The notes beneath the pieces are model-generated. The model made no database searches. It worked only from the letters and a program-made list of their open reading frames with translations, and was not told where the DNA came from. Below, piece after piece: positions 1 to 44,378 of a DNA stretch of 44,378 bases. The stretch is from assembly GCA_018656485.1 (NCBI GenBank), contig JABIAA010000050.1, positions 1-44,378 of the forward strand, in the 5' to 3' direction. The translations under genes and the position numbers were made by a program. Positions within the stretch are counted from its first letter, which is position 1. Each line of letters opens with the position of its first letter. This stretch comes from a bacterium (GTDB lineage Bacteria > Babelota > Babeliae > Babelales > GCA-2401785).

Positions 1-354
1 AAAGAAGCCAAATCTGAAGGCGGACTTCCAGCACTTTTTATGGAGTGGACAAAGTCAGCGGGTGAAACATCGTGGGAGGCACTTTACACGCAACGCTCAG
101 TTCAAATCGCAACTGGATGCGCATTCATCTGGTGCGGCATAAGTTTTTACGACTGGCTCCTCTACAAACAACATTGTCGCCAATGCCGAACAGAGCAAAA
201 AAAACCTGTCCAGTACGCACGGTTCCGAGCCAACCTGCGGGGAAAAAGAAAGCTCCTGCAGTACGTCGAAGGCGCCTCAATCGCAGTAGGAATCGCCTCC
301 ACTCTGTACACTCTTTACCCACACGCAAGGACCTACAACCCACAACCAGACTAG
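1..354 (+). CDS. hypothetical membrane protein, 5' end outside window
   Basis: Frame 1 is open from base 1 to the TAG at 352-354. Two hydrophobic helices are present (SVQIATGCAFIWCGISFYDWLLY and GASIAVGIASTLYTLY). No family recognised. Confidence 0.4.
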   Translation, partial: KEAKSEGGLPALFMEWTKSAGETSWEALYTQRSVQIATGCAFIWCGISFYDWLLYKQHCRQCRTEQKKPVQYARFRANLRGKRKLLQYVEGASIAVGIASTLYTLYPHARTYNPQPD

Positions 355-552
355 GAAGACTGGGAACATTAAGATTCAAGCTTGTTTCACACTGCAAAGA
401 GTTTTTCCCGCTTTTATAGCACTTTCCTGCATTTTTTCAATCGTGGTTGTGCATCCCCCAAATAACGATTAGAATTGCGAGACCTAGAGAAAATAGCGTG
501 GATTCAACGGTTGAATCGCGAAATTTTAAAAAAACAAAACTGGAGTTTTGTA

Positions 553-2043
553 ATGAAGAAAAATTTTATACGAATTTTCGCACTCGTCGTATGTGCTGCA
601 ATGTCAACACCAGCTGTATTTGCCACCAACCCTTCTGCCAAGGTTGAGAAGGGCCCCCAAGTAAAATTAAAAACCGAGACCCCTGCTGCGACACCGTTCG
701 GAATGCTCCCTGAAAGCAACAATTGCTCTCAAGGAGACCTTGCCGAACTTGGAAATTGCTTTTCAAGCCAGACCCAAAGTCTTAAAGCGGCACTTACAAA
801 TGGAGCAACATTCGACATCCAACCATGCATACCGCCAGCAGACTGCCCGATGAGTGACCCGCAAGTAGTCTCCGCTTACAATAAACAAGAACTAGCCCTC
901 GGTAGTGCAATTAGCGATACAATGCATGAACATTCGCTGCACGGCCAATGCAAAGCTCCACAACCTGGAGATGGATTACTAGAAGCATTGAATAATAATG
1001 TCGCAAAACTACAACAGCCAACAACACTACAACCGGGCACCATTCAATGCTCTCAATTTGATCAGGCGTACTTAAACCAACCGTGGCACGCAAACGCCGC
1101 CGCAACACTCCCATTTCTAGGCGCCGCAGGAACAGCAATACAGGCAGGCTGGCATATTCCAGGAGTACTAGAAACCATAAGTTTAATTGTAGCCACTGAG
1201 GCTGCTCGCCCGGCATTCAAGGCGCTTTACTCAAAAAGCAAAAGTCATATTGCAACTCTCATTGAAAAACGAAAAAAACTGAAAGACAACACTAAAGAAG
1301 CAAAAAATCTTGATGTTGAAATTAAAAAAGTCATAACCCAATTTGAACTTGATGCTCCAAACTTACTGAAAAAAGAAAAAGTAAAGCTTTGTACCGAATG
1401 CACCAACCTTAAATCTTTGATTAAAGAAACACCCGATGTAGCAGTAAACAATGGAGAAAGCACAAAGAAAGAACTTGAGGCCTTTTTAAAAGAAAAAGAA
1501 GCCACAGTCAAACAAATAGAAAAAGATTTAACAAACCTCGAAAATGCTTCCAAAGCCCAAGCCCCGGTAATCATTGCCAACAAAAAAACTTCCGAAACAA
1601 ACTCGATAGCAGGAAGCGACAATGGTTCCACACAAGCAGTTGTAAAAATACCTTCGGAAGAAACATCTGCTCCAGCGAACAATCATCACTGGAAAAATGT
1701 TGCACTCGCTCACGGCATCGGTGCAGGCGTAGCCCTCACGGGAGTTGCAGCTGAACTTGGCTTCGGATACATGTTCCACAAAAAGGCACACGGTACGCTC
1801 AGCTTTGGACAGTTCGTTAAGCGTCACTTTGTTGAACTTACAAAGATTGTCGGCCAAGTCACCCAAGGAAACTTCAAGGCACTTGCGCAGCTCAAGACAT
1901 ACCCAGCAACCGTCGCAACAATCCTTGCAGCAGCCTTTGACGCTACTGGATACTGGATTGGCTACGAAGGCATTGCTCGCGGAATTTGCAAGGTCGGCAA
2001 AACCTCTGCACCCGCAATTGAAGCCGTAGCAAAGACTGCATAA
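553..2043 (+). CDS. secreted/membrane coiled-coil protein, unknown function
   Basis: ATG at 553 follows TGGAG. The signal peptide is MKKNFIRIFALVVCAAMSTPAVFA. A K/E-rich coiled-coil centre is flanked by Gly/Ala-rich hydrophobic segments. The upstream ORF extension from 475 lacks a signal peptide. Confidence 0.7.
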   Translation: MKKNFIRIFALVVCAAMSTPAVFATNPSAKVEKGPQVKLKTETPAATPFGMLPESNNCSQGDLAELGNCFSSQTQSLKAALTNGATFDIQPCIPPADCPMSDPQVVSAYNKQELALGSAISDTMHEHSLHGQCKAPQPGDGLLEALNNNVAKLQQPTTLQPGTIQCSQFDQAYLNQPWHANAAATLPFLGAAGTAIQAGWHIPGVLETISLIVATEAARPAFKALYSKSKSHIATLIEKRKKLKDNTKEAKNLDVEIKKVITQFELDAPNLLKKEKVKLCTECTNLKSLIKETPDVAVNNGESTKKELEAFLKEKEATVKQIEKDLTNLENASKAQAPVIIANKKTSETNSIAGSDNGSTQAVVKIPSEETSAPANNHHWKNVALAHGIGAGVALTGVAAELGFGYMFHKKAHGTLSFGQFVKRHFVELTKIVGQVTQGNFKALAQLKTYPATVATILAAAFDATGYWIGYEGIARGICKVGKTSAPAIEAVAKTA

Positions 2044-2123
2044 ATAAAAAAACAAAACGAGAGTCACTATTGTGGCCGCGCCCGCCATAGCCTTGGCGAC
2101 GGCTGGGCTAAATAAAGTTAGAG

Positions 2124-2158
2124 GCCCTGGGAGAAATCCCGGGGCTTTCTTTTATTTC
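2124..2158 (+). terminator. rho-independent terminator
   Basis: GCCCTGGGA-gaaa-TCCCGGGGC forms a 9-bp stem with one G-U pair, followed by TTTCTTTTATTT. It lies 80 nt after the stop at 2043. Confidence 0.6.
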
Positions 2159-2286
2159 TAGGAAGAGAGAAGAACTCCCTCTGGCTGTGCGCAGGCGGAG
2201 TGACTCCGCTTTGAAAAGCATGCTATCGAATATCGCACAAATGTAGATCGCCTGGCCGTGTAGGGTGAAGGCTCAGCCTTCGGCCC

Positions 2287-4023
2287 CTACCTGCTCCTTG
2301 AGAACCGCGCGCGTCGCGGCGTTGGTGGAATATTTTTCACCGGAGAACTAGAACGCGGAGAAATGTCATCGTCGGATCCCAGAGACGTTGTTCTTAGAGA
2401 AATACTGCCAAATTCCGGAATCCGAAATTTTGACTTTGATGAGACTGCTTTTGAAGGTAGACCCGCATCGAAATCTCTAACCTTGGTCAGATCTTTTTTA
2501 AAGCCAATCCTCCCTCGCTCCACTCGAACTTGTTGAGGTTTTTTCAAGATTCCCCGCGGTGCTTGTAGCGAACTTTGCAGAACAATTTTGGCTGGCTCAC
2601 TCCAAGCTTCACGTGGGCGTCGAGTCTTTTCATATTTGAGAAATCTGTTCCAAGCTTCGTCATGCAGCTCGAAATCATCTGCACCTAAAGATCTATTGTT
2701 CCGGAGCTCCTCGAGCTCTTTTTGTGCCGCACGAATTTTCTTAAATTGAACAATCGCAACAGGCTTTGATTCTTCTTCTGACATTTTTTTGATCTCAATG
2801 CGCCCCAGCTCTTCAAGCCAGTCGGCATATCGACTTTCGCGATCAACCGCATCACTCCACAGCTGCGCCCGAGAGCCCGCCTTCTTCGCAACGTTAGAAA
2901 CTCCAGCCCGAATAACCTCAAGTTGATGTCCCGCTTCATGGTCAACTGAAGCAAGACCCGGCAGCCTTCCACTAATTTTTTCCACTGACGTCTCCACGTC
3001 CGCCCACCTTCTGGATTTTGACAACTCAGGGAGCCTCGGCTGTTCTGCAAAATTTGAATTGCGCTCAATATCGACTAATTGTTTTTCAAATGACCCGATT
3101 AAATCATATGCTATCGCAGTTTCGGGAATAAGCTTCCCGGTCGCGTCCTTTGCTCTCGCAGCTGACGTTCTTGGCGAAGCGCTTGGTGACGGAACTTCGT
3201 CCGGAGCCTCAGTCATCTTCATGCGAACTTTCGACGCAGGAATGTCGTTCCCATAAGCAAACATCAAAAGATCCGGATTGGCCGATGGATTTTCATTTCC
3301 GAGAAATTTTCTTGCGCCCTCAAAAATAAACGCCGCCGCTTTTTCTTGGGACATCCCACCGCGGAATTTTTCGCCAATTTTTCTTCCAATCTCTTTGTCA
3401 CCAAAAGATTTTGCAATTGCAGTAAGCGCCTCTAGCCCCGATCGGTTGGAAATCCGCTCAAGCAACTCGAACTGCCACTTCGCGACCATGTCAATTTTCT
3501 GACGCGGAACCCTATCCGACCCACCCACCTGGGCATCCAAGATCTGTTTGTACTTAATTCCCTTGGCAATGTCGGCAAGTGCCTTAAATTTTCCATAGCC
3601 ATCGTAACCGCTGGCGGCTCTGGCAATAACTTTTGGGTATGTTCGAAGAAACCCCCATAATCCGCTCTCTTCCATAATCTCTGGAACTCTTTCGGCCCAA
3701 AGAACCTCTCTTTCCGTGCCAGGCTTCTCCGCCGCTTGCTCTTCCACGGTCTTGCCACTTTTGACCGCAGCCGCCCCATCGACCAGCGCACGAAAAATCT
3801 TCCTGTACGTCCTTCGAGCAATTGGATCCTCTCCAAGTTTTTTCTTCATCCAAAAACTTTCTAGAACCTTCTTTGCTCCGCCAAGGTCATAACCCCGAAC
3901 CGCAGTTTCAAAATCTGCCGACAGCTCGTCTTTGGCTACGGGCTTAGGACTTGGGCTATCCGGCGGTTGAGCCAAAATCACCGTCGAAAAAAATATCAGA
4001 AATAAAAAATTTAATCGTTTCAT
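2287..4023 (-). CDS. hypothetical secreted protein (about 578 aa)
   Basis: ATG at 4023 lies 9 nt after AGGA and 12 nt after the stop of the upstream MltA-like gene. The signal peptide is MKRLNFLFLIFFSTVILAQPP. The C-terminus is basic and Ser/Pro/Arg-rich. No family recognised. Confidence 0.7.
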   Translation of the reverse strand: MKRLNFLFLIFFSTVILAQPPDSPSPKPVAKDELSADFETAVRGYDLGGAKKVLESFWMKKKLGEDPIARRTYRKIFRALVDGAAAVKSGKTVEEQAAEKPGTEREVLWAERVPEIMEESGLWGFLRTYPKVIARAASGYDGYGKFKALADIAKGIKYKQILDAQVGGSDRVPRQKIDMVAKWQFELLERISNRSGLEALTAIAKSFGDKEIGRKIGEKFRGGMSQEKAAAFIFEGARKFLGNENPSANPDLLMFAYGNDIPASKVRMKMTEAPDEVPSPSASPRTSAARAKDATGKLIPETAIAYDLIGSFEKQLVDIERNSNFAEQPRLPELSKSRRWADVETSVEKISGRLPGLASVDHEAGHQLEVIRAGVSNVAKKAGSRAQLWSDAVDRESRYADWLEELGRIEIKKMSEEESKPVAIVQFKKIRAAQKELEELRNNRSLGADDFELHDEAWNRFLKYEKTRRPREAWSEPAKIVLQSSLQAPRGILKKPQQVRVERGRIGFKKDLTKVRDFDAGLPSKAVSSKSKFRIPEFGSISLRTTSLGSDDDISPRSSSPVKNIPPTPRRARFSRSR

Positions 4024-4034
4024 CGCCACATCCT

Positions 4035-5249
4035 CTAAACTTCATGGTCACGGATAGCCTGAGTTCCCGGCACAAGCGCACCCGGTAAAGACCGACTCCC
4101 GTGTTTCCTAACTAAAAAATACGCATTCACTGTGTTCGGGAATCTCCAGAGGTGTTTCCGGAATGATTTCCGATCCTCGAAGATCCCGGCATAAAGATCG
4201 AGCTGGTACAGGTTGTCTTTGAAGGCGCCCCCCGTATCGGAAAGAACGCCCAGCCGAATCTCTTCCTTGCGGCTTGTGGGATTTTTGTAGCCAATCGCGA
4301 TGATCTTCCCTAGCCCCAGATCCTTGATATTGCCCGCGAAGACCGCACCGCCGTGTTTGACGATCTTGAGCTGTGGGCCTCCGTCCCGTCCATCGATGTC
4401 ATTAATTTCTCTAAAGAACCAATACTTCGGCGATCTCAGCCCAGGCCTTGACTGCTCGCTTCCCAAAATTTCTAGGCTGCGATGGACATTGAAAACTCTG
4501 CGAGCCCCGTCCGGCATGCGAACAACGGTCGTCCCCTGCATCGCTGCGTCCTCCGCGTCATGGCGCGAAAGCCAGATCAACGGCTTCACAACACGCGAAA
4601 GACTTTTTCGCCTGAAAGCTCTCCCGCCCCACAGGTCGTCCCATGTCATTTTCGCCATGGCCCCCTGCAGCTCCTCGTCCTTGGTATCCGCCTCGTACAA
4701 AGCGGCGTCGTAAATTTTGGTACGATGTGGACTACCGTCCACCGAAAACACCGCGTAGTTCGTCAATCGGATCTTTCCAGGGTCCAGTCTTCCGCCGTCA
4801 GGCCGCTCGGGGATAACAATCCCATCGCGTTTAAGCCCATGACGGTCACCGTCCCAGGAAACAAAGTTAAAGTTCTTATTGAGAAAACTTTGATCGAGAA
4901 CCCTGAAGTTTCCGGATTCTTTATCCGCCTCGATTGTCTCGTGAATAAATTTGAGCGTGCGCTCCACCTGTGCAGCGGACAACCCAACGCGCCCAAGCAG
5001 CGGCGACTGAACAAGATTTTTCTTGTGCTTAAAGTAGCGAAGCGCGTCCCAGACGGCCTCTTGAAGAACCAGCGGATCTGTCACGACCTCAGACTGGATC
5101 GGTGACTTTACCTGCCTGAAAAGCTTTCTCGTCACAGCCGAAAGCTCGACGGATCGCATGTCCGAAACACTTTTTTCAAAAGCCGCCGCTGTAGAATCCA
5201 GCAACAACACGTGCAATGCACACAAAGATAGTTTTACAAAAATGTTCAT
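4035..5249 (-). CDS. mltA: MltA-like membrane-bound lytic murein transglycosylase
   Basis: ATG at 5249 is preceded by GGAGAGGGGGG. An N-terminal signal peptide is present. The C-terminal SDTGGAFKDNLYQLDLYAGIFED resembles the MltA 3D-domain motif DTGGAIKG..R.D.F.G. Assignment is from memory of the family, not from a search. Confidence 0.55.
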   Translation of the reverse strand: MNIFVKLSLCALHVLLLDSTAAAFEKSVSDMRSVELSAVTRKLFRQVKSPIQSEVVTDPLVLQEAVWDALRYFKHKKNLVQSPLLGRVGLSAAQVERTLKFIHETIEADKESGNFRVLDQSFLNKNFNFVSWDGDRHGLKRDGIVIPERPDGGRLDPGKIRLTNYAVFSVDGSPHRTKIYDAALYEADTKDEELQGAMAKMTWDDLWGGRAFRRKSLSRVVKPLIWLSRHDAEDAAMQGTTVVRMPDGARRVFNVHRSLEILGSEQSRPGLRSPKYWFFREINDIDGRDGGPQLKIVKHGGAVFAGNIKDLGLGKIIAIGYKNPTSRKEEIRLGVLSDTGGAFKDNLYQLDLYAGIFEDRKSFRKHLWRFPNTVNAYFLVRKHGSRSLPGALVPGTQAIRDHEV

Positions 5250-5576
5250 AACCCCCCTCTCCCCAGAGATGCGCAATTCAAATTGCACATTTTTAGTGTA
5301 GAGAAATTGAGGGGCCCGTGTAAATGAAACCGATGGATTAATTTAGAGCGCGCTTATTGCGCAGAATTCTGACATTTTAACTGGCGAGGCAAGCGGGCCG
5401 CAAAGATTTTAGAGGCCGCCCAGTAAAACTGAAATTTTCCAACTGTCGTATAAAAACAGGCTTCTTATAAATTTTTAGGGCTTTAAATTTTCAACATAAA
5501 TCCGGGTTTGCAAAGCTAAAATTTCTCCCGTACGCTTCGAATATCTTTTACTGGTCTCAAAATATGGAAACGCCTG

Positions 5577-6008
5577 ATGAACAAACACTTTCCAAGAAAA
5601 ATTATCGCATTCGCGCTTCTCCTCGCACCAGCTATGGCATTCGCTGGAAGGAATGAACAACCTCACTATGGCGAACTTCCATTGCTAATGGAACAACAAA
5701 AATTGCACCAAGATCTACTTAATTTTGGCAAAGAAGAAGTCGCATATTTGATCGGAACGATTGAGGGAATCCTAGAGAATGAGATAAGCGGAATAAGGCT
5801 GAAAGACCTCGACATTGCAGAGTCAGATGAATTCAAATCTGTCCACAAGGAGACAAAGGTTATCGATTTCACCCAAGATATTTTCCAAAATGCACTGACG
5901 GCAAGCTGGAAAAACCCTAATACAATTCGGAATCTCCTAATAACCTACCCACAACAATTGAGACTTCTTGAAGAAAAAGCACTTGATTTCATCCGATACA
6001 AACTTTAG
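5577..6008 (+). CDS. small secreted protein, unknown function
   Basis: ATG at 5577. The signal peptide is MNKHFPRKIIAFALLLAPAMAFAG and the mature part looks helical. Confidence 0.6.
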   Translation: MNKHFPRKIIAFALLLAPAMAFAGRNEQPHYGELPLLMEQQKLHQDLLNFGKEEVAYLIGTIEGILENEISGIRLKDLDIAESDEFKSVHKETKVIDFTQDIFQNALTASWKNPNTIRNLLITYPQQLRLLEEKALDFIRYKL

Positions 6009-6098
6009 CAAAACAAGCGCTTGATGGTCGCCTCTTGGAAAATTACCTACCAAGAAAACGTATTTCTCCCAAATCTAAGTTGCCTGGGCAGCGAAACC

Positions 6099-8540
6099 TC
6101 AGCCGGCCTCAGCCTGGCCAGTCAAAGTTAATTCTTTGACGTCGACGGTTCGGGCACCACGGTTGGCAGTGACCATTCCTTTCCCCCCACCATTAGATTT
6201 GTCATCGCCGCCTAGCAAGTCCTGCAAATCTTTCAGGTGAATACTTCCGCCAGGGGCATTTATTTTCGCCTGGACTTCTAACCGCTTAAGCTCTTTGGAA
6301 AGCATCTCTTCACCACCATCGGGAAGCTCCTGTGCTAACACTTCCGTGAGATACGAAATTCCGCCAGACATATCTTTTTCCTGCTCATAGCTCTGCGCGA
6401 TGCGAACGTGACAGACAGGGAACTCTTTTGTGTGCTCAAGAACCTGCTTGTAGGCCTGGCGAGACTCAGTAAACTTTCCGAGAGAATACAAGCTCTCTGC
6501 AAGGTTGTAAGAGAACTTTGGAACATTCGGATACGCCTGTGAAAGTTGAGCGTATGATTCACAAGCAACATCAAGTTTTCCAAGAAGAAAGTACGCGTTC
6601 GCTCTGTTGAAAACAATCTGAGCGGTAACTTCATTTCCGCCCATTCGCTTAAGTGCATCATCAAAAGCTTGTGCGGCTTCTTCATACTTTTCAAGCTTGA
6701 GGCTAACTTGCCCAAGAATGTTGAATGCCTCAGAAACGTCAAGGTCACCTATTGTTGCATTTTTGAAGTGTTGCCACGCTTCTTCCATCCGCTCTTGCTC
6801 AAAACAAAGTCGTCCGTAGTTAAACCACGCTTTTCCGTAGTACGGTCGCAACGCAATTGCCTTGGTTAAGCACAACTCTGACTTTTCATATTCTTTTTTC
6901 TTCATGAGCAAAGAACCAAGGTTGTTGTAAGCTTCTGGATAATCTGGGAAGAGTCTTGTTGCTTCTTGAAGTGCGGCAATTGCTTTGTCATCGTTTCCGC
7001 GAACCGAATAAGCAACTGCCATGTTGCTCCATGGATCGGAATAAAATCTGTCGAGTCGAATTGCTTCGAGGTAATGTGGAATAGCTTCTTCGTACCGCTC
7101 GTGTTCGGAAAGAGCAACCCCAAGATTGTTGCGTGCGCGGGCCTTTGTTGGCGCCTTGTAAATTATGTCTTCCCAAAATGCGATCGTACTTCTCCACACT
7201 TCATTGCGTTGCATTGTTGTAATTCCAAGCATTGAAAAAGCCAAGAGAAAAATTGGAAAGACTTTTGGGAATGTAAGTTCAGAAATAAATTTCACATCCC
7301 ACTGCTTAACGATCCATCTCACTGCATAGACAATTCCCATTGCAATTATGAAAAGCCACCCTGGCGACGCCATGTAGGTTTTGTAGTCGCATACAAGTTC
7401 TGCGGATGGAATAATAGTTGATCTCGGAGCGGACACGGCAAAAAACCAAATCAAGCCAAAAGTTATTGGAGAAGCTTTATCTTTGCGGAACAGATGAATC
7501 GCAATTCCAAAAATTGTCATGAGTGCAAGAAATGAAAAGAATGTGTCCGGCGCAAAAAAACTAGGTGACAGCTTCCAGTCATACTCAACACTCATATTGA
7601 TAGGCCAAAGAAAGACAAAGAGGTAGTGCAGCAAAACTTTGAACTCGCTAATTAAAAACGAGAGGGGATAAATTGTGTCGTTAGCAGACTTCGTCAGGAT
7701 GTTCCCACGGTTATTCACGATGGAGTACTTCAGGCCAAAAATTTTCATGAAGAAAGCGGGCCTCATATAAAACAAGAGGGTCCCAAAAACCACGCCGGTA
7801 AACGCCAGGTGGAAAAGAAGCCTCTTCTTAAAACTGCTCCACTCGCCTTCTGCAATAAAAAACCAGTCAGTGATTAGAGCAAGTACCGGCAATGCGATAA
7901 CAATTTCCTTGGTCCCACAAGAAAGCGAACCAAACAAAAATGTCGCTGTGTACAAAGCAATTTTCGCCCACTCATTTTTCGTCTGCGCAGCCAAAACAAA
8001 GAATAAAAGAGTGATCAATGAAAAGCATGTCGCCAATCCTTCAAGCCGTGCCTGAATCGCATACGACACCGTCTGCGATTGAACTGGATGTAGGAGAAAA
8101 AGCCCCGCGGTAACCGATGCAAGCCACACCGCATTTGTTTGAAGGAATTTATGTTTTTTTAATTTTGCGCAAAGAAAATAGATGAAATAAAAAACTAACG
8201 CCCCGGTGATCATGTGGACCAGAACATTGCAGAAACGATAAATGTTCGGCGAAAAACCCCCGAACTGGTAATTCCATCTATTCAGGCACTCACCCATCCA
8301 ACGGCTATTGCTGAAAAGCTGTTTCTTAAAATCAAAGAATCGAATTTCAAATTTCTTCGTGATGTTTGCAAGGTCGTCAAATTGAAATGGGTATCCAAGA
8401 GATTTATAATAAAAAACATAGGTTAGAATCACCAAGACCGCAGGGGGAAGAATTAACTCCAGCCACGAAGTCCGCTCAACCCCAACACGACTTTTTGAAT
8501 GCACTCGACGCGACACGTTCGTCTTCACTCTCTTCTCCAC
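6099..8540 (-). CDS. multi-pass membrane protein with C-terminal TPR repeats (TMTC/DUF1736-like)
   Basis: The N-terminal half has about 10 TM helices and a YPFQFDDLANI motif. The C-terminal half has at least 8 TPR-like repeats (W.N.G..Y...G.Y..A...Y..A). The likely start is GTG 8540, 6 nt after GGAAGGAG. The ORF also stays open to an ATG at 8585. Confidence 0.8.
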   Translation of the reverse strand: MEKRVKTNVSRRVHSKSRVGVERTSWLELILPPAVLVILTYVFYYKSLGYPFQFDDLANITKKFEIRFFDFKKQLFSNSRWMGECLNRWNYQFGGFSPNIYRFCNVLVHMITGALVFYFIYFLCAKLKKHKFLQTNAVWLASVTAGLFLLHPVQSQTVSYAIQARLEGLATCFSLITLLFFVLAAQTKNEWAKIALYTATFLFGSLSCGTKEIVIALPVLALITDWFFIAEGEWSSFKKRLLFHLAFTGVVFGTLLFYMRPAFFMKIFGLKYSIVNNRGNILTKSANDTIYPLSFLISEFKVLLHYLFVFLWPINMSVEYDWKLSPSFFAPDTFFSFLALMTIFGIAIHLFRKDKASPITFGLIWFFAVSAPRSTIIPSAELVCDYKTYMASPGWLFIIAMGIVYAVRWIVKQWDVKFISELTFPKVFPIFLLAFSMLGITTMQRNEVWRSTIAFWEDIIYKAPTKARARNNLGVALSEHERYEEAIPHYLEAIRLDRFYSDPWSNMAVAYSVRGNDDKAIAALQEATRLFPDYPEAYNNLGSLLMKKKEYEKSELCLTKAIALRPYYGKAWFNYGRLCFEQERMEEAWQHFKNATIGDLDVSEAFNILGQVSLKLEKYEEAAQAFDDALKRMGGNEVTAQIVFNRANAYFLLGKLDVACESYAQLSQAYPNVPKFSYNLAESLYSLGKFTESRQAYKQVLEHTKEFPVCHVRIAQSYEQEKDMSGGISYLTEVLAQELPDGGEEMLSKELKRLEVQAKINAPGGSIHLKDLQDLLGGDDKSNGGGKGMVTANRGARTVDVKELTLTGQAEAG

Positions 8541-9060
8541 AACCGACTCCTTCCATGAGGCGCAGCATCTCCAAGCCACGCACATCGATTAAAAATAGTT
8601 TAGGAACAACCCCAGCAGAAGTAAACTCCGAGCCAAATCCAAATGACTTCACTTCACAACACGAGAATCTTATATAATTTATCAAATTGTTGGACTTCAA
8701 ATTTCTTCGTGATGTTCGCAAGATCATCAAATTGAAATGGGCATCCAAGAGATTCATAGTAAAAAACATAGGTGAGAACCACCAAGACCGCAGGGGGAAA
8801 AATTAACTCCAGCCGCAAGGTAACCGCTCATACTCCAACACAATTTTTGGACTGCACACAACGCGACACGTTCGGCTTCACTCTCTCTTCTCCACAACCG
8901 ACTCCTTCCATGAGGCGCAACATCTTCAAGCCGCGCACATCGATTAAAAATAGTTTAGGGATACAACCCCAACAGAAGTAAACTCCGCCAAAGGAAACTC
9001 CGCGCCAAACACAAATGGCTTCACTTCACAACAAAGGGTTTTATATCATTCACCAAATCG
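8346..9060. repeat. tandem direct duplication (about 344 bp plus about 365 bp) of the 5' end and upstream region of the TPR gene
   Basis: 8346-8689 and 8696-9060 align end to end with a few substitutions and small indels, for example ttcaaatttcttcgtgatgtt.gcaag and ccttccatgaggcgca.catct.caagcc.cgcacatcgattaaaaatagttt. Confidence 0.85.
8696..8940 (-). pseudogene. degenerate duplicate of the first ~80 codons of the TPR membrane protein
   Basis: The copy of the ATG at 8940 reads M-C-A-A-stop. An extra GA in the gagagagtg stretch shifts the frame. The remnant still encodes a FYYESLGCPFQFDDLANITKKFE-like string in a broken frame. Confidence 0.7.
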
Positions 9061-9104
9061 GGGGGTCCACTATCGCATAAATTTATCTCAAGGAGACATG
9101 CAAA

Positions 9105-9416
9105 ATGATTAAATTCATAGCTATCTTAACCGCCACATTGGCCATGTCGTTAACACAAAGTTTTTCGTTACCAGAAAAAGTCACAATGTTTTTTAAGAAA
9201 GCAAGACTCGAATTGACAGATGCAAGCCGCTACGATCAATATTTTACAAACCAAGCAGAATTGCTCGAGCTGCTCATGCGAGAATGCGAACAAGACGACT
9301 TGCTTCCATACGATGAAACCGTAGATGCAGTGAAATTAACTCTCGCACAATTTAGAGAATACAAATCACAACTTCAGGGGCAGGTAAAAAGCCCATACGA
9401 AGAAGAGGATCTTTAA
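9105..9416 (+). CDS. small secreted protein
   Basis: AAGGAG lies 10 nt upstream of the ATG. The signal peptide is MIKFIAILTATLAMSLTQSFS. Confidence 0.6.
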   Translation: MIKFIAILTATLAMSLTQSFSLPEKVTMFFKKARLELTDASRYDQYFTNQAELLELLMRECEQDDLLPYDETVDAVKLTLAQFREYKSQLQGQVKSPYEEEDL

Positions 9417-9546
9417 AACATGCTCCCGATTTGTCTTCTATAAAGACAGTGCTTTGCCTCCTGCGAAGACAGTAGTTTGACCAAAACACAGAAACCAAAT
9501 AGCCTACAATGCAGCATGATTTTTATTGGAAGCGGGAATTTGTAAA

Positions 9547-9996
9547 ATGGCCAAGTTTTTTTTGATTTTAAGTACCGCAATTGTTATGGCATCAACATCA
9601 ATGTTTGCCACCCACCCATTTTATGATGACGCCAAAAAAATTCTGCTTGACGGGGAAAAGTATGGCGAAGAATATCGCATAGAAACCAAAGAACTGATCT
9701 TGCTAATCAAAGAACTGGAAACCAATGGCTTGCCCCCAACTGATGAAATCACACAAAAACTTGTCGATTTCAAACAAGGCCTCAAGGTATGGAAGCGATG
9801 CGTAGGCGAGTTTTTCGCCAATGCCAGAGAAGTGCTCGGATCCGAAGAACGAAGCCGCGGAGTCCTTGAAAAAGTTAATTCGAAAATTAACGGATGGGAA
9901 CAAGGAGAAAACTCCGATGACATTTGTAAAATAATGAACGGCGTCCAGCTCGCATTAGACATCCATTCCTCCCTTGGCAAAGCCTGGAAGAAGTGA
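9547..9996 (+). CDS. small secreted protein, weak paralog of 9105-9416
   Basis: ATG at 9547 gives the signal peptide MAKFFLILSTAIVMASTSMFA. LILLIKELETNGLPPTDE resembles LLELLMRECEQDDLLPYDE in the neighbouring gene. The 3' flanks are also similar. Confidence 0.6.
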   Translation: MAKFFLILSTAIVMASTSMFATHPFYDDAKKILLDGEKYGEEYRIETKELILLIKELETNGLPPTDEITQKLVDFKQGLKVWKRCVGEFFANAREVLGSEERSRGVLEKVNSKINGWEQGENSDDICKIMNGVQLALDIHSSLGKAWKK

Positions 9997-10085
9997 AATC
10001 ACAAGTAAAGCACAAAGCCCAAGTTTGTCTCCTTCGCAGACAGTGATTTGACCGGTCAGAAGAAATACTATAGCTTTAAAACACC

Positions 10086-10094
10086 TGTTACAAT
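10086..10094 (+). promoter_or_regulatory. candidate extended -10 element (TGtTACAAT)
   Basis: TGTTACAAT lies 36 nt upstream of the ATG at 10130. The same TACAAT hexamer occurs at 9505-9510 and 23388-23393, in each case upstream of a gene. No good -35 element is present. Confidence 0.3.
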
Positions 10095-10129
10095 GCGGGT
10101 TTTTTGCTCGCAGCCTTTGGTAGAAATTA

Positions 10130-10858
10130 ATGACAACTTCAATCTTTCCACAAATCATGGCAATGTTCGCCCAGCTGCTACCGGCGTTCATTTTGGTTTT
10201 TTCGTTTTACGGCTTTTCACGCGCACTTGCTGCAAAACTTATGGGTGACCACACTGCGCAACATGAGGGTTTTTTAACGCTGAACCCAGCGGCACATATC
10301 GACATCTTTGGAATGCTCATCACCCTGGCAATCTTTGTAGTCGTCAACACACTTATCTCTGGCGGATTAGCTTTTCCAATCATTATTGCGATTTTAATTT
10401 TAATCGGTGCGCGCTGGCGCAAAATTGTCCCTATCAATGAGGAAATGTTCAGACATCACAGGCTAGGAATTCTTGCCACGACACTCGCAGGACCCATCGG
10501 ATCTTTCTTCTTAACTTTCCTGTCATGCGTCGCAATTAGATTTTTCCCAATCCAAGCCGTTTCTGCTCCAGTCGGAAAAACGGTGACACAGCTACTGGGA
10601 ACGATCACCGAACTTAGCGCGTTCTGGGGAGTTTTGGAACTTATTCCATTTCCACCATTTGACGGCGGACGACTTCTACAAGTTGTTTTGCCTCGGTCGA
10701 AAGAATGGATCATTGAGTGGTTCGAGATATACGGAGTTTTCGTTTTTTTAGCGCTCATTATTTTGCCAGGGGTAAGCACAATATTCATCGGCGGCCTGCA
10801 CACACTCGCAACAATTGTTAAACTTATCGCACTTAAGATCGCTTTCATTGGAGCCTAA
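10130..10858 (+). CDS. site-2 protease (peptidase M50B)-like membrane protein lacking the HExxH motif
   Basis: LMGDHTAQHEGFLTLNPAAHIDIFG and LIPFPPFDGG match family signatures (GDPTA..G..TLNP..H.D, NL.P..PLDGG). The position of HExxH reads YGFSRAL. Confidence 0.75.
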   Translation: MTTSIFPQIMAMFAQLLPAFILVFSFYGFSRALAAKLMGDHTAQHEGFLTLNPAAHIDIFGMLITLAIFVVVNTLISGGLAFPIIIAILILIGARWRKIVPINEEMFRHHRLGILATTLAGPIGSFFLTFLSCVAIRFFPIQAVSAPVGKTVTQLLGTITELSAFWGVLELIPFPPFDGGRLLQVVLPRSKEWIIEWFEIYGVFVFLALIILPGVSTIFIGGLHTLATIVKLIALKIAFIGA

Positions 10859-10873
10859 CCCAGGAGTCTCGTA

Positions 10874-12067
10874 ATGATTTCTCCAGAAGAACAAATCAAA
10901 ACACTTCAAGTTGGCACCGAACAGATTCTCCCAAAAGAAGAGTTGAGGAAAAAGCTAAAGCGCGGAAAACCGCTCATTGTAAAATTTGGTGCGGATCCAA
11001 CTGCACCGGACCTGCATCTTGGGCACGCCGTCGTACTTTCCAAGTTGCGACAGTTCCAGGACCTAGGGCACAAAATTGTTTTCCTCATTGGTGATTTTAC
11101 AACGAAGATTGGTGACCCGAGCGGTCGATCAAAAACACGTCCACCGCTGAGCGACAAAGAAATTAAACAAAATGCAGAAACATACTTCACACAGGTTGCA
11201 AAAATTTTAGATCCCAAGAAAACTGAAATCGTCTACAACTCCACATGGCTCAACAAAATGATGTTGTCGGACATCCTAAAACTTCTTGGGAAGGTCACCG
11301 TCGCACGAATCATCGAACGAGAAGATTTCAAAAACAGGCTAGACAAAAATCTACCGCTCGGCTCTCACGAACTGTTGTACCCGCTGTTGCAGGGCTACGA
11401 CTCCGTTGAGTTGAAGGCTGACCTAGAGCTTGGTGGAAGTGATCAAACTTTTAACCTTCTCATGGGTCGACACCTTCAAGAACAATACGATCAAGAACCG
11501 CAAGTTGTTATGACTTTCCCCTTGCTTGAGGGAACCGACGGTGTCGAAAAAATGTCCAAGAGTTACAACAACTACATCGGGCTTTTCGAGACAGCTGAAA
11601 ACGCATTCGGAAAATTGATGTCCATTTCTGACGACCTCATGTTCAGGTACTCATTACTCCTTTTGCATACATCAAACGAAGAAATCGAAAAACAGAAAAA
11701 AGAAATCGCATCTGGTTCTTTGCACCCAATGGACCACAAGAAAAAAATTGCGCACACCATCGTCACAAAATTCTGGTCCAAAGAAGAGGCGGACAAGGGG
11801 CTTGAACACTTTAAGTCAATCTTCCAAAAGAAAGATTACGAACAAGCAACCGAGGTCAAAGTCAGTGGACTTGAAAGTCCGTGCTGGATCGTTGATCTTT
11901 TGAAGACTACAGGCGCTGTGACAACATCATCGCAGGCAAAACAACTCATCGAAGCTGGTGCGGTTACAATCGACGACGTCAAGGTCGCCGACTTCAAGGC
12001 AACAGTCAAATGGAAAGCCGGCTCAATCATTAAAGCAGGTAAAAAGAAAATTATAAAAATTAGCTAG
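10874..12067 (+). CDS. tyrS: tyrosine--tRNA ligase
   Basis: Class I HIGH motif (DLHLGHAV), KMSKS motif (EKMSKSYNN), a GGSDQ motif and a C-terminal S4-like domain. Length is 397 aa. Confidence 0.93.
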   Translation: MISPEEQIKTLQVGTEQILPKEELRKKLKRGKPLIVKFGADPTAPDLHLGHAVVLSKLRQFQDLGHKIVFLIGDFTTKIGDPSGRSKTRPPLSDKEIKQNAETYFTQVAKILDPKKTEIVYNSTWLNKMMLSDILKLLGKVTVARIIEREDFKNRLDKNLPLGSHELLYPLLQGYDSVELKADLELGGSDQTFNLLMGRHLQEQYDQEPQVVMTFPLLEGTDGVEKMSKSYNNYIGLFETAENAFGKLMSISDDLMFRYSLLLLHTSNEEIEKQKKEIASGSLHPMDHKKKIAHTIVTKFWSKEEADKGLEHFKSIFQKKDYEQATEVKVSGLESPCWIVDLLKTTGAVTTSSQAKQLIEAGAVTIDDVKVADFKATVKWKAGSIIKAGKKKIIKIS

Positions 12068-13095
12068 GCAATTCCAACCTCACCACACACTTCGAGCTCG
12101 ACTTTGATCACGTTGTCTGCAGCCGCGAGAAACTTGTCCCAACGCTCTTCATCCCAAGAGGACAAACAATCCGCTTCGTATGACGGATAACCGCTAAGCC
12201 AAATTCCCACTAGGCCATCCCAGACATCTTCGAAGGTGTCTCGCAAAGAAGCAGTATGTGGATTTTCTAAGCTTGCAGCTCGTGAGGCTTCCCACACATA
12301 AAGAATCATTTCAGCAAGTCGCTCATTGTACCACAGACGTTTTAAACCACCAGAAAGTTCTTCTGTTTCAATTGGTTCATATCCAAGTCCACAAATAATT
12401 GCTGAAGCTTTTTTTTGAACTTCTTTTGCACGATCAGCGCCTAAAAAATCGCAGGCTACTTTTGAAACATCGAGTAGTTTGTTGTCAATAACAAGAGTGT
12501 GCTGTTTGTGAAATGCACGAAGAGACATATTTACAAACATTGCCTCGAGCAAAAAGTCTTGTGCGTCCTGCGTGGAGAGATTCAAGCCCAGGCCATCAAG
12601 ACAACCTAAAACTTCAGAAAACTTACTTCGAATCTTGGCATTTAATTTTTTGTACATCAAAGCAACGCAACCACAAGCCGCTGCTGCAAACAAAGAGAAA
12701 CCAACGATCGGTTTCCACGTCAGCGCCTTGGCACCCTTAGGAACACTCATGATTCCATTTTTTTGCAAAGCAGCACAGATCCCAAGCGCAACGGGGCTGA
12801 TAATTGCCCCCCCGGCGAATGCATATTTTTCAAACTTATCCACCCTTGCAAGCGCTGGATATTCTGGCGTGTGAAATTTCACCCAAGCCTTTGTAAATCC
12901 GTTGATCTTCTCAAACAGCTCTTGCTGAAGATCTTTCTCCTCAAGTGCTTGGTAAATTTTTGCACTATCGCTGGCTTGTCCTGAACAAAGAAACTTTGAT
13001 GCGGCAAATTCAGAAATTTTGATTTCGGCGGGGCTAAAAGAAACACACGACTGCGATGCAGCACAAAAAAGTATTGCAAGTTTTAGAAACTTCAT
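12064..13095 (-). CDS. secreted/membrane protein with a central paired hydrophobic hairpin
   Basis: TGGAG RBS. The signal peptide is MKFLKLAILFCAASQSCVS. Two TM-like segments (FAGGAIISPVALGICAAL and IVGFSLFAAAACGCVALMY) are separated by 19 aa. The stop overlaps the tyrS stop within CTAG. Confidence 0.7.
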   Translation of the reverse strand: MKFLKLAILFCAASQSCVSFSPAEIKISEFAASKFLCSGQASDSAKIYQALEEKDLQQELFEKINGFTKAWVKFHTPEYPALARVDKFEKYAFAGGAIISPVALGICAALQKNGIMSVPKGAKALTWKPIVGFSLFAAAACGCVALMYKKLNAKIRSKFSEVLGCLDGLGLNLSTQDAQDFLLEAMFVNMSLRAFHKQHTLVIDNKLLDVSKVACDFLGADRAKEVQKKASAIICGLGYEPIETEELSGGLKRLWYNERLAEMILYVWEASRAASLENPHTASLRDTFEDVWDGLVGIWLSGYPSYEADCLSSWDEERWDKFLAAADNVIKVELEVCGEVGIA

Positions 13096-13170
13096 GGCAA
13101 CTCCAATAAGAAAAATTGTCAGATGCCACAGTTAACAAAAAAAATTGTAAACCGTCAAAAGCTGAAAAGC

Positions 13171-14169
13171 TTATCGCATTGTGACAACTTTAACAAAATC
13201 ATCATACACACAATGACATGGCTGCTCTACGAACATTTTGTAGCCAGCGACAGATCCGGCCATGCACGCGAGAAAACAAATAAGCTCACAACAATTGTAT
13301 CCATTGGGCACCCGGCTGTATAAATCTGTAAAACATTGGAACCGAGTTGCGCCATTATTCTCGTAAGTTGCAATAGAATTAAATATATTTTGCGCCTCAA
13401 AAATCCTTCTGTAGCAACGCCCGCGCCCGACAAGCCTACCGCAATGATCGTGTGCAAAATCAGATAGATCATTTAAAATTTCACACGAAGCGTTCGCCAG
13501 CGCTATTGTGCCGCTCATCAATGCCGCTTTCATTTTTTCGCCAATCTCAATCGCCTTTTTAGCTTTAAGATCAGAAAGACCTAGTTCGTCAAAAAGATTG
13601 AGGACCTCATTGACCACACTAAGAACAATTTTCACACGTGTTTCATCATAAAAATTTAGATTCGACCGCGCCCTTGAAAAAATAAATTCGTACAATGCTA
13701 CGACATCACGTTGCAACTCAATCGGATCATCGTTGGGAATTTCGTTCGACGCTCTGCTACACGAAGCAACCGGCGAACAAGATGCTCCACTGCCGAGGCT
13801 ACTAGCAAGTTGTCCAATGCTAAACGAAATTGGAAGCGCATCGACCACAACTTCATTGCTAAGGAGCTCCATTATAAAATCGTCTTGATGAACCGCAGGA
13901 AGAAGACTTTGAATTCTTGGATCATCTGAATTTTTTAGATGATCATCCATCCAATTCTTGAAGGATCTGAATTTTGCATCGCCAAGCATTTCACGCAATT
14001 TTGTCTTCGCCTTTTTGCGCTTCGCGGCAGTCGCTTCGTTGTAAGAATAAAACGCCATCCTGACTTGCGATTCAAAAGCAGCCCAGCTGATTTTCTCAAC
14101 CGCAAAGGCCCCTGAAACCACAACCAACAAAGCCGGAATTATGCACTTTACAAAATTGGAAATTTTCAT
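13171..14169 (-). CDS. secreted protein, paralog family A, member 1
   Basis: ATG at 14169 gives MKISNFVKCIIPALLVVVSGAFAVEKISW. It is paralogous to the next two genes. The C-terminal tail is Cys-rich and ends VVTMR. Confidence 0.8.
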   Translation of the reverse strand: MKISNFVKCIIPALLVVVSGAFAVEKISWAAFESQVRMAFYSYNEATAAKRKKAKTKLREMLGDAKFRSFKNWMDDHLKNSDDPRIQSLLPAVHQDDFIMELLSNEVVVDALPISFSIGQLASSLGSGASCSPVASCSRASNEIPNDDPIELQRDVVALYEFIFSRARSNLNFYDETRVKIVLSVVNEVLNLFDELGLSDLKAKKAIEIGEKMKAALMSGTIALANASCEILNDLSDFAHDHCGRLVGRGRCYRRIFEAQNIFNSIATYENNGATRFQCFTDLYSRVPNGYNCCELICFLACMAGSVAGYKMFVEQPCHCVYDDFVKVVTMR

Positions 14170-14210
14170 TGATGACTCGTGAAAATAAAATACAATAAAA
14201 AAACAATGGC

Positions 14211-15254
14211 TTATCGCATAACAACAGGATTTCTTGCTAGACAAACTGAACAGTCTCTGCATTCAAAGTAAAAAATCGCTGCATAGATACAAAAGTTCAA
14301 GCTCTTCGTGCCACAACAAATCCTATAATTACAGAAACGCCAAACTGATTCAAATACATCCTTGAAGCATCCAACATGATCACCCGCTTCATTCCTTGTT
14401 ATATCATGAAGGAGTCTATCCGCCTCGAGAAAAACATGTCGGCCATCAAAATTTTTATTCGCGCCCAAAGAACCGGTTGCGTCACGCCCATTTTTTCTCA
14501 TTCTCATAAATTCTTCAAGATCAAAGGCCAGCGTTTCAACAAGTTGTGTAATTTGCGTGTTTTTTGGACTTTCAAACCCCGCAATAAACTCTTGATTTTC
14601 AGCGCTACCTTTTATTTGTTTTATTAATTTCGAAGTAATTTTTCTGATTTTTTTGACATCATCATCTGACAAATCGGGATTAACACAAGTAAGAGAAAAA
14701 ATATTTCCCACCAAAGAAATCAGTAATTTAACTCGTTCATAATCATAAAAAGTGATCCGGTTTTCCACAGCCAAGTCTAATACCACCTTGAAACCATTAG
14801 CCAAACTTTCTCGCAACGATATTTCCGCGGAGGAATCGGCTACATGAGTTTTTTTCATTTTTCTATTTATCAGAACGCTTGAAGAAGCCCCGCCGTGAGA
14901 CCCCACTTGCTCAAAAGCGTCCCCAAATATTTGTGCCTTTGATACATCAACCACTTCACCAAGGAGATCAATAATGCAGCTGTCTTTGTATCCCTCCAAC
15001 ATCAAAGATTGAATTGACGAATTATTAATCTGATGTTCGAGAACCCAATCTTTGAAAAAAATAAATTTTTCTTCCCCCAATATCCTACGCAGTCCTTCTG
15101 AAGCTTTTTGACGCGCCTCTACATCACCATGGGAAAAAGCCATCGAGACCTTCAACTCAAATTCATCCCAACAAACCTTTTCAACGGCATAAATCTCCGA
15201 AAACAAAAAATATAAGATTAGTGTAATGGATTTTATAAATTGGATTTTTTTCAT
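14211..15254 (-). CDS. secreted protein, paralog family A, member 2
   Basis: ATG at 15254 gives MKKIQFIKSITLILYFLFSEIYAVEKVCW. Shared blocks include ITFYDYERVKLLISLVGN. The Cys-rich tail ends PVVMR. Confidence 0.8.
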   Translation of the reverse strand: MKKIQFIKSITLILYFLFSEIYAVEKVCWDEFELKVSMAFSHGDVEARQKASEGLRRILGEEKFIFFKDWVLEHQINNSSIQSLMLEGYKDSCIIDLLGEVVDVSKAQIFGDAFEQVGSHGGASSSVLINRKMKKTHVADSSAEISLRESLANGFKVVLDLAVENRITFYDYERVKLLISLVGNIFSLTCVNPDLSDDDVKKIRKITSKLIKQIKGSAENQEFIAGFESPKNTQITQLVETLAFDLEEFMRMRKNGRDATGSLGANKNFDGRHVFLEADRLLHDITRNEAGDHVGCFKDVFESVWRFCNYRICCGTKSLNFCIYAAIFYFECRDCSVCLARNPVVMR

Positions 15255-15376
15255 TTTCAACTCATACAAATAAATAAAACCAAAAATTAAGACGAAAAAT
15301 TCAACACTGTTTTATAATCAGTCAACAATCGACATAGAAATATAAAATCCCACCGGATTCACACATATGCATTAAT

Positions 15377-16381
15377 CTATTTGCCCCAGAAGACACCCCA
15401 CACAAAGTCTTTCCCAAAAAAGTAGACGTAAGGGAAAAAGTCCAAAGTACCCCAACTTTGATCGCCATAATCTCGTCGATTAGGAAAATTCTTGAACACA
15501 CTGGCACAACCACTTTCTTCATCTTTTTTGATTTCACCAAAGACCCGATTTGCTTCTCGCACTGCCGACAAACCTAAACTTCGCCGCCAACTGAACACTC
15601 GGTATTTCCAACTAACAAACTTCGAAAGGTCCAACATAATTGTTTGTAACGACTCTGAAAGAGAAGGACTTTGTGGATCTTGGAATTCACCAATACATTC
15701 GTAATTTGCAACACTCTTTTGAATTCGATCTATGACTGCCTCACAAATCTCTCTTATTTTGTCGGCCTCATCTTTCGATATGACAATATCGGAACAACCA
15801 AGCCTAAAAACTTTTCCTACCGCAGATAACAAAGCAGAAACTCTGGTACAATCATAAAATGTTAGGCTTGACTCTCTTGCCATATTTAATATCGCGTAAC
15901 ATTTTGCAACCAAGCTTTGCCGCAACGCATCCGGATCATCTTTCTTGATCGTCACGGTTTTGTTGCTACACTTTTTCCTGCAATGAGCCCTATCCCGAGG
16001 AATCAACCCACTATGTAATTCGATTGGATCTGCAACACTATCGATCTCTCGATCCTCTTGAATATCAACCACCTCACCAAGAAGCCTAGTCGCATAATCA
16101 TTTTCACGAACCGAAGAAAGAAGATTTTGTATTCTCGGATCTTTTTCATCTTCTAGGTATTTTTTTAACCACTCTCTAAACGCATCATATCGCCCACCCA
16201 ACATTTTGCGCAATTCAGATTTTGCAGCTTTCCGTTGCCTCTCAACCCAGACCCCAGAGTAAAAAGCCTTATTAACCTGTGCAGAAAAAGCATCCCAACA
16301 GACCTTGTCAACAGCAAAAGCTCCTGAGCCCGCAACCAACAAAATCAGGACAACATATCTTATAAAGCTTGGAATTTTCAT
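15377..16381 (-). CDS. secreted protein, paralog family A, member 3
   Basis: GAGG RBS. The N-terminus is MKIPSFIRYVVLILLVAGSGAFAVDKVCW. Shared blocks include LTFYDCTRVSALLSAVGK. The C-terminus differs from members 1 and 2 and is aromatic-rich. Confidence 0.8.
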   Translation of the reverse strand: MKIPSFIRYVVLILLVAGSGAFAVDKVCWDAFSAQVNKAFYSGVWVERQRKAAKSELRKMLGGRYDAFREWLKKYLEDEKDPRIQNLLSSVRENDYATRLLGEVVDIQEDREIDSVADPIELHSGLIPRDRAHCRKKCSNKTVTIKKDDPDALRQSLVAKCYAILNMARESSLTFYDCTRVSALLSAVGKVFRLGCSDIVISKDEADKIREICEAVIDRIQKSVANYECIGEFQDPQSPSLSESLQTIMLDLSKFVSWKYRVFSWRRSLGLSAVREANRVFGEIKKDEESGCASVFKNFPNRRDYGDQSWGTLDFFPYVYFFGKDFVWGVFWGK

Positions 16382-16398
16382 TTCGGCCTCGTGATCTA

Positions 16399-17196
16399 TT
16401 ATTTTTTACGTTTATTTTTTTTGCTCATACTTTCAATCCCTTTAATAAATTCATTAATGAACGATGAAAAGCATGTACAGCGAGATTCGTGATATGCATC
16501 CAAAACAGAGTCTGCAAAATTCCCACCGGGGTCGATTCCACACCAATCGATTCTGCGATCATCTCCAACATTCCAGTTGCGACGAGACAAAGTTTTAAGC
16601 ACTTTCATCACGCCACTTCTTGTAGCACCAGTCTTTAAAAAATCCATAAGGGTTGGCTCACCAATTGCTTTAGTAGATTCGTAAAGTTCTACAAGTTCAT
16701 CTGGTGTTATAACATCACCAAAAGAATTTGGACTGGGTGGAAGCCCTTGCTTTGCCGCAGCAGAAGTACGAAGCATTCTGTGATCAACCACACTACTGCT
16801 GCACGGACTGCGAACTTCAATCGCTACAAATCCTTCGAGAAGTTTTTTGGAGTTATATCCATCGTTTAATTTTTCGTCCATTTCACCGCTCTCAATTGCG
16901 GGGAAAATATCCTGACTTCGCACGCCACCAACAATGTTGCAATATCGCGTCAACCGATCACAAAACAATTTGCCTTTTTCTCTTCCAAGCACTGTATAAA
17001 TGTTGTCACGAGAAGTTTTCTGATCTCTTTTGAAGCATTTTCCAGGGCTCACAACACACCGATCAAACCAATTTCTAAAAGTCTCGGTGGCAACCGGAAC
17101 CTTTATCGCAGGTGGCCGCTTCGGTTGCGGCGTAGAAAAAATATTGCACGGAAGTGCGAGAAAACACACAAGCGAAATTGATCGAATAGAAATCAT
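16399..17196 (-). CDS. secreted protein, paralog family B, member 1
   Basis: The signal peptide is MISIRSISLVCFLALPCNIFS. The first 11 codons and about 45 nt upstream are almost identical to the next gene. The C-terminus is polybasic (SKKNKRKK). Confidence 0.8.
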   Translation of the reverse strand: MISIRSISLVCFLALPCNIFSTPQPKRPPAIKVPVATETFRNWFDRCVVSPGKCFKRDQKTSRDNIYTVLGREKGKLFCDRLTRYCNIVGGVRSQDIFPAIESGEMDEKLNDGYNSKKLLEGFVAIEVRSPCSSSVVDHRMLRTSAAAKQGLPPSPNSFGDVITPDELVELYESTKAIGEPTLMDFLKTGATRSGVMKVLKTLSRRNWNVGDDRRIDWCGIDPGGNFADSVLDAYHESRCTCFSSFINEFIKGIESMSKKNKRKK

Positions 17197-17274
17197 TCTT
17201 TAATCCCATAAAATATTTTTGTTTTTCAATGTATCAAGCCTTTAAGTCGAATCTGCCCCATCGTTTTTTGCCAC

Positions 17275-18303
17275 TCAATAGCTAGCGATTTTAATAGAAA
17301 GCAGCATGTACTCATAAAAAGTAACACCTGAATTCTTATACGAATCAAGTATAGACTTCGCCTCATCACCGGAAAAACCAACGTCGCCAAAATCTATGTC
17401 GTAATTTCCAAGTGGAACATGTTTATTCAAATCAGCCAAGCGCTGACAAGTGGCAACCACATGACACTTATGCATCGGAAAATCAAGAGGGAACCCAAAA
17501 CCTCCCTTGTTAACTTTAAGGACATCCTGCTTGAAGTTGGCAATGGCACCCTTAGTGTCTAAGATGGGGGGATAGTTCTCAAGGTTACCCATTACCACCA
17601 ACAAATAATCTAAAAAAGGAAGCTCTGACTCTAGATAGCAATCTACCATTCTCTTCGCCCAGTCTGAATCCGGACAAATCCCACAAAATTTTATATCTAG
17701 GCTACCAACCGGAAGAGATCTATTATGGTGCGCCAAAGTACTAAGTACATCAACCATAGTTGGCTTACCTCTAGAATCTAGATGTCGCACAGGACCGAAA
17801 AAACTCGTAACCTCATTCGGATTTAAAGCTCTCACAGACCCTTTGGGCTCTCTTGTAACTCTTGGCCTTGCAACCGCGGCTTCACGCACCTTCCTGTATG
17901 CAGGAAGAGGACTATCTTTTTTCGGAAAATCAACCCTATCATCGAGAAGATCTAAACAACTTTGTCCATCGGCTAGTTCCGCATCAATCCTACCATCACA
18001 GATTGCTGGCATAACATCCTGAATGCGCAGGCCTTCGAATTTTTCACAATATTTCTTTATCCGATCACGAAATGCCCTGCCTTGCTCATCGCCAAGAACC
18101 TTATCAATATTTTTACAAAAAGCTTTGCATTGACCGTCATTAAACTTTGCAGGGCTCACGATACATTCTACCCAATTTTTAAACATCCCCTCCTTCACAG
18201 GGAGTTTTATATTTTCAAGCGGCTTTGTTTTTTTGGGCGCAGAAAAAACATTGCACGAAATTGCGAAAAAACACACAAGCGAAATTGATCGAATAGAAAT
18301 CAT
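17275..18303 (-). CDS. secreted protein, paralog family B, member 2 (internally duplicated C-terminal domain)
   Basis: The signal peptide is MISIRSISLVCFFAISCNVFS. Two copies of a roughly 60-aa module are present (..LPVGSLDIKFCGI..AKRMVDCYLES..FLDYLL and ..VPLGNYDIDFGDV..AKSILDSYKNS..FYEYML). Confidence 0.8.
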   Translation of the reverse strand: MISIRSISLVCFFAISCNVFSAPKKTKPLENIKLPVKEGMFKNWVECIVSPAKFNDGQCKAFCKNIDKVLGDEQGRAFRDRIKKYCEKFEGLRIQDVMPAICDGRIDAELADGQSCLDLLDDRVDFPKKDSPLPAYRKVREAAVARPRVTREPKGSVRALNPNEVTSFFGPVRHLDSRGKPTMVDVLSTLAHHNRSLPVGSLDIKFCGICPDSDWAKRMVDCYLESELPFLDYLLVVMGNLENYPPILDTKGAIANFKQDVLKVNKGGFGFPLDFPMHKCHVVATCQRLADLNKHVPLGNYDIDFGDVGFSGDEAKSILDSYKNSGVTFYEYMLLSIKIASY

Positions 18304-18338
18304 TTTTTAATCCTATAAAATATTTTTGTTTTTTGTAT

Positions 18339-19256
18339 TCAAGCAATCGCTTCAAGCAATCGCTTCTGCTCGAGAAGCAAAGAATCTACGCAATGGAAAA
18401 AATGCTTCTCATCCTCTGGACCATGATAGATCGGAAAAGTTGTATTCCATTCTTTCTGTGCAAAATTATCATCGACAAATTTTGGTTCAAATTGAACCAA
18501 AATCGATTTACCAGGACTGAAATCCCCACTTGCTTTAAACTTAAGGCAACAACTTCCCTTCAATTTATCAATCCCATCGTCTAAATCGATTGCCATTTGC
18601 TGACCAGAAACAACATTGCTCACAAGAGCCGAAACCCCATCCCGAATTATCGATGCAACCGCACGCGTTACAAAACGATCTTCATGCAAAGAATCTACCG
18701 GTGATGAAAGTAAAAAATTTTCGAACAATGCGACGAAGGCTTCGATATCCCTTCTAACAACTGTCTCTTTTTTAGCTTTCTCCGATTTGAAAGCATCCGG
18801 GCTGATCACGCTTAGATCGTTTGGAACAAAGGTTCTGCTTGTTGAGCGACTGCTAGAATTTTGCGGGCTAACCGGTTCCTCAAATTCAATCCGGTCTTCA
18901 ACAAGCCGTTTTAGTTTTTCTCGCCCTTTTAAATCTTCAACCTTAGAGCCTTTCACCGCCTTAAGATCTTTTTCCATCGACGACCAGTTGTATTGCGGAA
19001 AGCTCAAAATCCAATCCACAAAAACGTTAACCCCGTCTTTGCCAAAGTTATCCGCGAGATCAGCCTTCGCTTCCTTGCGAATTTTTTCTGTTTTTCCAAG
19101 ACGAAACCTACGAACAATCCCAGGCAGTGAGCTCAATTTAACTTTTGCGTTACTTGGAATAACAACGCGAATCGGTCTTTGATTTTTTCCAGCACAAACA
19201 TTAAATTGCGAAACAAAAAACATCGAAAGCGTGAGCATTAAAAATTTCTTTAACAT
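18339..19256 (-). CDS. secreted protein, paralog family C, member 1
   Basis: ATG at 19256 lies 7 nt after the stop of member 2, with an AGGAA RBS. A signal peptide is present. The N-terminal ~160 aa are near-identical to member 2. Confidence 0.8.
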   Translation of the reverse strand: MLKKFLMLTLSMFFVSQFNVCAGKNQRPIRVVIPSNAKVKLSSLPGIVRRFRLGKTEKIRKEAKADLADNFGKDGVNVFVDWILSFPQYNWSSMEKDLKAVKGSKVEDLKGREKLKRLVEDRIEFEEPVSPQNSSSRSTSRTFVPNDLSVISPDAFKSEKAKKETVVRRDIEAFVALFENFLLSSPVDSLHEDRFVTRAVASIIRDGVSALVSNVVSGQQMAIDLDDGIDKLKGSCCLKFKASGDFSPGKSILVQFEPKFVDDNFAQKEWNTTFPIYHGPEDEKHFFHCVDSLLLEQKRLLEAIA

Positions 19257-19263
19257 GAAGTTC

Positions 19264-20244
19264 CTAAATTTTTAACGTAAAACTTGAAACGGCCTGCTCA
19301 TATGCTTCTCTCAAACAATCATCAGTCAAAGGCTGCCCACTTTCAATTTTCTGTTTACGAACACCGACAAGCCTTTCGGAAAAAAGAACAAAGTTTGAAA
19401 TCGTAAAAAATGACTGAACGTCACGCGGACCACGGTACAGCGGCCGCTCAGGATCCCACACATCATCAAATTCATCTTCAAATTTCACATTAATAGAATT
19501 TTCTTTGGTGTAATCCCCACTAGCCTTGAAGGCAAGCTCGAAGCTTTCCGCACGCCCATCGAATCTAATAACGGAAGTTTTTCCTGAAACTAACATCGAT
19601 GCAAGCTCATCAATCCTATCAACAAGTTCCGCAATAACCATATATGTTACTGCGCCCCCTCCCGCTTGCGAAGAACGTGGCGTTGCCTCTGCAAAAAAAT
19701 TTGCAAGGCACTCAATAAAATACTTCGCGTCTTTTGCAACAACCTTTTCTTTTCGATAACGCTCAGACCTGAAAGCATCCGGGCTTAGCGCACTTGGATC
19801 GCTTGGAACAAATGTCCTACTGGTAGAGCGATTTCCAGAGTTCAGTGGACTAGCTGTTTCCTCAAATTCTATACAGGCTTCAACAAGTTGTTTTAGCTTT
19901 TCTCGCCCGTTTAAATCTTCAACCTTAGAGCCTTTCACCGCCTTAAGATCATTCTCCATCGACGACCAGTTGTATTGCGGAAAGCTCAAAATCCAATCCA
20001 CAAAAACTTTAACATCTACACCAAAACTACATACGAGATCAGCCTTCGCTTCCTTGCGAATTTTTTCTGTTTTCCCAAGACGAAATCTGCGAACAATCCC
20101 AGACAGTGAGCTTAATTTAACTTTTGCGTTACTTGGAATAACAACGCGAAGAGGCTTGTTGTTTTCTCTATTCCTTCCGGCATTCACATCGAAGGCGCAA
20201 AAAGAAATTGAAAACCAAATGAGAGATAAAATTTTAATTAACAC
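19264..20244 (-). CDS. secreted protein, paralog family C, member 2
   Basis: GTG start at 20244. The signal peptide is MLIKILSLIWFSISFCAFDVNAG. Family motifs FKASGDY and PLYRGP are present. Confidence 0.8.
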   Translation of the reverse strand: MLIKILSLIWFSISFCAFDVNAGRNRENNKPLRVVIPSNAKVKLSSLSGIVRRFRLGKTEKIRKEAKADLVCSFGVDVKVFVDWILSFPQYNWSSMENDLKAVKGSKVEDLNGREKLKQLVEACIEFEETASPLNSGNRSTSRTFVPSDPSALSPDAFRSERYRKEKVVAKDAKYFIECLANFFAEATPRSSQAGGGAVTYMVIAELVDRIDELASMLVSGKTSVIRFDGRAESFELAFKASGDYTKENSINVKFEDEFDDVWDPERPLYRGPRDVQSFFTISNFVLFSERLVGVRKQKIESGQPLTDDCLREAYEQAVSSFTLKI

Positions 20245-20348
20245 AGCAAACCTTTATGAAACCTAATTAAAGTGGTTTCAAAGGTTTACATCGAAAACAA
20301 AATATCGTCAAACAATATTGAGAAAAACATTAAAAATTTATAAAGCTG

Positions 20349-21320
20349 CTACAGCTTGGAAATACAGTTTTGGGAACAATTACAAGTACAGCCATTTTTT
20401 ACAGCGTTCTGCTTTCTAATTCCATCGTATGAAAAACGATAAAAATTGTCCTCTGAGAAAAAACTTTCAGCATCACCTGGGCCACGATACAGCGGAAGAT
20501 TTGGAGAAAAGTTATAGCAACCGCACTCGCCACAAAAAGAAACTCGTATCGATTTTTCAGCGGAATAATCACCAGTCGCGCCAAGACAAAACACAAAAGT
20601 TCTGCCATCATCAACAGGATTTGGCATGGATACCCTTTTCACACCGCCTGAGACAAGCGCATTCGCAATTTCATCAACGAAATTAAACAAGTTCCGAGCT
20701 GCCGCACAATTCTCAGTCTCGAAATCCCCAGACAAATCGACAAAAAATTGCTCTAAACACTTGATAAAGAGCATTACGTCGTCACGGACGACAACTTTTC
20801 TTCTAGAAATCTCTTCTTTTCTTGCTCTATTAATTTTGACAGTTTCAAAATCAAGATAGTCAGGAACTTCTGGAATCCCAGTCGCACGATTTCCCGAATT
20901 CTGTGGACTAGCCTTTTCCTCGAATTCAATTTTGGCGAGAACAATTTGATGAAACTCTTCAACCGGATTATTCTCAGTGCTCATCGCCCAAAGTTCTTTT
21001 TTTATTTGCGACCAATTGTACTGTCCCAAACTCAAAATCCAATCTGTAAAAACTTTAGCGCCACGCTCTCCAAATGAATCAACAAGCTCTCTCTTTGCTC
21101 GTTTCTTTTCATTTACAAAGCCATTACAGAACTCACCAAGGATCGTGGACAGTGAACTCAGTATTATTTTTCCGTTACTTGAAGTTGAAATGCGCGATGG
21201 AGAATGGAACTTAGCCTTTCCCGCCCGAACTACATTATTAGGACCACTTCTTCCGGCATTCACACTGACGGAACAAAAAGAAATTGAAAAACAAATGAGA
21301 GATAAAACTTTAATTAACAC
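20349..21320 (-). CDS. secreted protein, paralog family C, member 3
   Basis: GTG start at 21320. The signal peptide is MLIKVLSLICFSISFCSVSVNAG. Motifs GATGDY and PLYRGP are present. The C-terminus is Cys-rich (NGCTCNCSQNCISKL). Confidence 0.8.
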   Translation of the reverse strand: MLIKVLSLICFSISFCSVSVNAGRSGPNNVVRAGKAKFHSPSRISTSSNGKIILSSLSTILGEFCNGFVNEKKRAKRELVDSFGERGAKVFTDWILSLGQYNWSQIKKELWAMSTENNPVEEFHQIVLAKIEFEEKASPQNSGNRATGIPEVPDYLDFETVKINRARKEEISRRKVVVRDDVMLFIKCLEQFFVDLSGDFETENCAAARNLFNFVDEIANALVSGGVKRVSMPNPVDDGRTFVFCLGATGDYSAEKSIRVSFCGECGCYNFSPNLPLYRGPGDAESFFSEDNFYRFSYDGIRKQNAVKNGCTCNCSQNCISKL

Positions 21321-21435
21321 AGCAAACCTTTATAAAAGCCGGTTAAAGTGGTTTCAAAGGCTTACATCGAAAACAAAATATCGTCAAACAACATTGAAAA
21401 TTATAAAAAATTTACGAGAGAACTTGCTATGGATG

Positions 21436-21503
21436 TAGCCGGCCAGAAGCCCAAAGGGCGAAGAAAGCGAATTTTCATTGGATGTGTTGGTCCAGCCTAC
21501 GCC
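21436..21503. repeat. short dispersed repeat, copy 1 (downstream of the tRNA cluster)
   Basis: It is similar to 21631-21699 (ccggcc..gaagcc...gcgaag.aagcgaattttcattg.a.gt...ggtccag). It contains the 17-mer AGCCCAAAGGGCGAAGA, which also abuts the tRNA-Asp 3' end at 21778-21794. Confidence 0.6.
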
Positions 21504-21630
21504 ATTTAATTATCGCCAAATTTTTTCGAAAAACGATGCAAATTCATGGATCCAGCCAACTGTTCAATCTTGACGGGCTATGGCGGGCAGCCTTCTTTAT
21601 CTAAAAATCTTCTTAGAAAATACCACTACT

Positions 21631-21699
21631 GGCCGTTCCGGCCGAAGCCTTGTGCGAAGTAAGCGAATTTTCATTGAACGTACCGGTCCAGTCTTCGTC
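21631..21699. repeat. short dispersed repeat, copy 2
   Basis: This is an imperfect copy of 21436-21503. Identity appears to be roughly three quarters by eye. Confidence 0.6.
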
Positions 21700-21795
21700 A
21701 AGACTTCGACGGACAGTCTTCTCATTTTGCGAACAATGTTTACTTAAAATTCCACCAAAAGCTGGCGTGCCGGTCGTAGCCCAAAGGGCGAAGAC

Positions 21796-21873
21796 TGGCG
21801 GGGTTGACGGGACTCGAACCCGCGACCTTCCGCGTGACAGGCGGACGCTCTAACCAAACTGAGCTACAACCCC
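21796..21873 (-). tRNA. tRNA-Asp (GTC), CCA encoded
   Basis: The reverse complement folds as a cloverleaf. The acceptor is GGGGTTG/CAACCCC, the anticodon arm is TCCGC-CTGTCAC-GCGGA, the T-loop is TTCGAGT and the 3' end is GCCA. Confidence 0.9.
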
Positions 21874-21924
21874 AAAGACGGTATGCTGCAGTCAAAATCT
21901 GACTTGCATACCCCGAAGGGAAAA

Positions 21925-22000
21925 TGGCTCCCTGGGCGGGACTCGAACCTGCGACCTAACGATTAACAGTCGTGTGCTCTACCAACTGAGCTACCAGGGA
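21925..22000 (-). tRNA. tRNA-Asn (GTT), CCA encoded
   Basis: The acceptor is TCCCTGG/CCAGGGA, the anticodon loop is CTGTTAA, the T-loop is TTCGAGT and the 3' end is GCCA. Confidence 0.9.
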
Positions 22001-22067
22001 ACAAAAATTTCAAAATCCGTGCGGACTTATGGCTGTGCCGGCCGTAGCTCACTTTGTGAGCGAAGGC

Positions 22068-22144
22068 TGGTGGGCGAAACAGGATTCGAACCTGGGACCC
22101 CCTGCTTGTAAGGCAGGGGCTCTAACCAGCTGAGCTATTCGCCC
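22068..22144 (-). tRNA. tRNA-Val (TAC), CCA encoded
   Basis: The acceptor is GGGCGAA/TTCGCCC, the anticodon arm is CCTGC-CTTACAA-GCAGG, the T-loop is TTCGAAT and the 3' end is ACCA. Confidence 0.9.
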
Positions 22145-22273
22145 CTACACGGACGACATACGAATAAATCGGTTCGACACCAACGATTCGCCGCCCACAC
22201 AAACAAAAGGGTAGATAATTCCCCAATCTAAGTCAAAGGCTTTTTGCGCAACACAGGCAATTATAATAATTTA

Positions 22274-23251
22274 TTACTCCTGCGACTCGTCGCCAGACCC
22301 TTTCTCCGGGCTAAGTGCAGCACAAGCAGTTGCAAAAAATTCATCAACTGACTTCGCTGCCAGCAAAATATGCCACCGGACAACAGCAGCAATTGCTCCC
22401 CCGGCTTGCCCAGTCCAAAAGCATCTTGTATCAACAAGCATCTTTATCATGTGTTTGAACGATATCCGGGCTTTATCAACTCCATCCGAGTCCTCTGGAA
22501 GAGCGCGCAGGGCATTGACTATCGCAAGCAATCGGCGCAAACGCGCAACTTCCTGCTCATCAAATTTTGCCATCGCAAAACTAGAAACCTTTGCCGCATC
22601 GTCCATAGTAACAGGAAACTTATTCTCGAGATATGAATCAGCAGCCTCGGTCGCTTGCGTAAACTTGTCCGAATTGAAACCAATATTGCGGGCGAATTTC
22701 ATCAAAGGCCAATACGCAAAAGCCGCTTTGATCTCCTCATCCGAAGCACCTGCTTCCCCAAGCGCACGATATAATTTTTTAAAGGCCCTTGTGCCCGATG
22801 TCAAATCCCGAAGCACCATATAAGAACAAAAAAACATCACCGACGATGCAAGACCAAAACTTACTGGAATGCCCCATGGTACCGCAGTGCCTCTTTTTTT
22901 TGCGGATAGAACATATGCAGCAGATAAAGTGGCTATTCCCATAACCCCACAGAACAACGGTACATAAAAAACTTCTTTCACTGCTTTCGCCACAGAAATA
23001 TTTTCAAGGTTTTCGCAACCCAAATGCATAAACCAAAGTTCTGCGAAATCGGCAAAATTGGAAACCAGCTTGTCACGCTGCTCAGTTTCAAGATCACTCC
23101 CCCAAGAAAACGGTAAAAACTTTTCCGTTGCACCTGAGCCAAAACCATCTGCCAAAATGTCAGGACTCAATGCATTGGACTCCGAATAAAGCCCGGAGCT
23201 CCCAGCACAAACACAGCACAGCAAAGCCGCTACCAGTCGCCTATTTACCAT
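22274..23251 (-). CDS. secreted/membrane protein with a paired hydrophobic hairpin
   Basis: ATG at 23251 lies 7 nt after GGAAGGAG. The signal-like N-terminus is MVNRRLVAALLCCVCAGSSG. Two TM segments (VFYVPLFCGVMGIATLSAAYVL and IPVSFGLASSVMFFCSYMVL) are separated by 12 aa. The longer ORF to 23401 would run through the rlmB promoter. Confidence 0.7.
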   Translation of the reverse strand: MVNRRLVAALLCCVCAGSSGLYSESNALSPDILADGFGSGATEKFLPFSWGSDLETEQRDKLVSNFADFAELWFMHLGCENLENISVAKAVKEVFYVPLFCGVMGIATLSAAYVLSAKKRGTAVPWGIPVSFGLASSVMFFCSYMVLRDLTSGTRAFKKLYRALGEAGASDEEIKAAFAYWPLMKFARNIGFNSDKFTQATEAADSYLENKFPVTMDDAAKVSSFAMAKFDEQEVARLRRLLAIVNALRALPEDSDGVDKARISFKHMIKMLVDTRCFWTGQAGGAIAAVVRWHILLAAKSVDEFFATACAALSPEKGSGDESQE

Positions 23252-23365
23252 CTTCTCACTCCTTCCCAAAGAATCAATGCCGCATGCGATTTTATCACCG
23301 AGGACAAGAAAGTCCAGGAGGGAGCGGTACAAAACCGCATGTTTTCGGAAACCTTTCGTACAAAT

Positions 23366-23393
23366 TTGATATCCACCGATCGCGTGGTACAAT
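23366..23393 (+). promoter_or_regulatory. sigma70-like promoter (TTGATA, 16 nt spacer, TGgTACAAT)
   Basis: The -35 element TTGATA is at 23366-23371. The extended -10 element TGGTACAAT ends at 23393. It lies just upstream of the rlmB-like gene. Confidence 0.5.
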
Positions 23394-23423
23394 GTGGCCA
23401 ATGGTAAGTTTAATCCTATCCGA

Positions 23424-24182
23424 ATGGTTCACATGGCACGCGTAAGACGCAAAGTTCGTGAGGGCGAACTCCTGTACGGAGTCAACTCTATCGTCGAAGC
23501 ACTAAAGGCAAAGCGTAGAAAACTCATTTCAATTTACGTCGCGGAAAACGCGGTTAAGCCATTTGATCGGGTTCGGAACCACCTTCCAAAACATGTCAAA
23601 AATGTTCAACGCGTCCCACGAAACATCATCGATCGCATGACTGGATCGAAGGAACACATGGGCGTCGCCGCGTGGTTCTCACCATTTCAATTCAAAAAAA
23701 ACATGTTCGATCCAGCAAAGCACCCACAAATTTTATTCCTCGAGGGGATCCAAGATGTCCGCAACTTGGGAGCAATCCTAAGATCTGCACACTGCACCGG
23801 CATCACAGGCGTAGTCCTTTCACAGTCAAATGCCGCACCACTCAATGCTGCCGCAATAAAATCTTCGGCTGGTCTTTGCGAACATTTGGATGTTCACATT
23901 GCACCGACCTCAGCTTCCGCAATCCACAATATCAGGGCGGCCGGCTACCATCTCTACATGGCCATGCTCGGCAACCATGCCAATGCGGCCGAAGTCGACT
24001 TTTGCCCTCCTGCATGTCTCGTTATTGGCAATGAAGCACAGGGTATCGATAAAAACCTCTCATCATCCGGCACTAAAATTACACTTCCCCAGATAAACCC
24101 GGATGTTTCTTACAATGCCTCCGTCGCCGCAGGGATTCTCATGTTCTTGATGACAAGCAAGTCAAGACAGAACACAAAGTAG
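23424..24182 (+). CDS. rlmB: TrmH/SpoU-family 23S rRNA 2'-O-methyltransferase (RlmB-like)
   Basis: The N-terminal substrate-binding region (LYGVNSIVEAL) and SpoU motifs (LEGIQDVRNLGAILRSA, LVIGNEAQGI, SYNASVAAGILMF) are present. The start is uncertain (GTG 23394, ATG 23424 or ATG 23433). The predicted promoter favours the ATG codons. Confidence 0.8.
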   Translation: MVHMARVRRKVREGELLYGVNSIVEALKAKRRKLISIYVAENAVKPFDRVRNHLPKHVKNVQRVPRNIIDRMTGSKEHMGVAAWFSPFQFKKNMFDPAKHPQILFLEGIQDVRNLGAILRSAHCTGITGVVLSQSNAAPLNAAAIKSSAGLCEHLDVHIAPTSASAIHNIRAAGYHLYMAMLGNHANAAEVDFCPPACLVIGNEAQGIDKNLSSSGTKITLPQINPDVSYNASVAAGILMFLMTSKSRQNTK

Positions 24183-24325
24183 AACGCGAATATTTCTTAC
24201 AATGAGCGCCGAGAATTAGGAAAAACATTGTGACTTTCTAATGAGGTGTTGCATCGCCGCGATTTCTTGTTCTAACGTCTCAGAAGCGTTGGCATGGTTC
24301 AATAAACGTTTTGCGTGGCACAAAC

Positions 24326-25147
24326 ATGAAAATCGGCAATTTGAAAGATAAAATAAAGGTCTTGGCGTGGCGCCGGATCGGCCTAAAAATTATGATCGTC
24401 CCGGCAACAATTGCCACCATCATGGGCACAATTCTTTACATCGTTCCATCAACAGTCAAGGTTGCAGGACATGTAAAAAACACTTTGTTCCAACATTTTC
24501 CCGAAGCAAAAATTTCTTACTCCATTGAATGCCTTTTTTGTGAAAAAACAAAAAATCAAATCGAAGCGTACATACAAAATCAGCATATAAAAAAAGGTGA
24601 CGGGGATGAAACTCCAGAAGGGCTCAGTGAAGCAAACGAAAAGATGCGTGAAAAATTTCCAATCATCGAGGGAATCCTAAGCAGTATTTATCCAAGTGGA
24701 GAAGTCCATCTGAGAATCCGTTGTTCCACTCCCATGATTCTGGTCAACAGAAAATATGTCGTCGATCGCGGCGGAAAAGTTTTTGATCCAAGTGAATTTT
24801 CAGAATTCCCACTTGGCGCACTAAAACAAGTCGCAATCGAAAATTTCGAGAAGGACAATTATCCAAAAGTGTTGGACCAACTCGTAAGAAGAACTCCAGA
24901 GTCAATCTGGCAAAACTACATCGTTCAGTACGAAGCACCATGGAAAATCCACTGCGTCCCCAAAGATCCAGAACTTCGGTACATGGTTAGATGTGACGAC
25001 GAAACTTTGAATGATATAAAGAAGTGGGAAACGCTAGAACGAGCTTACGACAACGCACAAAAAAACATCTCCAAAGAAAAACGCAAACTTGCTCGTGTCG
25101 TTCTGGACATTCGATTCGAAAATCAAATTGTAATCAACACCCAATAA
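24326..25147 (+). CDS. ftsQ: FtsQ-like cell division protein
   Basis: It has a short basic N-terminus, one TM helix (LKIMIVPATIATIMGTILYIV) and a periplasmic domain of about 220 aa, and lies directly upstream of ftsA-ftsZ. The call rests on topology and position, not on a motif. Confidence 0.55.
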   Translation: MKIGNLKDKIKVLAWRRIGLKIMIVPATIATIMGTILYIVPSTVKVAGHVKNTLFQHFPEAKISYSIECLFCEKTKNQIEAYIQNQHIKKGDGDETPEGLSEANEKMREKFPIIEGILSSIYPSGEVHLRIRCSTPMILVNRKYVVDRGGKVFDPSEFSEFPLGALKQVAIENFEKDNYPKVLDQLVRRTPESIWQNYIVQYEAPWKIHCVPKDPELRYMVRCDDETLNDIKKWETLERAYDNAQKNISKEKRKLARVVLDIRFENQIVINTQ

Positions 25148-25165
25148 AAACCGGGGGAGGGAGTT

Positions 25166-26422
25166 ATGGCTTCAATTTTAGGAGGGAAGATCCTAAGTGC
25201 GATAGACATTGGCACAACAAAAATATGCGTGCTGGTGGCACAAATTTCTAAAAACGGAAGTATGGAGATCATCGGATTTGGACAACACCCATCGTATGGC
25301 CTCAAGAAGGGAGTCGTCTCTAATATTTCGTCGGCGGTTAACTCAATAAAAAAAGCATTGGCAAAGGCTGAAAAGTCTGCCGGCTTTGCAATCAAGACCG
25401 CAGTCGTTGGAATATCTGGAAGCCATATCCAATCAATAAACTCGTCAGGAGTTGTTCCAATAAAATATCGCGAGGTAAGTCAAAACGACATCGACCGCGT
25501 GATTGAAGCAGCACGTGCAGTTCCTATTCCAGAAGATCGTGAGATTCTCCACGTCATTCCGCAATACTTTCGCGTTGACGGAGAAGACCGAATCGAAGAT
25601 TCTCTTGGAATGCACGGTGTAAGACTGGAGTCGCAGGTTCACATTGTCACTGGATCTGTCTCATCTGCACAAAACATCATCAAGGCATGTGAACTCGCGG
25701 GCGTAAGCCCGACGGACATCGTCCTCGAACAGATCGCATCAGCGGAAGCCGTGCTCTCATCATCAGAACGCGAACTTGGAGTTGGGATCCTCGATATCGG
25801 GGGCGGAACATCCGACTTTGCGATTTACAAAAGCGGCAAAATTATGCACTCAAAAGTTTTCCCAATCGCCGGAAACCACTTCACCAATGATCTCGCGATT
25901 GGACTTTCCATTCCCGTCGCACACGCAGAAGATGCTAAGAAAAAGTTCGGCTTCGTTGTTGAAGAAAAATATCTCGAGTACGGCAAATCAGAAATGAAAT
26001 TCAAAGACGAAGACGGGAACAACAAAAAGATCGACATCTACAAAATGTATGAAATTCTCAATCCGCGAGCAACGGAAGTTTACGAATTTGTCATCGACGA
26101 CATCCTCGCCTGCTACCTCATGCCAATGCTGCAAGCGGGACTAGTTCTTACCGGAGGAGGATCACTTCTCAACGGGATGAAAGAGCTTGCAATACAGGAG
26201 CTTGGCCTTTCCACAAGAGTGGGAATTCCTAGAAGTATTCAAGACGACAATCAATCGTCAATTATTCCAGACATGCTCAAAAGCCCAATTTACTCGACCG
26301 CGTATGGTACTTTACTTTACGCTGCACGAGGTGGAGACAAGGCCTTTGAGGGGGATCGCGACAAAACACGCTTCTCAAGAATATTCAAAAAGATGAAGAG
26401 CTGGCTGTATGATTTCCTCTGA
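25166..26422 (+). CDS. ftsA: cell division protein FtsA
   Basis: Actin-fold phosphate motifs are present (AIDIGTTKICVLVA, DIGGGTSD, LTGGGSLL). The RBS is GGGGGAGGGAG. Confidence 0.92.
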   Translation: MASILGGKILSAIDIGTTKICVLVAQISKNGSMEIIGFGQHPSYGLKKGVVSNISSAVNSIKKALAKAEKSAGFAIKTAVVGISGSHIQSINSSGVVPIKYREVSQNDIDRVIEAARAVPIPEDREILHVIPQYFRVDGEDRIEDSLGMHGVRLESQVHIVTGSVSSAQNIIKACELAGVSPTDIVLEQIASAEAVLSSSERELGVGILDIGGGTSDFAIYKSGKIMHSKVFPIAGNHFTNDLAIGLSIPVAHAEDAKKKFGFVVEEKYLEYGKSEMKFKDEDGNNKKIDIYKMYEILNPRATEVYEFVIDDILACYLMPMLQAGLVLTGGGSLLNGMKELAIQELGLSTRVGIPRSIQDDNQSSIIPDMLKSPIYSTAYGTLLYAARGGDKAFEGDRDKTRFSRIFKKMKSWLYDFL

Positions 26423-26472
26423 GTTTAGGCAAAAAAACTGACTTTACGGTCAGCAAATTTAGAAGGAATATC

Positions 26473-35446: not shown

Positions 35447-36601
35447 ATGCGACTGATTAAGTTGCTAGCCATTCTTATTTTCGTACTTGCTCCAGCAAGT
35501 TCAGAAGGGGTTGTGATCCTCGTGCATGGGACATGGTCTCGAGCACTTCCATGGTACAAACAAGGCGGGGGATTTTTTTCCGAAGTAACAACCGAAGCCG
35601 CAAAGACTGGTCAACACGTCGCATCGTTTGAATGGTCGGGGCTCAACAACCATATCGCACGCGTACGCGGAGCACGGGACCTAGCTTGTAAGATTCTCGA
35701 GTACCCGTTCAATGAGGAAGTGACTCTTATTGGACATAGCCACGGCGGAAACCTCATCAACCTCACAACAATTTTTTTGTACAACCCGCTCGCTCACATG
35801 AAAAGTGAGGAAGAACAGAAGGAATTTTTCCACGGGCTCGCAAAAAAACTTCTCAACATCTCATCTCCAATTCTTCAAAAAGCTGCAACGCCAGTCGAGC
35901 AGTTGATCGTTGATGAAATGCGCGAAGCATGCGAAACAGTCCATGAAGCATATGCAAAATTAACAGGGGAAAAAATTCAACCCAAAACAAAAAGAAACAA
36001 AACAATCAAAGCAATTACAGATGTCGCAATTGAAAAAATCGGTTCCGCTGCAGACTCTTTCGTACAAACAATCACGATGCTTTTTCCGCTCAGCAACTTG
36101 GTCATCGAACACGAACTTATGGATGCAGTCGAACGCGAAAATGCACAAAGCTCTCAAAGTGCAGAAAATTTACCTGCACCAATCCCAACAGAAGAAAAAG
36201 AAAATCCAAACTCTAACCAGACACAAAAGAAAATCAAATCCGTGTTTTTACTTGGCACCCCTGTAGACTCTCGTGACTACCACCCAGACATGAATGTCGC
36301 GCAACATGTTTTTGCACTTTATTCAAAACACGACATCATTCAACCAGTGATAGGACTTTACGACCGCGTGTATCCAGAACACGAACGAATCACAAACATG
36401 CAAGTTTTCGTAGAACAAAAAAACGGCAAGCAACAGCAGCCAGGCCATCTTGGCTTACATCGCTCGTTTATCGGCACCCACATTTTGAGCATTCCAAAGA
36501 TTATCACGGGAAAATTTGGCTCGCTGGAAAACAACCACAACTTGCAGATAAAATTTTTCGAAGGCACAGACAAAGCCCCAGAAATTACAAACCCGAACTA
36601 A
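35447..36601 (+). CDS. secreted alpha/beta hydrolase (lipase/esterase-like), catalytic motif intact
   Basis: ATG at 35447 gives MRLIKLLAILIFVLAPASSEG. It has VVILVHGTWS, FEWSG and the nucleophile elbow GHSHGG (Ser codon at 35738-35740). Candidate acid and base residues lie in SKHDIIQPV and PGHLGLH. Confidence 0.75.
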   Translation: MRLIKLLAILIFVLAPASSEGVVILVHGTWSRALPWYKQGGGFFSEVTTEAAKTGQHVASFEWSGLNNHIARVRGARDLACKILEYPFNEEVTLIGHSHGGNLINLTTIFLYNPLAHMKSEEEQKEFFHGLAKKLLNISSPILQKAATPVEQLIVDEMREACETVHEAYAKLTGEKIQPKTKRNKTIKAITDVAIEKIGSAADSFVQTITMLFPLSNLVIEHELMDAVERENAQSSQSAENLPAPIPTEEKENPNSNQTQKKIKSVFLLGTPVDSRDYHPDMNVAQHVFALYSKHDIIQPVIGLYDRVYPEHERITNMQVFVEQKNGKQQQPGHLGLHRSFIGTHILSIPKIITGKFGSLENNHNLQIKFFEGTDKAPEITNPN

Positions 36602-36681
36602 GCGGAAAAAACGACTTTCATTCCAAAAGAAAATCTTGTATAACTTTTGAAACTGCCGCACTCAGCTGCTCTGGGGAAAAC

Positions 36682-37527
36682 ATGGTTTTCATGCGCACAT
36701 TCGTGATCTTAGTCACGCTCTTGCCGGTTTATACAGGCACAAATTTAAAATCGATTGCAGTAATCACCGTGAATGACGCAATCTCCGCCGGAAATGACTG
36801 GCATATCTATCCGAAAGCACCAAAAACCAACGCGAAAAAAGAGGAAAAAACAGAAGAAGAGAGAATAGAAGAAAAAATAATGGCAGAAGAAGAGAGAATA
36901 GCAAAAGAGGAAAATATAAAAGTTGTTCCATTCCACTGGAACGGGGGGCTAATCCCAACAAAAATTGTGGATGCTGCGGGAAATCTCGCGAAGCTCATGG
37001 TGGAAACGATGATGGACAACGAAACCGTCGTTGTAACATTGCGATTTGGGGGCGTCCTCGCAAACATTGCAAGCCGCCTGATTCACGAATCGTTATTTCT
37101 CGCGGATGTACCAATCGACTTCAGAGATACCATGGCACAAGTATTCGTAGAAATTTTGACAGGAGAAGTGAAAGATTTTTTTGAACAACAGCAAAGCTCT
37201 CCCCGCATCAGCGAAACTGATACCGATATAATCCGAGGCTCTATCGCTAAAAAACTAAAAGAAACGGAATTTAACGCAACAAAAATTTTGAACAATCACG
37301 GAATCAGCAACCAACAAAAACACATTGTCGCAATGTTTCAATTCACACCACCACTTGTTGAAAATGTTTTGCTTCCATCTTCCCACGTCATCGAACAAAT
37401 ATACATTCTCGCTCCAAAGACATACGAAATCCGCTCACTGCGAGAATACCAGAGATTCTACAACACCCCACAAAAAAGCATTCATCAGCTGGATTTATTC
37501 ACACGCGCTTCAGAAAAAGCCGAATGA
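36682..37527 (+). CDS. secreted alpha/beta-hydrolase-like paralog, elbow degenerate (LRFGG)
   Basis: The hydrophobic N-terminus is MVFMRTFVILVTLLPVYTG. FHWNGG aligns with FEWSGL, and VVVTLRFGGVLANIASRLI aligns with VTLIGHSHGGNLINLTTIF. A K/E-rich insert is present. Confidence 0.7.
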   Translation: MVFMRTFVILVTLLPVYTGTNLKSIAVITVNDAISAGNDWHIYPKAPKTNAKKEEKTEEERIEEKIMAEEERIAKEENIKVVPFHWNGGLIPTKIVDAAGNLAKLMVETMMDNETVVVTLRFGGVLANIASRLIHESLFLADVPIDFRDTMAQVFVEILTGEVKDFFEQQQSSPRISETDTDIIRGSIAKKLKETEFNATKILNNHGISNQQKHIVAMFQFTPPLVENVLLPSSHVIEQIYILAPKTYEIRSLREYQRFYNTPQKSIHQLDLFTRASEKAE

Positions 37528-37747
37528 CAAAATCCTGAATACGCAGAACTGCCAACGGCAGGTATGACCACATTTAATGTAATTCGGAAACTTTTAAAAA
37601 TGATGCCCATGATCCATAAAAATCCACTCAATGGCCAACGAGTTGCAGCAGCATTTACAAATCCTTTAGACGCAACACCATTTGTCGGAAGGCTCTCGCC
37701 GTTGCCTGATCACAATCCAACCAATGCGCAAACAATTGGCAATAATG

Positions 37748-38605
37748 CTAGGGGGCAGAGACAAGTTCTTGTGCGTTGCAGACCTTAGAAGAATCTTCGC
37801 CTCCAGGATGCTGACAAAACTCATCGAGAATTCCGTTCACAAATCTGTATGAATCTTTTTCTGCAAAAGCTTTTGCAAGTTCGATCGCTTCGTTAATTGC
37901 CACCGTCTTTGGAGTGTCTGAGTGAAGGATTTCCCAGAGAGCAATTCTTAAAACAAGCAGCGTACAGACTCCGATCCTTTCGAACATCCAATTTTTAGCA
38001 AGCGGCCGAATGTGATCGTCAAGCTCCTCACGAAGATTGATTGCACCCTGCGCAAGTTTCATTGCAAAACAGCTGTCATCAAAATAAATATCAAATCCAT
38101 CTCGAAGACCCGCAGCAATTTCTTTCAACTCAACTTTGTGCTCATAGTTTTCAGAGATGTACAAAAGGTGAAATGCTAGCGAGCGCAATTCACGCTGGCT
38201 AGATGGATTCTCTGAAAAGCGACCATCGCCAAATTCGGAATTTAATTCTGCAAGCTCAGCAGCCTCTTTTAAGGCCGTGGCAGCATTTAATTCTGCAAGC
38301 TCAGCAGCCTCTTTTAAGGCCGTAGCGAGATTTAATTCTGCAAGCTCTGCAGCAGCTTTTAAGGCAACACTTGGATCTAATTCTTCCGACTCAACTGCGT
38401 CTTTCAGAACGACATTCGAATCTTGTTCCGCAAGATCAGTTGCATCGATTAAAACTACTTTAGAATCTTGTTCTACAAGCTCAGTAGTATCTTTTAAAAC
38501 CACGCTCGAATCTTGTTCCGTAAAATCGGCTGCATCCGTCAAAACCGCACCGGTCTCGCACGCGATCTCTTTATTTTTATCAAACTCGTTCAATGTAGCC
38601 TCCAT
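37748..38605 (-). CDS. nusB: transcription antitermination factor NusB with a repeat-containing N-terminal extension
   Basis: The C-terminal ~140 aa match NusB (RELRSLAFHLLY, LLVLRIALWEIL, AINEAIELAKAF, RFVNGILD). The first ATG, at 38605, overlaps the efp 3' end by 26 nt. The ORF track begins at TTG 38617. Confidence 0.8.
   Translation of the reverse strand: MEATLNEFDKNKEIACETGAVLTDAADFTEQDSSVVLKDTTELVEQDSKVVLIDATDLAEQDSNVVLKDAVESEELDPSVALKAAAELAELNLATALKEAAELAELNAATALKEAAELAELNSEFGDGRFSENPSSQRELRSLAFHLLYISENYEHKVELKEIAAGLRDGFDIYFDDSCFAMKLAQGAINLREELDDHIRPLAKNWMFERIGVCTLLVLRIALWEILHSDTPKTVAINEAIELAKAFAEKDSYRFVNGILDEFCQHPGGEDSSKVCNAQELVSAP
38240..38554. repeat. seven tandem 45-bp (15-aa) in-frame repeats inside nusB
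   Basis: The unit is atttaattctgcaagctcagcagcctcttttaaggccgtggcagc. The first two copies are almost identical, and later copies diverge progressively. The encoded repeat is (V/T)(V/A)LK.A.EL.E... Confidence 0.85.
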
Positions 38606-39137
38606 CACGTGTATCAACTTTTATAATTTCACCTTCGTTGATGAAAAGAGGAACCTGAACAGTCAAACCAGTTTCAAGCTTCGCCAGCTTAGAACCACCT
38701 TGTGCGGTGTTGCCCTTCACGCCAGGAACAGTTTCAACAACCTTAAGTTCCATAAACGTTGGAGCTTCAATAGAAATTGGTTTTCCTTCAAACGAAAGAA
38801 CAGTATAAATAATTCCTTCCTTGAGATACTTCCCGACTTGCGAAAGTTGTGATTCATCAAAACTTTCCTGCTCGAAAGACTCTTGGTCCATGAAGTGACA
38901 AAGATCATCGTCGCAATAGAGATACTGCATCGGTTTTTGATCTAGATCTGGAGCTTCGAATTTTTCCCCTGAGCGGAAAGTCTCGTCAAGAATATTTGCG
39001 GTACGAAGATTGCGCAATTTTGTTCGAACAAACGCGCCGCCCTTGCCTGGCTTCACATGTGCAAAATCGACAATTATCCAAGGGTCTCCTCGGAACAAAA
39101 TCCTCACACCCTTTCTAAAGTCACTCGTTGCAATCAT
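38580..39137 (-). CDS. efp: translation elongation factor P
   Basis: FRKGVRILFRGDPWIIVDFAHVKPGKGGAFVRTKLRNL contains the conserved KPGKG loop. Length is 185 aa. Confidence 0.95.
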   Translation of the reverse strand: MIATSDFRKGVRILFRGDPWIIVDFAHVKPGKGGAFVRTKLRNLRTANILDETFRSGEKFEAPDLDQKPMQYLYCDDDLCHFMDQESFEQESFDESQLSQVGKYLKEGIIYTVLSFEGKPISIEAPTFMELKVVETVPGVKGNTAQGGSKLAKLETGLTVQVPLFINEGEIIKVDTRDGGYIERV

Positions 39138-39260
39138 GTCAAACCCCTATTAAGGTACTTTTTCCCCGTATAGCCGCAAATCTGGATAAGAATAAGATGC
39201 CAGCCGCAAAAAAGCAAATAGGGCACACTTGGCGGACTTTTTCAACTGAAAGCTGCGCTT

Positions 39261-39785
39261 TTACACGCGCCCACGAAAAGCAATCTCTTTAACCGGCTTC
39301 CGCTGCGCCCGACCAGACGGCTTGAACTCCGGAGCCCCAACCGCGATCATAACTTCTATGTCGTAGGCACTCGATAGCCCAGTGGCAACACGCAAGTTGC
39401 GCTTGTCGCAGCCACCCATTACACATAATGCAAGGCCAAGTTCCGACGCCTGCAACGCCATATTTTGAACCGCTGCACCAACATCAAAAACTGCGTATGG
39501 ATTTTTTTCAACTTCATCGCCAATGACAAACTCTTGATGCGAGGCAACAACCACAAGCATTCCTGCATCCTTTGCCCATCGCTGATTTGCCGGAACAACA
39601 CACTCGAAAAATTGATTCCACCCGTCATCTTCACGAAGAACATAAACAAATTGCCATGGCTGTGCATTGTGCGCCGAAGCAGCAAGTCCCGCCGCCTCGA
39701 ATAATATATTTATTTTTTCTTCTGGAATAATTTCTCCGGACATGCGTCGGATTGACGAACGATCCTTAATCAAATCTGCAACCAT
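39261..39785 (-). CDS. nitroreductase-family oxidoreductase
   Basis: RSSIRRM and SAHNAQPWQF are typical of FMN-dependent nitroreductases. Length is 174 aa. Confidence 0.8.
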   Translation of the reverse strand: MVADLIKDRSSIRRMSGEIIPEEKINILFEAAGLAASAHNAQPWQFVYVLREDDGWNQFFECVVPANQRWAKDAGMLVVVASHQEFVIGDEVEKNPYAVFDVGAAVQNMALQASELGLALCVMGGCDKRNLRVATGLSSAYDIEVMIAVGAPEFKPSGRAQRKPVKEIAFRGRV

Positions 39786-39988
39786 CTCATAATCCCAGGC
39801 TATTAAATTTCATAACATCCCATGATACAAGTTGAGCCGAATTGTGTAACTAAAGTTGGTTTTTTGCAAAAAATTAATCTTTTTTGTTCTGATTTGCACA
39901 GGACTTCTTTCATTGCTAGCGTTACCTGGTTCTCCGTGGTTCTAAACTTCGGGGACACAGCAATGATCTCCCACAACCACGTAAATAA

Positions 39989-40016
39989 GGGTGGGCCTTT
40001 GTGCCCCCCTTATTTC
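39989..40016 (+). terminator. orphan terminator-like hairpin in a divergent intergenic region
   Basis: GGG-t-GGGC ctttgt GCCC-CCC is followed by TTATTT. The stem can extend to AATAA/TTATT. No protein gene lies upstream on the plus strand. Confidence 0.4.
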
Positions 40017-40242
40017 ATATCTGACAGGGACAAATCTGTCCGGAGGAAAGATATATTTTTGTAAGGTCTGTACAAAAGCCATATTTTTTGCGATTTTTTC
40101 ACTGTGCAATTGTTGAGAGATTTATGCATGTGAAAAATTTCATAGGGAGGAAGGAAGCGTTGCGTAGGCACAGAATTTATGTCGCCTCAACAAAGTTGAA
40201 AAATATGTTCACCAATGTTAAGAAATAAATGAAGGAAAAATT

Positions 40243-40803
40243 ATGAAACGTATTATTGCTCCAATGGTCGCTATCGCGATGTTCGCAGGAATGGGCTATG
40301 CAGGCGGAGACGATGCACCAAAGGCAGAAAAAACCCCTTGGGCACCTGAGTGGAGACATCACAGTGTTGACACCCTCGGAGCTTTTACAACTCTCGCACT
40401 TCTCACACTCAAGGACAATAGCTGGAAATTTGACAAGGGTCTTGTCGACGCATTGAAGGGTCGATTCTCCAACGTTCCAAAAACAGCGACAACACTTGGC
40501 CTGATGGCAGGAACATGGTTCGCCTTAGAACTCCTACAAAACAAAATCGCTAGATCTGGCTGGAAAGTCTACCCTCACACATGGGAAGACACCAAGGCAC
40601 TTGTCAGTGGTGAAAATAAAGCAGCAACGTGGAAGACACTTGGAAAATCATTTGTTGTTCCTTACGGTAAAGCACCAAAGCCACCGAAGGAAAAAGATCC
40701 AGTAGATCCACCAAAAGAAAAAGATGTACCGAAACCTGAAGCCGAACAAAAAGACACAGCTGCGCCAGCACCAGCACCAGCAACAGAAGAAAGCAGCAAA
40801 TAA
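40243..40803 (+). CDS. secreted protein with a Pro/Lys-rich C-terminus
   Basis: GAAGGA RBS. The signal peptide is MKRIIAPMVAIAMFAGMGYAG. The C-terminus reads PKPPKEKDPVDPPKEKDVPKPE. Confidence 0.7.
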   Translation: MKRIIAPMVAIAMFAGMGYAGGDDAPKAEKTPWAPEWRHHSVDTLGAFTTLALLTLKDNSWKFDKGLVDALKGRFSNVPKTATTLGLMAGTWFALELLQNKIARSGWKVYPHTWEDTKALVSGENKAATWKTLGKSFVVPYGKAPKPPKEKDPVDPPKEKDVPKPEAEQKDTAAPAPAPATEESSK

Positions 40804-40859
40804 AAATCTCGGCATTGGTAACTGAAGTGAACTTCTAGTAAGTTTTACTTCGTTAAAAA

Positions 40860-40893
40860 AGAGCTCGGAGCTAAACTCCCGGGCTCTTTTTTT
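40860..40893 (+). terminator. rho-independent terminator
   Basis: AGAGCTCGGAG-loop-CTCCCGGGCTCT is followed by TTTTTTTAT. Confidence 0.7.
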
Positions 40894-41008
40894 ATTTCTT
40901 CTGCAAGCAAAGTTTTCTCCCATTTTTTTAAAGCCTTCACAATAAAAAAAACACTGATACTATTGGGCCAACGCGAACACAATCATTTCACAAAGTGGGG
41001 AAAGACTC

Positions 41009-41680
41009 ATGAAACGCATCGTAACAAATATTGCTGTTGTCGCATTGGCTGCAGGAAGTATATCCGCAGGAAATTTCTACGAAGAAATGGAACAGTTCAG
41101 GACAAAAGAAAAGCAAATCTATGAAAATTGGAACAAAAAGCTTTGGGAACAAGTAGGCAACGCAGAAACATATAAGCTCGACGATTGGTTTTTTGGGGAA
41201 ACTTTGAAAGCAAAGCGATCAATTTTTTCTCCGGAAAACTACAAGCAATTGATGAGAATAGAAAAAGAAGAACGACAGACCAAGTTTGAAAAGACAATAT
41301 TAGAAGAATCACAAAAAGCAGCAAACGGAATTATAAATTCAGAGTCTAGGAAAAAAGAGACTCAAAAGTTGAAAGCAAAAAAGGGAAGAATCAAAGAAGT
41401 CTTTAAAACAGCTTTGGAAGAAATAAAAAATTGCGAAAATGTGGAAGATCTTCTGGAGAAGGTCTTCCACATTCTGCTAATGGAACGGGAAGCAACCGGC
41501 TGCCAACATCTCGATCTGGCCAGAAGATACATATATAACATAAAACTTGCCATGAGCCTGGAAGAAGGAGACGATGCAAAACTTGCTTTTGCTAAAAAAG
41601 AAGCAGACGAATTAATTACTGATAAAATCGAGCTAAACATCCGGATCATCGATGCAACGCTTGAAATCGTTGCAGACTAA
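41009..41680 (+). CDS. secreted helical protein
   Basis: GGGGA RBS. The signal peptide is MKRIVTNIAVVALAAGSISAG. The mature part is K/E-rich and looks helical. Confidence 0.7.
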   Translation: MKRIVTNIAVVALAAGSISAGNFYEEMEQFRTKEKQIYENWNKKLWEQVGNAETYKLDDWFFGETLKAKRSIFSPENYKQLMRIEKEERQTKFEKTILEESQKAANGIINSESRKKETQKLKAKKGRIKEVFKTALEEIKNCENVEDLLEKVFHILLMEREATGCQHLDLARRYIYNIKLAMSLEEGDDAKLAFAKKEADELITDKIELNIRIIDATLEIVAD

Positions 41681-41702
41681 CAATCCAAGATAGTACCTTG
41701 TG

Positions 41703-41737
41703 CCCCAGCAGTGTTACCATTGCTGGGGTTTATTTTA
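41703..41737 (+). terminator. rho-independent terminator
   Basis: CCCCAGCA-gtgttaccat-TGCTGGGG is followed by TTTATTTTAT. Confidence 0.7.
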
Positions 41738-41739
41738 TC

Positions 41740-42297
41740 ATGAAAAAATTTACTACCTTCGTAGCCACAATATTTTTGTTGTCCCATGGAACATGCGCAG
41801 CAGAAGGAATCGCACGGCAGGCAATTTTTCCAGTCGGGTTTATCGTTATTGGAATGATTTTTGACTTCATGCAATCGAAGCAGAAAAATCCGCTGTTAAA
41901 ACGGGAGGCTGAGGATCTTAGAAAATTCTTTGAATCCCAAAGCTATGACCAAATCGATGAGGCGCTGCAAAAATATTCATGGGCACAAGAGTTGGCAAAC
42001 GAAATTGAAACTACTGCTACATCCAAAGGACTCGACAAAATAGCAACACTCAAAGAAGCCAAGGGCGACGACTTCCGCTCGTACCAATCAAAACGCACAG
42101 GAACTAGGGGCTTCACACGCAACCTCAAGAAGATTTGCACCGACACCGTGGATTCAGTTGCACACCGCAATGGCAAGACCATAAAAAATTTATTTGACCA
42201 CCACTTCAATAAATTTGTACTACTTGCCACATTTGCACTAGCCGTAGGAATCTATGCGAAAAAGCATCATCGCACTCAAAGTTTAAAACCCCTTTAA
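41740..42297 (+). CDS. membrane protein (signal peptide plus two further hydrophobic segments)
   Basis: ATG at 41740 gives MKKFTTFVATIFLLSHGTCAA. A second hydrophobic segment is AIFPVGFIVIGMIFDF. A C-terminal anchor is FVLLATFALAVGIYA. Confidence 0.65.
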   Translation: MKKFTTFVATIFLLSHGTCAAEGIARQAIFPVGFIVIGMIFDFMQSKQKNPLLKREAEDLRKFFESQSYDQIDEALQKYSWAQELANEIETTATSKGLDKIATLKEAKGDDFRSYQSKRTGTRGFTRNLKKICTDTVDSVAHRNGKTIKNLFDHHFNKFVLLATFALAVGIYAKKHHRTQSLKPL

Positions 42298-42453
42298 AAA
42301 CCAACTCGTTCATTATTGCAATTGCCCGAAAACATTGTAGCCTTGGTAGCATCAAACTTGGGACCCTAGAACCATCTGGAGCGCTGAGACCGCACACAAT
42401 CTGACAAGCAACTGAATAATTTAATAACCAGATATTTTTTAAAAGGAACGAAG

Positions 42454-43122
42454 ATGAAATTTATTTCGGCAATCCTCGCACTCGCCTTGTGCAGCACGAT
42501 AAGTTATGGACAAGAATTTGATCAAGAAGAATTGAAAGCCAAATACCAAGAAGCATTAAAAGTTGCCAGTGAAATTTCACCTTCCCAGCACGCTCACCTC
42601 TTGGGAGCATTTGAACTAATCCGTGTTTCAAAGATTAACACAGACGAACTCAATCGCATCGCCGACCACAATTTCATGGCCAAACTCGATCGCGTCGGTC
42701 TTCTAACGACTATTCCACAACAACCCATAATACAACCCGCAATCCAACTTGCAATCCAACTTTACACTATCGCCTCTGGAATAACTGTATCAATTATATT
42801 AAAAGCAAAATCCCTCTTGAACAAAGCACAACAAATAGATTTCGAAGACAAACAAGCGACTTTAGACTTCTTGAAAATGTTAGCCAACAATTGGGATACA
42901 TATAAAAAAAAGAGCAAGGCTGAGCAGATGGGGATAGAAAGATCTCTAACGATCATAAAAGAATTGATTACCTGCCATAAGAATGATTCTTCCCTTGTAG
43001 AAGCCAAATGTTGGTTCGATGCCAAATCTAAAGAAATAAAACAGCTTAAAGAAACATCAAAGAACTTGATTGACACTTTGGTAAGCTTGCAACACACACT
43101 TATAGGTCTATCCAAAAACTAG
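42454..43122 (+). CDS. secreted protein, ILALALC signal-peptide family, member 1
   Basis: AAGGAA RBS. The N-terminus is MKFISAILALALCSTISYG. Confidence 0.7.
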   Translation: MKFISAILALALCSTISYGQEFDQEELKAKYQEALKVASEISPSQHAHLLGAFELIRVSKINTDELNRIADHNFMAKLDRVGLLTTIPQQPIIQPAIQLAIQLYTIASGITVSIILKAKSLLNKAQQIDFEDKQATLDFLKMLANNWDTYKKKSKAEQMGIERSLTIIKELITCHKNDSSLVEAKCWFDAKSKEIKQLKETSKNLIDTLVSLQHTLIGLSKN

Positions 43123-43134
43123 TAGGCGAAAAAT

Positions 43135-43683
43135 ATGAAAATCATTTACGCAATCCTCGCACTCGCTTTATGCGGATCACTTAATGCTGGATACGCTGAA
43201 GACAACGGACACATTTACAAGAGAGCAATCGAAAGAGCCAGGCATTACTTGGAACTCGATGAAGGCGCAGAAGTCGGATACGACGAGCTATCTGCCGCCG
43301 ATAAAATCATAAAGCACATGTGTGACGACATAAACAAAAAAAATCGAATTTCGCCCCAAAGAAACCTTGAAGAATACAGTGATTATCAAAATTTGTTGGG
43401 AGAACGAGTAGACATCAACGTCGCTATGGCCGTTTTACGAACTATTGAATCCGAGCTGGAGTACAAACAAATTAGGCAAAGAGTTGAATGGGTGACAGAA
43501 AAGACCCGTGAAGAAAGCAAGCAAAGAATAGAAGAGAGTGAACAGAGACATAAAGAAACCGAATGGATAAGGAAAGAAACAAACGAGCTGATTGAAGAAA
43601 GAACCAGGCTAGTGAGGGAAGAAACTAATGATTTTTGTCAATCCAACAGAAATGCCGAAGAATTCTGCTGCACAATCCTTTAG
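43135..43683 (+). CDS. secreted protein, ILALALC signal-peptide family, member 2
   Basis: The N-terminus is MKIIYAILALALCGSLNAG. The C-terminal half is E/R/K-rich. Confidence 0.7.
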   Translation: MKIIYAILALALCGSLNAGYAEDNGHIYKRAIERARHYLELDEGAEVGYDELSAADKIIKHMCDDINKKNRISPQRNLEEYSDYQNLLGERVDINVAMAVLRTIESELEYKQIRQRVEWVTEKTREESKQRIEESEQRHKETEWIRKETNELIEERTRLVREETNDFCQSNRNAEEFCCTIL

Positions 43684-43792
43684 CCCACAATGCAATTACC
43701 ACTCGAGATATTTTTGACATAAAAATCCCTGGGAAACAAGCACATCCATTGCTAATTTTGAAATCAAATATTTTTTGATGCAAGGAAAAAAG

Positions 43793-44125
43793 ATGAAACT
43801 TATTGCCGCAATCCTCGCACTCGCTTTGTGCAACACCGCAAGTTATGCAACATTTGACCAAGTCGAGTTCCCCGACGAAGAAGCCCTTCCGATTTTCGTT
43901 AAGTATCACCCAAATCAAAAAGATAAAAAAGGTGTTTCTTCATTAGACATGTTGGCACTTGAAGGAGTCATACGCTGGGAACTATGCGAATGTTACCTTC
44001 GAGGCCATGAAATTGAAAGATTTGGAGAATTACTTCATGACTACATCGTGGCTGCGGAAAAGAAAATTGGATTAGCAAGCACCGCAATGATACAGGATAT
44101 ACAACAACATTTGGGGAATAAATGA
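43793..44125 (+). CDS. secreted protein, ILALALC signal-peptide family, member 3
   Basis: ATG at 43793 follows AAGGAAAAAAG. The N-terminus is MKLIAAILALALCNTASYA. Confidence 0.65.
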   Translation: MKLIAAILALALCNTASYATFDQVEFPDEEALPIFVKYHPNQKDKKGVSSLDMLALEGVIRWELCECYLRGHEIERFGELLHDYIVAAEKKIGLASTAMIQDIQQHLGNK

Positions 44126-44187
44126 AACTTATTACAACAATCCTCGCACTCGCTTTGTGCGAAGAATCAATGCGCACCTTAAGTTAA
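44122..44187 (+). pseudogene. truncated fourth copy of the ILALALC signal-peptide cassette (21 codons)
   Basis: It reads [21 protein letters not shown]-stop. The ATG overlaps the previous stop (ATGA). Its 3' end overlaps the glyA stop codon on the opposite strand. Confidence 0.55.
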
Positions 44188-44378
44188 TTTATCTAACGTG
44201 AGAATTCGGGCAATTCTTTCCGCAACGCACTCGAAATCTTTTTCGACAAAACCTCGTGTCGTCATTGCTGGTGTTCCAATGCGAATTCCGCTTGGGTTCA
44301 TTGGACTTGAAGAATCGAATGGAATGACATTGCGGTTCACGATAATTCCGTGTTGCTCAAGTTTTTTCTCCGCCTCTT
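44179..44378 (-). CDS. glyA: serine hydroxymethyltransferase, C-terminal 65 codons (5' end outside window)
   Basis: The translation [38 protein letters not shown] matches the conserved GlyA C-terminal region (N.N.IPFD...P...SGIR.GTPA.TTRG). Confidence 0.85.

Follow-up and report, generated by a model that had tools for sequence, protein, structure and literature searches.

Nine consecutive minus-strand genes in a contig of 44,378 nucleotides (the window, that is, the whole stretch of DNA analysed) form an array in which, judged from their sequences, eight are members of one fast-evolving family without relatives in the databases searched. We consider it fairly probable that this family is lineage-specific, was expanded in tandem, is exported by the Sec pathway and secreted onward, and comprises candidates for roles in host interaction. 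All nine ORFs, located at 12064-21320, are intact and, with biologically sensible starts, measure 265-347 aa with intergenic gaps of 7-122 nt. For A1 the start giving the 332-aa form was chosen, the longest ORF there being 363 aa, and the boundaries of A2 (347 aa) likewise reflect a chosen start. ORF analysis reproduced the nine-gene layout and the gaps of the original prediction; of its size range of 265-343 aa the lower bound stands and the upper one is replaced by the length of A2. The tandem paralogy that it described was borne out by all-vs-all BLASTP, which recovered families A (three members), B (two) and C (three) and one singleton. Mutual identities are 31-37% in family A (E 1e-22 to 1e-38) and 36% in family B (E 5e-40), and in family C 54% between C1 and C2 and 36-42% between C3 and the other members (E 1e-39 to 1e-97). 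The location of the array between tyrS and a tRNA cluster was also as predicted, with a Pfam tRNA-synt_1b match on one side and three minus-strand tRNAs on the other; the singleton is convergent with tyrS and overlaps its stop by 4 nt. The array DNA was found in three independent assemblies with an identity of 99.99-100%. Nine long ORFs on the same strand, their paralogy and dN/dS values below 1 are far beyond chance, and an assembly or chance artefact is dismissed.

Table 1. Genes, flanking features and putative exchange tracts at the array (window coordinates).
Feature	Position	Strand	Size	Description
tyrS	10874-12067	+		Pfam tRNA-synt_1b; flanks the array
S1 (singleton)	12064-13095	-	343 aa	signal peptide; hydrophobic segments at aa 91-111 and 128-149
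A1	13171-14169	-	332 aa	signal peptide AFA|V, N-module, linker, helical C-terminal part ending in a Cys-rich hydrophobic tail
A2	14211-15254	-	347 aa	family A paralogue
A3	15377-16381	-	334 aa	family A paralogue
B1	16399-17196	-	265 aa	signal peptide IFS|T, N-module, linker, single C-unit of ~54 aa; polybasic C-terminus KKNKRKK
B2	17275-18303	-	342 aa	B1-like; ~54-aa C-unit present twice (internal repeat, E 6e-9)
C1	18339-19256	-	305 aa	signal peptide VCA|G, N-module, linker, alpha/beta C-terminal part
C2	19264-20244	-	326 aa	chimeric: C3-like upstream region and signal peptide, C1-like N-module
C3	20349-21320	-	323 aa	most divergent C member
tRNA-Val, tRNA-Asn, tRNA-Asp	21796-22144	-		cluster upstream of the array, same strand
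X	22274-23251	-	325 aa	from internal ATG; signal-peptide orphan with two-helix hydrophobic hairpin
Exchange tract 1	18788-19171	-		C1 N-module block; 86.7% nt identity to C2 19770-20150
Exchange tract 2	20174-20340	-		C2 signal-peptide codons and upstream; 88.6% nt identity to C3 21250-21414
Exchange tract 3	17125-17226	-		B1 signal-peptide codons and upstream; 92% nt identity to B2 18233-18333

The eight family genes share a common plan: a signal peptide is followed directly by a module of ~100 residues (the N-module), then by a Ser/Pro-rich linker and by a C-terminal part whose conservation does not extend beyond the individual subfamily. The motif [RK]K.AK..L...LG......F.DW...IQ.L..A....LL...V.FEE is kept in all copies of the eight-sequence N-module alignment. 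Collinear N-module matches were obtained with hhalign between A and B (E 1e-3) and between A and C (E 9e-3). HMMs built by leaving one family out reached, against shuffled sequences, z values of up to 20 for A-B and of 6-10 for A-C; in the internal control carried out on the C-terminal parts, 27 of 28 scored comparisons were at background, the exception being A versus B2 with a z of 3.8. In reciprocal searches of 1,429 real sequences, the top ranks went to the other families (B2, for instance, is at rank 1 for A, E 1e-4), and the link between B and C is transitive only, through A. Because one N-terminal module is common to all eight proteins, families A, B and C constitute a single superfamily, to which the singleton does not belong. 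The three families originally described are therefore valid groups at the BLASTP level, but not separate ones at a deeper level. AlphaFold2 predicts the N-module of family A as a four-helix module (pLDDT 75-82) and returns the same helix pattern for family C with lower confidence (block means ~45-60). The pLDDT minima of 24-34 coincide with the linker, and this Ser/Pro-rich stretch of very low confidence was read as a putative flexible segment.

Signal peptides were scored by a rule-based test of their n-, h- and c-regions, and not with SignalP or DeepTMHMM. In all nine array proteins the n-region is positive and free of acidic residues, the h-region is uncharged, 11-19 residues long and begins at residue 5-9, and a (-3,-1) cleavage site with small residues lies at residue 19-23 (such as AFA|V, IYA|V, IFS|T, VFS|A, VCA|G and VNA|G), i.e. 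the tripartite organization of a Sec/SPase I signal peptide. An h-region was lacking in the controls, ten window proteins without export role that include TyrS, SpoU, S1 (a protein other than the singleton), NDK-1, NusB and EF-P; FtsA and FtsZ only have a short one beginning at residue 20. The Sec-type signal peptide claimed for each of the nine is thus upheld by these rules. The proteins do not qualify as SPase II-processed lipoproteins, since the lipobox [LVI][ASTVI][GAS]C is not conserved at the cleavage site: inspection of the N-termini revealed a relaxed fit in B2 (AISC) and the singleton (SQSC) only, B1 carrying LPC.

The array proteins would cross the inner membrane via Sec, be cleaved by signal peptidase I and fold in the periplasm, where disulfide bonding would be compatible with their cysteine content of 3.1%, as opposed to 1.3% elsewhere in the window. 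A Sec signal peptide alone leads to the periplasm only, and the proteins could act there or in the outer membrane without direct host role, for instance in a disulfide-cross-linked layer like that of the chlamydial cysteine-rich proteins. Such an envelope role would agree with the cysteine enrichment, with the hydrophobic or aromatic C-terminal tails of family A and with the Babeliales outer membrane, described as degenerate in a passage of PMC4776705. The disulfide argument is however weakened because cysteine positions are poorly conserved between paralogues, and C1 and C2 contain only 1.3-1.5% cysteine. Structural envelope proteins are moreover usually conserved within a lineage, whereas no homologue was found here in relatives at 57-63% tyrS identity. 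We consider this explanation unlikely.

Comparison of the paralogues at the nucleotide level revealed three tracts of high identity (Table 1). Outside tract 1, C1 and C2 are only ~45-58% identical; tract 2 has a dS of 0.155 versus 1.3 in the adjoining N-module, and tract 3 contains no synonymous difference versus a dS of 1.39 in the adjoining N-module. These contrasts indicate that the paralogues exchange segments, chiefly promoter and signal-peptide tracts, plus the N-module in the case of C1 and C2, although DNA- or RNA-level selection instead of gene conversion could account for the conserved 5' tracts. Conversion of this kind, the chimeric C2, and the conserved upstream regions and leaders preceding divergent mature parts in B1/B2 and C2/C3 are features expected of a variable surface-antigen repertoire, diversified by gene conversion and alternately expressed like Mycoplasma vlp genes or the Borrelia paralogous lipoprotein families. 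However, a lipobox is not common within any family, the array showed no switch element of the homopolymer, tandem-repeat or invertible type, and there are no promoterless silent cassettes, every copy being full-length with its own start and signal peptide. Population-level shuffling is not visible either, because the assemblies of three samples share an identity of 99.99-100%, and an intracellular parasite of protists meets no adaptive immunity. We regard such a repertoire as very unlikely; a cassette-based antigenic variation locus was rejected, the array having neither a single expression site with silent cassettes nor switch elements. Surface variation as originally suggested has support in part only, from segmental gene conversion; silent cassettes, repeats and switch elements are lacking.

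The array genes could also be decaying, non-functional duplicates, i.e. evolutionary noise in a fast-evolving region. They are without homologues and their GC3 is low (0.358 versus 0.433 in the rest of the window, p 1e-4), resembling that of the other orphan genes of the window. Against decay, none of the nine reading frames, 265-347 aa long, is interrupted, signal peptides are retained in all copies and the N-module motif in all eight. The N-modules of C1 and C2, the only N-module pair with unsaturated dS, have a dN/dS of 0.21 at a dS of 0.39, a value that clearly points to purifying selection on this module. Decay is consequently a highly improbable explanation.

An exhaustive HMMER search of 1.84 billion representatives with the family A profile returned its three members and nothing else, and families B and C matched only themselves among 5.8 billion proteins. 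No array homologue was found among 1,398 ORFs of 22 loci anchored on tyrS, eight of which have a tyrS identity of 57-63%, or in viral contigs. Sequence profiles of Pfam, NCBIfam, PHROGs and PDB gave nothing above curated cut-offs, in agreement with the statement that no domain is recognisable. The best profile match covered 40 residues of a designed TPR-like protein (E 4e-4), and no single stretch passes alone. With Foldseek against PDB and BFVD, where E < 0.001 from a confident model was taken as a fold match, the best E-values were 1.5-2.4, from models of mean pLDDT 52 and 44; the missing fold matches carry little weight because the AlphaFold models are of low quality beyond the N-module. 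Chlamydial Pmp autotransporters, defined by GGA(I/L/V) and FxxN repeats and a C-terminal beta-barrel, were discarded as there is no Pfam autotransporter or Pmp match; by our reasoning, 265-347 aa is also too short for an autotransporter passenger and barrel. The tandem array of N-modules, linkers and unrelated C-terminal parts further recalls Sec-dependent polymorphic toxins, in which, following MafB/CdiA-CT logic, an N-terminal trafficking domain precedes interchangeable C-terminal toxins. A polymorphic toxin system was nevertheless rejected, as no variable C-terminal toxin with an adjacent immunity gene is present: immunity genes would not fit into gaps of 7-122 nt, searches of Pfam, NCBIfam and PDB revealed no toxin domain, and the C-terminal parts are conserved inside subfamilies and not cassette-swapped. 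Toxin-like modules of this type are extremely unlikely.

The nearest tyrS relatives are metagenome-assembled genomes at 57-63% identity, three of them labelled Candidatus Babeliales. From this one marker and from synteny, the organism probably belongs to the Babeliales (Dependentiae/TM6), which are parasites of protists, and is probably host-dependent, so that a secreted host-interaction role is reasonable. The gene order tyrS, small minus-strand signal-peptide ORFs, spoU, ftsA, ftsZ recurs in loci L005, L011 and L014 and is partly kept in L006 and L010; the array fills this tyrS-spoU-ftsAZ interval, which is variable among relatives, and would have arisen in place by repeated tandem duplication. 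No tRNAs were found in the equivalent interval of relatives, no att-like repeats bracket the array and no integrase is present among the ORFs. A tRNA-integrated genomic island was consequently rejected, there being neither an integrase nor bracketing tRNA-derived repeats, and the low GC3 being shared by other window orphans. About 24 of the 39 window genes seem to encode a signal peptide. For Chromulinavorax, a cultured relative, a passage of PMC6561590 attributes signal peptides to 44% of CDS, a subset enriched in ORFans and putative effectors. As orphan genes with signal peptides are the rule here, the block is less exceptional than it first looked. Such a gene cluster is expected in Babeliales and does not amount to a novel type of system; the "undescribed system" of the original prediction was an overstatement, as accessory, enzymatic and regulatory partners are absent and only paralogues are present.

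A host-interaction function of the array proteins is plausible. Release or surface exposure would most plausibly proceed through the type II secretion system (T2SS), part of the TM6 core with two gspD copies according to a passage of PMC4776705, or through outer-membrane vesicles; no secretion genes lie within the window. The common N-module may serve as a handle in export or anchoring, or for a shared partner, and the diverged C-terminal parts would engage differing host or envelope targets. A bolder and rather doubtful proposal is that the N-module is a previously unknown delivery or anchoring domain that marks proteins for leaving the periplasm towards the host, via vesicles or the duplicated GspD secretins, with the array being a self-contained modular effector family. 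If this were true, new host-targeting C-terminal parts would evolve behind a constant export handle in Dependentiae, a bacterial counterpart of the RxLR-type effector architecture. With oomycete RxLR effectors and MafB the array shares a signal peptide, a conserved N-terminal region, a divergent C-terminal part, tandem clusters and recombination among paralogues; the likeness is architectural only, as the array has neither an RxLR/dEER motif nor toxin/immunity pairs.

The Dependentiae ORFan secretome of Chromulinavorax destructans probably stems from the same phylum-level lineage as the array host, and as in the array, Sec signal peptides are widespread, a subset is poor in homologues and a host-manipulation role is proposed (passages of PMC6561590). 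That description is in these passages genome-wide and stresses ankyrin-repeat proteins, proteases and nucleases, unlike the array; neither an N-module family nor an eight-gene tandem array is described in the passages of PMC6561590 and PMC4776705 matched by keyword.

The array proteins resemble the Sec-delivered effectors of wall-less or reduced intracellular bacteria, such as phytoplasmas (SAP) and Liberibacter, in being fast-evolving, lineage-specific and often clustered candidate effectors that depend on a signal peptide. Those effectors are mostly shorter than 200 aa and without shared N-module; phytoplasmas have a single membrane and Sec alone is therefore enough, whereas a diderm needs a second export step. 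The "novel type two" (Ntt) proteins of Legionella, which like the array proteins are lineage-restricted and without recognisable domains, and which are active in amoeba infection, take a two-step route, a Sec signal peptide followed by the T2SS. This T2SS dependence is experimentally demonstrated for Ntt proteins and would be so far an extrapolation for the array; Ntt proteins are not tandem paralogues, share no N-module and have no sequence relationship to the array. The singleton and X are comparable to chlamydial Inc proteins by their two closely spaced hydrophobic helices in orphan proteins, without sequence similarity. Inc proteins carry a type III secretion signal instead of a Sec signal peptide, and to our knowledge no type III system has been reported in Dependentiae. 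The two adjacent hydrophobic segments of the singleton are predicted to form a membrane hairpin, and X is the tenth signal-peptide orphan, completing the variable tyrS-spoU interval, in which both are predicted to be separate signal-peptide membrane-hairpin orphans.

An ORF scan of the window placed nine minus-strand ORFs in succession at 12064-21320. With starts chosen directly 5' of the hydrophobic leader, they encode proteins of 265-347 aa and are separated by intergenic gaps of 7-122 nt, confirming the head-to-tail series between tyrS and a tRNA cluster described in the original prediction. Three independent assemblies contain the array DNA at 99.99-100% identity, and the database entries for its proteins all read only 'hypothetical protein HOD08_019xx [bacterium]' (NCBI proteins MBT4594612-22). 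The source samples are ERZ4200974, ERZ27237584 and SRR3724533.

Coordinates of the array, its retained similarity tracts and other features of the window
Feature	Position	Strand	Partner or remark
tyrS	10874-12067	+	converges on first array gene
S1 (singleton)	12064-13095	-	
A1	13171-14169	-	
A2	14211-15254	-	
A3	15377-16381	-	
B1	16399-17196	-	
B2	17275-18303	-	
C1	18339-19256	-	
C2	19264-20244	-	
C3	20349-21320	-	
tRNA-Val, tRNA-Asn, tRNA-Asp	21796-22144	-	upstream of last array gene
X (tenth signal-peptide orphan)	22274-23251	-	past the tRNAs
C1 N-module tract	18788-19171		C2 19770-20150, 86.7% nt identity
C2 upstream region and signal peptide	20174-20340		C3 21250-21414, 88.6% nt identity
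B1 upstream region and signal peptide	17125-17226		B2 18233-18333, 92% nt identity
C3/tRNA-Asp spacer	21440-21800		
47-nt core in spacer	21458-21504		21654-21700
17-mer in spacer	21448		21778
TPR protein gene	6099-8585	-	
Tandem DNA duplication	8346-8630		8696-8987
NDK pair	30642-31076	+	31283-31759 (+)
Orphan tandem pair	33183-34199	+	34219-35367 (+)
Relative of orphan pair	36682-37527	+	
Five successive ORFs	40243-43683	+	

Signal peptides were judged by a rule-based test with internal controls from the window. In all nine array proteins, and likewise in X, the n-region is basic and free of acidic residues, the uncharged h-region begins at residue 5-9 and spans 11-19 residues, and a (-3,-1) site falls at residues 19-23. 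A comparable h-region was absent from ten non-export controls, including TyrS, SpoU, ribosomal protein S1, NDK-1, NusB and EF-P, and the FtsA and FtsZ controls have just a short one, from residue 20. The Sec-type leader previously proposed for each of the nine is thus borne out; no lipobox is conserved within any array family.

All-against-all BLASTP grouped the proteins as had been proposed, into families A (three members), B (two) and C (three) plus the singleton, and also returned weak N-terminal matches between families, for which reason this shared region was examined further. Profile alignment with hhalign joined A to B (E 1e-3) and A to C (E 9e-3), collinearly and immediately past the signal peptide. 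Leave-one-family-out HMMs of mature residues ~23-135, scored against ~450 composition-preserving shuffles, gave z up to 20 between A and B and 6-10 between A and C, with 0-2 of the ~450 shuffles equalling the real score; for the C-terminal parts, which served as an internal control, 27 of 28 scored comparisons stayed at background and A against B2 reached z 3.8. Among 1,429 real sequences the family HMMs ranked the other families reciprocally at the top: A placed B2 first (E 1e-4) and C1 and C3 at ranks 2-3, B placed A3 and A1 at ranks 1-2, and C placed A2 first. B and C are connected via A only. We conclude that A, B and C are one superfamily sharing an N-terminal module of ~100 residues (N-module), so that the predicted grouping stands but the separateness of the three families does not.

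The eight-sequence alignment of the N-module gives the motif [RK]K.AK..L...LG......F.DW...IQ.L..A....LL...V.FEE. In the AlphaFold2 model of family A it forms four helices (pLDDT 75-82), the family C model repeats this helix pattern less confidently (block means ~45-60), and the pLDDT minima of 24-34 fall on a Ser/Pro-rich linker after the N-module. A C-terminal unit of ~54 aa is duplicated in B2, and S1 lacks the N-module. That this plan represents polymorphic-toxin-like modules seems to us highly improbable.

In keeping with the predicted lack of a recognised domain, none of the ten proteins (the nine and X) matched Pfam, NCBIfam or PHROGs, and PDB sequence profiles gave nothing credible for A, B, C, the N-module, S1 or X. 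The AlphaFold2 models of families C and A were poor save for the family A N-module, and Foldseek searches with these poor models against PDB (both) and BFVD (family A) returned noise only. A family A profile run exhaustively over 1.84 billion representatives recovered the three members only, the family C and B profiles found self matches only among 5.8 billion proteins, and viral contigs gave no match; the searched databases contain no relatives of the protein family, which is new in that sense. A JGI metagenome scan yielded one 1.15-kb contig, L027 (Ga0307927_1013669), similar over ~44 residues around the seeded motif (z about 5; 123 seeded candidates, with ~0.25 such matches expected by chance). 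Its ORF at 698-1153 (+) lacks a signal peptide, and the stretch ...FFGRMDVKVFTDWITTLKYYFQW... in it resembles, with borderline statistical support, the motif core of the N-module; a guess that this ORF is a retrotransposon Gag obtained no confirmation from Pfam.

DNA-level similarity is kept in only three tract pairs of the array. C2 is chimeric, because it goes with C3 at its 5' end and with C1 in its N-module; the C-terminal halves are all ~45% identical in nucleotide sequence. Synonymous divergence in the leader tracts is 0 (B1/B2) and 0.155 (C2/C3), against 1.3-1.4 in the adjoining N-modules. We read this tract pattern as segmental gene conversion; alternatively, the 5' tracts could be kept similar by selection at the DNA or RNA level. 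Exchange by gene conversion might also be placed in the service of a surface-variation repertoire, which we consider improbable. At the C1/C2 N-module, dN/dS is 0.21 at an unsaturated dS of 0.39, indicating constrained coding sequences; this argues against decaying duplicates, an explanation to which we give very little credence. No integrase and no repeats bracketing the array were found, which led us to reject a mobile island and indicates that the array was built in place. Its GC3 (0.358) is lower than that of the rest of the window (0.433, p 1e-4) and resembles that of other orphan genes nearby, cysteine is enriched (3.1% vs 1.3%) at poorly conserved positions, and a promoter and terminator consensus scan stayed at chance level.

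The nearest tyrS genes are 57-63% identical and lie in MAGs of which three are labelled Candidatus Babeliales. In these relatives tyrS is repeatedly followed by small signal-peptide ORFs on the minus strand, then by the spoU methylase gene, ftsA and ftsZ; loci L005, L011 and L014 show this order, and L006 and L010 show part of it. Their equivalent interval has just one to seven genes and lacks tRNAs, and similarity to the nine array proteins was not detectable there; the array thus occupies a position whose content varies within otherwise conserved surroundings. Within the window, signal-peptide orphans are frequent, at about 24 of 39 genes, and further small tandem pairs occur, in agreement with the account of Chromulinavorax destructans, which gives 44% of CDS as having signal peptides and that subset as ORFan-enriched (PMC6561590). 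Small signal-peptide ORFs come right after tyrS in L005 (11182-13029), L011 (11217-12294) and L006 (11516-12480), all on the minus strand, and two adjacent ones in L005 start alike (MESSMKRRG.. and MESCMNRIR..). The post-tyrS position may repeatedly have taken up exported genes that are specific to a lineage.

Dependentiae are widespread protist parasites that have hardly ever been brought into culture, and the majority of the proteins they secrete await characterisation. The array shows Sec-type leaders, a modular plan, purifying selection (at the C1/C2 N-module), duplication and segment exchange; on balance we favour a candidate host-interaction family, Sec-exported and then released or surface-exposed, and regard purely envelope proteins as unlikely. 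The proteins would be exported by Sec, cleaved by signal peptidase I and folded in the periplasm, then released or exposed at the surface, probably through vesicles or a type II secretion system, the latter reported as core to TM6 in the account cited (PMC4776705). The N-module would serve as a handle shared by the members, and the host or envelope targets would differ among the diverged C-parts. A tentative and rather doubtful proposal makes the N-module a domain dedicated to export or anchoring in a modular effector family; if true, it would offer a route to finding effectors across the phylum. No sign of a multi-component system was seen at the array, and the undescribed system originally suggested gives way to a kind already expected in the phylum, namely a Sec-dependent orphan family that evolves fast and has expanded in tandem in an obligate intracellular bacterium. 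The array is a compact example of repertoire building by in-place duplication, with a constant N-module, diverging C-parts and inter-copy segment exchange, in an interval that is variable among relatives too. At present it is a catalogued orphan family, of mainly comparative use given closer genomes or culture.

S1 and X flank the N-module genes, and each has, besides its signal peptide, a hairpin of two hydrophobic helices (in S1, aa 91-111 and 128-149). This hairpin is similar in outline to the bilobed domain found in chlamydial Inc proteins, with no sequence similarity, and an Inc-like reading would be an architectural remark only. The C3/tRNA-Asp spacer, without Rfam match, carries a degenerate ~196-nt duplication with an 81% identical core; the perfect 17-mer AGCCCAAAGGGCGAAGA, which includes a small GCCC/GGGC hairpin, occurs there twice, its second copy abutting the tRNA-Asp 3' end.

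Elsewhere in the window, the two nucleoside diphosphate kinase genes of the NDK pair are 65% identical, and the second is a candidate exported NDK beside a cytoplasmic one because it bears a signal peptide (MCFKKIISKAILVFLMTAGVAYA, followed by KVEK). The orphan tandem pair (31% identity, E 4e-45; no Pfam match) has a signal peptide on the first member and, only from an internal Met, on the second, and a weak third relative lies downstream (E 0.004). All five successive ORFs, of 182-223 aa, have signal-peptide-like N-termini; no Pfam domain was found in the two scanned (40243 and 41009), and those at 42454 and 43135 have a leader in common (E 0.002). Finally, a ~290-nt tandem DNA duplication (89% identity) overlaps the TPR protein gene at its 5' end together with the region upstream of it.

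Follow-up and report, generated by a model that had tools for sequence, protein, structure and literature searches.

A tandem array of eight predicted exported proteins with a putative common N-terminal domain in a deep-branching Dependentiae bacterium

Neisseria MafB-type toxins are Sec-dependent proteins in which a Sec signal peptide is followed by a conserved N-terminal domain and a variable toxic C-terminus; they are accompanied by an immunity gene and encoded in tandem clusters. Mycoplasma vlp/vsp and Staphylococcus aureus lpl (DUF576) genes are tandem exported paralogues with a near-identical 5' untranslated region and signal-peptide codons, diverging mature parts and intra-array mosaics. 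Similarly, oomycete RXLR/CRN effectors and phytoplasma SVM proteins combine a signal peptide, a conserved N-terminal unit, a recombination-prone junction and a diversified C-terminus. Their N-terminal units occur in hundreds of proteins whose C-termini are clearly unrelated, and a role in host delivery has been demonstrated or proposed for them. Finally, in Chromulinavorax destructans, a Dependentiae isolate, 44% of the coding sequences encode a signal peptide, with ORFans over-represented among these (PMC6561590).

The locus described here lies in a 44,378-nt stretch of contig JABIAA010000050.1 (hereafter the window), from a bacterium whose nearest FtsZ relatives place it deep in Dependentiae (TM6). 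Eight tandem minus-strand ORFs, correctly positioned at 13171-21320 by the initial annotation (Table 1), encode products of similar size and identical architecture: a signal peptide, a common domain, a low-complexity linker (rich in S, P, G, T, N, A and Q in all eight proteins) and a C-terminal region. BLASTP splits them into three families, A1-3 (E values of 4e-22 to 5e-38), B1-2 (4e-40) and C1-3 (7e-39 to 4e-97). P0001, from a JGI contig, is a one-residue variant of A2. Gaps of 41, 122, 17, 78, 35, 7 and 104 nt separate successive genes, a tRNA cluster adjoins the array directly upstream, and neighbours in the window include tyrS, rlmB, ftsA, ftsZ, rpsA, ndk, efp, nusB and ORFans. Within the eight genes, homopolymers of at least 8 nt are limited to a T8 at 16415, in the 3' end of B1, and no phase-variation tract was seen beside array genes. 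For most gene pairs dS is saturated. In most regions with an estimable dS, dN/dS is 0.23-0.56 (three short signal-peptide segments of family C, at 0.82-1.83, are the exceptions), so the array genes are coding and under constraint.

Table 1. Genes and putative conversion tracts of the array, with the adjoining tRNA cluster (window positions)
Feature	Position	Strand	Product or content	N-module or matching copy	Remarks
A1 gene	13171..14169	-	332 aa	aa 24-111 = 13837-14100	MBT4594613.1, HOD08_01910; signal peptide aa 1-23
A2 gene	14211..15254	-	347 aa from MKKIQF	aa 24-106 = 14937-15185	
A3 gene	15377..16381	-	334 aa	aa 24-109 = 16055-16312	P0007 in profile search
B1 gene	16399..17196	-	265 aa	aa 22-129 = 16810-17133	4 Cys in module
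B2 gene	17275..18303	-	342 aa	aa 22-129 = 17917-18240	MBT4594617.1
C1 gene	18339..19256	-	305 aa	aa 23-128 = 18873-19190	
C2 gene	19264..20244	-	326 aa	aa 23-130 = 19855-20178	GTG start; MBT4594619.1
C3 gene	20349..21320	-	323 aa	aa 23-136 = 20913-21254	GTG start
tRNA cluster	21796..22144	-	tRNA-Asp, tRNA-Asn, tRNA-Val		
B1/B2 tract	17129..17226	-		B2 copy 18236-18333	93% nt identity
C1 conversion tract	18756..19189	-	aa 23-167 (module + linker)	matches C2 at 19738-20168	
C2/C3 tract	20174..20324	-		C3 copy 21250-21400	90% nt identity

All eight N-termini pass a home-made rule-based heuristic for signal peptides, based on a basic n-region, an uncharged hydrophobic h-region of at least 10 residues and small residues at -3/-1; cleavage is predicted, for example, between SGAFA and VEK in family A and between VNA and GR in C2 and C3. 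By this heuristic, the array proteins are predicted to be exported through a type I Sec signal peptide, and no strong transmembrane segment was found in the mature parts of the eight. Judged by eye against the lipobox [LVI][ASTVI][GAS]C, proteins of families A and C lack a Cys in lipobox context, B1 has a P at -1, and B2 (FAISC) is the sole array protein to give a borderline fit to a relaxed Prosite-style pattern.

A basic-helix motif had initially been ascribed to all family members, and it is indeed carried by 8/8 proteins, including C2, which had been missing from the list of instances. In the eight-sequence alignment, the G of its LG/FG and the next F are invariant; three residues past this F, families A and C have W and family B has R. 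The motif lies on the N-terminal side as described, but the basic helix begins 25-50 residues past the signal peptide rather than immediately after it. Likewise, a further motif attributed to families A and B, DPRIQ / G[LV]R[SI]Q, is found in A1, A3, B1 and B2 but not in A2, which retains only IQ. At ~85-115 aa, the common unit is larger than the 25-aa motif, starting at the mature N-terminus and reaching as far as a second shared motif, LLxxxV(D/E)(F/I/V). When the A1 module was modelled alone with AlphaFold, as had been proposed, a compact unit of five helices was obtained (pLDDT 82, pTM 0.71), closed by a small beta bridge from the N-terminal strand to the terminal LLxxxVxF motif. The basic-helix motif is, in this model, a predicted helix 2-Gly-helix 3 hairpin, made of basic helix 2, a Gly turn and a helix 3 carrying the F..W core. 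No PDB or viral fold match to the model was found.

Beyond the module, in line with the different C-terminal domains of the initial annotation, hhalign on the C-terminal parts detected no significant similarity across families (scores reached by 87/100 shuffles for A-C, 2/100 for A-B and 7/100 for B-C, all from short segments). The AlphaFold model of full-length A1 was poor (pLDDT 44). Within every family, amino acid identity is 34-82% in the module versus 14-34% in the C-terminus. Module subtypes A, B and C are each paired with one C-terminal type and within-family alignments are full length, which is the pattern expected of whole-gene duplication, not of cassette swapping. Thus, the expectation of a module that is always N-terminal with varied C-termini holds for its position in the eight proteins, but each subtype has only one kind of C-terminus. 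B1 has a single copy of a C-terminal unit that appears to be present twice in B2 (weak second BLASTP match, E = 0.25, B1 216-247 versus B2 303-334).

The array genes also contain tracts of high similarity (Table 1). C1 and C2 share a tract with 83-87% nucleotide identity at the repeat level and up to 98% in sliding windows, and their dS is 0.30 across module codons versus 2.4 in the C-terminal part. The C2/C3 tract comprises ~80 nt of upstream sequence and signal-peptide codons 1-24, and the B1/B2 tract ~30 nt of upstream sequence and the signal-peptide codons, with a dS of about 0. C2 is a three-piece mosaic: its promoter and signal-peptide 5' end are C3-like, its module and linker are C1-like, and the C-terminus is its own. 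Judging from these sequence comparisons, neighbouring genes have undergone segmental gene conversion that breaks off at domain boundaries, a new observation for this array.

The reading that we favour, with moderate confidence, is that the eight genes constitute one lineage-restricted superfamily and descend from a single gene that was serially duplicated in tandem in a deep-branching member of the Dependentiae (TM6). Successive duplications would have yielded subfamilies A, B and C. The N-terminal domain would have evolved more slowly than the C-terminal region, and would therefore be all that can still be recognised from one subfamily to the next, while the C-terminal parts, assumed here to be homologous between families, would have diverged too far to be detected or, as a less likely alternative, been replaced. 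Segmental conversion among neighbours, breaking off at domain boundaries, would re-homogenise the 5' pieces. The conserved basic N-terminal domain may serve a common function (e.g. docking or sorting) and the C-termini a diversified specificity. The mature proteins would most likely be exported envelope or host-interaction factors and, by analogy, typical of the signal-peptide ORFans that predominate in Dependentiae genomes.

Modular shuffling, which we regard as unlikely, would instead make the N-terminal domain and linker a mobile recombination unit, fused within the array to three unrelated C-terminal domains, i.e. a leader plus cargo without toxin/immunity logic. The absence of detectable C-terminal similarity between families is as expected under this scenario, as are the flexible low-complexity linker separating the parts and the recombination demonstrable at signal-peptide/module and linker/C-terminus boundaries in C1, C2 and C3. 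However, the tracts observed reflect conversion between homologues rather than fusion with foreign sequence, and the databases searched contained no donor for any C-terminal domain. Moreover, there is a single C-terminal type per module subtype, C-termini are homologous within families, and C-terminal evolution within families is faster than that of the module, sufficiently so to erase older similarity.

A more specific proposal, which we consider improbable, is that the N-terminal domain serves lineage-specific sorting or delivery in a Dependentiae parasite and is re-paired by recombination in the linker with diversifying effector C-termini. Such a domain could act in periplasm release, in outer-membrane vesicle loading, or in entry into or anchoring in a protist host, and concerted evolution would keep it uniform. 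If true, this would provide a bacterial analogue of RXLR/CRN-type architecture, in a phylum for which we know of no effector-delivery signal.

The superfamily reading, by contrast with a mere resemblance, supposes that the module is homologous in A, B and C. The similarity that had first been noticed between the three N-termini is weak, yet exceeds composition-matched controls, and homology is backed by both hhalign and leave-one-family-out HMMs. With very shallow family profiles (2-3 sequences each, Neff under 2), the A-B hhalign score of 32 was reached by 0/150 column shuffles and the A-C score of 26.4 by 1/150, while B-C alone was not significant (21/150). When the target family was absent from alignment building, B+C versus A scored 43.5 (P = 3e-6, 0/100 shuffles), A+B versus C 22.5 (0/100 local shuffles, but close to their maximum) and A+C versus B 19.2 (2/100 shuffles). 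The leave-one-family-out HMMs, compared with 1000 global and 1000 local-composition shuffles, gave 0/1000 for A1-3, B2, C1 and C3, 2/1000 for B1 and ~2% of shuffles for C2; support for family C amounts to P of about 0.007, with leave-one-out scores of only 1-7 bits. Module homology is robust for A-B and for A versus B+C, and marginal for C and B.

Could unrelated neighbouring families have arrived, by chance or convergence, at the same common helical hairpin, with its amphipathic basic helix and Gly turn? We judge this very unlikely. The profile does pick up unrelated helical repeats, with single stretches of up to 15 bits that are similar to some cross-family scores, and the B-C result is in keeping with chance; but those repeats are outliers drawn from 1.8 billion proteins, whereas the cross-family search space is eight adjacent genes. 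In addition, cross-family matches beat local-composition shuffles, align in one consistent register in all three pairings, and are found at the same place in proteins of identical architecture; the A-B match spans 80-100 columns, including the second terminal motif, and the hhalign probability for B+C versus A is 88-92%.

Further carriers of the module had been anticipated, but none was found: searched against 1.84 billion representative proteins, the module HMM returned only the eight array proteins and three repeat-summed artefacts (single stretches of at most 15 bits), an outcome that the initial annotation had itself named as one that would refute it. Among the unrelated helical repeats picked up by the profile were a coiled coil containing 'AERKAAVMKLESSLGQ' and HPt domains containing 'LYALIGEDEPELFNDLIQSYL'. 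Other ORFs of the window gave no match, the module and array are absent from the syntenic rlmB-ftsA-ftsZ loci of five relatives, and a profile search detected no sequence relationship with Chromulinavorax destructans proteins. These searches point to a domain and family private to one lineage, fast-diverging and orphan in public data. An HPt phosphotransfer domain (PF01627), suggested by the profile-search match P0011, was rejected as the identity of the module: the Pfam scan gave no HPt match at E up to 1, P0011 stretches score at most 14.9 bits each, Foldseek with the module model gave no HPt structure, and the aligned region lacks HxxKG (HPt domains have a four-helix-bundle fold and the phospho-acceptor motif H-x-x-K-G).

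Database searches with the array proteins gave no significant Pfam domain (the best of six weak matches has an E value of 0.027, and all are well below gathering scores), a single chance-level NCBIfam match (E = 0.078, 10 bits against a cut-off of 1500), no PHROGs match and nothing below E = 0.02 in a PDB sequence search. As already remarked in the initial annotation, neither immunity-like ORFs nor secretion genes are visible: no ORF fits the intergenic gaps, small ORFs occur only inside or overlapping genes in other frames, and the 44-kb window contains no T5SS/TPS, T6SS, T7SS or other secretion genes. The suggestion of a polymorphic toxin or delivered effector layout, in which a conserved trafficking leader carries alternative toxic or effector C-termini, draws on an order of parts that recalls MafB-type toxins and RXLR/CRN-type effectors and on the host-dependence of the phylum, but it already fails its defining tests and is highly improbable, as the module is confined to eight proteins, no toxin, immunity or defence-related family was matched, the 7-122 nt between genes are too short for immunity genes, and the window holds neither secretion genes nor orphan C-terminal cassettes.

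If the superfamily reading is right, the array would be another example of private exported repertoires in host-dependent bacteria with reduced genomes, reached through duplication in tandem, a C-terminal half that diverges faster, and conversion tracts that stop at domain boundaries. The module would represent a new small helical domain without sequence or fold relatives, and a candidate handle on Dependentiae export or host interaction. The reach of these results is that of one locus in one uncultured organism, and the general phenomenon is well known; they illustrate that the look of a 'conserved leader plus variable cargo' can stem from asymmetric divergence alone.

Compared with MafB-type toxins, the array has the same succession of signal peptide, conserved N-terminal domain and divergent C-terminus and the same tandem clustering, but no immunity gene, recognisable toxin domain or alternative C-terminal cassettes; its N-terminal domain is not spread over strains or species, and its C-termini co-vary with the N-terminal subtype. 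It resembles RXLR/CRN effectors and SVM proteins in architecture but consists of eight proteins at one locus. Unlike vlp/vsp and lpl products, the array proteins were judged by eye not to resemble lipoproteins (borderline B2 aside), their mature parts lack internal tandem repeats, and there is neither a phase-variation tract nor sequence similarity, but the upstream and signal-peptide tracts of B1/B2 and C2/C3, 90-93% identical, are a feature in common. Finally, the array shares with the signal-peptide ORFans of Chromulinavorax destructans, a class treated there in bulk with no description of the array family, its N-terminal domain or the conversion mosaic, the phylum, the Sec signal peptides and the lack of homologues, and 24 of the 37 large ORFs of the window look exported by a crude heuristic, as against 44% of coding sequences in that isolate (PMC6561590).

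The eight tandem ORFs of the array encode proteins in which a signal peptide is followed by an N-terminal module, a low-complexity linker and a C-terminal region. BLASTP exactly reproduces their grouping into families A, B and C proposed in the initial annotation (E-values of 4e-22 to 5e-38 within A, 4e-40 within B, and 7e-39 to 4e-97 within C), and matches between families are weak only. As intergenic gaps span 7-122 nt, extra genes cannot fit between array genes. A simple rule-based (heuristic) check identifies a signal-peptide-like N-terminus in 8/8 proteins, and no strong transmembrane segment is found in their mature parts, the one borderline case being a hydrophobic stretch at the C-terminal end of A1. 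Seven of the proteins have, directly behind the module, a 40-residue segment enriched in S, P, G, T, N, A and Q. NCBI annotates these proteins as hypothetical, from an unclassified 'bacterium' (HOD08_01910 and following); none has a significant match in Pfam, NCBIfam or PHROGs, and a PDB sequence search returned nothing below E 0.02. The GenBank proteins of the source MAG include MBT4594613.1-MBT4594619.1 (locus tags HOD08_019xx). Matches to FliG, flagellin and a SusC-type N-terminal domain (E 0.02-0.3 only) were rejected, the last one also on reading its alignment, which passes through a gap region.

Positions of the eight array genes (forward-strand coordinates)
Gene	Position	Strand	Type
A1	13171-14169	-	ORF
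A2	14211-15254	-	ORF
A3	15377-16381	-	ORF
B1	16399-17196	-	ORF
B2	17275-18303	-	ORF
C1	18339-19256	-	ORF
C2	19264-20244	-	ORF
C3	20349-21320	-	ORF

The initial annotation proposed that a short basic-helix motif ending in LG/FG is shared across families, the null expectation being a chance likeness between basic helices of similar composition. In a MAFFT alignment of the eight mature N-terminal regions, the G of LG/FG and an F seven residues on are invariant in all eight proteins, C2 included, and the position +3 from this F is W in families A and C and R in family B. A second common motif, LLxxxV(D/E)(F/I/V), ends the module just ahead of the linker, so that the common unit is about 85-115 residues long, not 25. 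Family profiles of mature full-length proteins, which are very shallow, were compared using hhalign against 150 column shuffles: the A-B score of 32 is reached by no shuffle (maximum 21.6) and the A-C score of 26.4 by one, while the B-C score of 17 is reached by 21 and is not significant. We also built leave-one-family-out HMMs and scored them against 1000 global shuffles and 1000 local shuffles, confined to 15-residue windows so that local composition is preserved. A1-3 (15.6-20.9 bits), B2 (14.1 bits), and C1 and C3 (~7 bits) exceed all shuffles of both kinds; B1 is equalled by 2/1000 shuffles and C2 by about 2%. Finally, two-family alignments were rebuilt without the left-out family and compared with it against 100 shuffles. 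B+C versus A scores 43.5 (probability 88%, P 3e-6, 0/100), A+B versus C scores 22.5 (P 0.007, 0/100, near the shuffle maximum of 20.4), and A+C versus B scores 19.2 (2/100). The alignment register is identical in every family pairing. Judged from these sequence comparisons, module similarity exceeds what composition explains, as had been proposed; the case appears solid for A-B and for A versus B+C, and marginal for C.

An AlphaFold2 model of the A1 module, built from the eight-sequence alignment only (mean pLDDT 82, pTM 0.71), places helices at module residues 6-18, 22-39, 41-57, 63-72 and 74-81, with a small beta bridge between the initial residues and the hydrophobic motif that ends the module. 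In this model, the basic-helix...LG...F..W motif corresponds to helix 2, with the Gly at its C-terminal end, and to the core face of helix 3, and the DPRIQ motif to the start of helix 4. Foldseek comparison of the module model with PDB and BFVD yielded no match (all E at least 1.6, TM at most 0.44). The full-length A1 model is poor (pLDDT 44; 60-82 in its module part), with residues 110-148 unstructured, and a fold search conducted with it (E of 1.6 or more) is meaningless.

The initial annotation would count its proposal refuted if the module profile found no further members, and we recovered none. Searching 1.84 billion representative proteins with the module profile (HMMER, E of 0.001 or less) gave ten matches, seven of which are the array itself. 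B2 appears among them as a 69-residue fragment (P0009), and C2, which has no entry of its own, is assumed to fall in C1's 50% cluster. We rejected the remaining three, long repeat proteins that reach their full-sequence scores by summing many weak stretches: a eukaryote-like coiled coil (P0008; 29 stretches, each 4.4 bits or less), an Ala/Lys/Cys-rich repeat protein (P0010; 13.2 bits or less) and a hybrid histidine kinase with HPt repeats (P0011; 14.9 bits or less). A relationship of the module to HPt domains was rejected on the Pfam scan and on Foldseek with the module model. No other ORF in the window matches the module, and word-indexed searches with family A and C profiles detected only the proteins themselves or near-identical strain copies. 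Back-translated pattern scans, for which the eight-sequence alignment is too degenerate, provided no new homologue in species-representative genomes (A and C) or JGI metagenome contigs (A and B). A second assembly (L001) is 99.99% identical and carries an identical array, with only two mismatches, both in tRNA-Val. As the source MAG's proteins belong to the searched collection, other called module proteins of that genome would probably have surfaced.

Within each family, amino-acid identity is 34-82% in the module versus 14-34% in the C-terminal part. dS is saturated for most pairs; dN/dS is 0.23-0.56 in most regions where dS can be estimated, the exceptions being three short C-family signal-peptide segments (0.82-1.83). 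C1 and C2 are 83-87% identical at the nucleotide level, with sliding windows reaching 98%, over a tract running from the first mature codon through module and linker (C1 residues 23-167; dS 0.30 over module codons); beyond the linker, identity falls to ~45% and dS rises above 2. Between C2 and C3, ~80 nt upstream and the signal-peptide codons form a block of 90% identity; between B1 and B2 the corresponding block, ~30 nt upstream and the signal-peptide codons, is 93% identical, with dS about 0. C2 is thus a mosaic of three pieces: its 5' end resembles C3, its module and linker resemble C1, and the C-terminus is its own. Such low dS is beyond the reach of protein-level selection and so marks recent gene conversion, whose breakpoints match the signal-peptide/module and linker/C-terminus boundaries.

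The best-supported account is that tandem duplication would have generated a private superfamily of eight genes, which then diverged asymmetrically while their 5' segments evolved in concert. Genuine domain shuffling, in which the module was joined to unlike C-termini, would explain why C-terminal regions lack cross-family similarity, but we consider it unlikely: the module evolves more slowly than the C-terminus, so an older split would leave only the module recognisable and cargo exchange is not needed. A candidate common C-terminal motif ('VGCFKDVFESVW' in A, 'LDIKFCGICPDSDW' in B, 'INVKFEDEFDDVW' in C), drawn from weak BLASTP/hhalign matches, is not significant. The polymorphic-toxin reading initially suggested failed every defining test open to this analysis. 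Under duplication and divergence, array proteins are best regarded as Sec-exported and soluble, and tentatively as proteins of the envelope or of host interaction; docking or sorting could be the common task of the N-domain, which is conserved and mostly basic, and diversified specificity could lie in the C-termini.

Individual products show other features. The A-family C-terminal tails (13171-13300, 14211-14330 and 15377-15480, the 3' ends of A1, A2 and A3) are hydrophobic and aromatic, and Cys-rich in A1 (...NCCELICFLACMAGSVAGYKMFV...VTMR; Kyte-Doolittle 19-residue mean up to 1.76) and A2 (...ICCGTKSLNFCIYAAIFYFECRDCSVC...VVMR); they may be membrane-associating or lipid-modified. In the C-terminal half of B2 (17275-17700), a ~60-residue C-terminal unit present once in B1 apparently occurs twice (PTMVDVL...IKFCGICPDSDWAKRMVDCYLES and ...IDFGDVGFSGDEAKSILDSYKNSG; one weak BLASTP match, E 0.25), which appears to be an internal domain duplication inside the array.

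The array and the tRNA cluster are bracketed by ORFan genes at 12064-13095 (-) and 22274-23401 (-), each of whose products starts with what resembles a signal peptide and has two hydrophobic segments. An alignment of the two is colinear over ~185 residues, with a Smith-Waterman score of 52 that 6-12 of 500 shuffles attain, and the locus may thus be flanked by distant paralogues. A short GC-rich hairpin motif (CTTCGCC-CTTTGGGC-T.C..CCGGC and variants), without Rfam match, occurs four times (~21458-21504, 21640-21700, 21760-21795 and 22030-22065): one copy follows tRNA-Val, one follows tRNA-Asp, and the interval from tRNA-Asp to C3 holds two. Two of the four are part of a 47-nt repeat (81% identical). 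Elsewhere, a direct repeat of ~290 nt (8346-8630 / 8696-8987; 89% identical) seems to have arisen by duplication of the 5' part of a gene: a 54-residue ORF (8654-8818, -) in its upstream copy duplicates the N-terminal membrane segment of an 828-residue TPR protein (6099-8585). In the ndk product (31283-31759, +), 25 residues that resemble a signal peptide (MCFKKIISKAILVFLMTAGVAYA...) precede the Pfam NDK domain, which begins at residue 26; export of Ndk would be unusual, and interesting in a bacterium that depends on a host. Adjacent plus-strand ORFs at 33183-35367, 40243-41680 and 42454-43683, without Pfam match, may, from the look of their N-termini (e.g. MKFISAILALALC... beside MKIIYAILALALC...), be further tandem signal-peptide ORFan sets.

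The window spans one complete contig of 44,378 bp, and its other genes include tyrS, three tRNAs, rlmB, ftsA, ftsZ, rpsA, efp and nusB. FtsZ has no close relative: its best matches are 55-61% identical over full length (~74% over the conserved core), and almost all of those with a name belong to Candidatus Dependentiae or Babeliales. The gene order dNK-rlmB-x-ftsA-ftsZ-pgeF is kept in five relatives, where the array is absent from this locus and six-frame ORFs contain no module match; the array therefore lies in a lineage-specific stretch. Three adjoining tRNA genes and a lower G+C in the array (0.38-0.42, versus 0.43-0.49 in the flanks) suggested an integration island, which we rejected, as we saw no flanking direct repeats of tRNA ends and no integrase or mobile-element gene. 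On the rule-based signal-peptide check, which is crude, 24 of the 37 large window ORFs look exported, and many are tandem ORFan pairs. This fits the one well-studied marine member of the Dependentiae, in which 44% of CDS carry signal peptides and this set is enriched in ORFans (PMC6561590).

What the first reader, a model, noticed from the sequence alone, without database searches (positions are those of the whole stretch)
18339..20244. Mosaic conservation between family C members 1 and 2: near-identical N-terminal halves and divergent C-terminal halves
C1 residues ~28-160 (about 18780-19175) and C2 residues ~31-163 (about 19760-20155) are almost identical. Long stretches are identical at the DNA level, for example ccagttgtattgcggaaagctcaaaatccaatccacaaaaac. 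The remaining ~150 aa retain only scattered motifs (FKASGD(F/Y), P.Y.GP..D...FF). The sharp switch suggests either recent gene conversion of the 5' halves or diversifying selection confined to the 3' halves.
Basis: seen in the sequence. Interest (0 to 1): 0.65.

Follow-up and report, generated by a model that had tools for sequence, protein, structure and literature searches.

The report
Gene-conversion patch between neighbouring paralogous genes
Two neighbouring copies of an orphan secreted-protein gene in an uncultured Dependentiae-like bacterium share a ~270-390 bp internal stretch that was copied from one to the other long after the genes duplicated; this is ordinary gene conversion in a gene family with no known relatives.

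Summary
C1 (18339-19256, -) and C2 (19264-20244, -) share a block at 18780-19171 / 19762-20150 (86% over 392 nt, BLASTN E 5e-132). The quoted 42-mer occurs exactly twice.

The profile is stepwise, in three tiers:
- Signal peptides: ~50% nt identity.
- Core, C1 codons 30-120: ~91%, or ~94% outside a 10-codon divergent patch.
- C1 codons 121-160: 75% nt identity.
- C-terminal domains: ~46%.

Synonymous divergence steps too. dS is 0.24 in the core, 1.04 in codons 118-160 and above 2 in the 3' part (Fisher p = 5.7e-5). Protein-level selection alone cannot explain this. The core has a younger common ancestry, which points to segmental gene conversion.

C2 is a three-part mosaic. Its promoter, 5'UTR and signal peptide match C3 (88.6% over 167 nt), its N-domain matches C1, and its C-domain is private. 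The neighbouring pair B1/B2 shows the same 5' homogenisation.

Diversifying selection on the 3' halves is not supported, because dS there is saturated and all three genes are about equidistant.

The family has no homologue among ~15 billion proteins, no Pfam, PHROG or PDB match, and a poor AF2 model. FtsA, FtsZ and local gene order place the host in Dependentiae (TM6). This is a known mechanism in a new orphan family, so interest is modest.

The parts
18339..19256 (-). C1 gene, 305 aa. Predicted layout: signal peptide, helical N-domain, low-complexity linker, C-terminal helix/sheet domain.
   Evidence: ORF. Paralogy to C2 and C3. dN/dS of 0.25 in the tract shows this frame is the coding one. 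The layout comes from a low-confidence AF2 model.
19264..20244 (-). C2 gene, 326 aa, GTG start. It lies 7 nt upstream of C1 and is probably co-transcribed with it. It is a three-part mosaic.
20349..21320 (-). C3 gene, 323 aa, GTG start. Third family member, used here as the outgroup.
18897..19169 (-). C1 copy of the core conversion tract (codons 30-120, N-terminal helical domain).
   Evidence: Codon-by-codon alignment. dS 0.24. Maximum chi-square 5' breakpoint at 19169.
19879..20148 (-). C2 copy of the core conversion tract (codons 33-122).
19026..19055 (-). Divergent patch inside the tract, C1 codons 68-77 (ADNFGKDGVN). It has about 10-12 nt differences plus a 3-nt indel in 30 nt, and flanks that are at least 95% identical.
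   Evidence: Triplet site patterns are mixed here (columns 241-300). dS for codons 68-80 is about 0.89.
20008..20034 (-). The same divergent patch in C2, codons 71-79 (VCSFGVDVK). Some residues are shared with C3 (V, S, K).
18780..18896 (-). C1 intermediate tier, codons ~121-160 (end of the N-domain plus the S/N-rich linker). 75% nt identity to C2. Its synonymous divergence is not distinguishable from that of the 3' part by the codon test.
   Evidence: dS 1.04 and dN 0.17. 11/30 identical-aa codons differ. The IEFEE..SP.NS..R motif is also conserved in C3.
19762..19878 (-). C2 intermediate tier, codons ~123-162.
20174..20340 (-). C2 5' module: 96 nt upstream (putative promoter, 5'UTR and RBS) plus the first ~23 codons (signal peptide). 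88.6% identical to the C3 module.
   Evidence: C2-C3 codons 2-25 have dS = dN = 0.137, against dS above 1.1 elsewhere. Maximum chi-square 0/200.
21250..21414 (-). C3 5' module, the partner of the C2 5' module.
17129..17239 (-). B1 5' module (about 43 nt upstream plus the first ~23 codons). 90-93% identical to the B2 module, although the two proteins are only 36% identical.
   Evidence: D7.
18236..18344 (-). B2 5' module, the partner of the B1 module.
20343..20357 (-). Terminator-like hairpin overlapping the C3 stop codon. It suggests that C3 and C2-C1 are separate transcription units.
   Evidence: This is a consensus scan only.

Best explanation
C1, C2 and C3 are old tandem duplicates of a lineage-restricted gene for a Sec-exported protein. 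The host is an uncultured Dependentiae (TM6)-like bacterium. Long after the duplication, non-reciprocal homologous recombination (interparalog gene conversion) copied about 270 bp, possibly up to 390 bp, between the adjacent genes C1 and C2. The copied stretch encodes the helical N-terminal domain. The signal-peptide region and the C-terminal domain kept their old, saturated divergence.

Since that event the tract has accumulated about 6% nucleotide divergence (dS 0.15-0.24). A 10-codon patch inside it either escaped conversion (a discontinuous tract) or diverged again afterwards.

A separate event homogenised the promoter, 5'UTR and signal-peptide module of C2 and C3. A third did the same for B1 and B2. 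The array therefore evolves by birth-and-death with patchy concerted evolution.

Shown: the stepwise identity, the stepwise dS, and the phylogenetic incongruence along C2. Inferred: the recombination mechanism (presumably RecA-dependent), the direction and number of events, and the role of the proteins. I take them to be exported periplasmic, surface or host-directed factors. That rests only on the signal peptides and on what is known of the Dependentiae lifestyle.
For: - Block similarity: 392 nt at 86%, E 5e-132, flanked on both sides by ~50% identity.
- Two-breakpoint maximum chi-square: mismatch 0.127 inside vs 0.502 outside, 0/200 permutations.
- dS step for C1-C2: 0.24 in codons 28-117, 1.19 in codons 2-27, 1.04 in codons 118-160, 2.3 in codons 161-305.
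- Synonymous codon differences: 9/76 vs 11/30 vs 21/46; Fisher p = 0.0056 and 5.7e-5.
- The same region is not unusually similar to C3 at silent sites (C1-C3 dS 1.0, C2-C3 dS 1.5). The silent-site identity is therefore specific to the C1-C2 pair, not a family-wide constraint.
- Site patterns along the triplet switch from C2=C3 (23 of 27 informative sites in the first 60 columns) to C1=C2 (e.g. 28 of 30 in columns 181-240), then become mixed.
- A 3SEQ-like excursion test with C2 as the child of C1 and C3 gives 0/20000 permutations.
- Independent tracts with similar identity occur at the C2/C3 and B1/B2 5' ends. They include non-coding DNA, and in the C2/C3 signal peptide dN = dS = 0.137.
- The sequence is not an assembly artefact. 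Two other assemblies from other samples are 99.99% and 100% identical across the parts of the region they cover.
- No reverse transcriptase, transposase or integrase was found among the window ORFs scanned against Pfam or NCBIfam.
Against: - No orthologous locus from a related species or strain exists in any collection searched. The classical proof of conversion, paralogs more alike within a genome than orthologs between genomes, cannot be made.
- With only three paralogs, the donor and the number of events are undetermined.
- The 5' edge of the C1/C2 tract lies only ~25 nt from the 3' edge of the C2/C3 tract. The C1/C2 event may originally have run to the gene start. It could then have been a single-breakpoint partial duplication or unequal crossover, later overwritten at the 5' end.
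- N-domains are somewhat more conserved than C-domains in all pairs (C1-C3 mismatch 0.395 vs 0.556). Part of the contrast is therefore ordinary constraint.
- recA was not seen in the window.
Confidence: 0.8

Rival explanations
1. Chimeric origin by partial duplication or unequal crossover. One of C1/C2 was created, or rebuilt, by a single recombination that joined the 5' part of one paralog to the 3' part of another. The divergent signal-peptide end of C2 arose later, when the C3 5' module overwrote it.
For: The C2/C3 5' tract ends at C2 nt ~70 and the C1/C2 tract starts at C2 nt ~97, so they almost abut. C2 behaves as a three-parent mosaic. Tandem arrangement favours unequal exchange.
Against: This needs two events where a two-ended conversion needs one. 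C1 has no upstream region of its own (7 nt after the C2 stop). The internal unconverted patch and the graded 3' edge look more like a heteroduplex or mismatch-repair product than a clean crossover junction. In outcome it differs from conversion only in detail.
Confidence: 0.12
2. No recombination. An old duplication was followed by very strong purifying selection on the N-terminal domain and relaxed constraint on the C-terminal domain.
For: The N-domain is the best conserved part in all three pairwise comparisons (C1-C3). Codons 118-160 are conserved at the protein level with high dS (dN/dS 0.17).
Against: Silent sites are also nearly identical in the core (4/36 four-fold sites differ vs 10/21 in the 3' part). 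C3 does not share that silent-site identity. The non-coding upstream DNA of C2/C3 and B1/B2 shows the same ~90% identity.
Confidence: 0.04
3. A recent whole-gene duplication of C1/C2, followed by diversifying selection or targeted hypermutation of the C-terminal half and the signal peptide.
For: The step lies close to a predicted domain boundary. Secreted proteins of host-associated bacteria often evolve fast.
Against: Synonymous sites in the 3' half are saturated (dS ~2.3; 21/46 identical-aa codons differ). C1-C2 there is as distant as either gene is from C3. No reverse transcriptase or DGR-like template repeat was found in the window. dN/dS is below 1.
Confidence: 0.03
4. Metagenome assembly artefact, with collapsed or chimeric repeats.
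For: The source is a metagenomic contig. Two other assemblies have a contig end inside C2.
Against: The two copies differ at 51 of 392 positions, and the longest exact run is only tens of bases, so assemblers would not collapse them. One independent assembly (L001) reproduces the whole array with no mismatch in it. A second (L083) reproduces C1 and the 3' end of C2.
Confidence: 0.01

Closest known systems
[quoted passage not shown] Examples: tufA/tufB, and the adhesin, outer-membrane-protein and antigen families reviewed by Santoyo & Romero 2005 (cited in PMC6053082); M. tuberculosis PE/PPE and antigen loci (PMC13061034, PMC12046097, PMC1762029).
   Same: A segment of two paralogs is far more alike than its flanks, at silent sites too. 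The tract is a few hundred bp long. The partners are adjacent direct repeats. Different tracts give a mosaic phylogeny along one gene.
   Different: The family here is an orphan with three members. Conversion covers only one domain, or only the 5' regulatory and signal-peptide module, not the full length as in tuf-type concerted evolution (PMC6053082 deals with full-length cases). No orthologs are available to date or orient the events.
Cassette-based antigenic variation by segmental gene conversion (Borrelia vlsE/vls, Anaplasma msp2/p44, Neisseria pilE/pilS). From my own knowledge.
   Same: Segmental, non-reciprocal transfer between tandem or clustered paralogs that encode exported proteins of a host-associated bacterium.
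   Different: There is no expression-site versus silent-cassette architecture, since all three genes are full length with a start codon and a signal peptide. What is converted is the conserved part, not the variable part. The tract has since diverged by ~6%, so turnover is not rapid. Three assemblies from different samples are identical.
Secreted ORFan repertoire of Dependentiae (Chromulinavorax destructans: 44% of CDS carry a signal peptide, and the secreted set is enriched in ORFans, PMC6561590; TM6 comparative genomics, PMC4776705).
   Same: Dependentiae-like host. The window is full of signal-peptide proteins without homologues.
   Different: No sequence relation to any described Dependentiae protein. 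I did not find tandem paralog arrays with conversion tracts described in the passages I read.

Membership tests
Interparalog gene conversion tract | A segment with significantly higher identity than both flanks, bounded by discrete breakpoints | tested here: met
   Mismatch 0.127 vs 0.502. Maximum chi-square 0/200 permutations. Sliding window.
Interparalog gene conversion tract | The drop in divergence is also seen at synonymous or non-coding sites | tested here: met
   dS 0.24 vs 1.0-2.3. 9/76 vs 21/46 synonymous codon differences, p = 5.7e-5. The C2/C3 and B1/B2 tracts include non-coding DNA.
Interparalog gene conversion tract | Phylogenetic incongruence between segments of the same gene | tested here: met
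   C2 groups with C3 in codons 1-23 and with C1 in codons 33-122. 3SEQ-like test 0/20000.
Interparalog gene conversion tract | Paralogs more similar within a genome than orthologs between related genomes | not testable with these tools
   No homologue of family C outside this organism in 5.8 G clusters, 1.84 G representatives, GTDB genomes or JGI metagenomes.
Interparalog gene conversion tract | Homologous recombination machinery (RecA) in the genome | not tested
   Only a 44 kb contig is available. No recA was seen among the ORFs scanned.
Cassette-type antigenic variation locus (vls / msp2 / pilS type) | One expressed copy plus promoterless, truncated silent cassettes | tested here: not met
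   C1, C2 and C3 are all full-length ORFs with a start codon and a signal peptide.
Cassette-type antigenic variation locus (vls / msp2 / pilS type) | Sequence heterogeneity of the locus within or between populations | tested here: not met
   L001 has 2 mismatches in 20981 nt, both in tRNA-Val, and L083 has 0 in 9255 nt. These are consensus assemblies only; read-level variation was not examined.
Diversity-generating retroelement target | A reverse transcriptase and a template repeat near a 3' variable region | tested here: not met
   No RT domain in the scanned ORFs. No extra repeat of the 3' regions. The 3' halves are ~46% identical over ~450 nt, which is not a short adenine-specific variable region.
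Polymorphic toxin/effector with a conserved N-terminus and swapped C-terminal domains | Unrelated C-terminal domains after a sharp junction, with cognate immunity genes | tested here: not met
   The C-terminal halves are still homologous and colinear (FKASGD, P.Y.GP.D..FF). No small immunity-like ORF follows them.

The most novel reading that the evidence does not exclude
The 9-gene array (12064-21320) could be a host-interaction gene nursery of a Dependentiae parasite. In this reading, recurrent segmental gene conversion deliberately keeps the export/regulatory 5' modules and the N-terminal domain uniform, while the C-terminal domains are free to diversify. That would be a modular 'constant handle, variable head' system of previously unseen secreted effectors, possibly with ongoing low-frequency shuffling detectable only at read level.
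Probability: 0.1. Interest if true: 0.5.

Novelty: new member of a known kind. Interest (0 to 1): 0.27.

Why it matters
The finding gives a clean, statistically supported example of domain-sized gene conversion in a tandem family of orphan exported proteins from a poorly known, host-dependent phylum. Three points follow:
- The genes are real. They show dN/dS below 1 and are conserved across samples.
- The N-terminal domain and the 5' export/regulatory modules are the parts being kept alike.
- Recombination between direct repeats is active in this reduced genome.

It does not reveal a new mechanism. It also does not tell us what the proteins do.

Tried and rejected
**Function searches for family C. 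All came back empty or spurious.**
- Pfam, PHROGs and a PDB sequence profile (best E 0.024, a flagellin, not credible) gave nothing.
- The AlphaFold2 model from the 3-sequence alignment was poor (pLDDT 52). Foldseek against the PDB found nothing at E <= 0.001.

**Homologue searches.**
- The word-indexed search of 5.8 G clusters returned only C2 itself and C1.
- The exhaustive HMMER profile search of 1.84 G representatives returned only C1 and C3, plus P0004.
- P0004 is a 768-aa eukaryote-type protein made of 11 Cys-rich repeats that look like chitin-binding domains. Its score is the sum of 11 weak repeat matches to the 'Y.GP.D..FF' region, so I rejected it as spurious.
- The GTDB genome scan found nothing.
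- The JGI metagenome scan returned one locus, L002. Its translation looks to me like a retrotransposon gag-like fragment, so I rejected it.

**Other checks.**
- Families A, B and C share a colinear 'K.AK..L...[LF]G....F..W' stretch at the same distance from the signal peptide. Profile-profile support is weak (hhalign probability 0.3-19%), so the link is left as a possibility.
- Family A is equally orphan.
- Rfam found only the three tRNAs, so no known RNA element explains the conserved 5' modules.
- The antisense ORFs across the tract (18616-19182 +, 19970-20266 +) are not conserved as ORFs between the two copies. The substitution pattern also fits the minus-strand frame.
- The direction of conversion could not be inferred. 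Both genes are equally distant from C3 inside and outside the tract.

Full report
**Setting.** The window is a metagenomic contig. FtsA and FtsZ are most similar (58-59% aa) to those of Candidatus Dependentiae / TM6 MAGs. The ftsA-ftsZ-pgeF gene order is shared with those MAGs.

Between tyrS (10874-12067, +) and a tRNA-Asp/Asn/Val cluster (21796-22144, -) lie nine minus-strand ORFs of 265-363 aa. Most start with a Sec-type signal peptide. BLASTP groups eight of them into three families:
- A: 13171-14262, 14211-15269, 15377-16381
- B: 16399-17196, 17275-18303
- C: C1 18339-19256, C2 19264-20244, C3 20349-21320

The ninth ORF (12064-13095) has no paralog in the array. The array has lower G+C (0.38-0.42) than the window beyond the tRNA cluster (0.45-0.49).

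**The observation.**
- C1 and C2 align at 54% aa overall, but the similarity is concentrated in one block.
- BLASTN gives 18780-19171 ~ 19762-20150, 86% over 392 nt, E 5e-132.
- The quoted 42-mer is exact at 18984 and 19966.
- In 20-codon windows, C1-C2 nucleotide identity is 0.51-0.53 over the signal peptide and jumps to 0.92-0.97 from C1 codon ~28. It falls to 0.70-0.78 in codons 118-160 and to 0.38-0.63 afterwards.
- A two-breakpoint maximum chi-square search places the block at C1 18789-19169 / C2 19771-20148. Mismatch is 0.127 inside and 0.502 outside, and none of 200 codon-column permutations reaches the observed statistic.
- The profile is therefore stepwise. It is sharp at the 5' edge, within about 10 nt of C1 codon 30, and two-stepped at the 3' side.

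- Nei-Gojobori estimates for C1-C2:

| C1 codons | dS | dN |
|---|---|---|
| 2-27 | 1.19 | 0.63 |
| 28-117 | 0.24 | 0.06 |
| 118-160 | 1.04 | 0.17 |
| 161-305 | 2.3 (saturated) | 0.67 |

- Within codons 28-117, dS is 0.19 for codons 28-67 and 0.15 for codons 81-117.
- Counting only codons that encode the same residue in both genes, 9/76 differ in codons 28-117, 11/30 in codons 118-160 and 21/46 in codons 161-305.
- Fisher tests give p = 0.0056 (core vs 118-160) and p = 5.7e-5 (core vs 161-305). Codons 118-160 do not differ from the 3' part (p = 0.48).
- Four-fold sites tell the same story: 4/36, 5/13 and 10/21 differ.
- In the same codons, neither gene is close to C3 at silent sites (dS 1.0 and 1.5).

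Codons 30-120 therefore share a much younger common ancestor in C1 and C2 than the rest of the genes do. Codons 121-160 are conserved mainly at the protein level. They include the motif IEFEE..SP.NS..R, which is also kept in C3. The C-terminal domains are anciently diverged and about equidistant among all three genes (pN 0.44-0.47). This supports gene conversion. It rejects both pure purifying selection and 'recent duplication plus diversifying selection of the 3' half'.

**C2 is a three-part mosaic.**
- Informative sites of the C1/C2/C3 codon alignment run C2=C3 for the first ~30 sites, then C1=C2 for ~110 sites, then become mixed.
- A 3SEQ-like excursion test with C2 as the recombinant gives 0/20000 permutations.
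- The C2=C3 part belongs to a 167-nt stretch (20174-20340 ~ 21250-21414, 88.6%). It comprises 96 nt of upstream DNA and the first ~23 codons.
- In that coding part dN = dS = 0.137, against dS above 1.1 elsewhere. The divergence looks neutral and the shared ancestry young.
- The same pattern is seen in the neighbouring family. B1 and B2 are 36% identical as proteins, yet they share about 110 nt (17129-17239 ~ 18236-18344, 90-93%) covering the 5'UTR and signal peptide.
- Three separate tracts of similar identity in one array point to recurrent recombination between direct repeats.

**Fine structure.**
- Inside the core, C1 codons 68-77 (19026-19055) and C2 codons 71-79 (20008-20034) differ at about 10-12 of 30 nt and by a one-codon indel. 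The flanks are at least 95% identical.
- C2 shares some of these residues with C3. The patch is most simply a stretch that escaped conversion, meaning either a discontinuous tract or two events. Renewed divergence cannot be excluded.
- The low-confidence AF2 model (pLDDT 52) predicts a signal peptide, a helical N-domain (about residues 41-122), a low-confidence linker (123-152) and a helix-plus-sheet C-domain (153-305).
- The core tract thus roughly matches the N-domain, and the divergent part matches the C-domain. This is suggestive only.

**Artefacts.** Two other assemblies from other samples cover the region.
- L001 (ERZ4200974) covers 9264-30244. Its only two mismatches are both in tRNA-Val.
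- L083 (ERZ27237584) covers 10261-19515 with no mismatch.
- The two copies of the tract differ at 51 positions, so repeat collapse is not an issue.

**What the proteins are.**
- Family C has no homologue outside this organism in any collection searched. The only extra hits were spurious.
- It has no Pfam, PHROG or PDB-sequence match and no structural neighbour.
- Family A is equally isolated.
- The signal peptides end in V-x-A | G (VCA|GK, VNA|GR), which I read by eye as signal peptidase I sites.
- In the cultured Dependentiae member Chromulinavorax destructans, 44% of CDS carry signal peptides, and the secreted set is enriched in ORFans thought to act on the host (PMC6561590).
- By analogy, these are probably exported envelope or host-directed proteins. 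That is inference.

**Comparison and novelty.** Segmental gene conversion between bacterial paralogs is well established. Examples are tuf, surface-protein families and the M. tuberculosis antigen families (PMC6053082 and its reference to Santoyo & Romero 2005; PMC13061034; PMC1762029).
- The locus meets the testable criteria for a conversion tract.
- It does not meet those for cassette-type antigenic variation: there are no silent cassettes, and the assemblies are identical.
- It is not a DGR target: no reverse transcriptase or template repeat was found.
- It is not a polymorphic toxin: the C-termini are still homologous.
- This is a new example of a known process, in a previously undescribed orphan family. 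Interest is modest.

Noticed in passing
window 17129-17239 and 18236-18344: B1 and B2 are 36% identical as proteins. They share the 5'UTR plus the first ~23 codons at 90-93% nt identity, including an identical MISIRSISLVCF start. This is a second conversion-like tract, limited to the translation-start and signal-peptide module.
   Followed up: partly
window 20174-20340 and 21250-21414: C2 and C3 share 96 nt of upstream DNA and the signal-peptide codons at 88.6%. The rest of the two genes has dS above 1. A terminator-like hairpin (20343-20357) separates C3 from this module.
   Followed up: partly
window 21430-21800 and 22030-22066: There are short repeated elements between C3 and the tRNA cluster. 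A 47-nt repeat (21458-21504 ~ 21654-21700, 81%) occurs twice. An exact 17-mer, AGCCCAAAGGGCGAAGA, lies at 21448-21464 and at 21778-21794, just 3' of tRNA-Asp. Each forms a small GC hairpin followed by GGCCGG(C/A)AC on the minus strand, and a similar motif follows tRNA-Val. There is no Rfam match. They could be terminators, REP-like elements or remnants of tRNA-flank duplication.
   Followed up: no
window 22095 and 22118 (tRNA-Val, 22068-22144, -): These are the only two differences between the window and the independent assembly L001 over 20981 nt. Both are C vs A on the tRNA sense strand, inside tRNA-Val, and I do not read them as a compensatory pair.
   Followed up: no
window 12064-18303: Families A (13171-14262, 14211-15269, 15377-16381) and B (16399-17196, 17275-18303) and family C share a colinear 'K.AK..L...[LF]G....F..W' stretch at a similar distance from the signal peptide. 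Profile-profile support is weak (hhalign probability 0.3-19%). The whole array may be one very divergent superfamily. The ORFs 13171-14262 and 14211-15269 overlap as listed, so the real start of the former is probably the internal MKISNF... methionine.
   Followed up: partly
window 33183-34199 and 34219-35367: This is another adjacent pair of signal-peptide orphan paralogs (31% aa identity, E 3.5e-45). Many other ORFs in the window (475-2043, 2287-4029, 31817-33025, 40243-43683) also begin with signal peptides and have no Pfam match.
   Followed up: no
L083 and the JGI 3300072015 contig; P0012: Other assemblies of the same organism have a contig end inside the 3' part of C2, about 250-300 nt upstream of C1. 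A JGI variant of the A-family protein at 14211-15269 differs by one residue (G to V), so slight strain variation exists in public data.
   Followed up: partly

Follow-up and report, generated by a model that had tools for sequence, protein, structure and literature searches.

Four neighbouring gene starts share a conserved leader over divergent gene bodies in a probable Dependentiae genome

Four successive genes of a bacterium that is probably a member of the Dependentiae open with a leader that is conserved at the nucleotide level and encodes a predicted signal peptide, while most comparisons of the gene bodies behind it stay at background level. The genes lie in a 44,378-nt stretch of DNA, called the window below. 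We observed a leader repeat, carrier genes of orphan status, a mosaic of ages along these genes, recurrence of the pattern across the genome and a link of this pattern to adjacency. Gene conversion among neighbouring copies, which we infer as the mechanism, would have kept the leaders alike.

The leader repeat and the island that carries it

An exact 16-mer, CAATCCTCGCACTCGC, occurs four times in the window, always on the plus strand and at the core positions listed below, where a sequence-only reading of this DNA had placed a core shared by four gene starts. Each copy lies at position +17 of one of four successive plus-strand open reading frames (g1-g4), and all four begin with MK(F/I/L)I..ILALALC, as that reading had stated. 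The expected count of the 16-mer is 0.02 in dinucleotide-preserving shuffles, and four copies were reached in none of 100 shuffles. No further copies turned up even when two mismatches were allowed. The genome search that the same reading had proposed found the 16-mer at this locus only.

A repeat finder gave a full unit of 44 nt with 86-100% identity, which spans from 5 nt upstream of the ATG to the TGC of Cys13 and thus comprises the first 39 coding nucleotides plus 5 nt upstream. The leaders are 78-87% identical at the nucleotide level. Neither the 16-mer nor a 23-mer was found outside the locus in the rest of the 1.16-Mb genome, in 40 relatives or in public genome and metagenome collections, which rules out a dispersed cassette. 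Over 4.7-6.0 kb, the locus matches three other, independent public assemblies from different samples with 100% identity, and it is therefore not an assembly artefact. The features of the locus are as follows.

40243-40803, plus strand: u1, orphan gene with a signal peptide and a different leader
41009-41680, plus strand: u2, orphan gene with a signal peptide and a different leader
41740-42297, plus strand: u3, orphan gene with a signal peptide and a different leader
42417-42453, plus strand: g1 5'UTR with an AAGGA Shine-Dalgarno sequence, ~79-85% identical to the g3 5'UTR
42449-42492, plus strand: leader repeat copy 1, 44 nt, 16-mer core at 42470-42485
42454-43122, plus strand: g1, predicted orphan exported-protein gene, 222 aa, leader MKFISAILALALC
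43130-43173, plus strand: leader repeat copy 2, 16-mer core at 43151-43166
43135-43683, plus strand: g2, predicted orphan exported-protein gene, 182 aa, leader MKIIYAILALALC
43753-43792, plus strand: g3 5'UTR, partner of the g1 5'UTR
43788-43831, plus strand: leader repeat copy 3, 16-mer core at 43809-43824
43793-44125, plus strand: g3, predicted orphan exported-protein gene, 110 aa, leader MKLIAAILALALC
44117-44160, plus strand: leader repeat copy 4, 16-mer core at 44138-44153
44122-44187, plus strand: g4, leader-only stub of 21 codons
44141-44165, minus strand: terminator-like hairpin, TCTTCGCAC-AAAGCGA-GTGCGAGGA, then TTGTTGTAAT
44179-44378, minus strand: 3' end of glyA (serine hydroxymethyltransferase, PF00464), which runs past the window

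Together, u1-u3 and g1-g4 form a 4-kb plus-strand island (40243-44187). The start of g2 lies 12 nt past the g1 stop, and the ATG of g4 overlaps the stop of g3 (ATGA). The last 9 nt of g4 overlap the 3' end of the minus-strand glyA, whose ORF ends at 44179, as expected from the earlier description of a fourth copy that is 21 codons long and overlaps the glyA stop. That description took 222, 182 and 110 aa for the lengths of the mature regions; these values are those of the full precursors. The terminator-like hairpin begins 14 nt past the glyA stop and is made of the g4 leader copy. The idea that the leader derives from an ancestral terminator of glyA is unsupported, the 3' flanks of glyA being different in relatives.

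Judged by eye, the products of g1-g3 open like signal peptides, with MK and a hydrophobic run of ~10 residues ending in ILALAL, followed by C-S-T-I-S-Y-G, C-G-S-L-N-A-G or C-N-T-A-S-Y-A. All three pass a crude signal-peptide filter and are candidates for Sec (SPase I) signal peptides, the marks of which are a positively charged n-region, an h-region of 7-15 hydrophobic residues, and small residues at -3 and -1 of the c-region. The lipobox of signal peptidase II ([LVI][ASTVI][GAS]C) is missing, with L-A-L preceding the invariant Cys13 and Leu at -1. AlphaFold2 models made without an alignment are all-helical for g1 (pLDDT 52) and helical for g3 (pLDDT 43), values too low for a fold search. Within the g1 protein, a hydrophobic segment spans residues ~86-118, and the C-terminal half of g2 is charged and helical. 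The g1-g3 products would presumably be exported, and any role in interaction with a host is likewise a putative one.

Searches of Pfam and NCBIfam with six proteins (u1-u3 and g1-g3) returned sub-threshold noise only. No homologs of g1, g2 or g3 were found in 150 genomes of the order or among 5.8 billion clustered proteins. For g1, a full HMMER search against 1.8 billion representatives likewise gave none, its single weak match, P0004, being a charged repeat protein and spurious. By these searches g1, g2 and g3 are strict orphans; g1 is called as a gene in the three other assemblies.

The genome comprises 1.16 Mb in 139 contigs with 44% GC and is 95.6% complete, in an order whose genomes measure 0.8-1.9 Mb. 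Among named relatives, the one closest to its glyA comes from a 'Candidatus Dependentiae' MAG, at 57% identity; an assignment of the genome to the Dependentiae is probable. A nitroreductase gene borders the island on one side and glyA on the other. A relative from the family of this genome (G001) has nusB, efp, the nitroreductase gene, glyA, GT4, asnB and ugd as a contiguous series, in which ~100 nt separate the nitroreductase gene from glyA, and another relative (G004) has ~320 nt from efp to glyA. In a third (G002), the corresponding gap contains three different orphan ORFs, which also lie on the plus strand and carry signal peptides. Relatives lack the 4-kb island at the syntenic site. Since their gaps are short or differently filled, the island is a lineage-specific insertion and the spot a variable one.

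Divergence of leaders and bodies

Seven degenerate codons (K2, I4, I7, L8, A9, L10 and C13) are the same in all four copies, and the joint probability of this match under the codon usage of the genome is ~8e-10. The signal-peptide regions of the genome show no preference for CTC or GCA. Chance and codon bias are ruled out as causes of the leader identity by the shuffles, the codon-usage probability and the lack of a CTC preference. Independent codon choice cannot account for the match, and the leaders share a DNA ancestry that the bodies do not.

Inside the leader, synonymous differences occur at codon 11 (GCC/GCT) and codon 12 (TTG/TTA), and codons 3, 5 and 6 are heavily diverged. Nei-Gojobori proportions over the 13 codons give pairwise pS values of 0.10-0.45 and pN values of 0.07-0.10, with only ~9 synonymous sites in the leader, which makes age estimates imprecise. 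The 16-nt core holds ~3.7 synonymous sites, and zero changes there would be about a 1-in-10 event at the divergence of the leader itself. With so few synonymous sites, the invariance of the core is weak evidence, and its perfect identity by itself adds little. The sequence-only reading had described an identity at synonymous positions that is confined to the leader. This holds for the seven codons listed above and fails for codons 11 and 12, and the similarity between g1 and g3 extends beyond the leader.

The bodies of g1 and g2 compare at background level in BLASTP and in shuffle-calibrated Smith-Waterman alignments (z = 0.8-1.0), and so do those of g2 and g3 (z = 0.5-0.6). DNA local alignments and all 27 frame combinations of g1-g3 also gave shuffle-level scores, except for g1 and g3 in frame. 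The cross-frame comparison rules out the hypothesis that the bodies are homologous as DNA and read in other frames. For g2 and g4, nothing upstream of -5 is common with the other copies.

The genes g1 and g3 have ~40 nt of 5'UTR in common (79-85% identical), their leaders are 87% identical, and their amino-acid identity is 53% over residues 1-46, the similarity continuing for ~30 residues past Cys13. One alignment of the pair begins exactly at Cys+1, in register (z = 2.0), and the C-terminal half of g1 matches g3 weakly (z = 3.0-3.7, p ~0.005-0.015). An internal duplication of g1, as assessed by comparing its N half with its C half, is unsupported (z = -0.5). The dissimilarity that had been claimed for the mature regions is thus upheld for g1-g2 and g2-g3, but needs qualification for g1 and g3, where a trace of similarity is left.

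A whole-gene duplication of the age of the leader (10-18% nucleotide difference) would leave bodies with at least ~70% DNA identity, even under neutral evolution. The bodies are at random level, and the leader is therefore the younger part. A very recent duplication of whole genes is ruled out by the same comparison. It had been named beforehand as a circumstance that would weaken the case if the 16-mer occurred nowhere else; the 16-mer is private to the locus, but the divergence of the bodies closes this escape. The contrast between leader and body also rules out bodies that are homologous and simply fast-evolving as a full explanation. This leaves a leader that was homogenised by gene conversion, transplanted by partial duplication or fusion, or held by selection at the nucleotide level.

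Leader sharing across the genome and the competing readings

The genome-wide comparison covered 531 signal-peptide-like ORFs with a minimum length of 100 aa, the first 45 nt of each being taken as the leader. Random leader pairs are 35 +/- 8% identical. Pairs with at least 70% identity numbered 44, and 31 of the 44 are same-strand neighbours. About 20 other families of neighbouring genes share a leader, each family having a leader sequence of its own; their leaders are 73-96% identical, whereas their mature parts are up to 63% identical, with no detectable identity at the lower end (C103, the C19 pair and the C41 trio). In some families the identity runs from the ATG to the predicted cleavage region, and in C122 (23573/26103) 60 of 63 nt are identical, with nothing in common upstream and a body of 24% amino-acid identity. 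The conserved block of other families takes in 25-45 nt upstream. The C19 pair carries an 88-nt block (41 nt upstream and 47 nt coding) on two ORFs of 675 and 76 aa that are otherwise unlike.

To keep the next set free of ascertainment bias, mature similarity served as the sole criterion for choosing paralog pairs. Across this set, leaders are conserved no better than bodies. General hyper-conservation of leaders in all paralogs is thereby ruled out, leader identity being close to mature identity unless the genes are neighbours. Among anciently diverged paralogs, a leader identity of at least 70% was found in 11 of 54 neighbouring versus 6 of 231 non-neighbouring pairs (odds ratio 9.6, p = 2e-5). 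Nearly all leader differences in C123, C93b and C49 are non-synonymous, with intact synonymous sites, which points to young DNA and not to long purifying selection.

A 400-kb sample of a genome from another family (G016) contained no such pair among 158 ORFs, and a 278-kb sample from the same family (G002) contained one among 108 ORFs. The genome studied here is unusually rich in this leader-sharing mosaic. Given the dependence on adjacency and the family-specific leaders, local recombination fits better than a sequence-intrinsic function, and the adjacency link speaks for gene conversion over short tracts or for a partial duplication of 5' ends. A recA gene is present in the genome.

We consider it somewhat probable that g1-g4 are an old tandem family whose leaders have been maintained by conversion. 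The genes g1-g3 would then be restricted to their lineage and encode Sec-exported, mostly helical proteins of a probably protist-parasitic Dependentiae bacterium with a small genome, arranged as a tandem array inside a fast-turnover island. Their bodies would be either very old paralogs that have diverged past recognition, with the g1/g3 trace left, or unrelated. RecA-type short-tract gene conversion among neighbouring copies may keep the leaders alike, the leader being the only stretch where amino-acid constraint has left enough identity for recombination. The flanks outside the leader would have escaped conversion and been free to drift, and g4 would be the remnant 5' end of a fourth copy that lost its body beside glyA.

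Exact identity among the leader copies extends over only 16-23 nt, at or below what efficient RecA recombination usually needs, and this counts against conversion. With codons 3, 5 and 6 of the leader heavily diverged, a tract of conversion would have to be very short, or old. No conversion event was seen directly in strain variants or relatives, the four assemblies being identical, and no evidence was found that the bodies of g2 and g4 were ever homologous to those of g1 and g3.

This last finding would fit a different history, in which a 5' module consisting of the start region and the signal peptide was copied before unrelated sequences, making new exported proteins. We regard such a transplantation, by partial duplication or illegitimate recombination as put forward for the erp genes of Borrelia, as rather unlikely. 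The bodies of g2 and g4 show no detectable relation to g1 and g3, the conserved block of these two copies begins within 5 nt of the ATG with nothing common upstream, and the block shared by the otherwise unlike ORFs of the C19 pair makes the idea plausible, as does the published precedent (PMC10016077). However, transplantation requires several in-frame illegitimate joins at almost one codon, and the decay of similarity between g1 and g3 is graded, not abrupt. Equally conserved leaders stand before a continuum of bodies from homologous to undetectable, for which divergence with conversion is the simpler explanation.

A function of the nucleotide sequence itself, as an mRNA element in which, for instance, UCCUC of the core pairs with the Shine-Dalgarno sequence, as the target of a small RNA that co-regulates the four starts or as a protein-binding DNA site, seems quite improbable. 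The core varies less than any other part of the leader, minimum-free-energy folds of g1 and g3 pair the Shine-Dalgarno AGGA with UCCU of the core (4 bp), and a small inverted repeat (GCAC...GTGC or CGCA...TGCG) is present in every copy. Against this, the folds of the four start regions score no better than shuffles (z = 0.55, 0.77, -0.5 and -1.2), so that a structured cis-regulatory RNA is not indicated, no Rfam match was found in 42400-44200, and no complementary (antisense) sequence occurs elsewhere in the genome. The few synonymous sites of the core again make its invariance weak evidence, and other families keep quite different leaders, and only between neighbours. The sequence-only reading had offered recombination or gene conversion on the one hand and selection on the RNA itself on the other. 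The former is the best reading of the data, whereas the latter is not supported by the shuffle-level folds, the Rfam and antisense searches or the dependence on adjacency.

Programmed variation, in which the direct repeats would be recombinase sites for deleting or shuffling cassettes as in Mycoplasma vpma/vsp/vsa or an integron, is very improbable: four direct repeats do lie at the starts of a surface or secreted gene array, and recombination in vpma and vsp takes place in conserved 5' ends (PMC2268961), but this 44-kb contig carries no recombinase gene, so that the dedicated enzyme of a vpma/vsp/vsa, shufflon or integron system is missing at or near the locus, the only two tyrosine recombinases of the genome (PF00589) are on contigs C92 and C114, serine recombinases (PF00239) are lacking in the genome, each gene has its own start codon, and all repeats are direct, which makes switching by inversion impossible. 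The four assemblies, from different samples, show the same arrangement, and the cassette-mediated rearrangement between strains for which a comparison had been suggested was not seen among them.

Related systems and the evolution of the secreted repertoire

The closest known system is that of the erp genes of Borrelia burgdorferi (ospE/ospF/elp, with the 'upstream homology box') on cp32 prophages, which have a conserved start region and leader peptide, and mature parts that form groups resembling one another little or not at all (PMC10016077). Their analysis concluded that promoter and leader have one origin and the bodies many, with frequent recombination (PMC10016077). The likeness lies in a conserved leader, here 78-87% identical at the nucleotide level, on bodies that cannot be aligned. 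In contrast, the erp genes carry a conserved promoter/operator and encode lipoproteins that have sorting residues and known host ligands, whereas g1-g4 lack a lipobox. The erp genes occupy allelic sites on multiple plasmid prophages, while g1-g4 are chromosomal, in tandem and between housekeeping genes. The erp promoter/operator is conserved upstream of each member; here upstream sequence is common only to g1 and g3, and the block measures ~44 nt. Searches of Pfam, NCBIfam and protein collections with g1-g3 gave no homology to Erp proteins, and no cp32-like prophage location was indicated. The genes g1-g4 belong to none of the known families compared, lacking homology, a lipobox, a common promoter apart from g1 and g3, and a recombinase, yet they behave like the erp case.

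The vpma genes of Mycoplasma agalactiae and the vsp genes of M. bovis form clusters of surface-lipoprotein genes with conserved 5'UTR and signal-peptide regions and differing mature parts (PMC2268961). They switch through inversions by the Xer1/Mbr tyrosine recombinases, which act on a site of 72 nt that precedes the ATG; these loci have one promoter only, and their genes point in either direction (PMC2268961). A reduced genome, conserved 5' ends and divergent mature parts are common to these clusters and the present locus; unlike them, g1-g4 have no adjacent recombinase, share one orientation and show no variants.

[quoted passage not shown] Conotoxins differ in being eukaryotic, in having signal and mature parts on separate exons and in keeping the cysteine framework of the mature peptide. 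Their mechanism is debated and does not require conversion.

Chromulinavorax destructans is a protist parasite with a small genome in which, according to the cited part of its description, 44% of the coding sequences have signal peptides, with ORFans over-represented among them (PMC6561590). That part of the description makes no mention of nucleotide-conserved leaders on divergent neighbours (PMC6561590). The hundreds of signal-peptide-like ORFs and the orphan arrays of the present genome resemble what is described there.

The locus alone implies no new mechanism, the pattern being already documented in Borrelia and Mycoplasma. A broader reading, distinctly unlikely in our estimate, is that signal-peptide-coding 5' ends serve as general recombination handles in this Dependentiae lineage, with which new exported proteins are minted fast. 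Short leader blocks would be repeatedly copied or converted between neighbours, sometimes onto unrelated or non-coding sequence. This reading cites ~20 families here versus none in 400 kb and one in 278 kb of two relatives. As a side-branch of it, the g4 stub may persist because its leader DNA now forms the terminator hairpin of glyA. If true, such recombination handles would be to bacterial effectors what exon shuffling is to eukaryotic proteins.

Dependentiae are protist parasites of which few or none have been brought into culture, with large orphan secretomes that are presumed to manipulate the host. In the locus described here and in ~20 similar ones of the same 1.16-Mb genome, neighbouring genes for predicted secreted proteins keep or exchange a leader while their bodies diverge without limit. 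Loci of this kind give a concrete and testable view of how a repertoire of secreted proteins may evolve in a reduced genome.

Leader-sharing gene families in the window's genome

The genome of the window (G000) was found to contain approximately 20 further families of neighbouring genes, encoding predicted secreted proteins, with nucleotide-conserved leaders (the 5' coding start with the signal peptide). Each family has a leader sequence of its own, with 73-96% identity over 45 nt, while the bodies downstream range from 63% identity down to unalignable. In several families, the conserved block starts exactly at the ATG.

C122 (23573/26103), C106 (2066/3315), C19, C123, C49, C41, C103 and C8, contigs of G000: leader-sharing families
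Window, starts near 18303 and 17196, minus strand: leader-sharing pair, MISIRSISLVCF...
C19, ORF starts 3032 and 5145, reverse strand: pair with a common 88-nt block

The C19 block comprises 41 nt upstream and 47 nt of coding sequence, with 2 mismatches, and is common to two ORFs, of 675 aa and 76 aa, which otherwise share nothing. It looks like a partial 5' duplication.

Leader-sharing pairs were rare in the genomes sampled for comparison, with none among 158 signal-peptide-like ORFs of G016, from another family (400 kb sampled), and one among 108 of G002, a same-family relative (278 kb sampled). Such pairs are thus unusually abundant in the genome of the window.

Features of the orphan genes next to glyA

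40679-40725: 27-nt tandem repeat encoding PPKEKD, in the Pro/Lys-rich terminal tail of orphan gene u1
41438-41473: near-perfect 17-nt inverted repeat, AATGTGGAAGATCTTCT / AGAAGGTCTTCCACATT, with a 2-nt spacer, within the coding region of u2
44141-44165, minus strand: terminator-like hairpin, a 9-bp stem from the leader copy of the g4 stub, then TTGTTGTAAT

The product of u3 (41740-42297) has a signal-peptide-like start directly followed by a second hydrophobic segment, as well as a hydrophobic anchor at its C-terminus, and probably resides in a membrane instead of being secreted in soluble form.

The hairpin begins 14 nt beyond the stop codon of glyA, and its stem is lengthened by GAAGA, bases specific to the g4 copy, which suggests that the stub may have been retained as a glyA terminator. 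The 3' flanks of glyA in relatives differ from that of the window.

The equivalent site in relatives

The plus-strand island of orphan signal-peptide genes (40243-44187) is wholly missing at the conserved efp-nitroreductase-glyA block of the three relatives compared (L101 in G001, L103 in G004 and L102 in G002). The equivalent site in G002 instead carries three orphan signal-peptide ORFs, different from those of the window, which marks this site as a hot spot for novel genes encoding secreted proteins.
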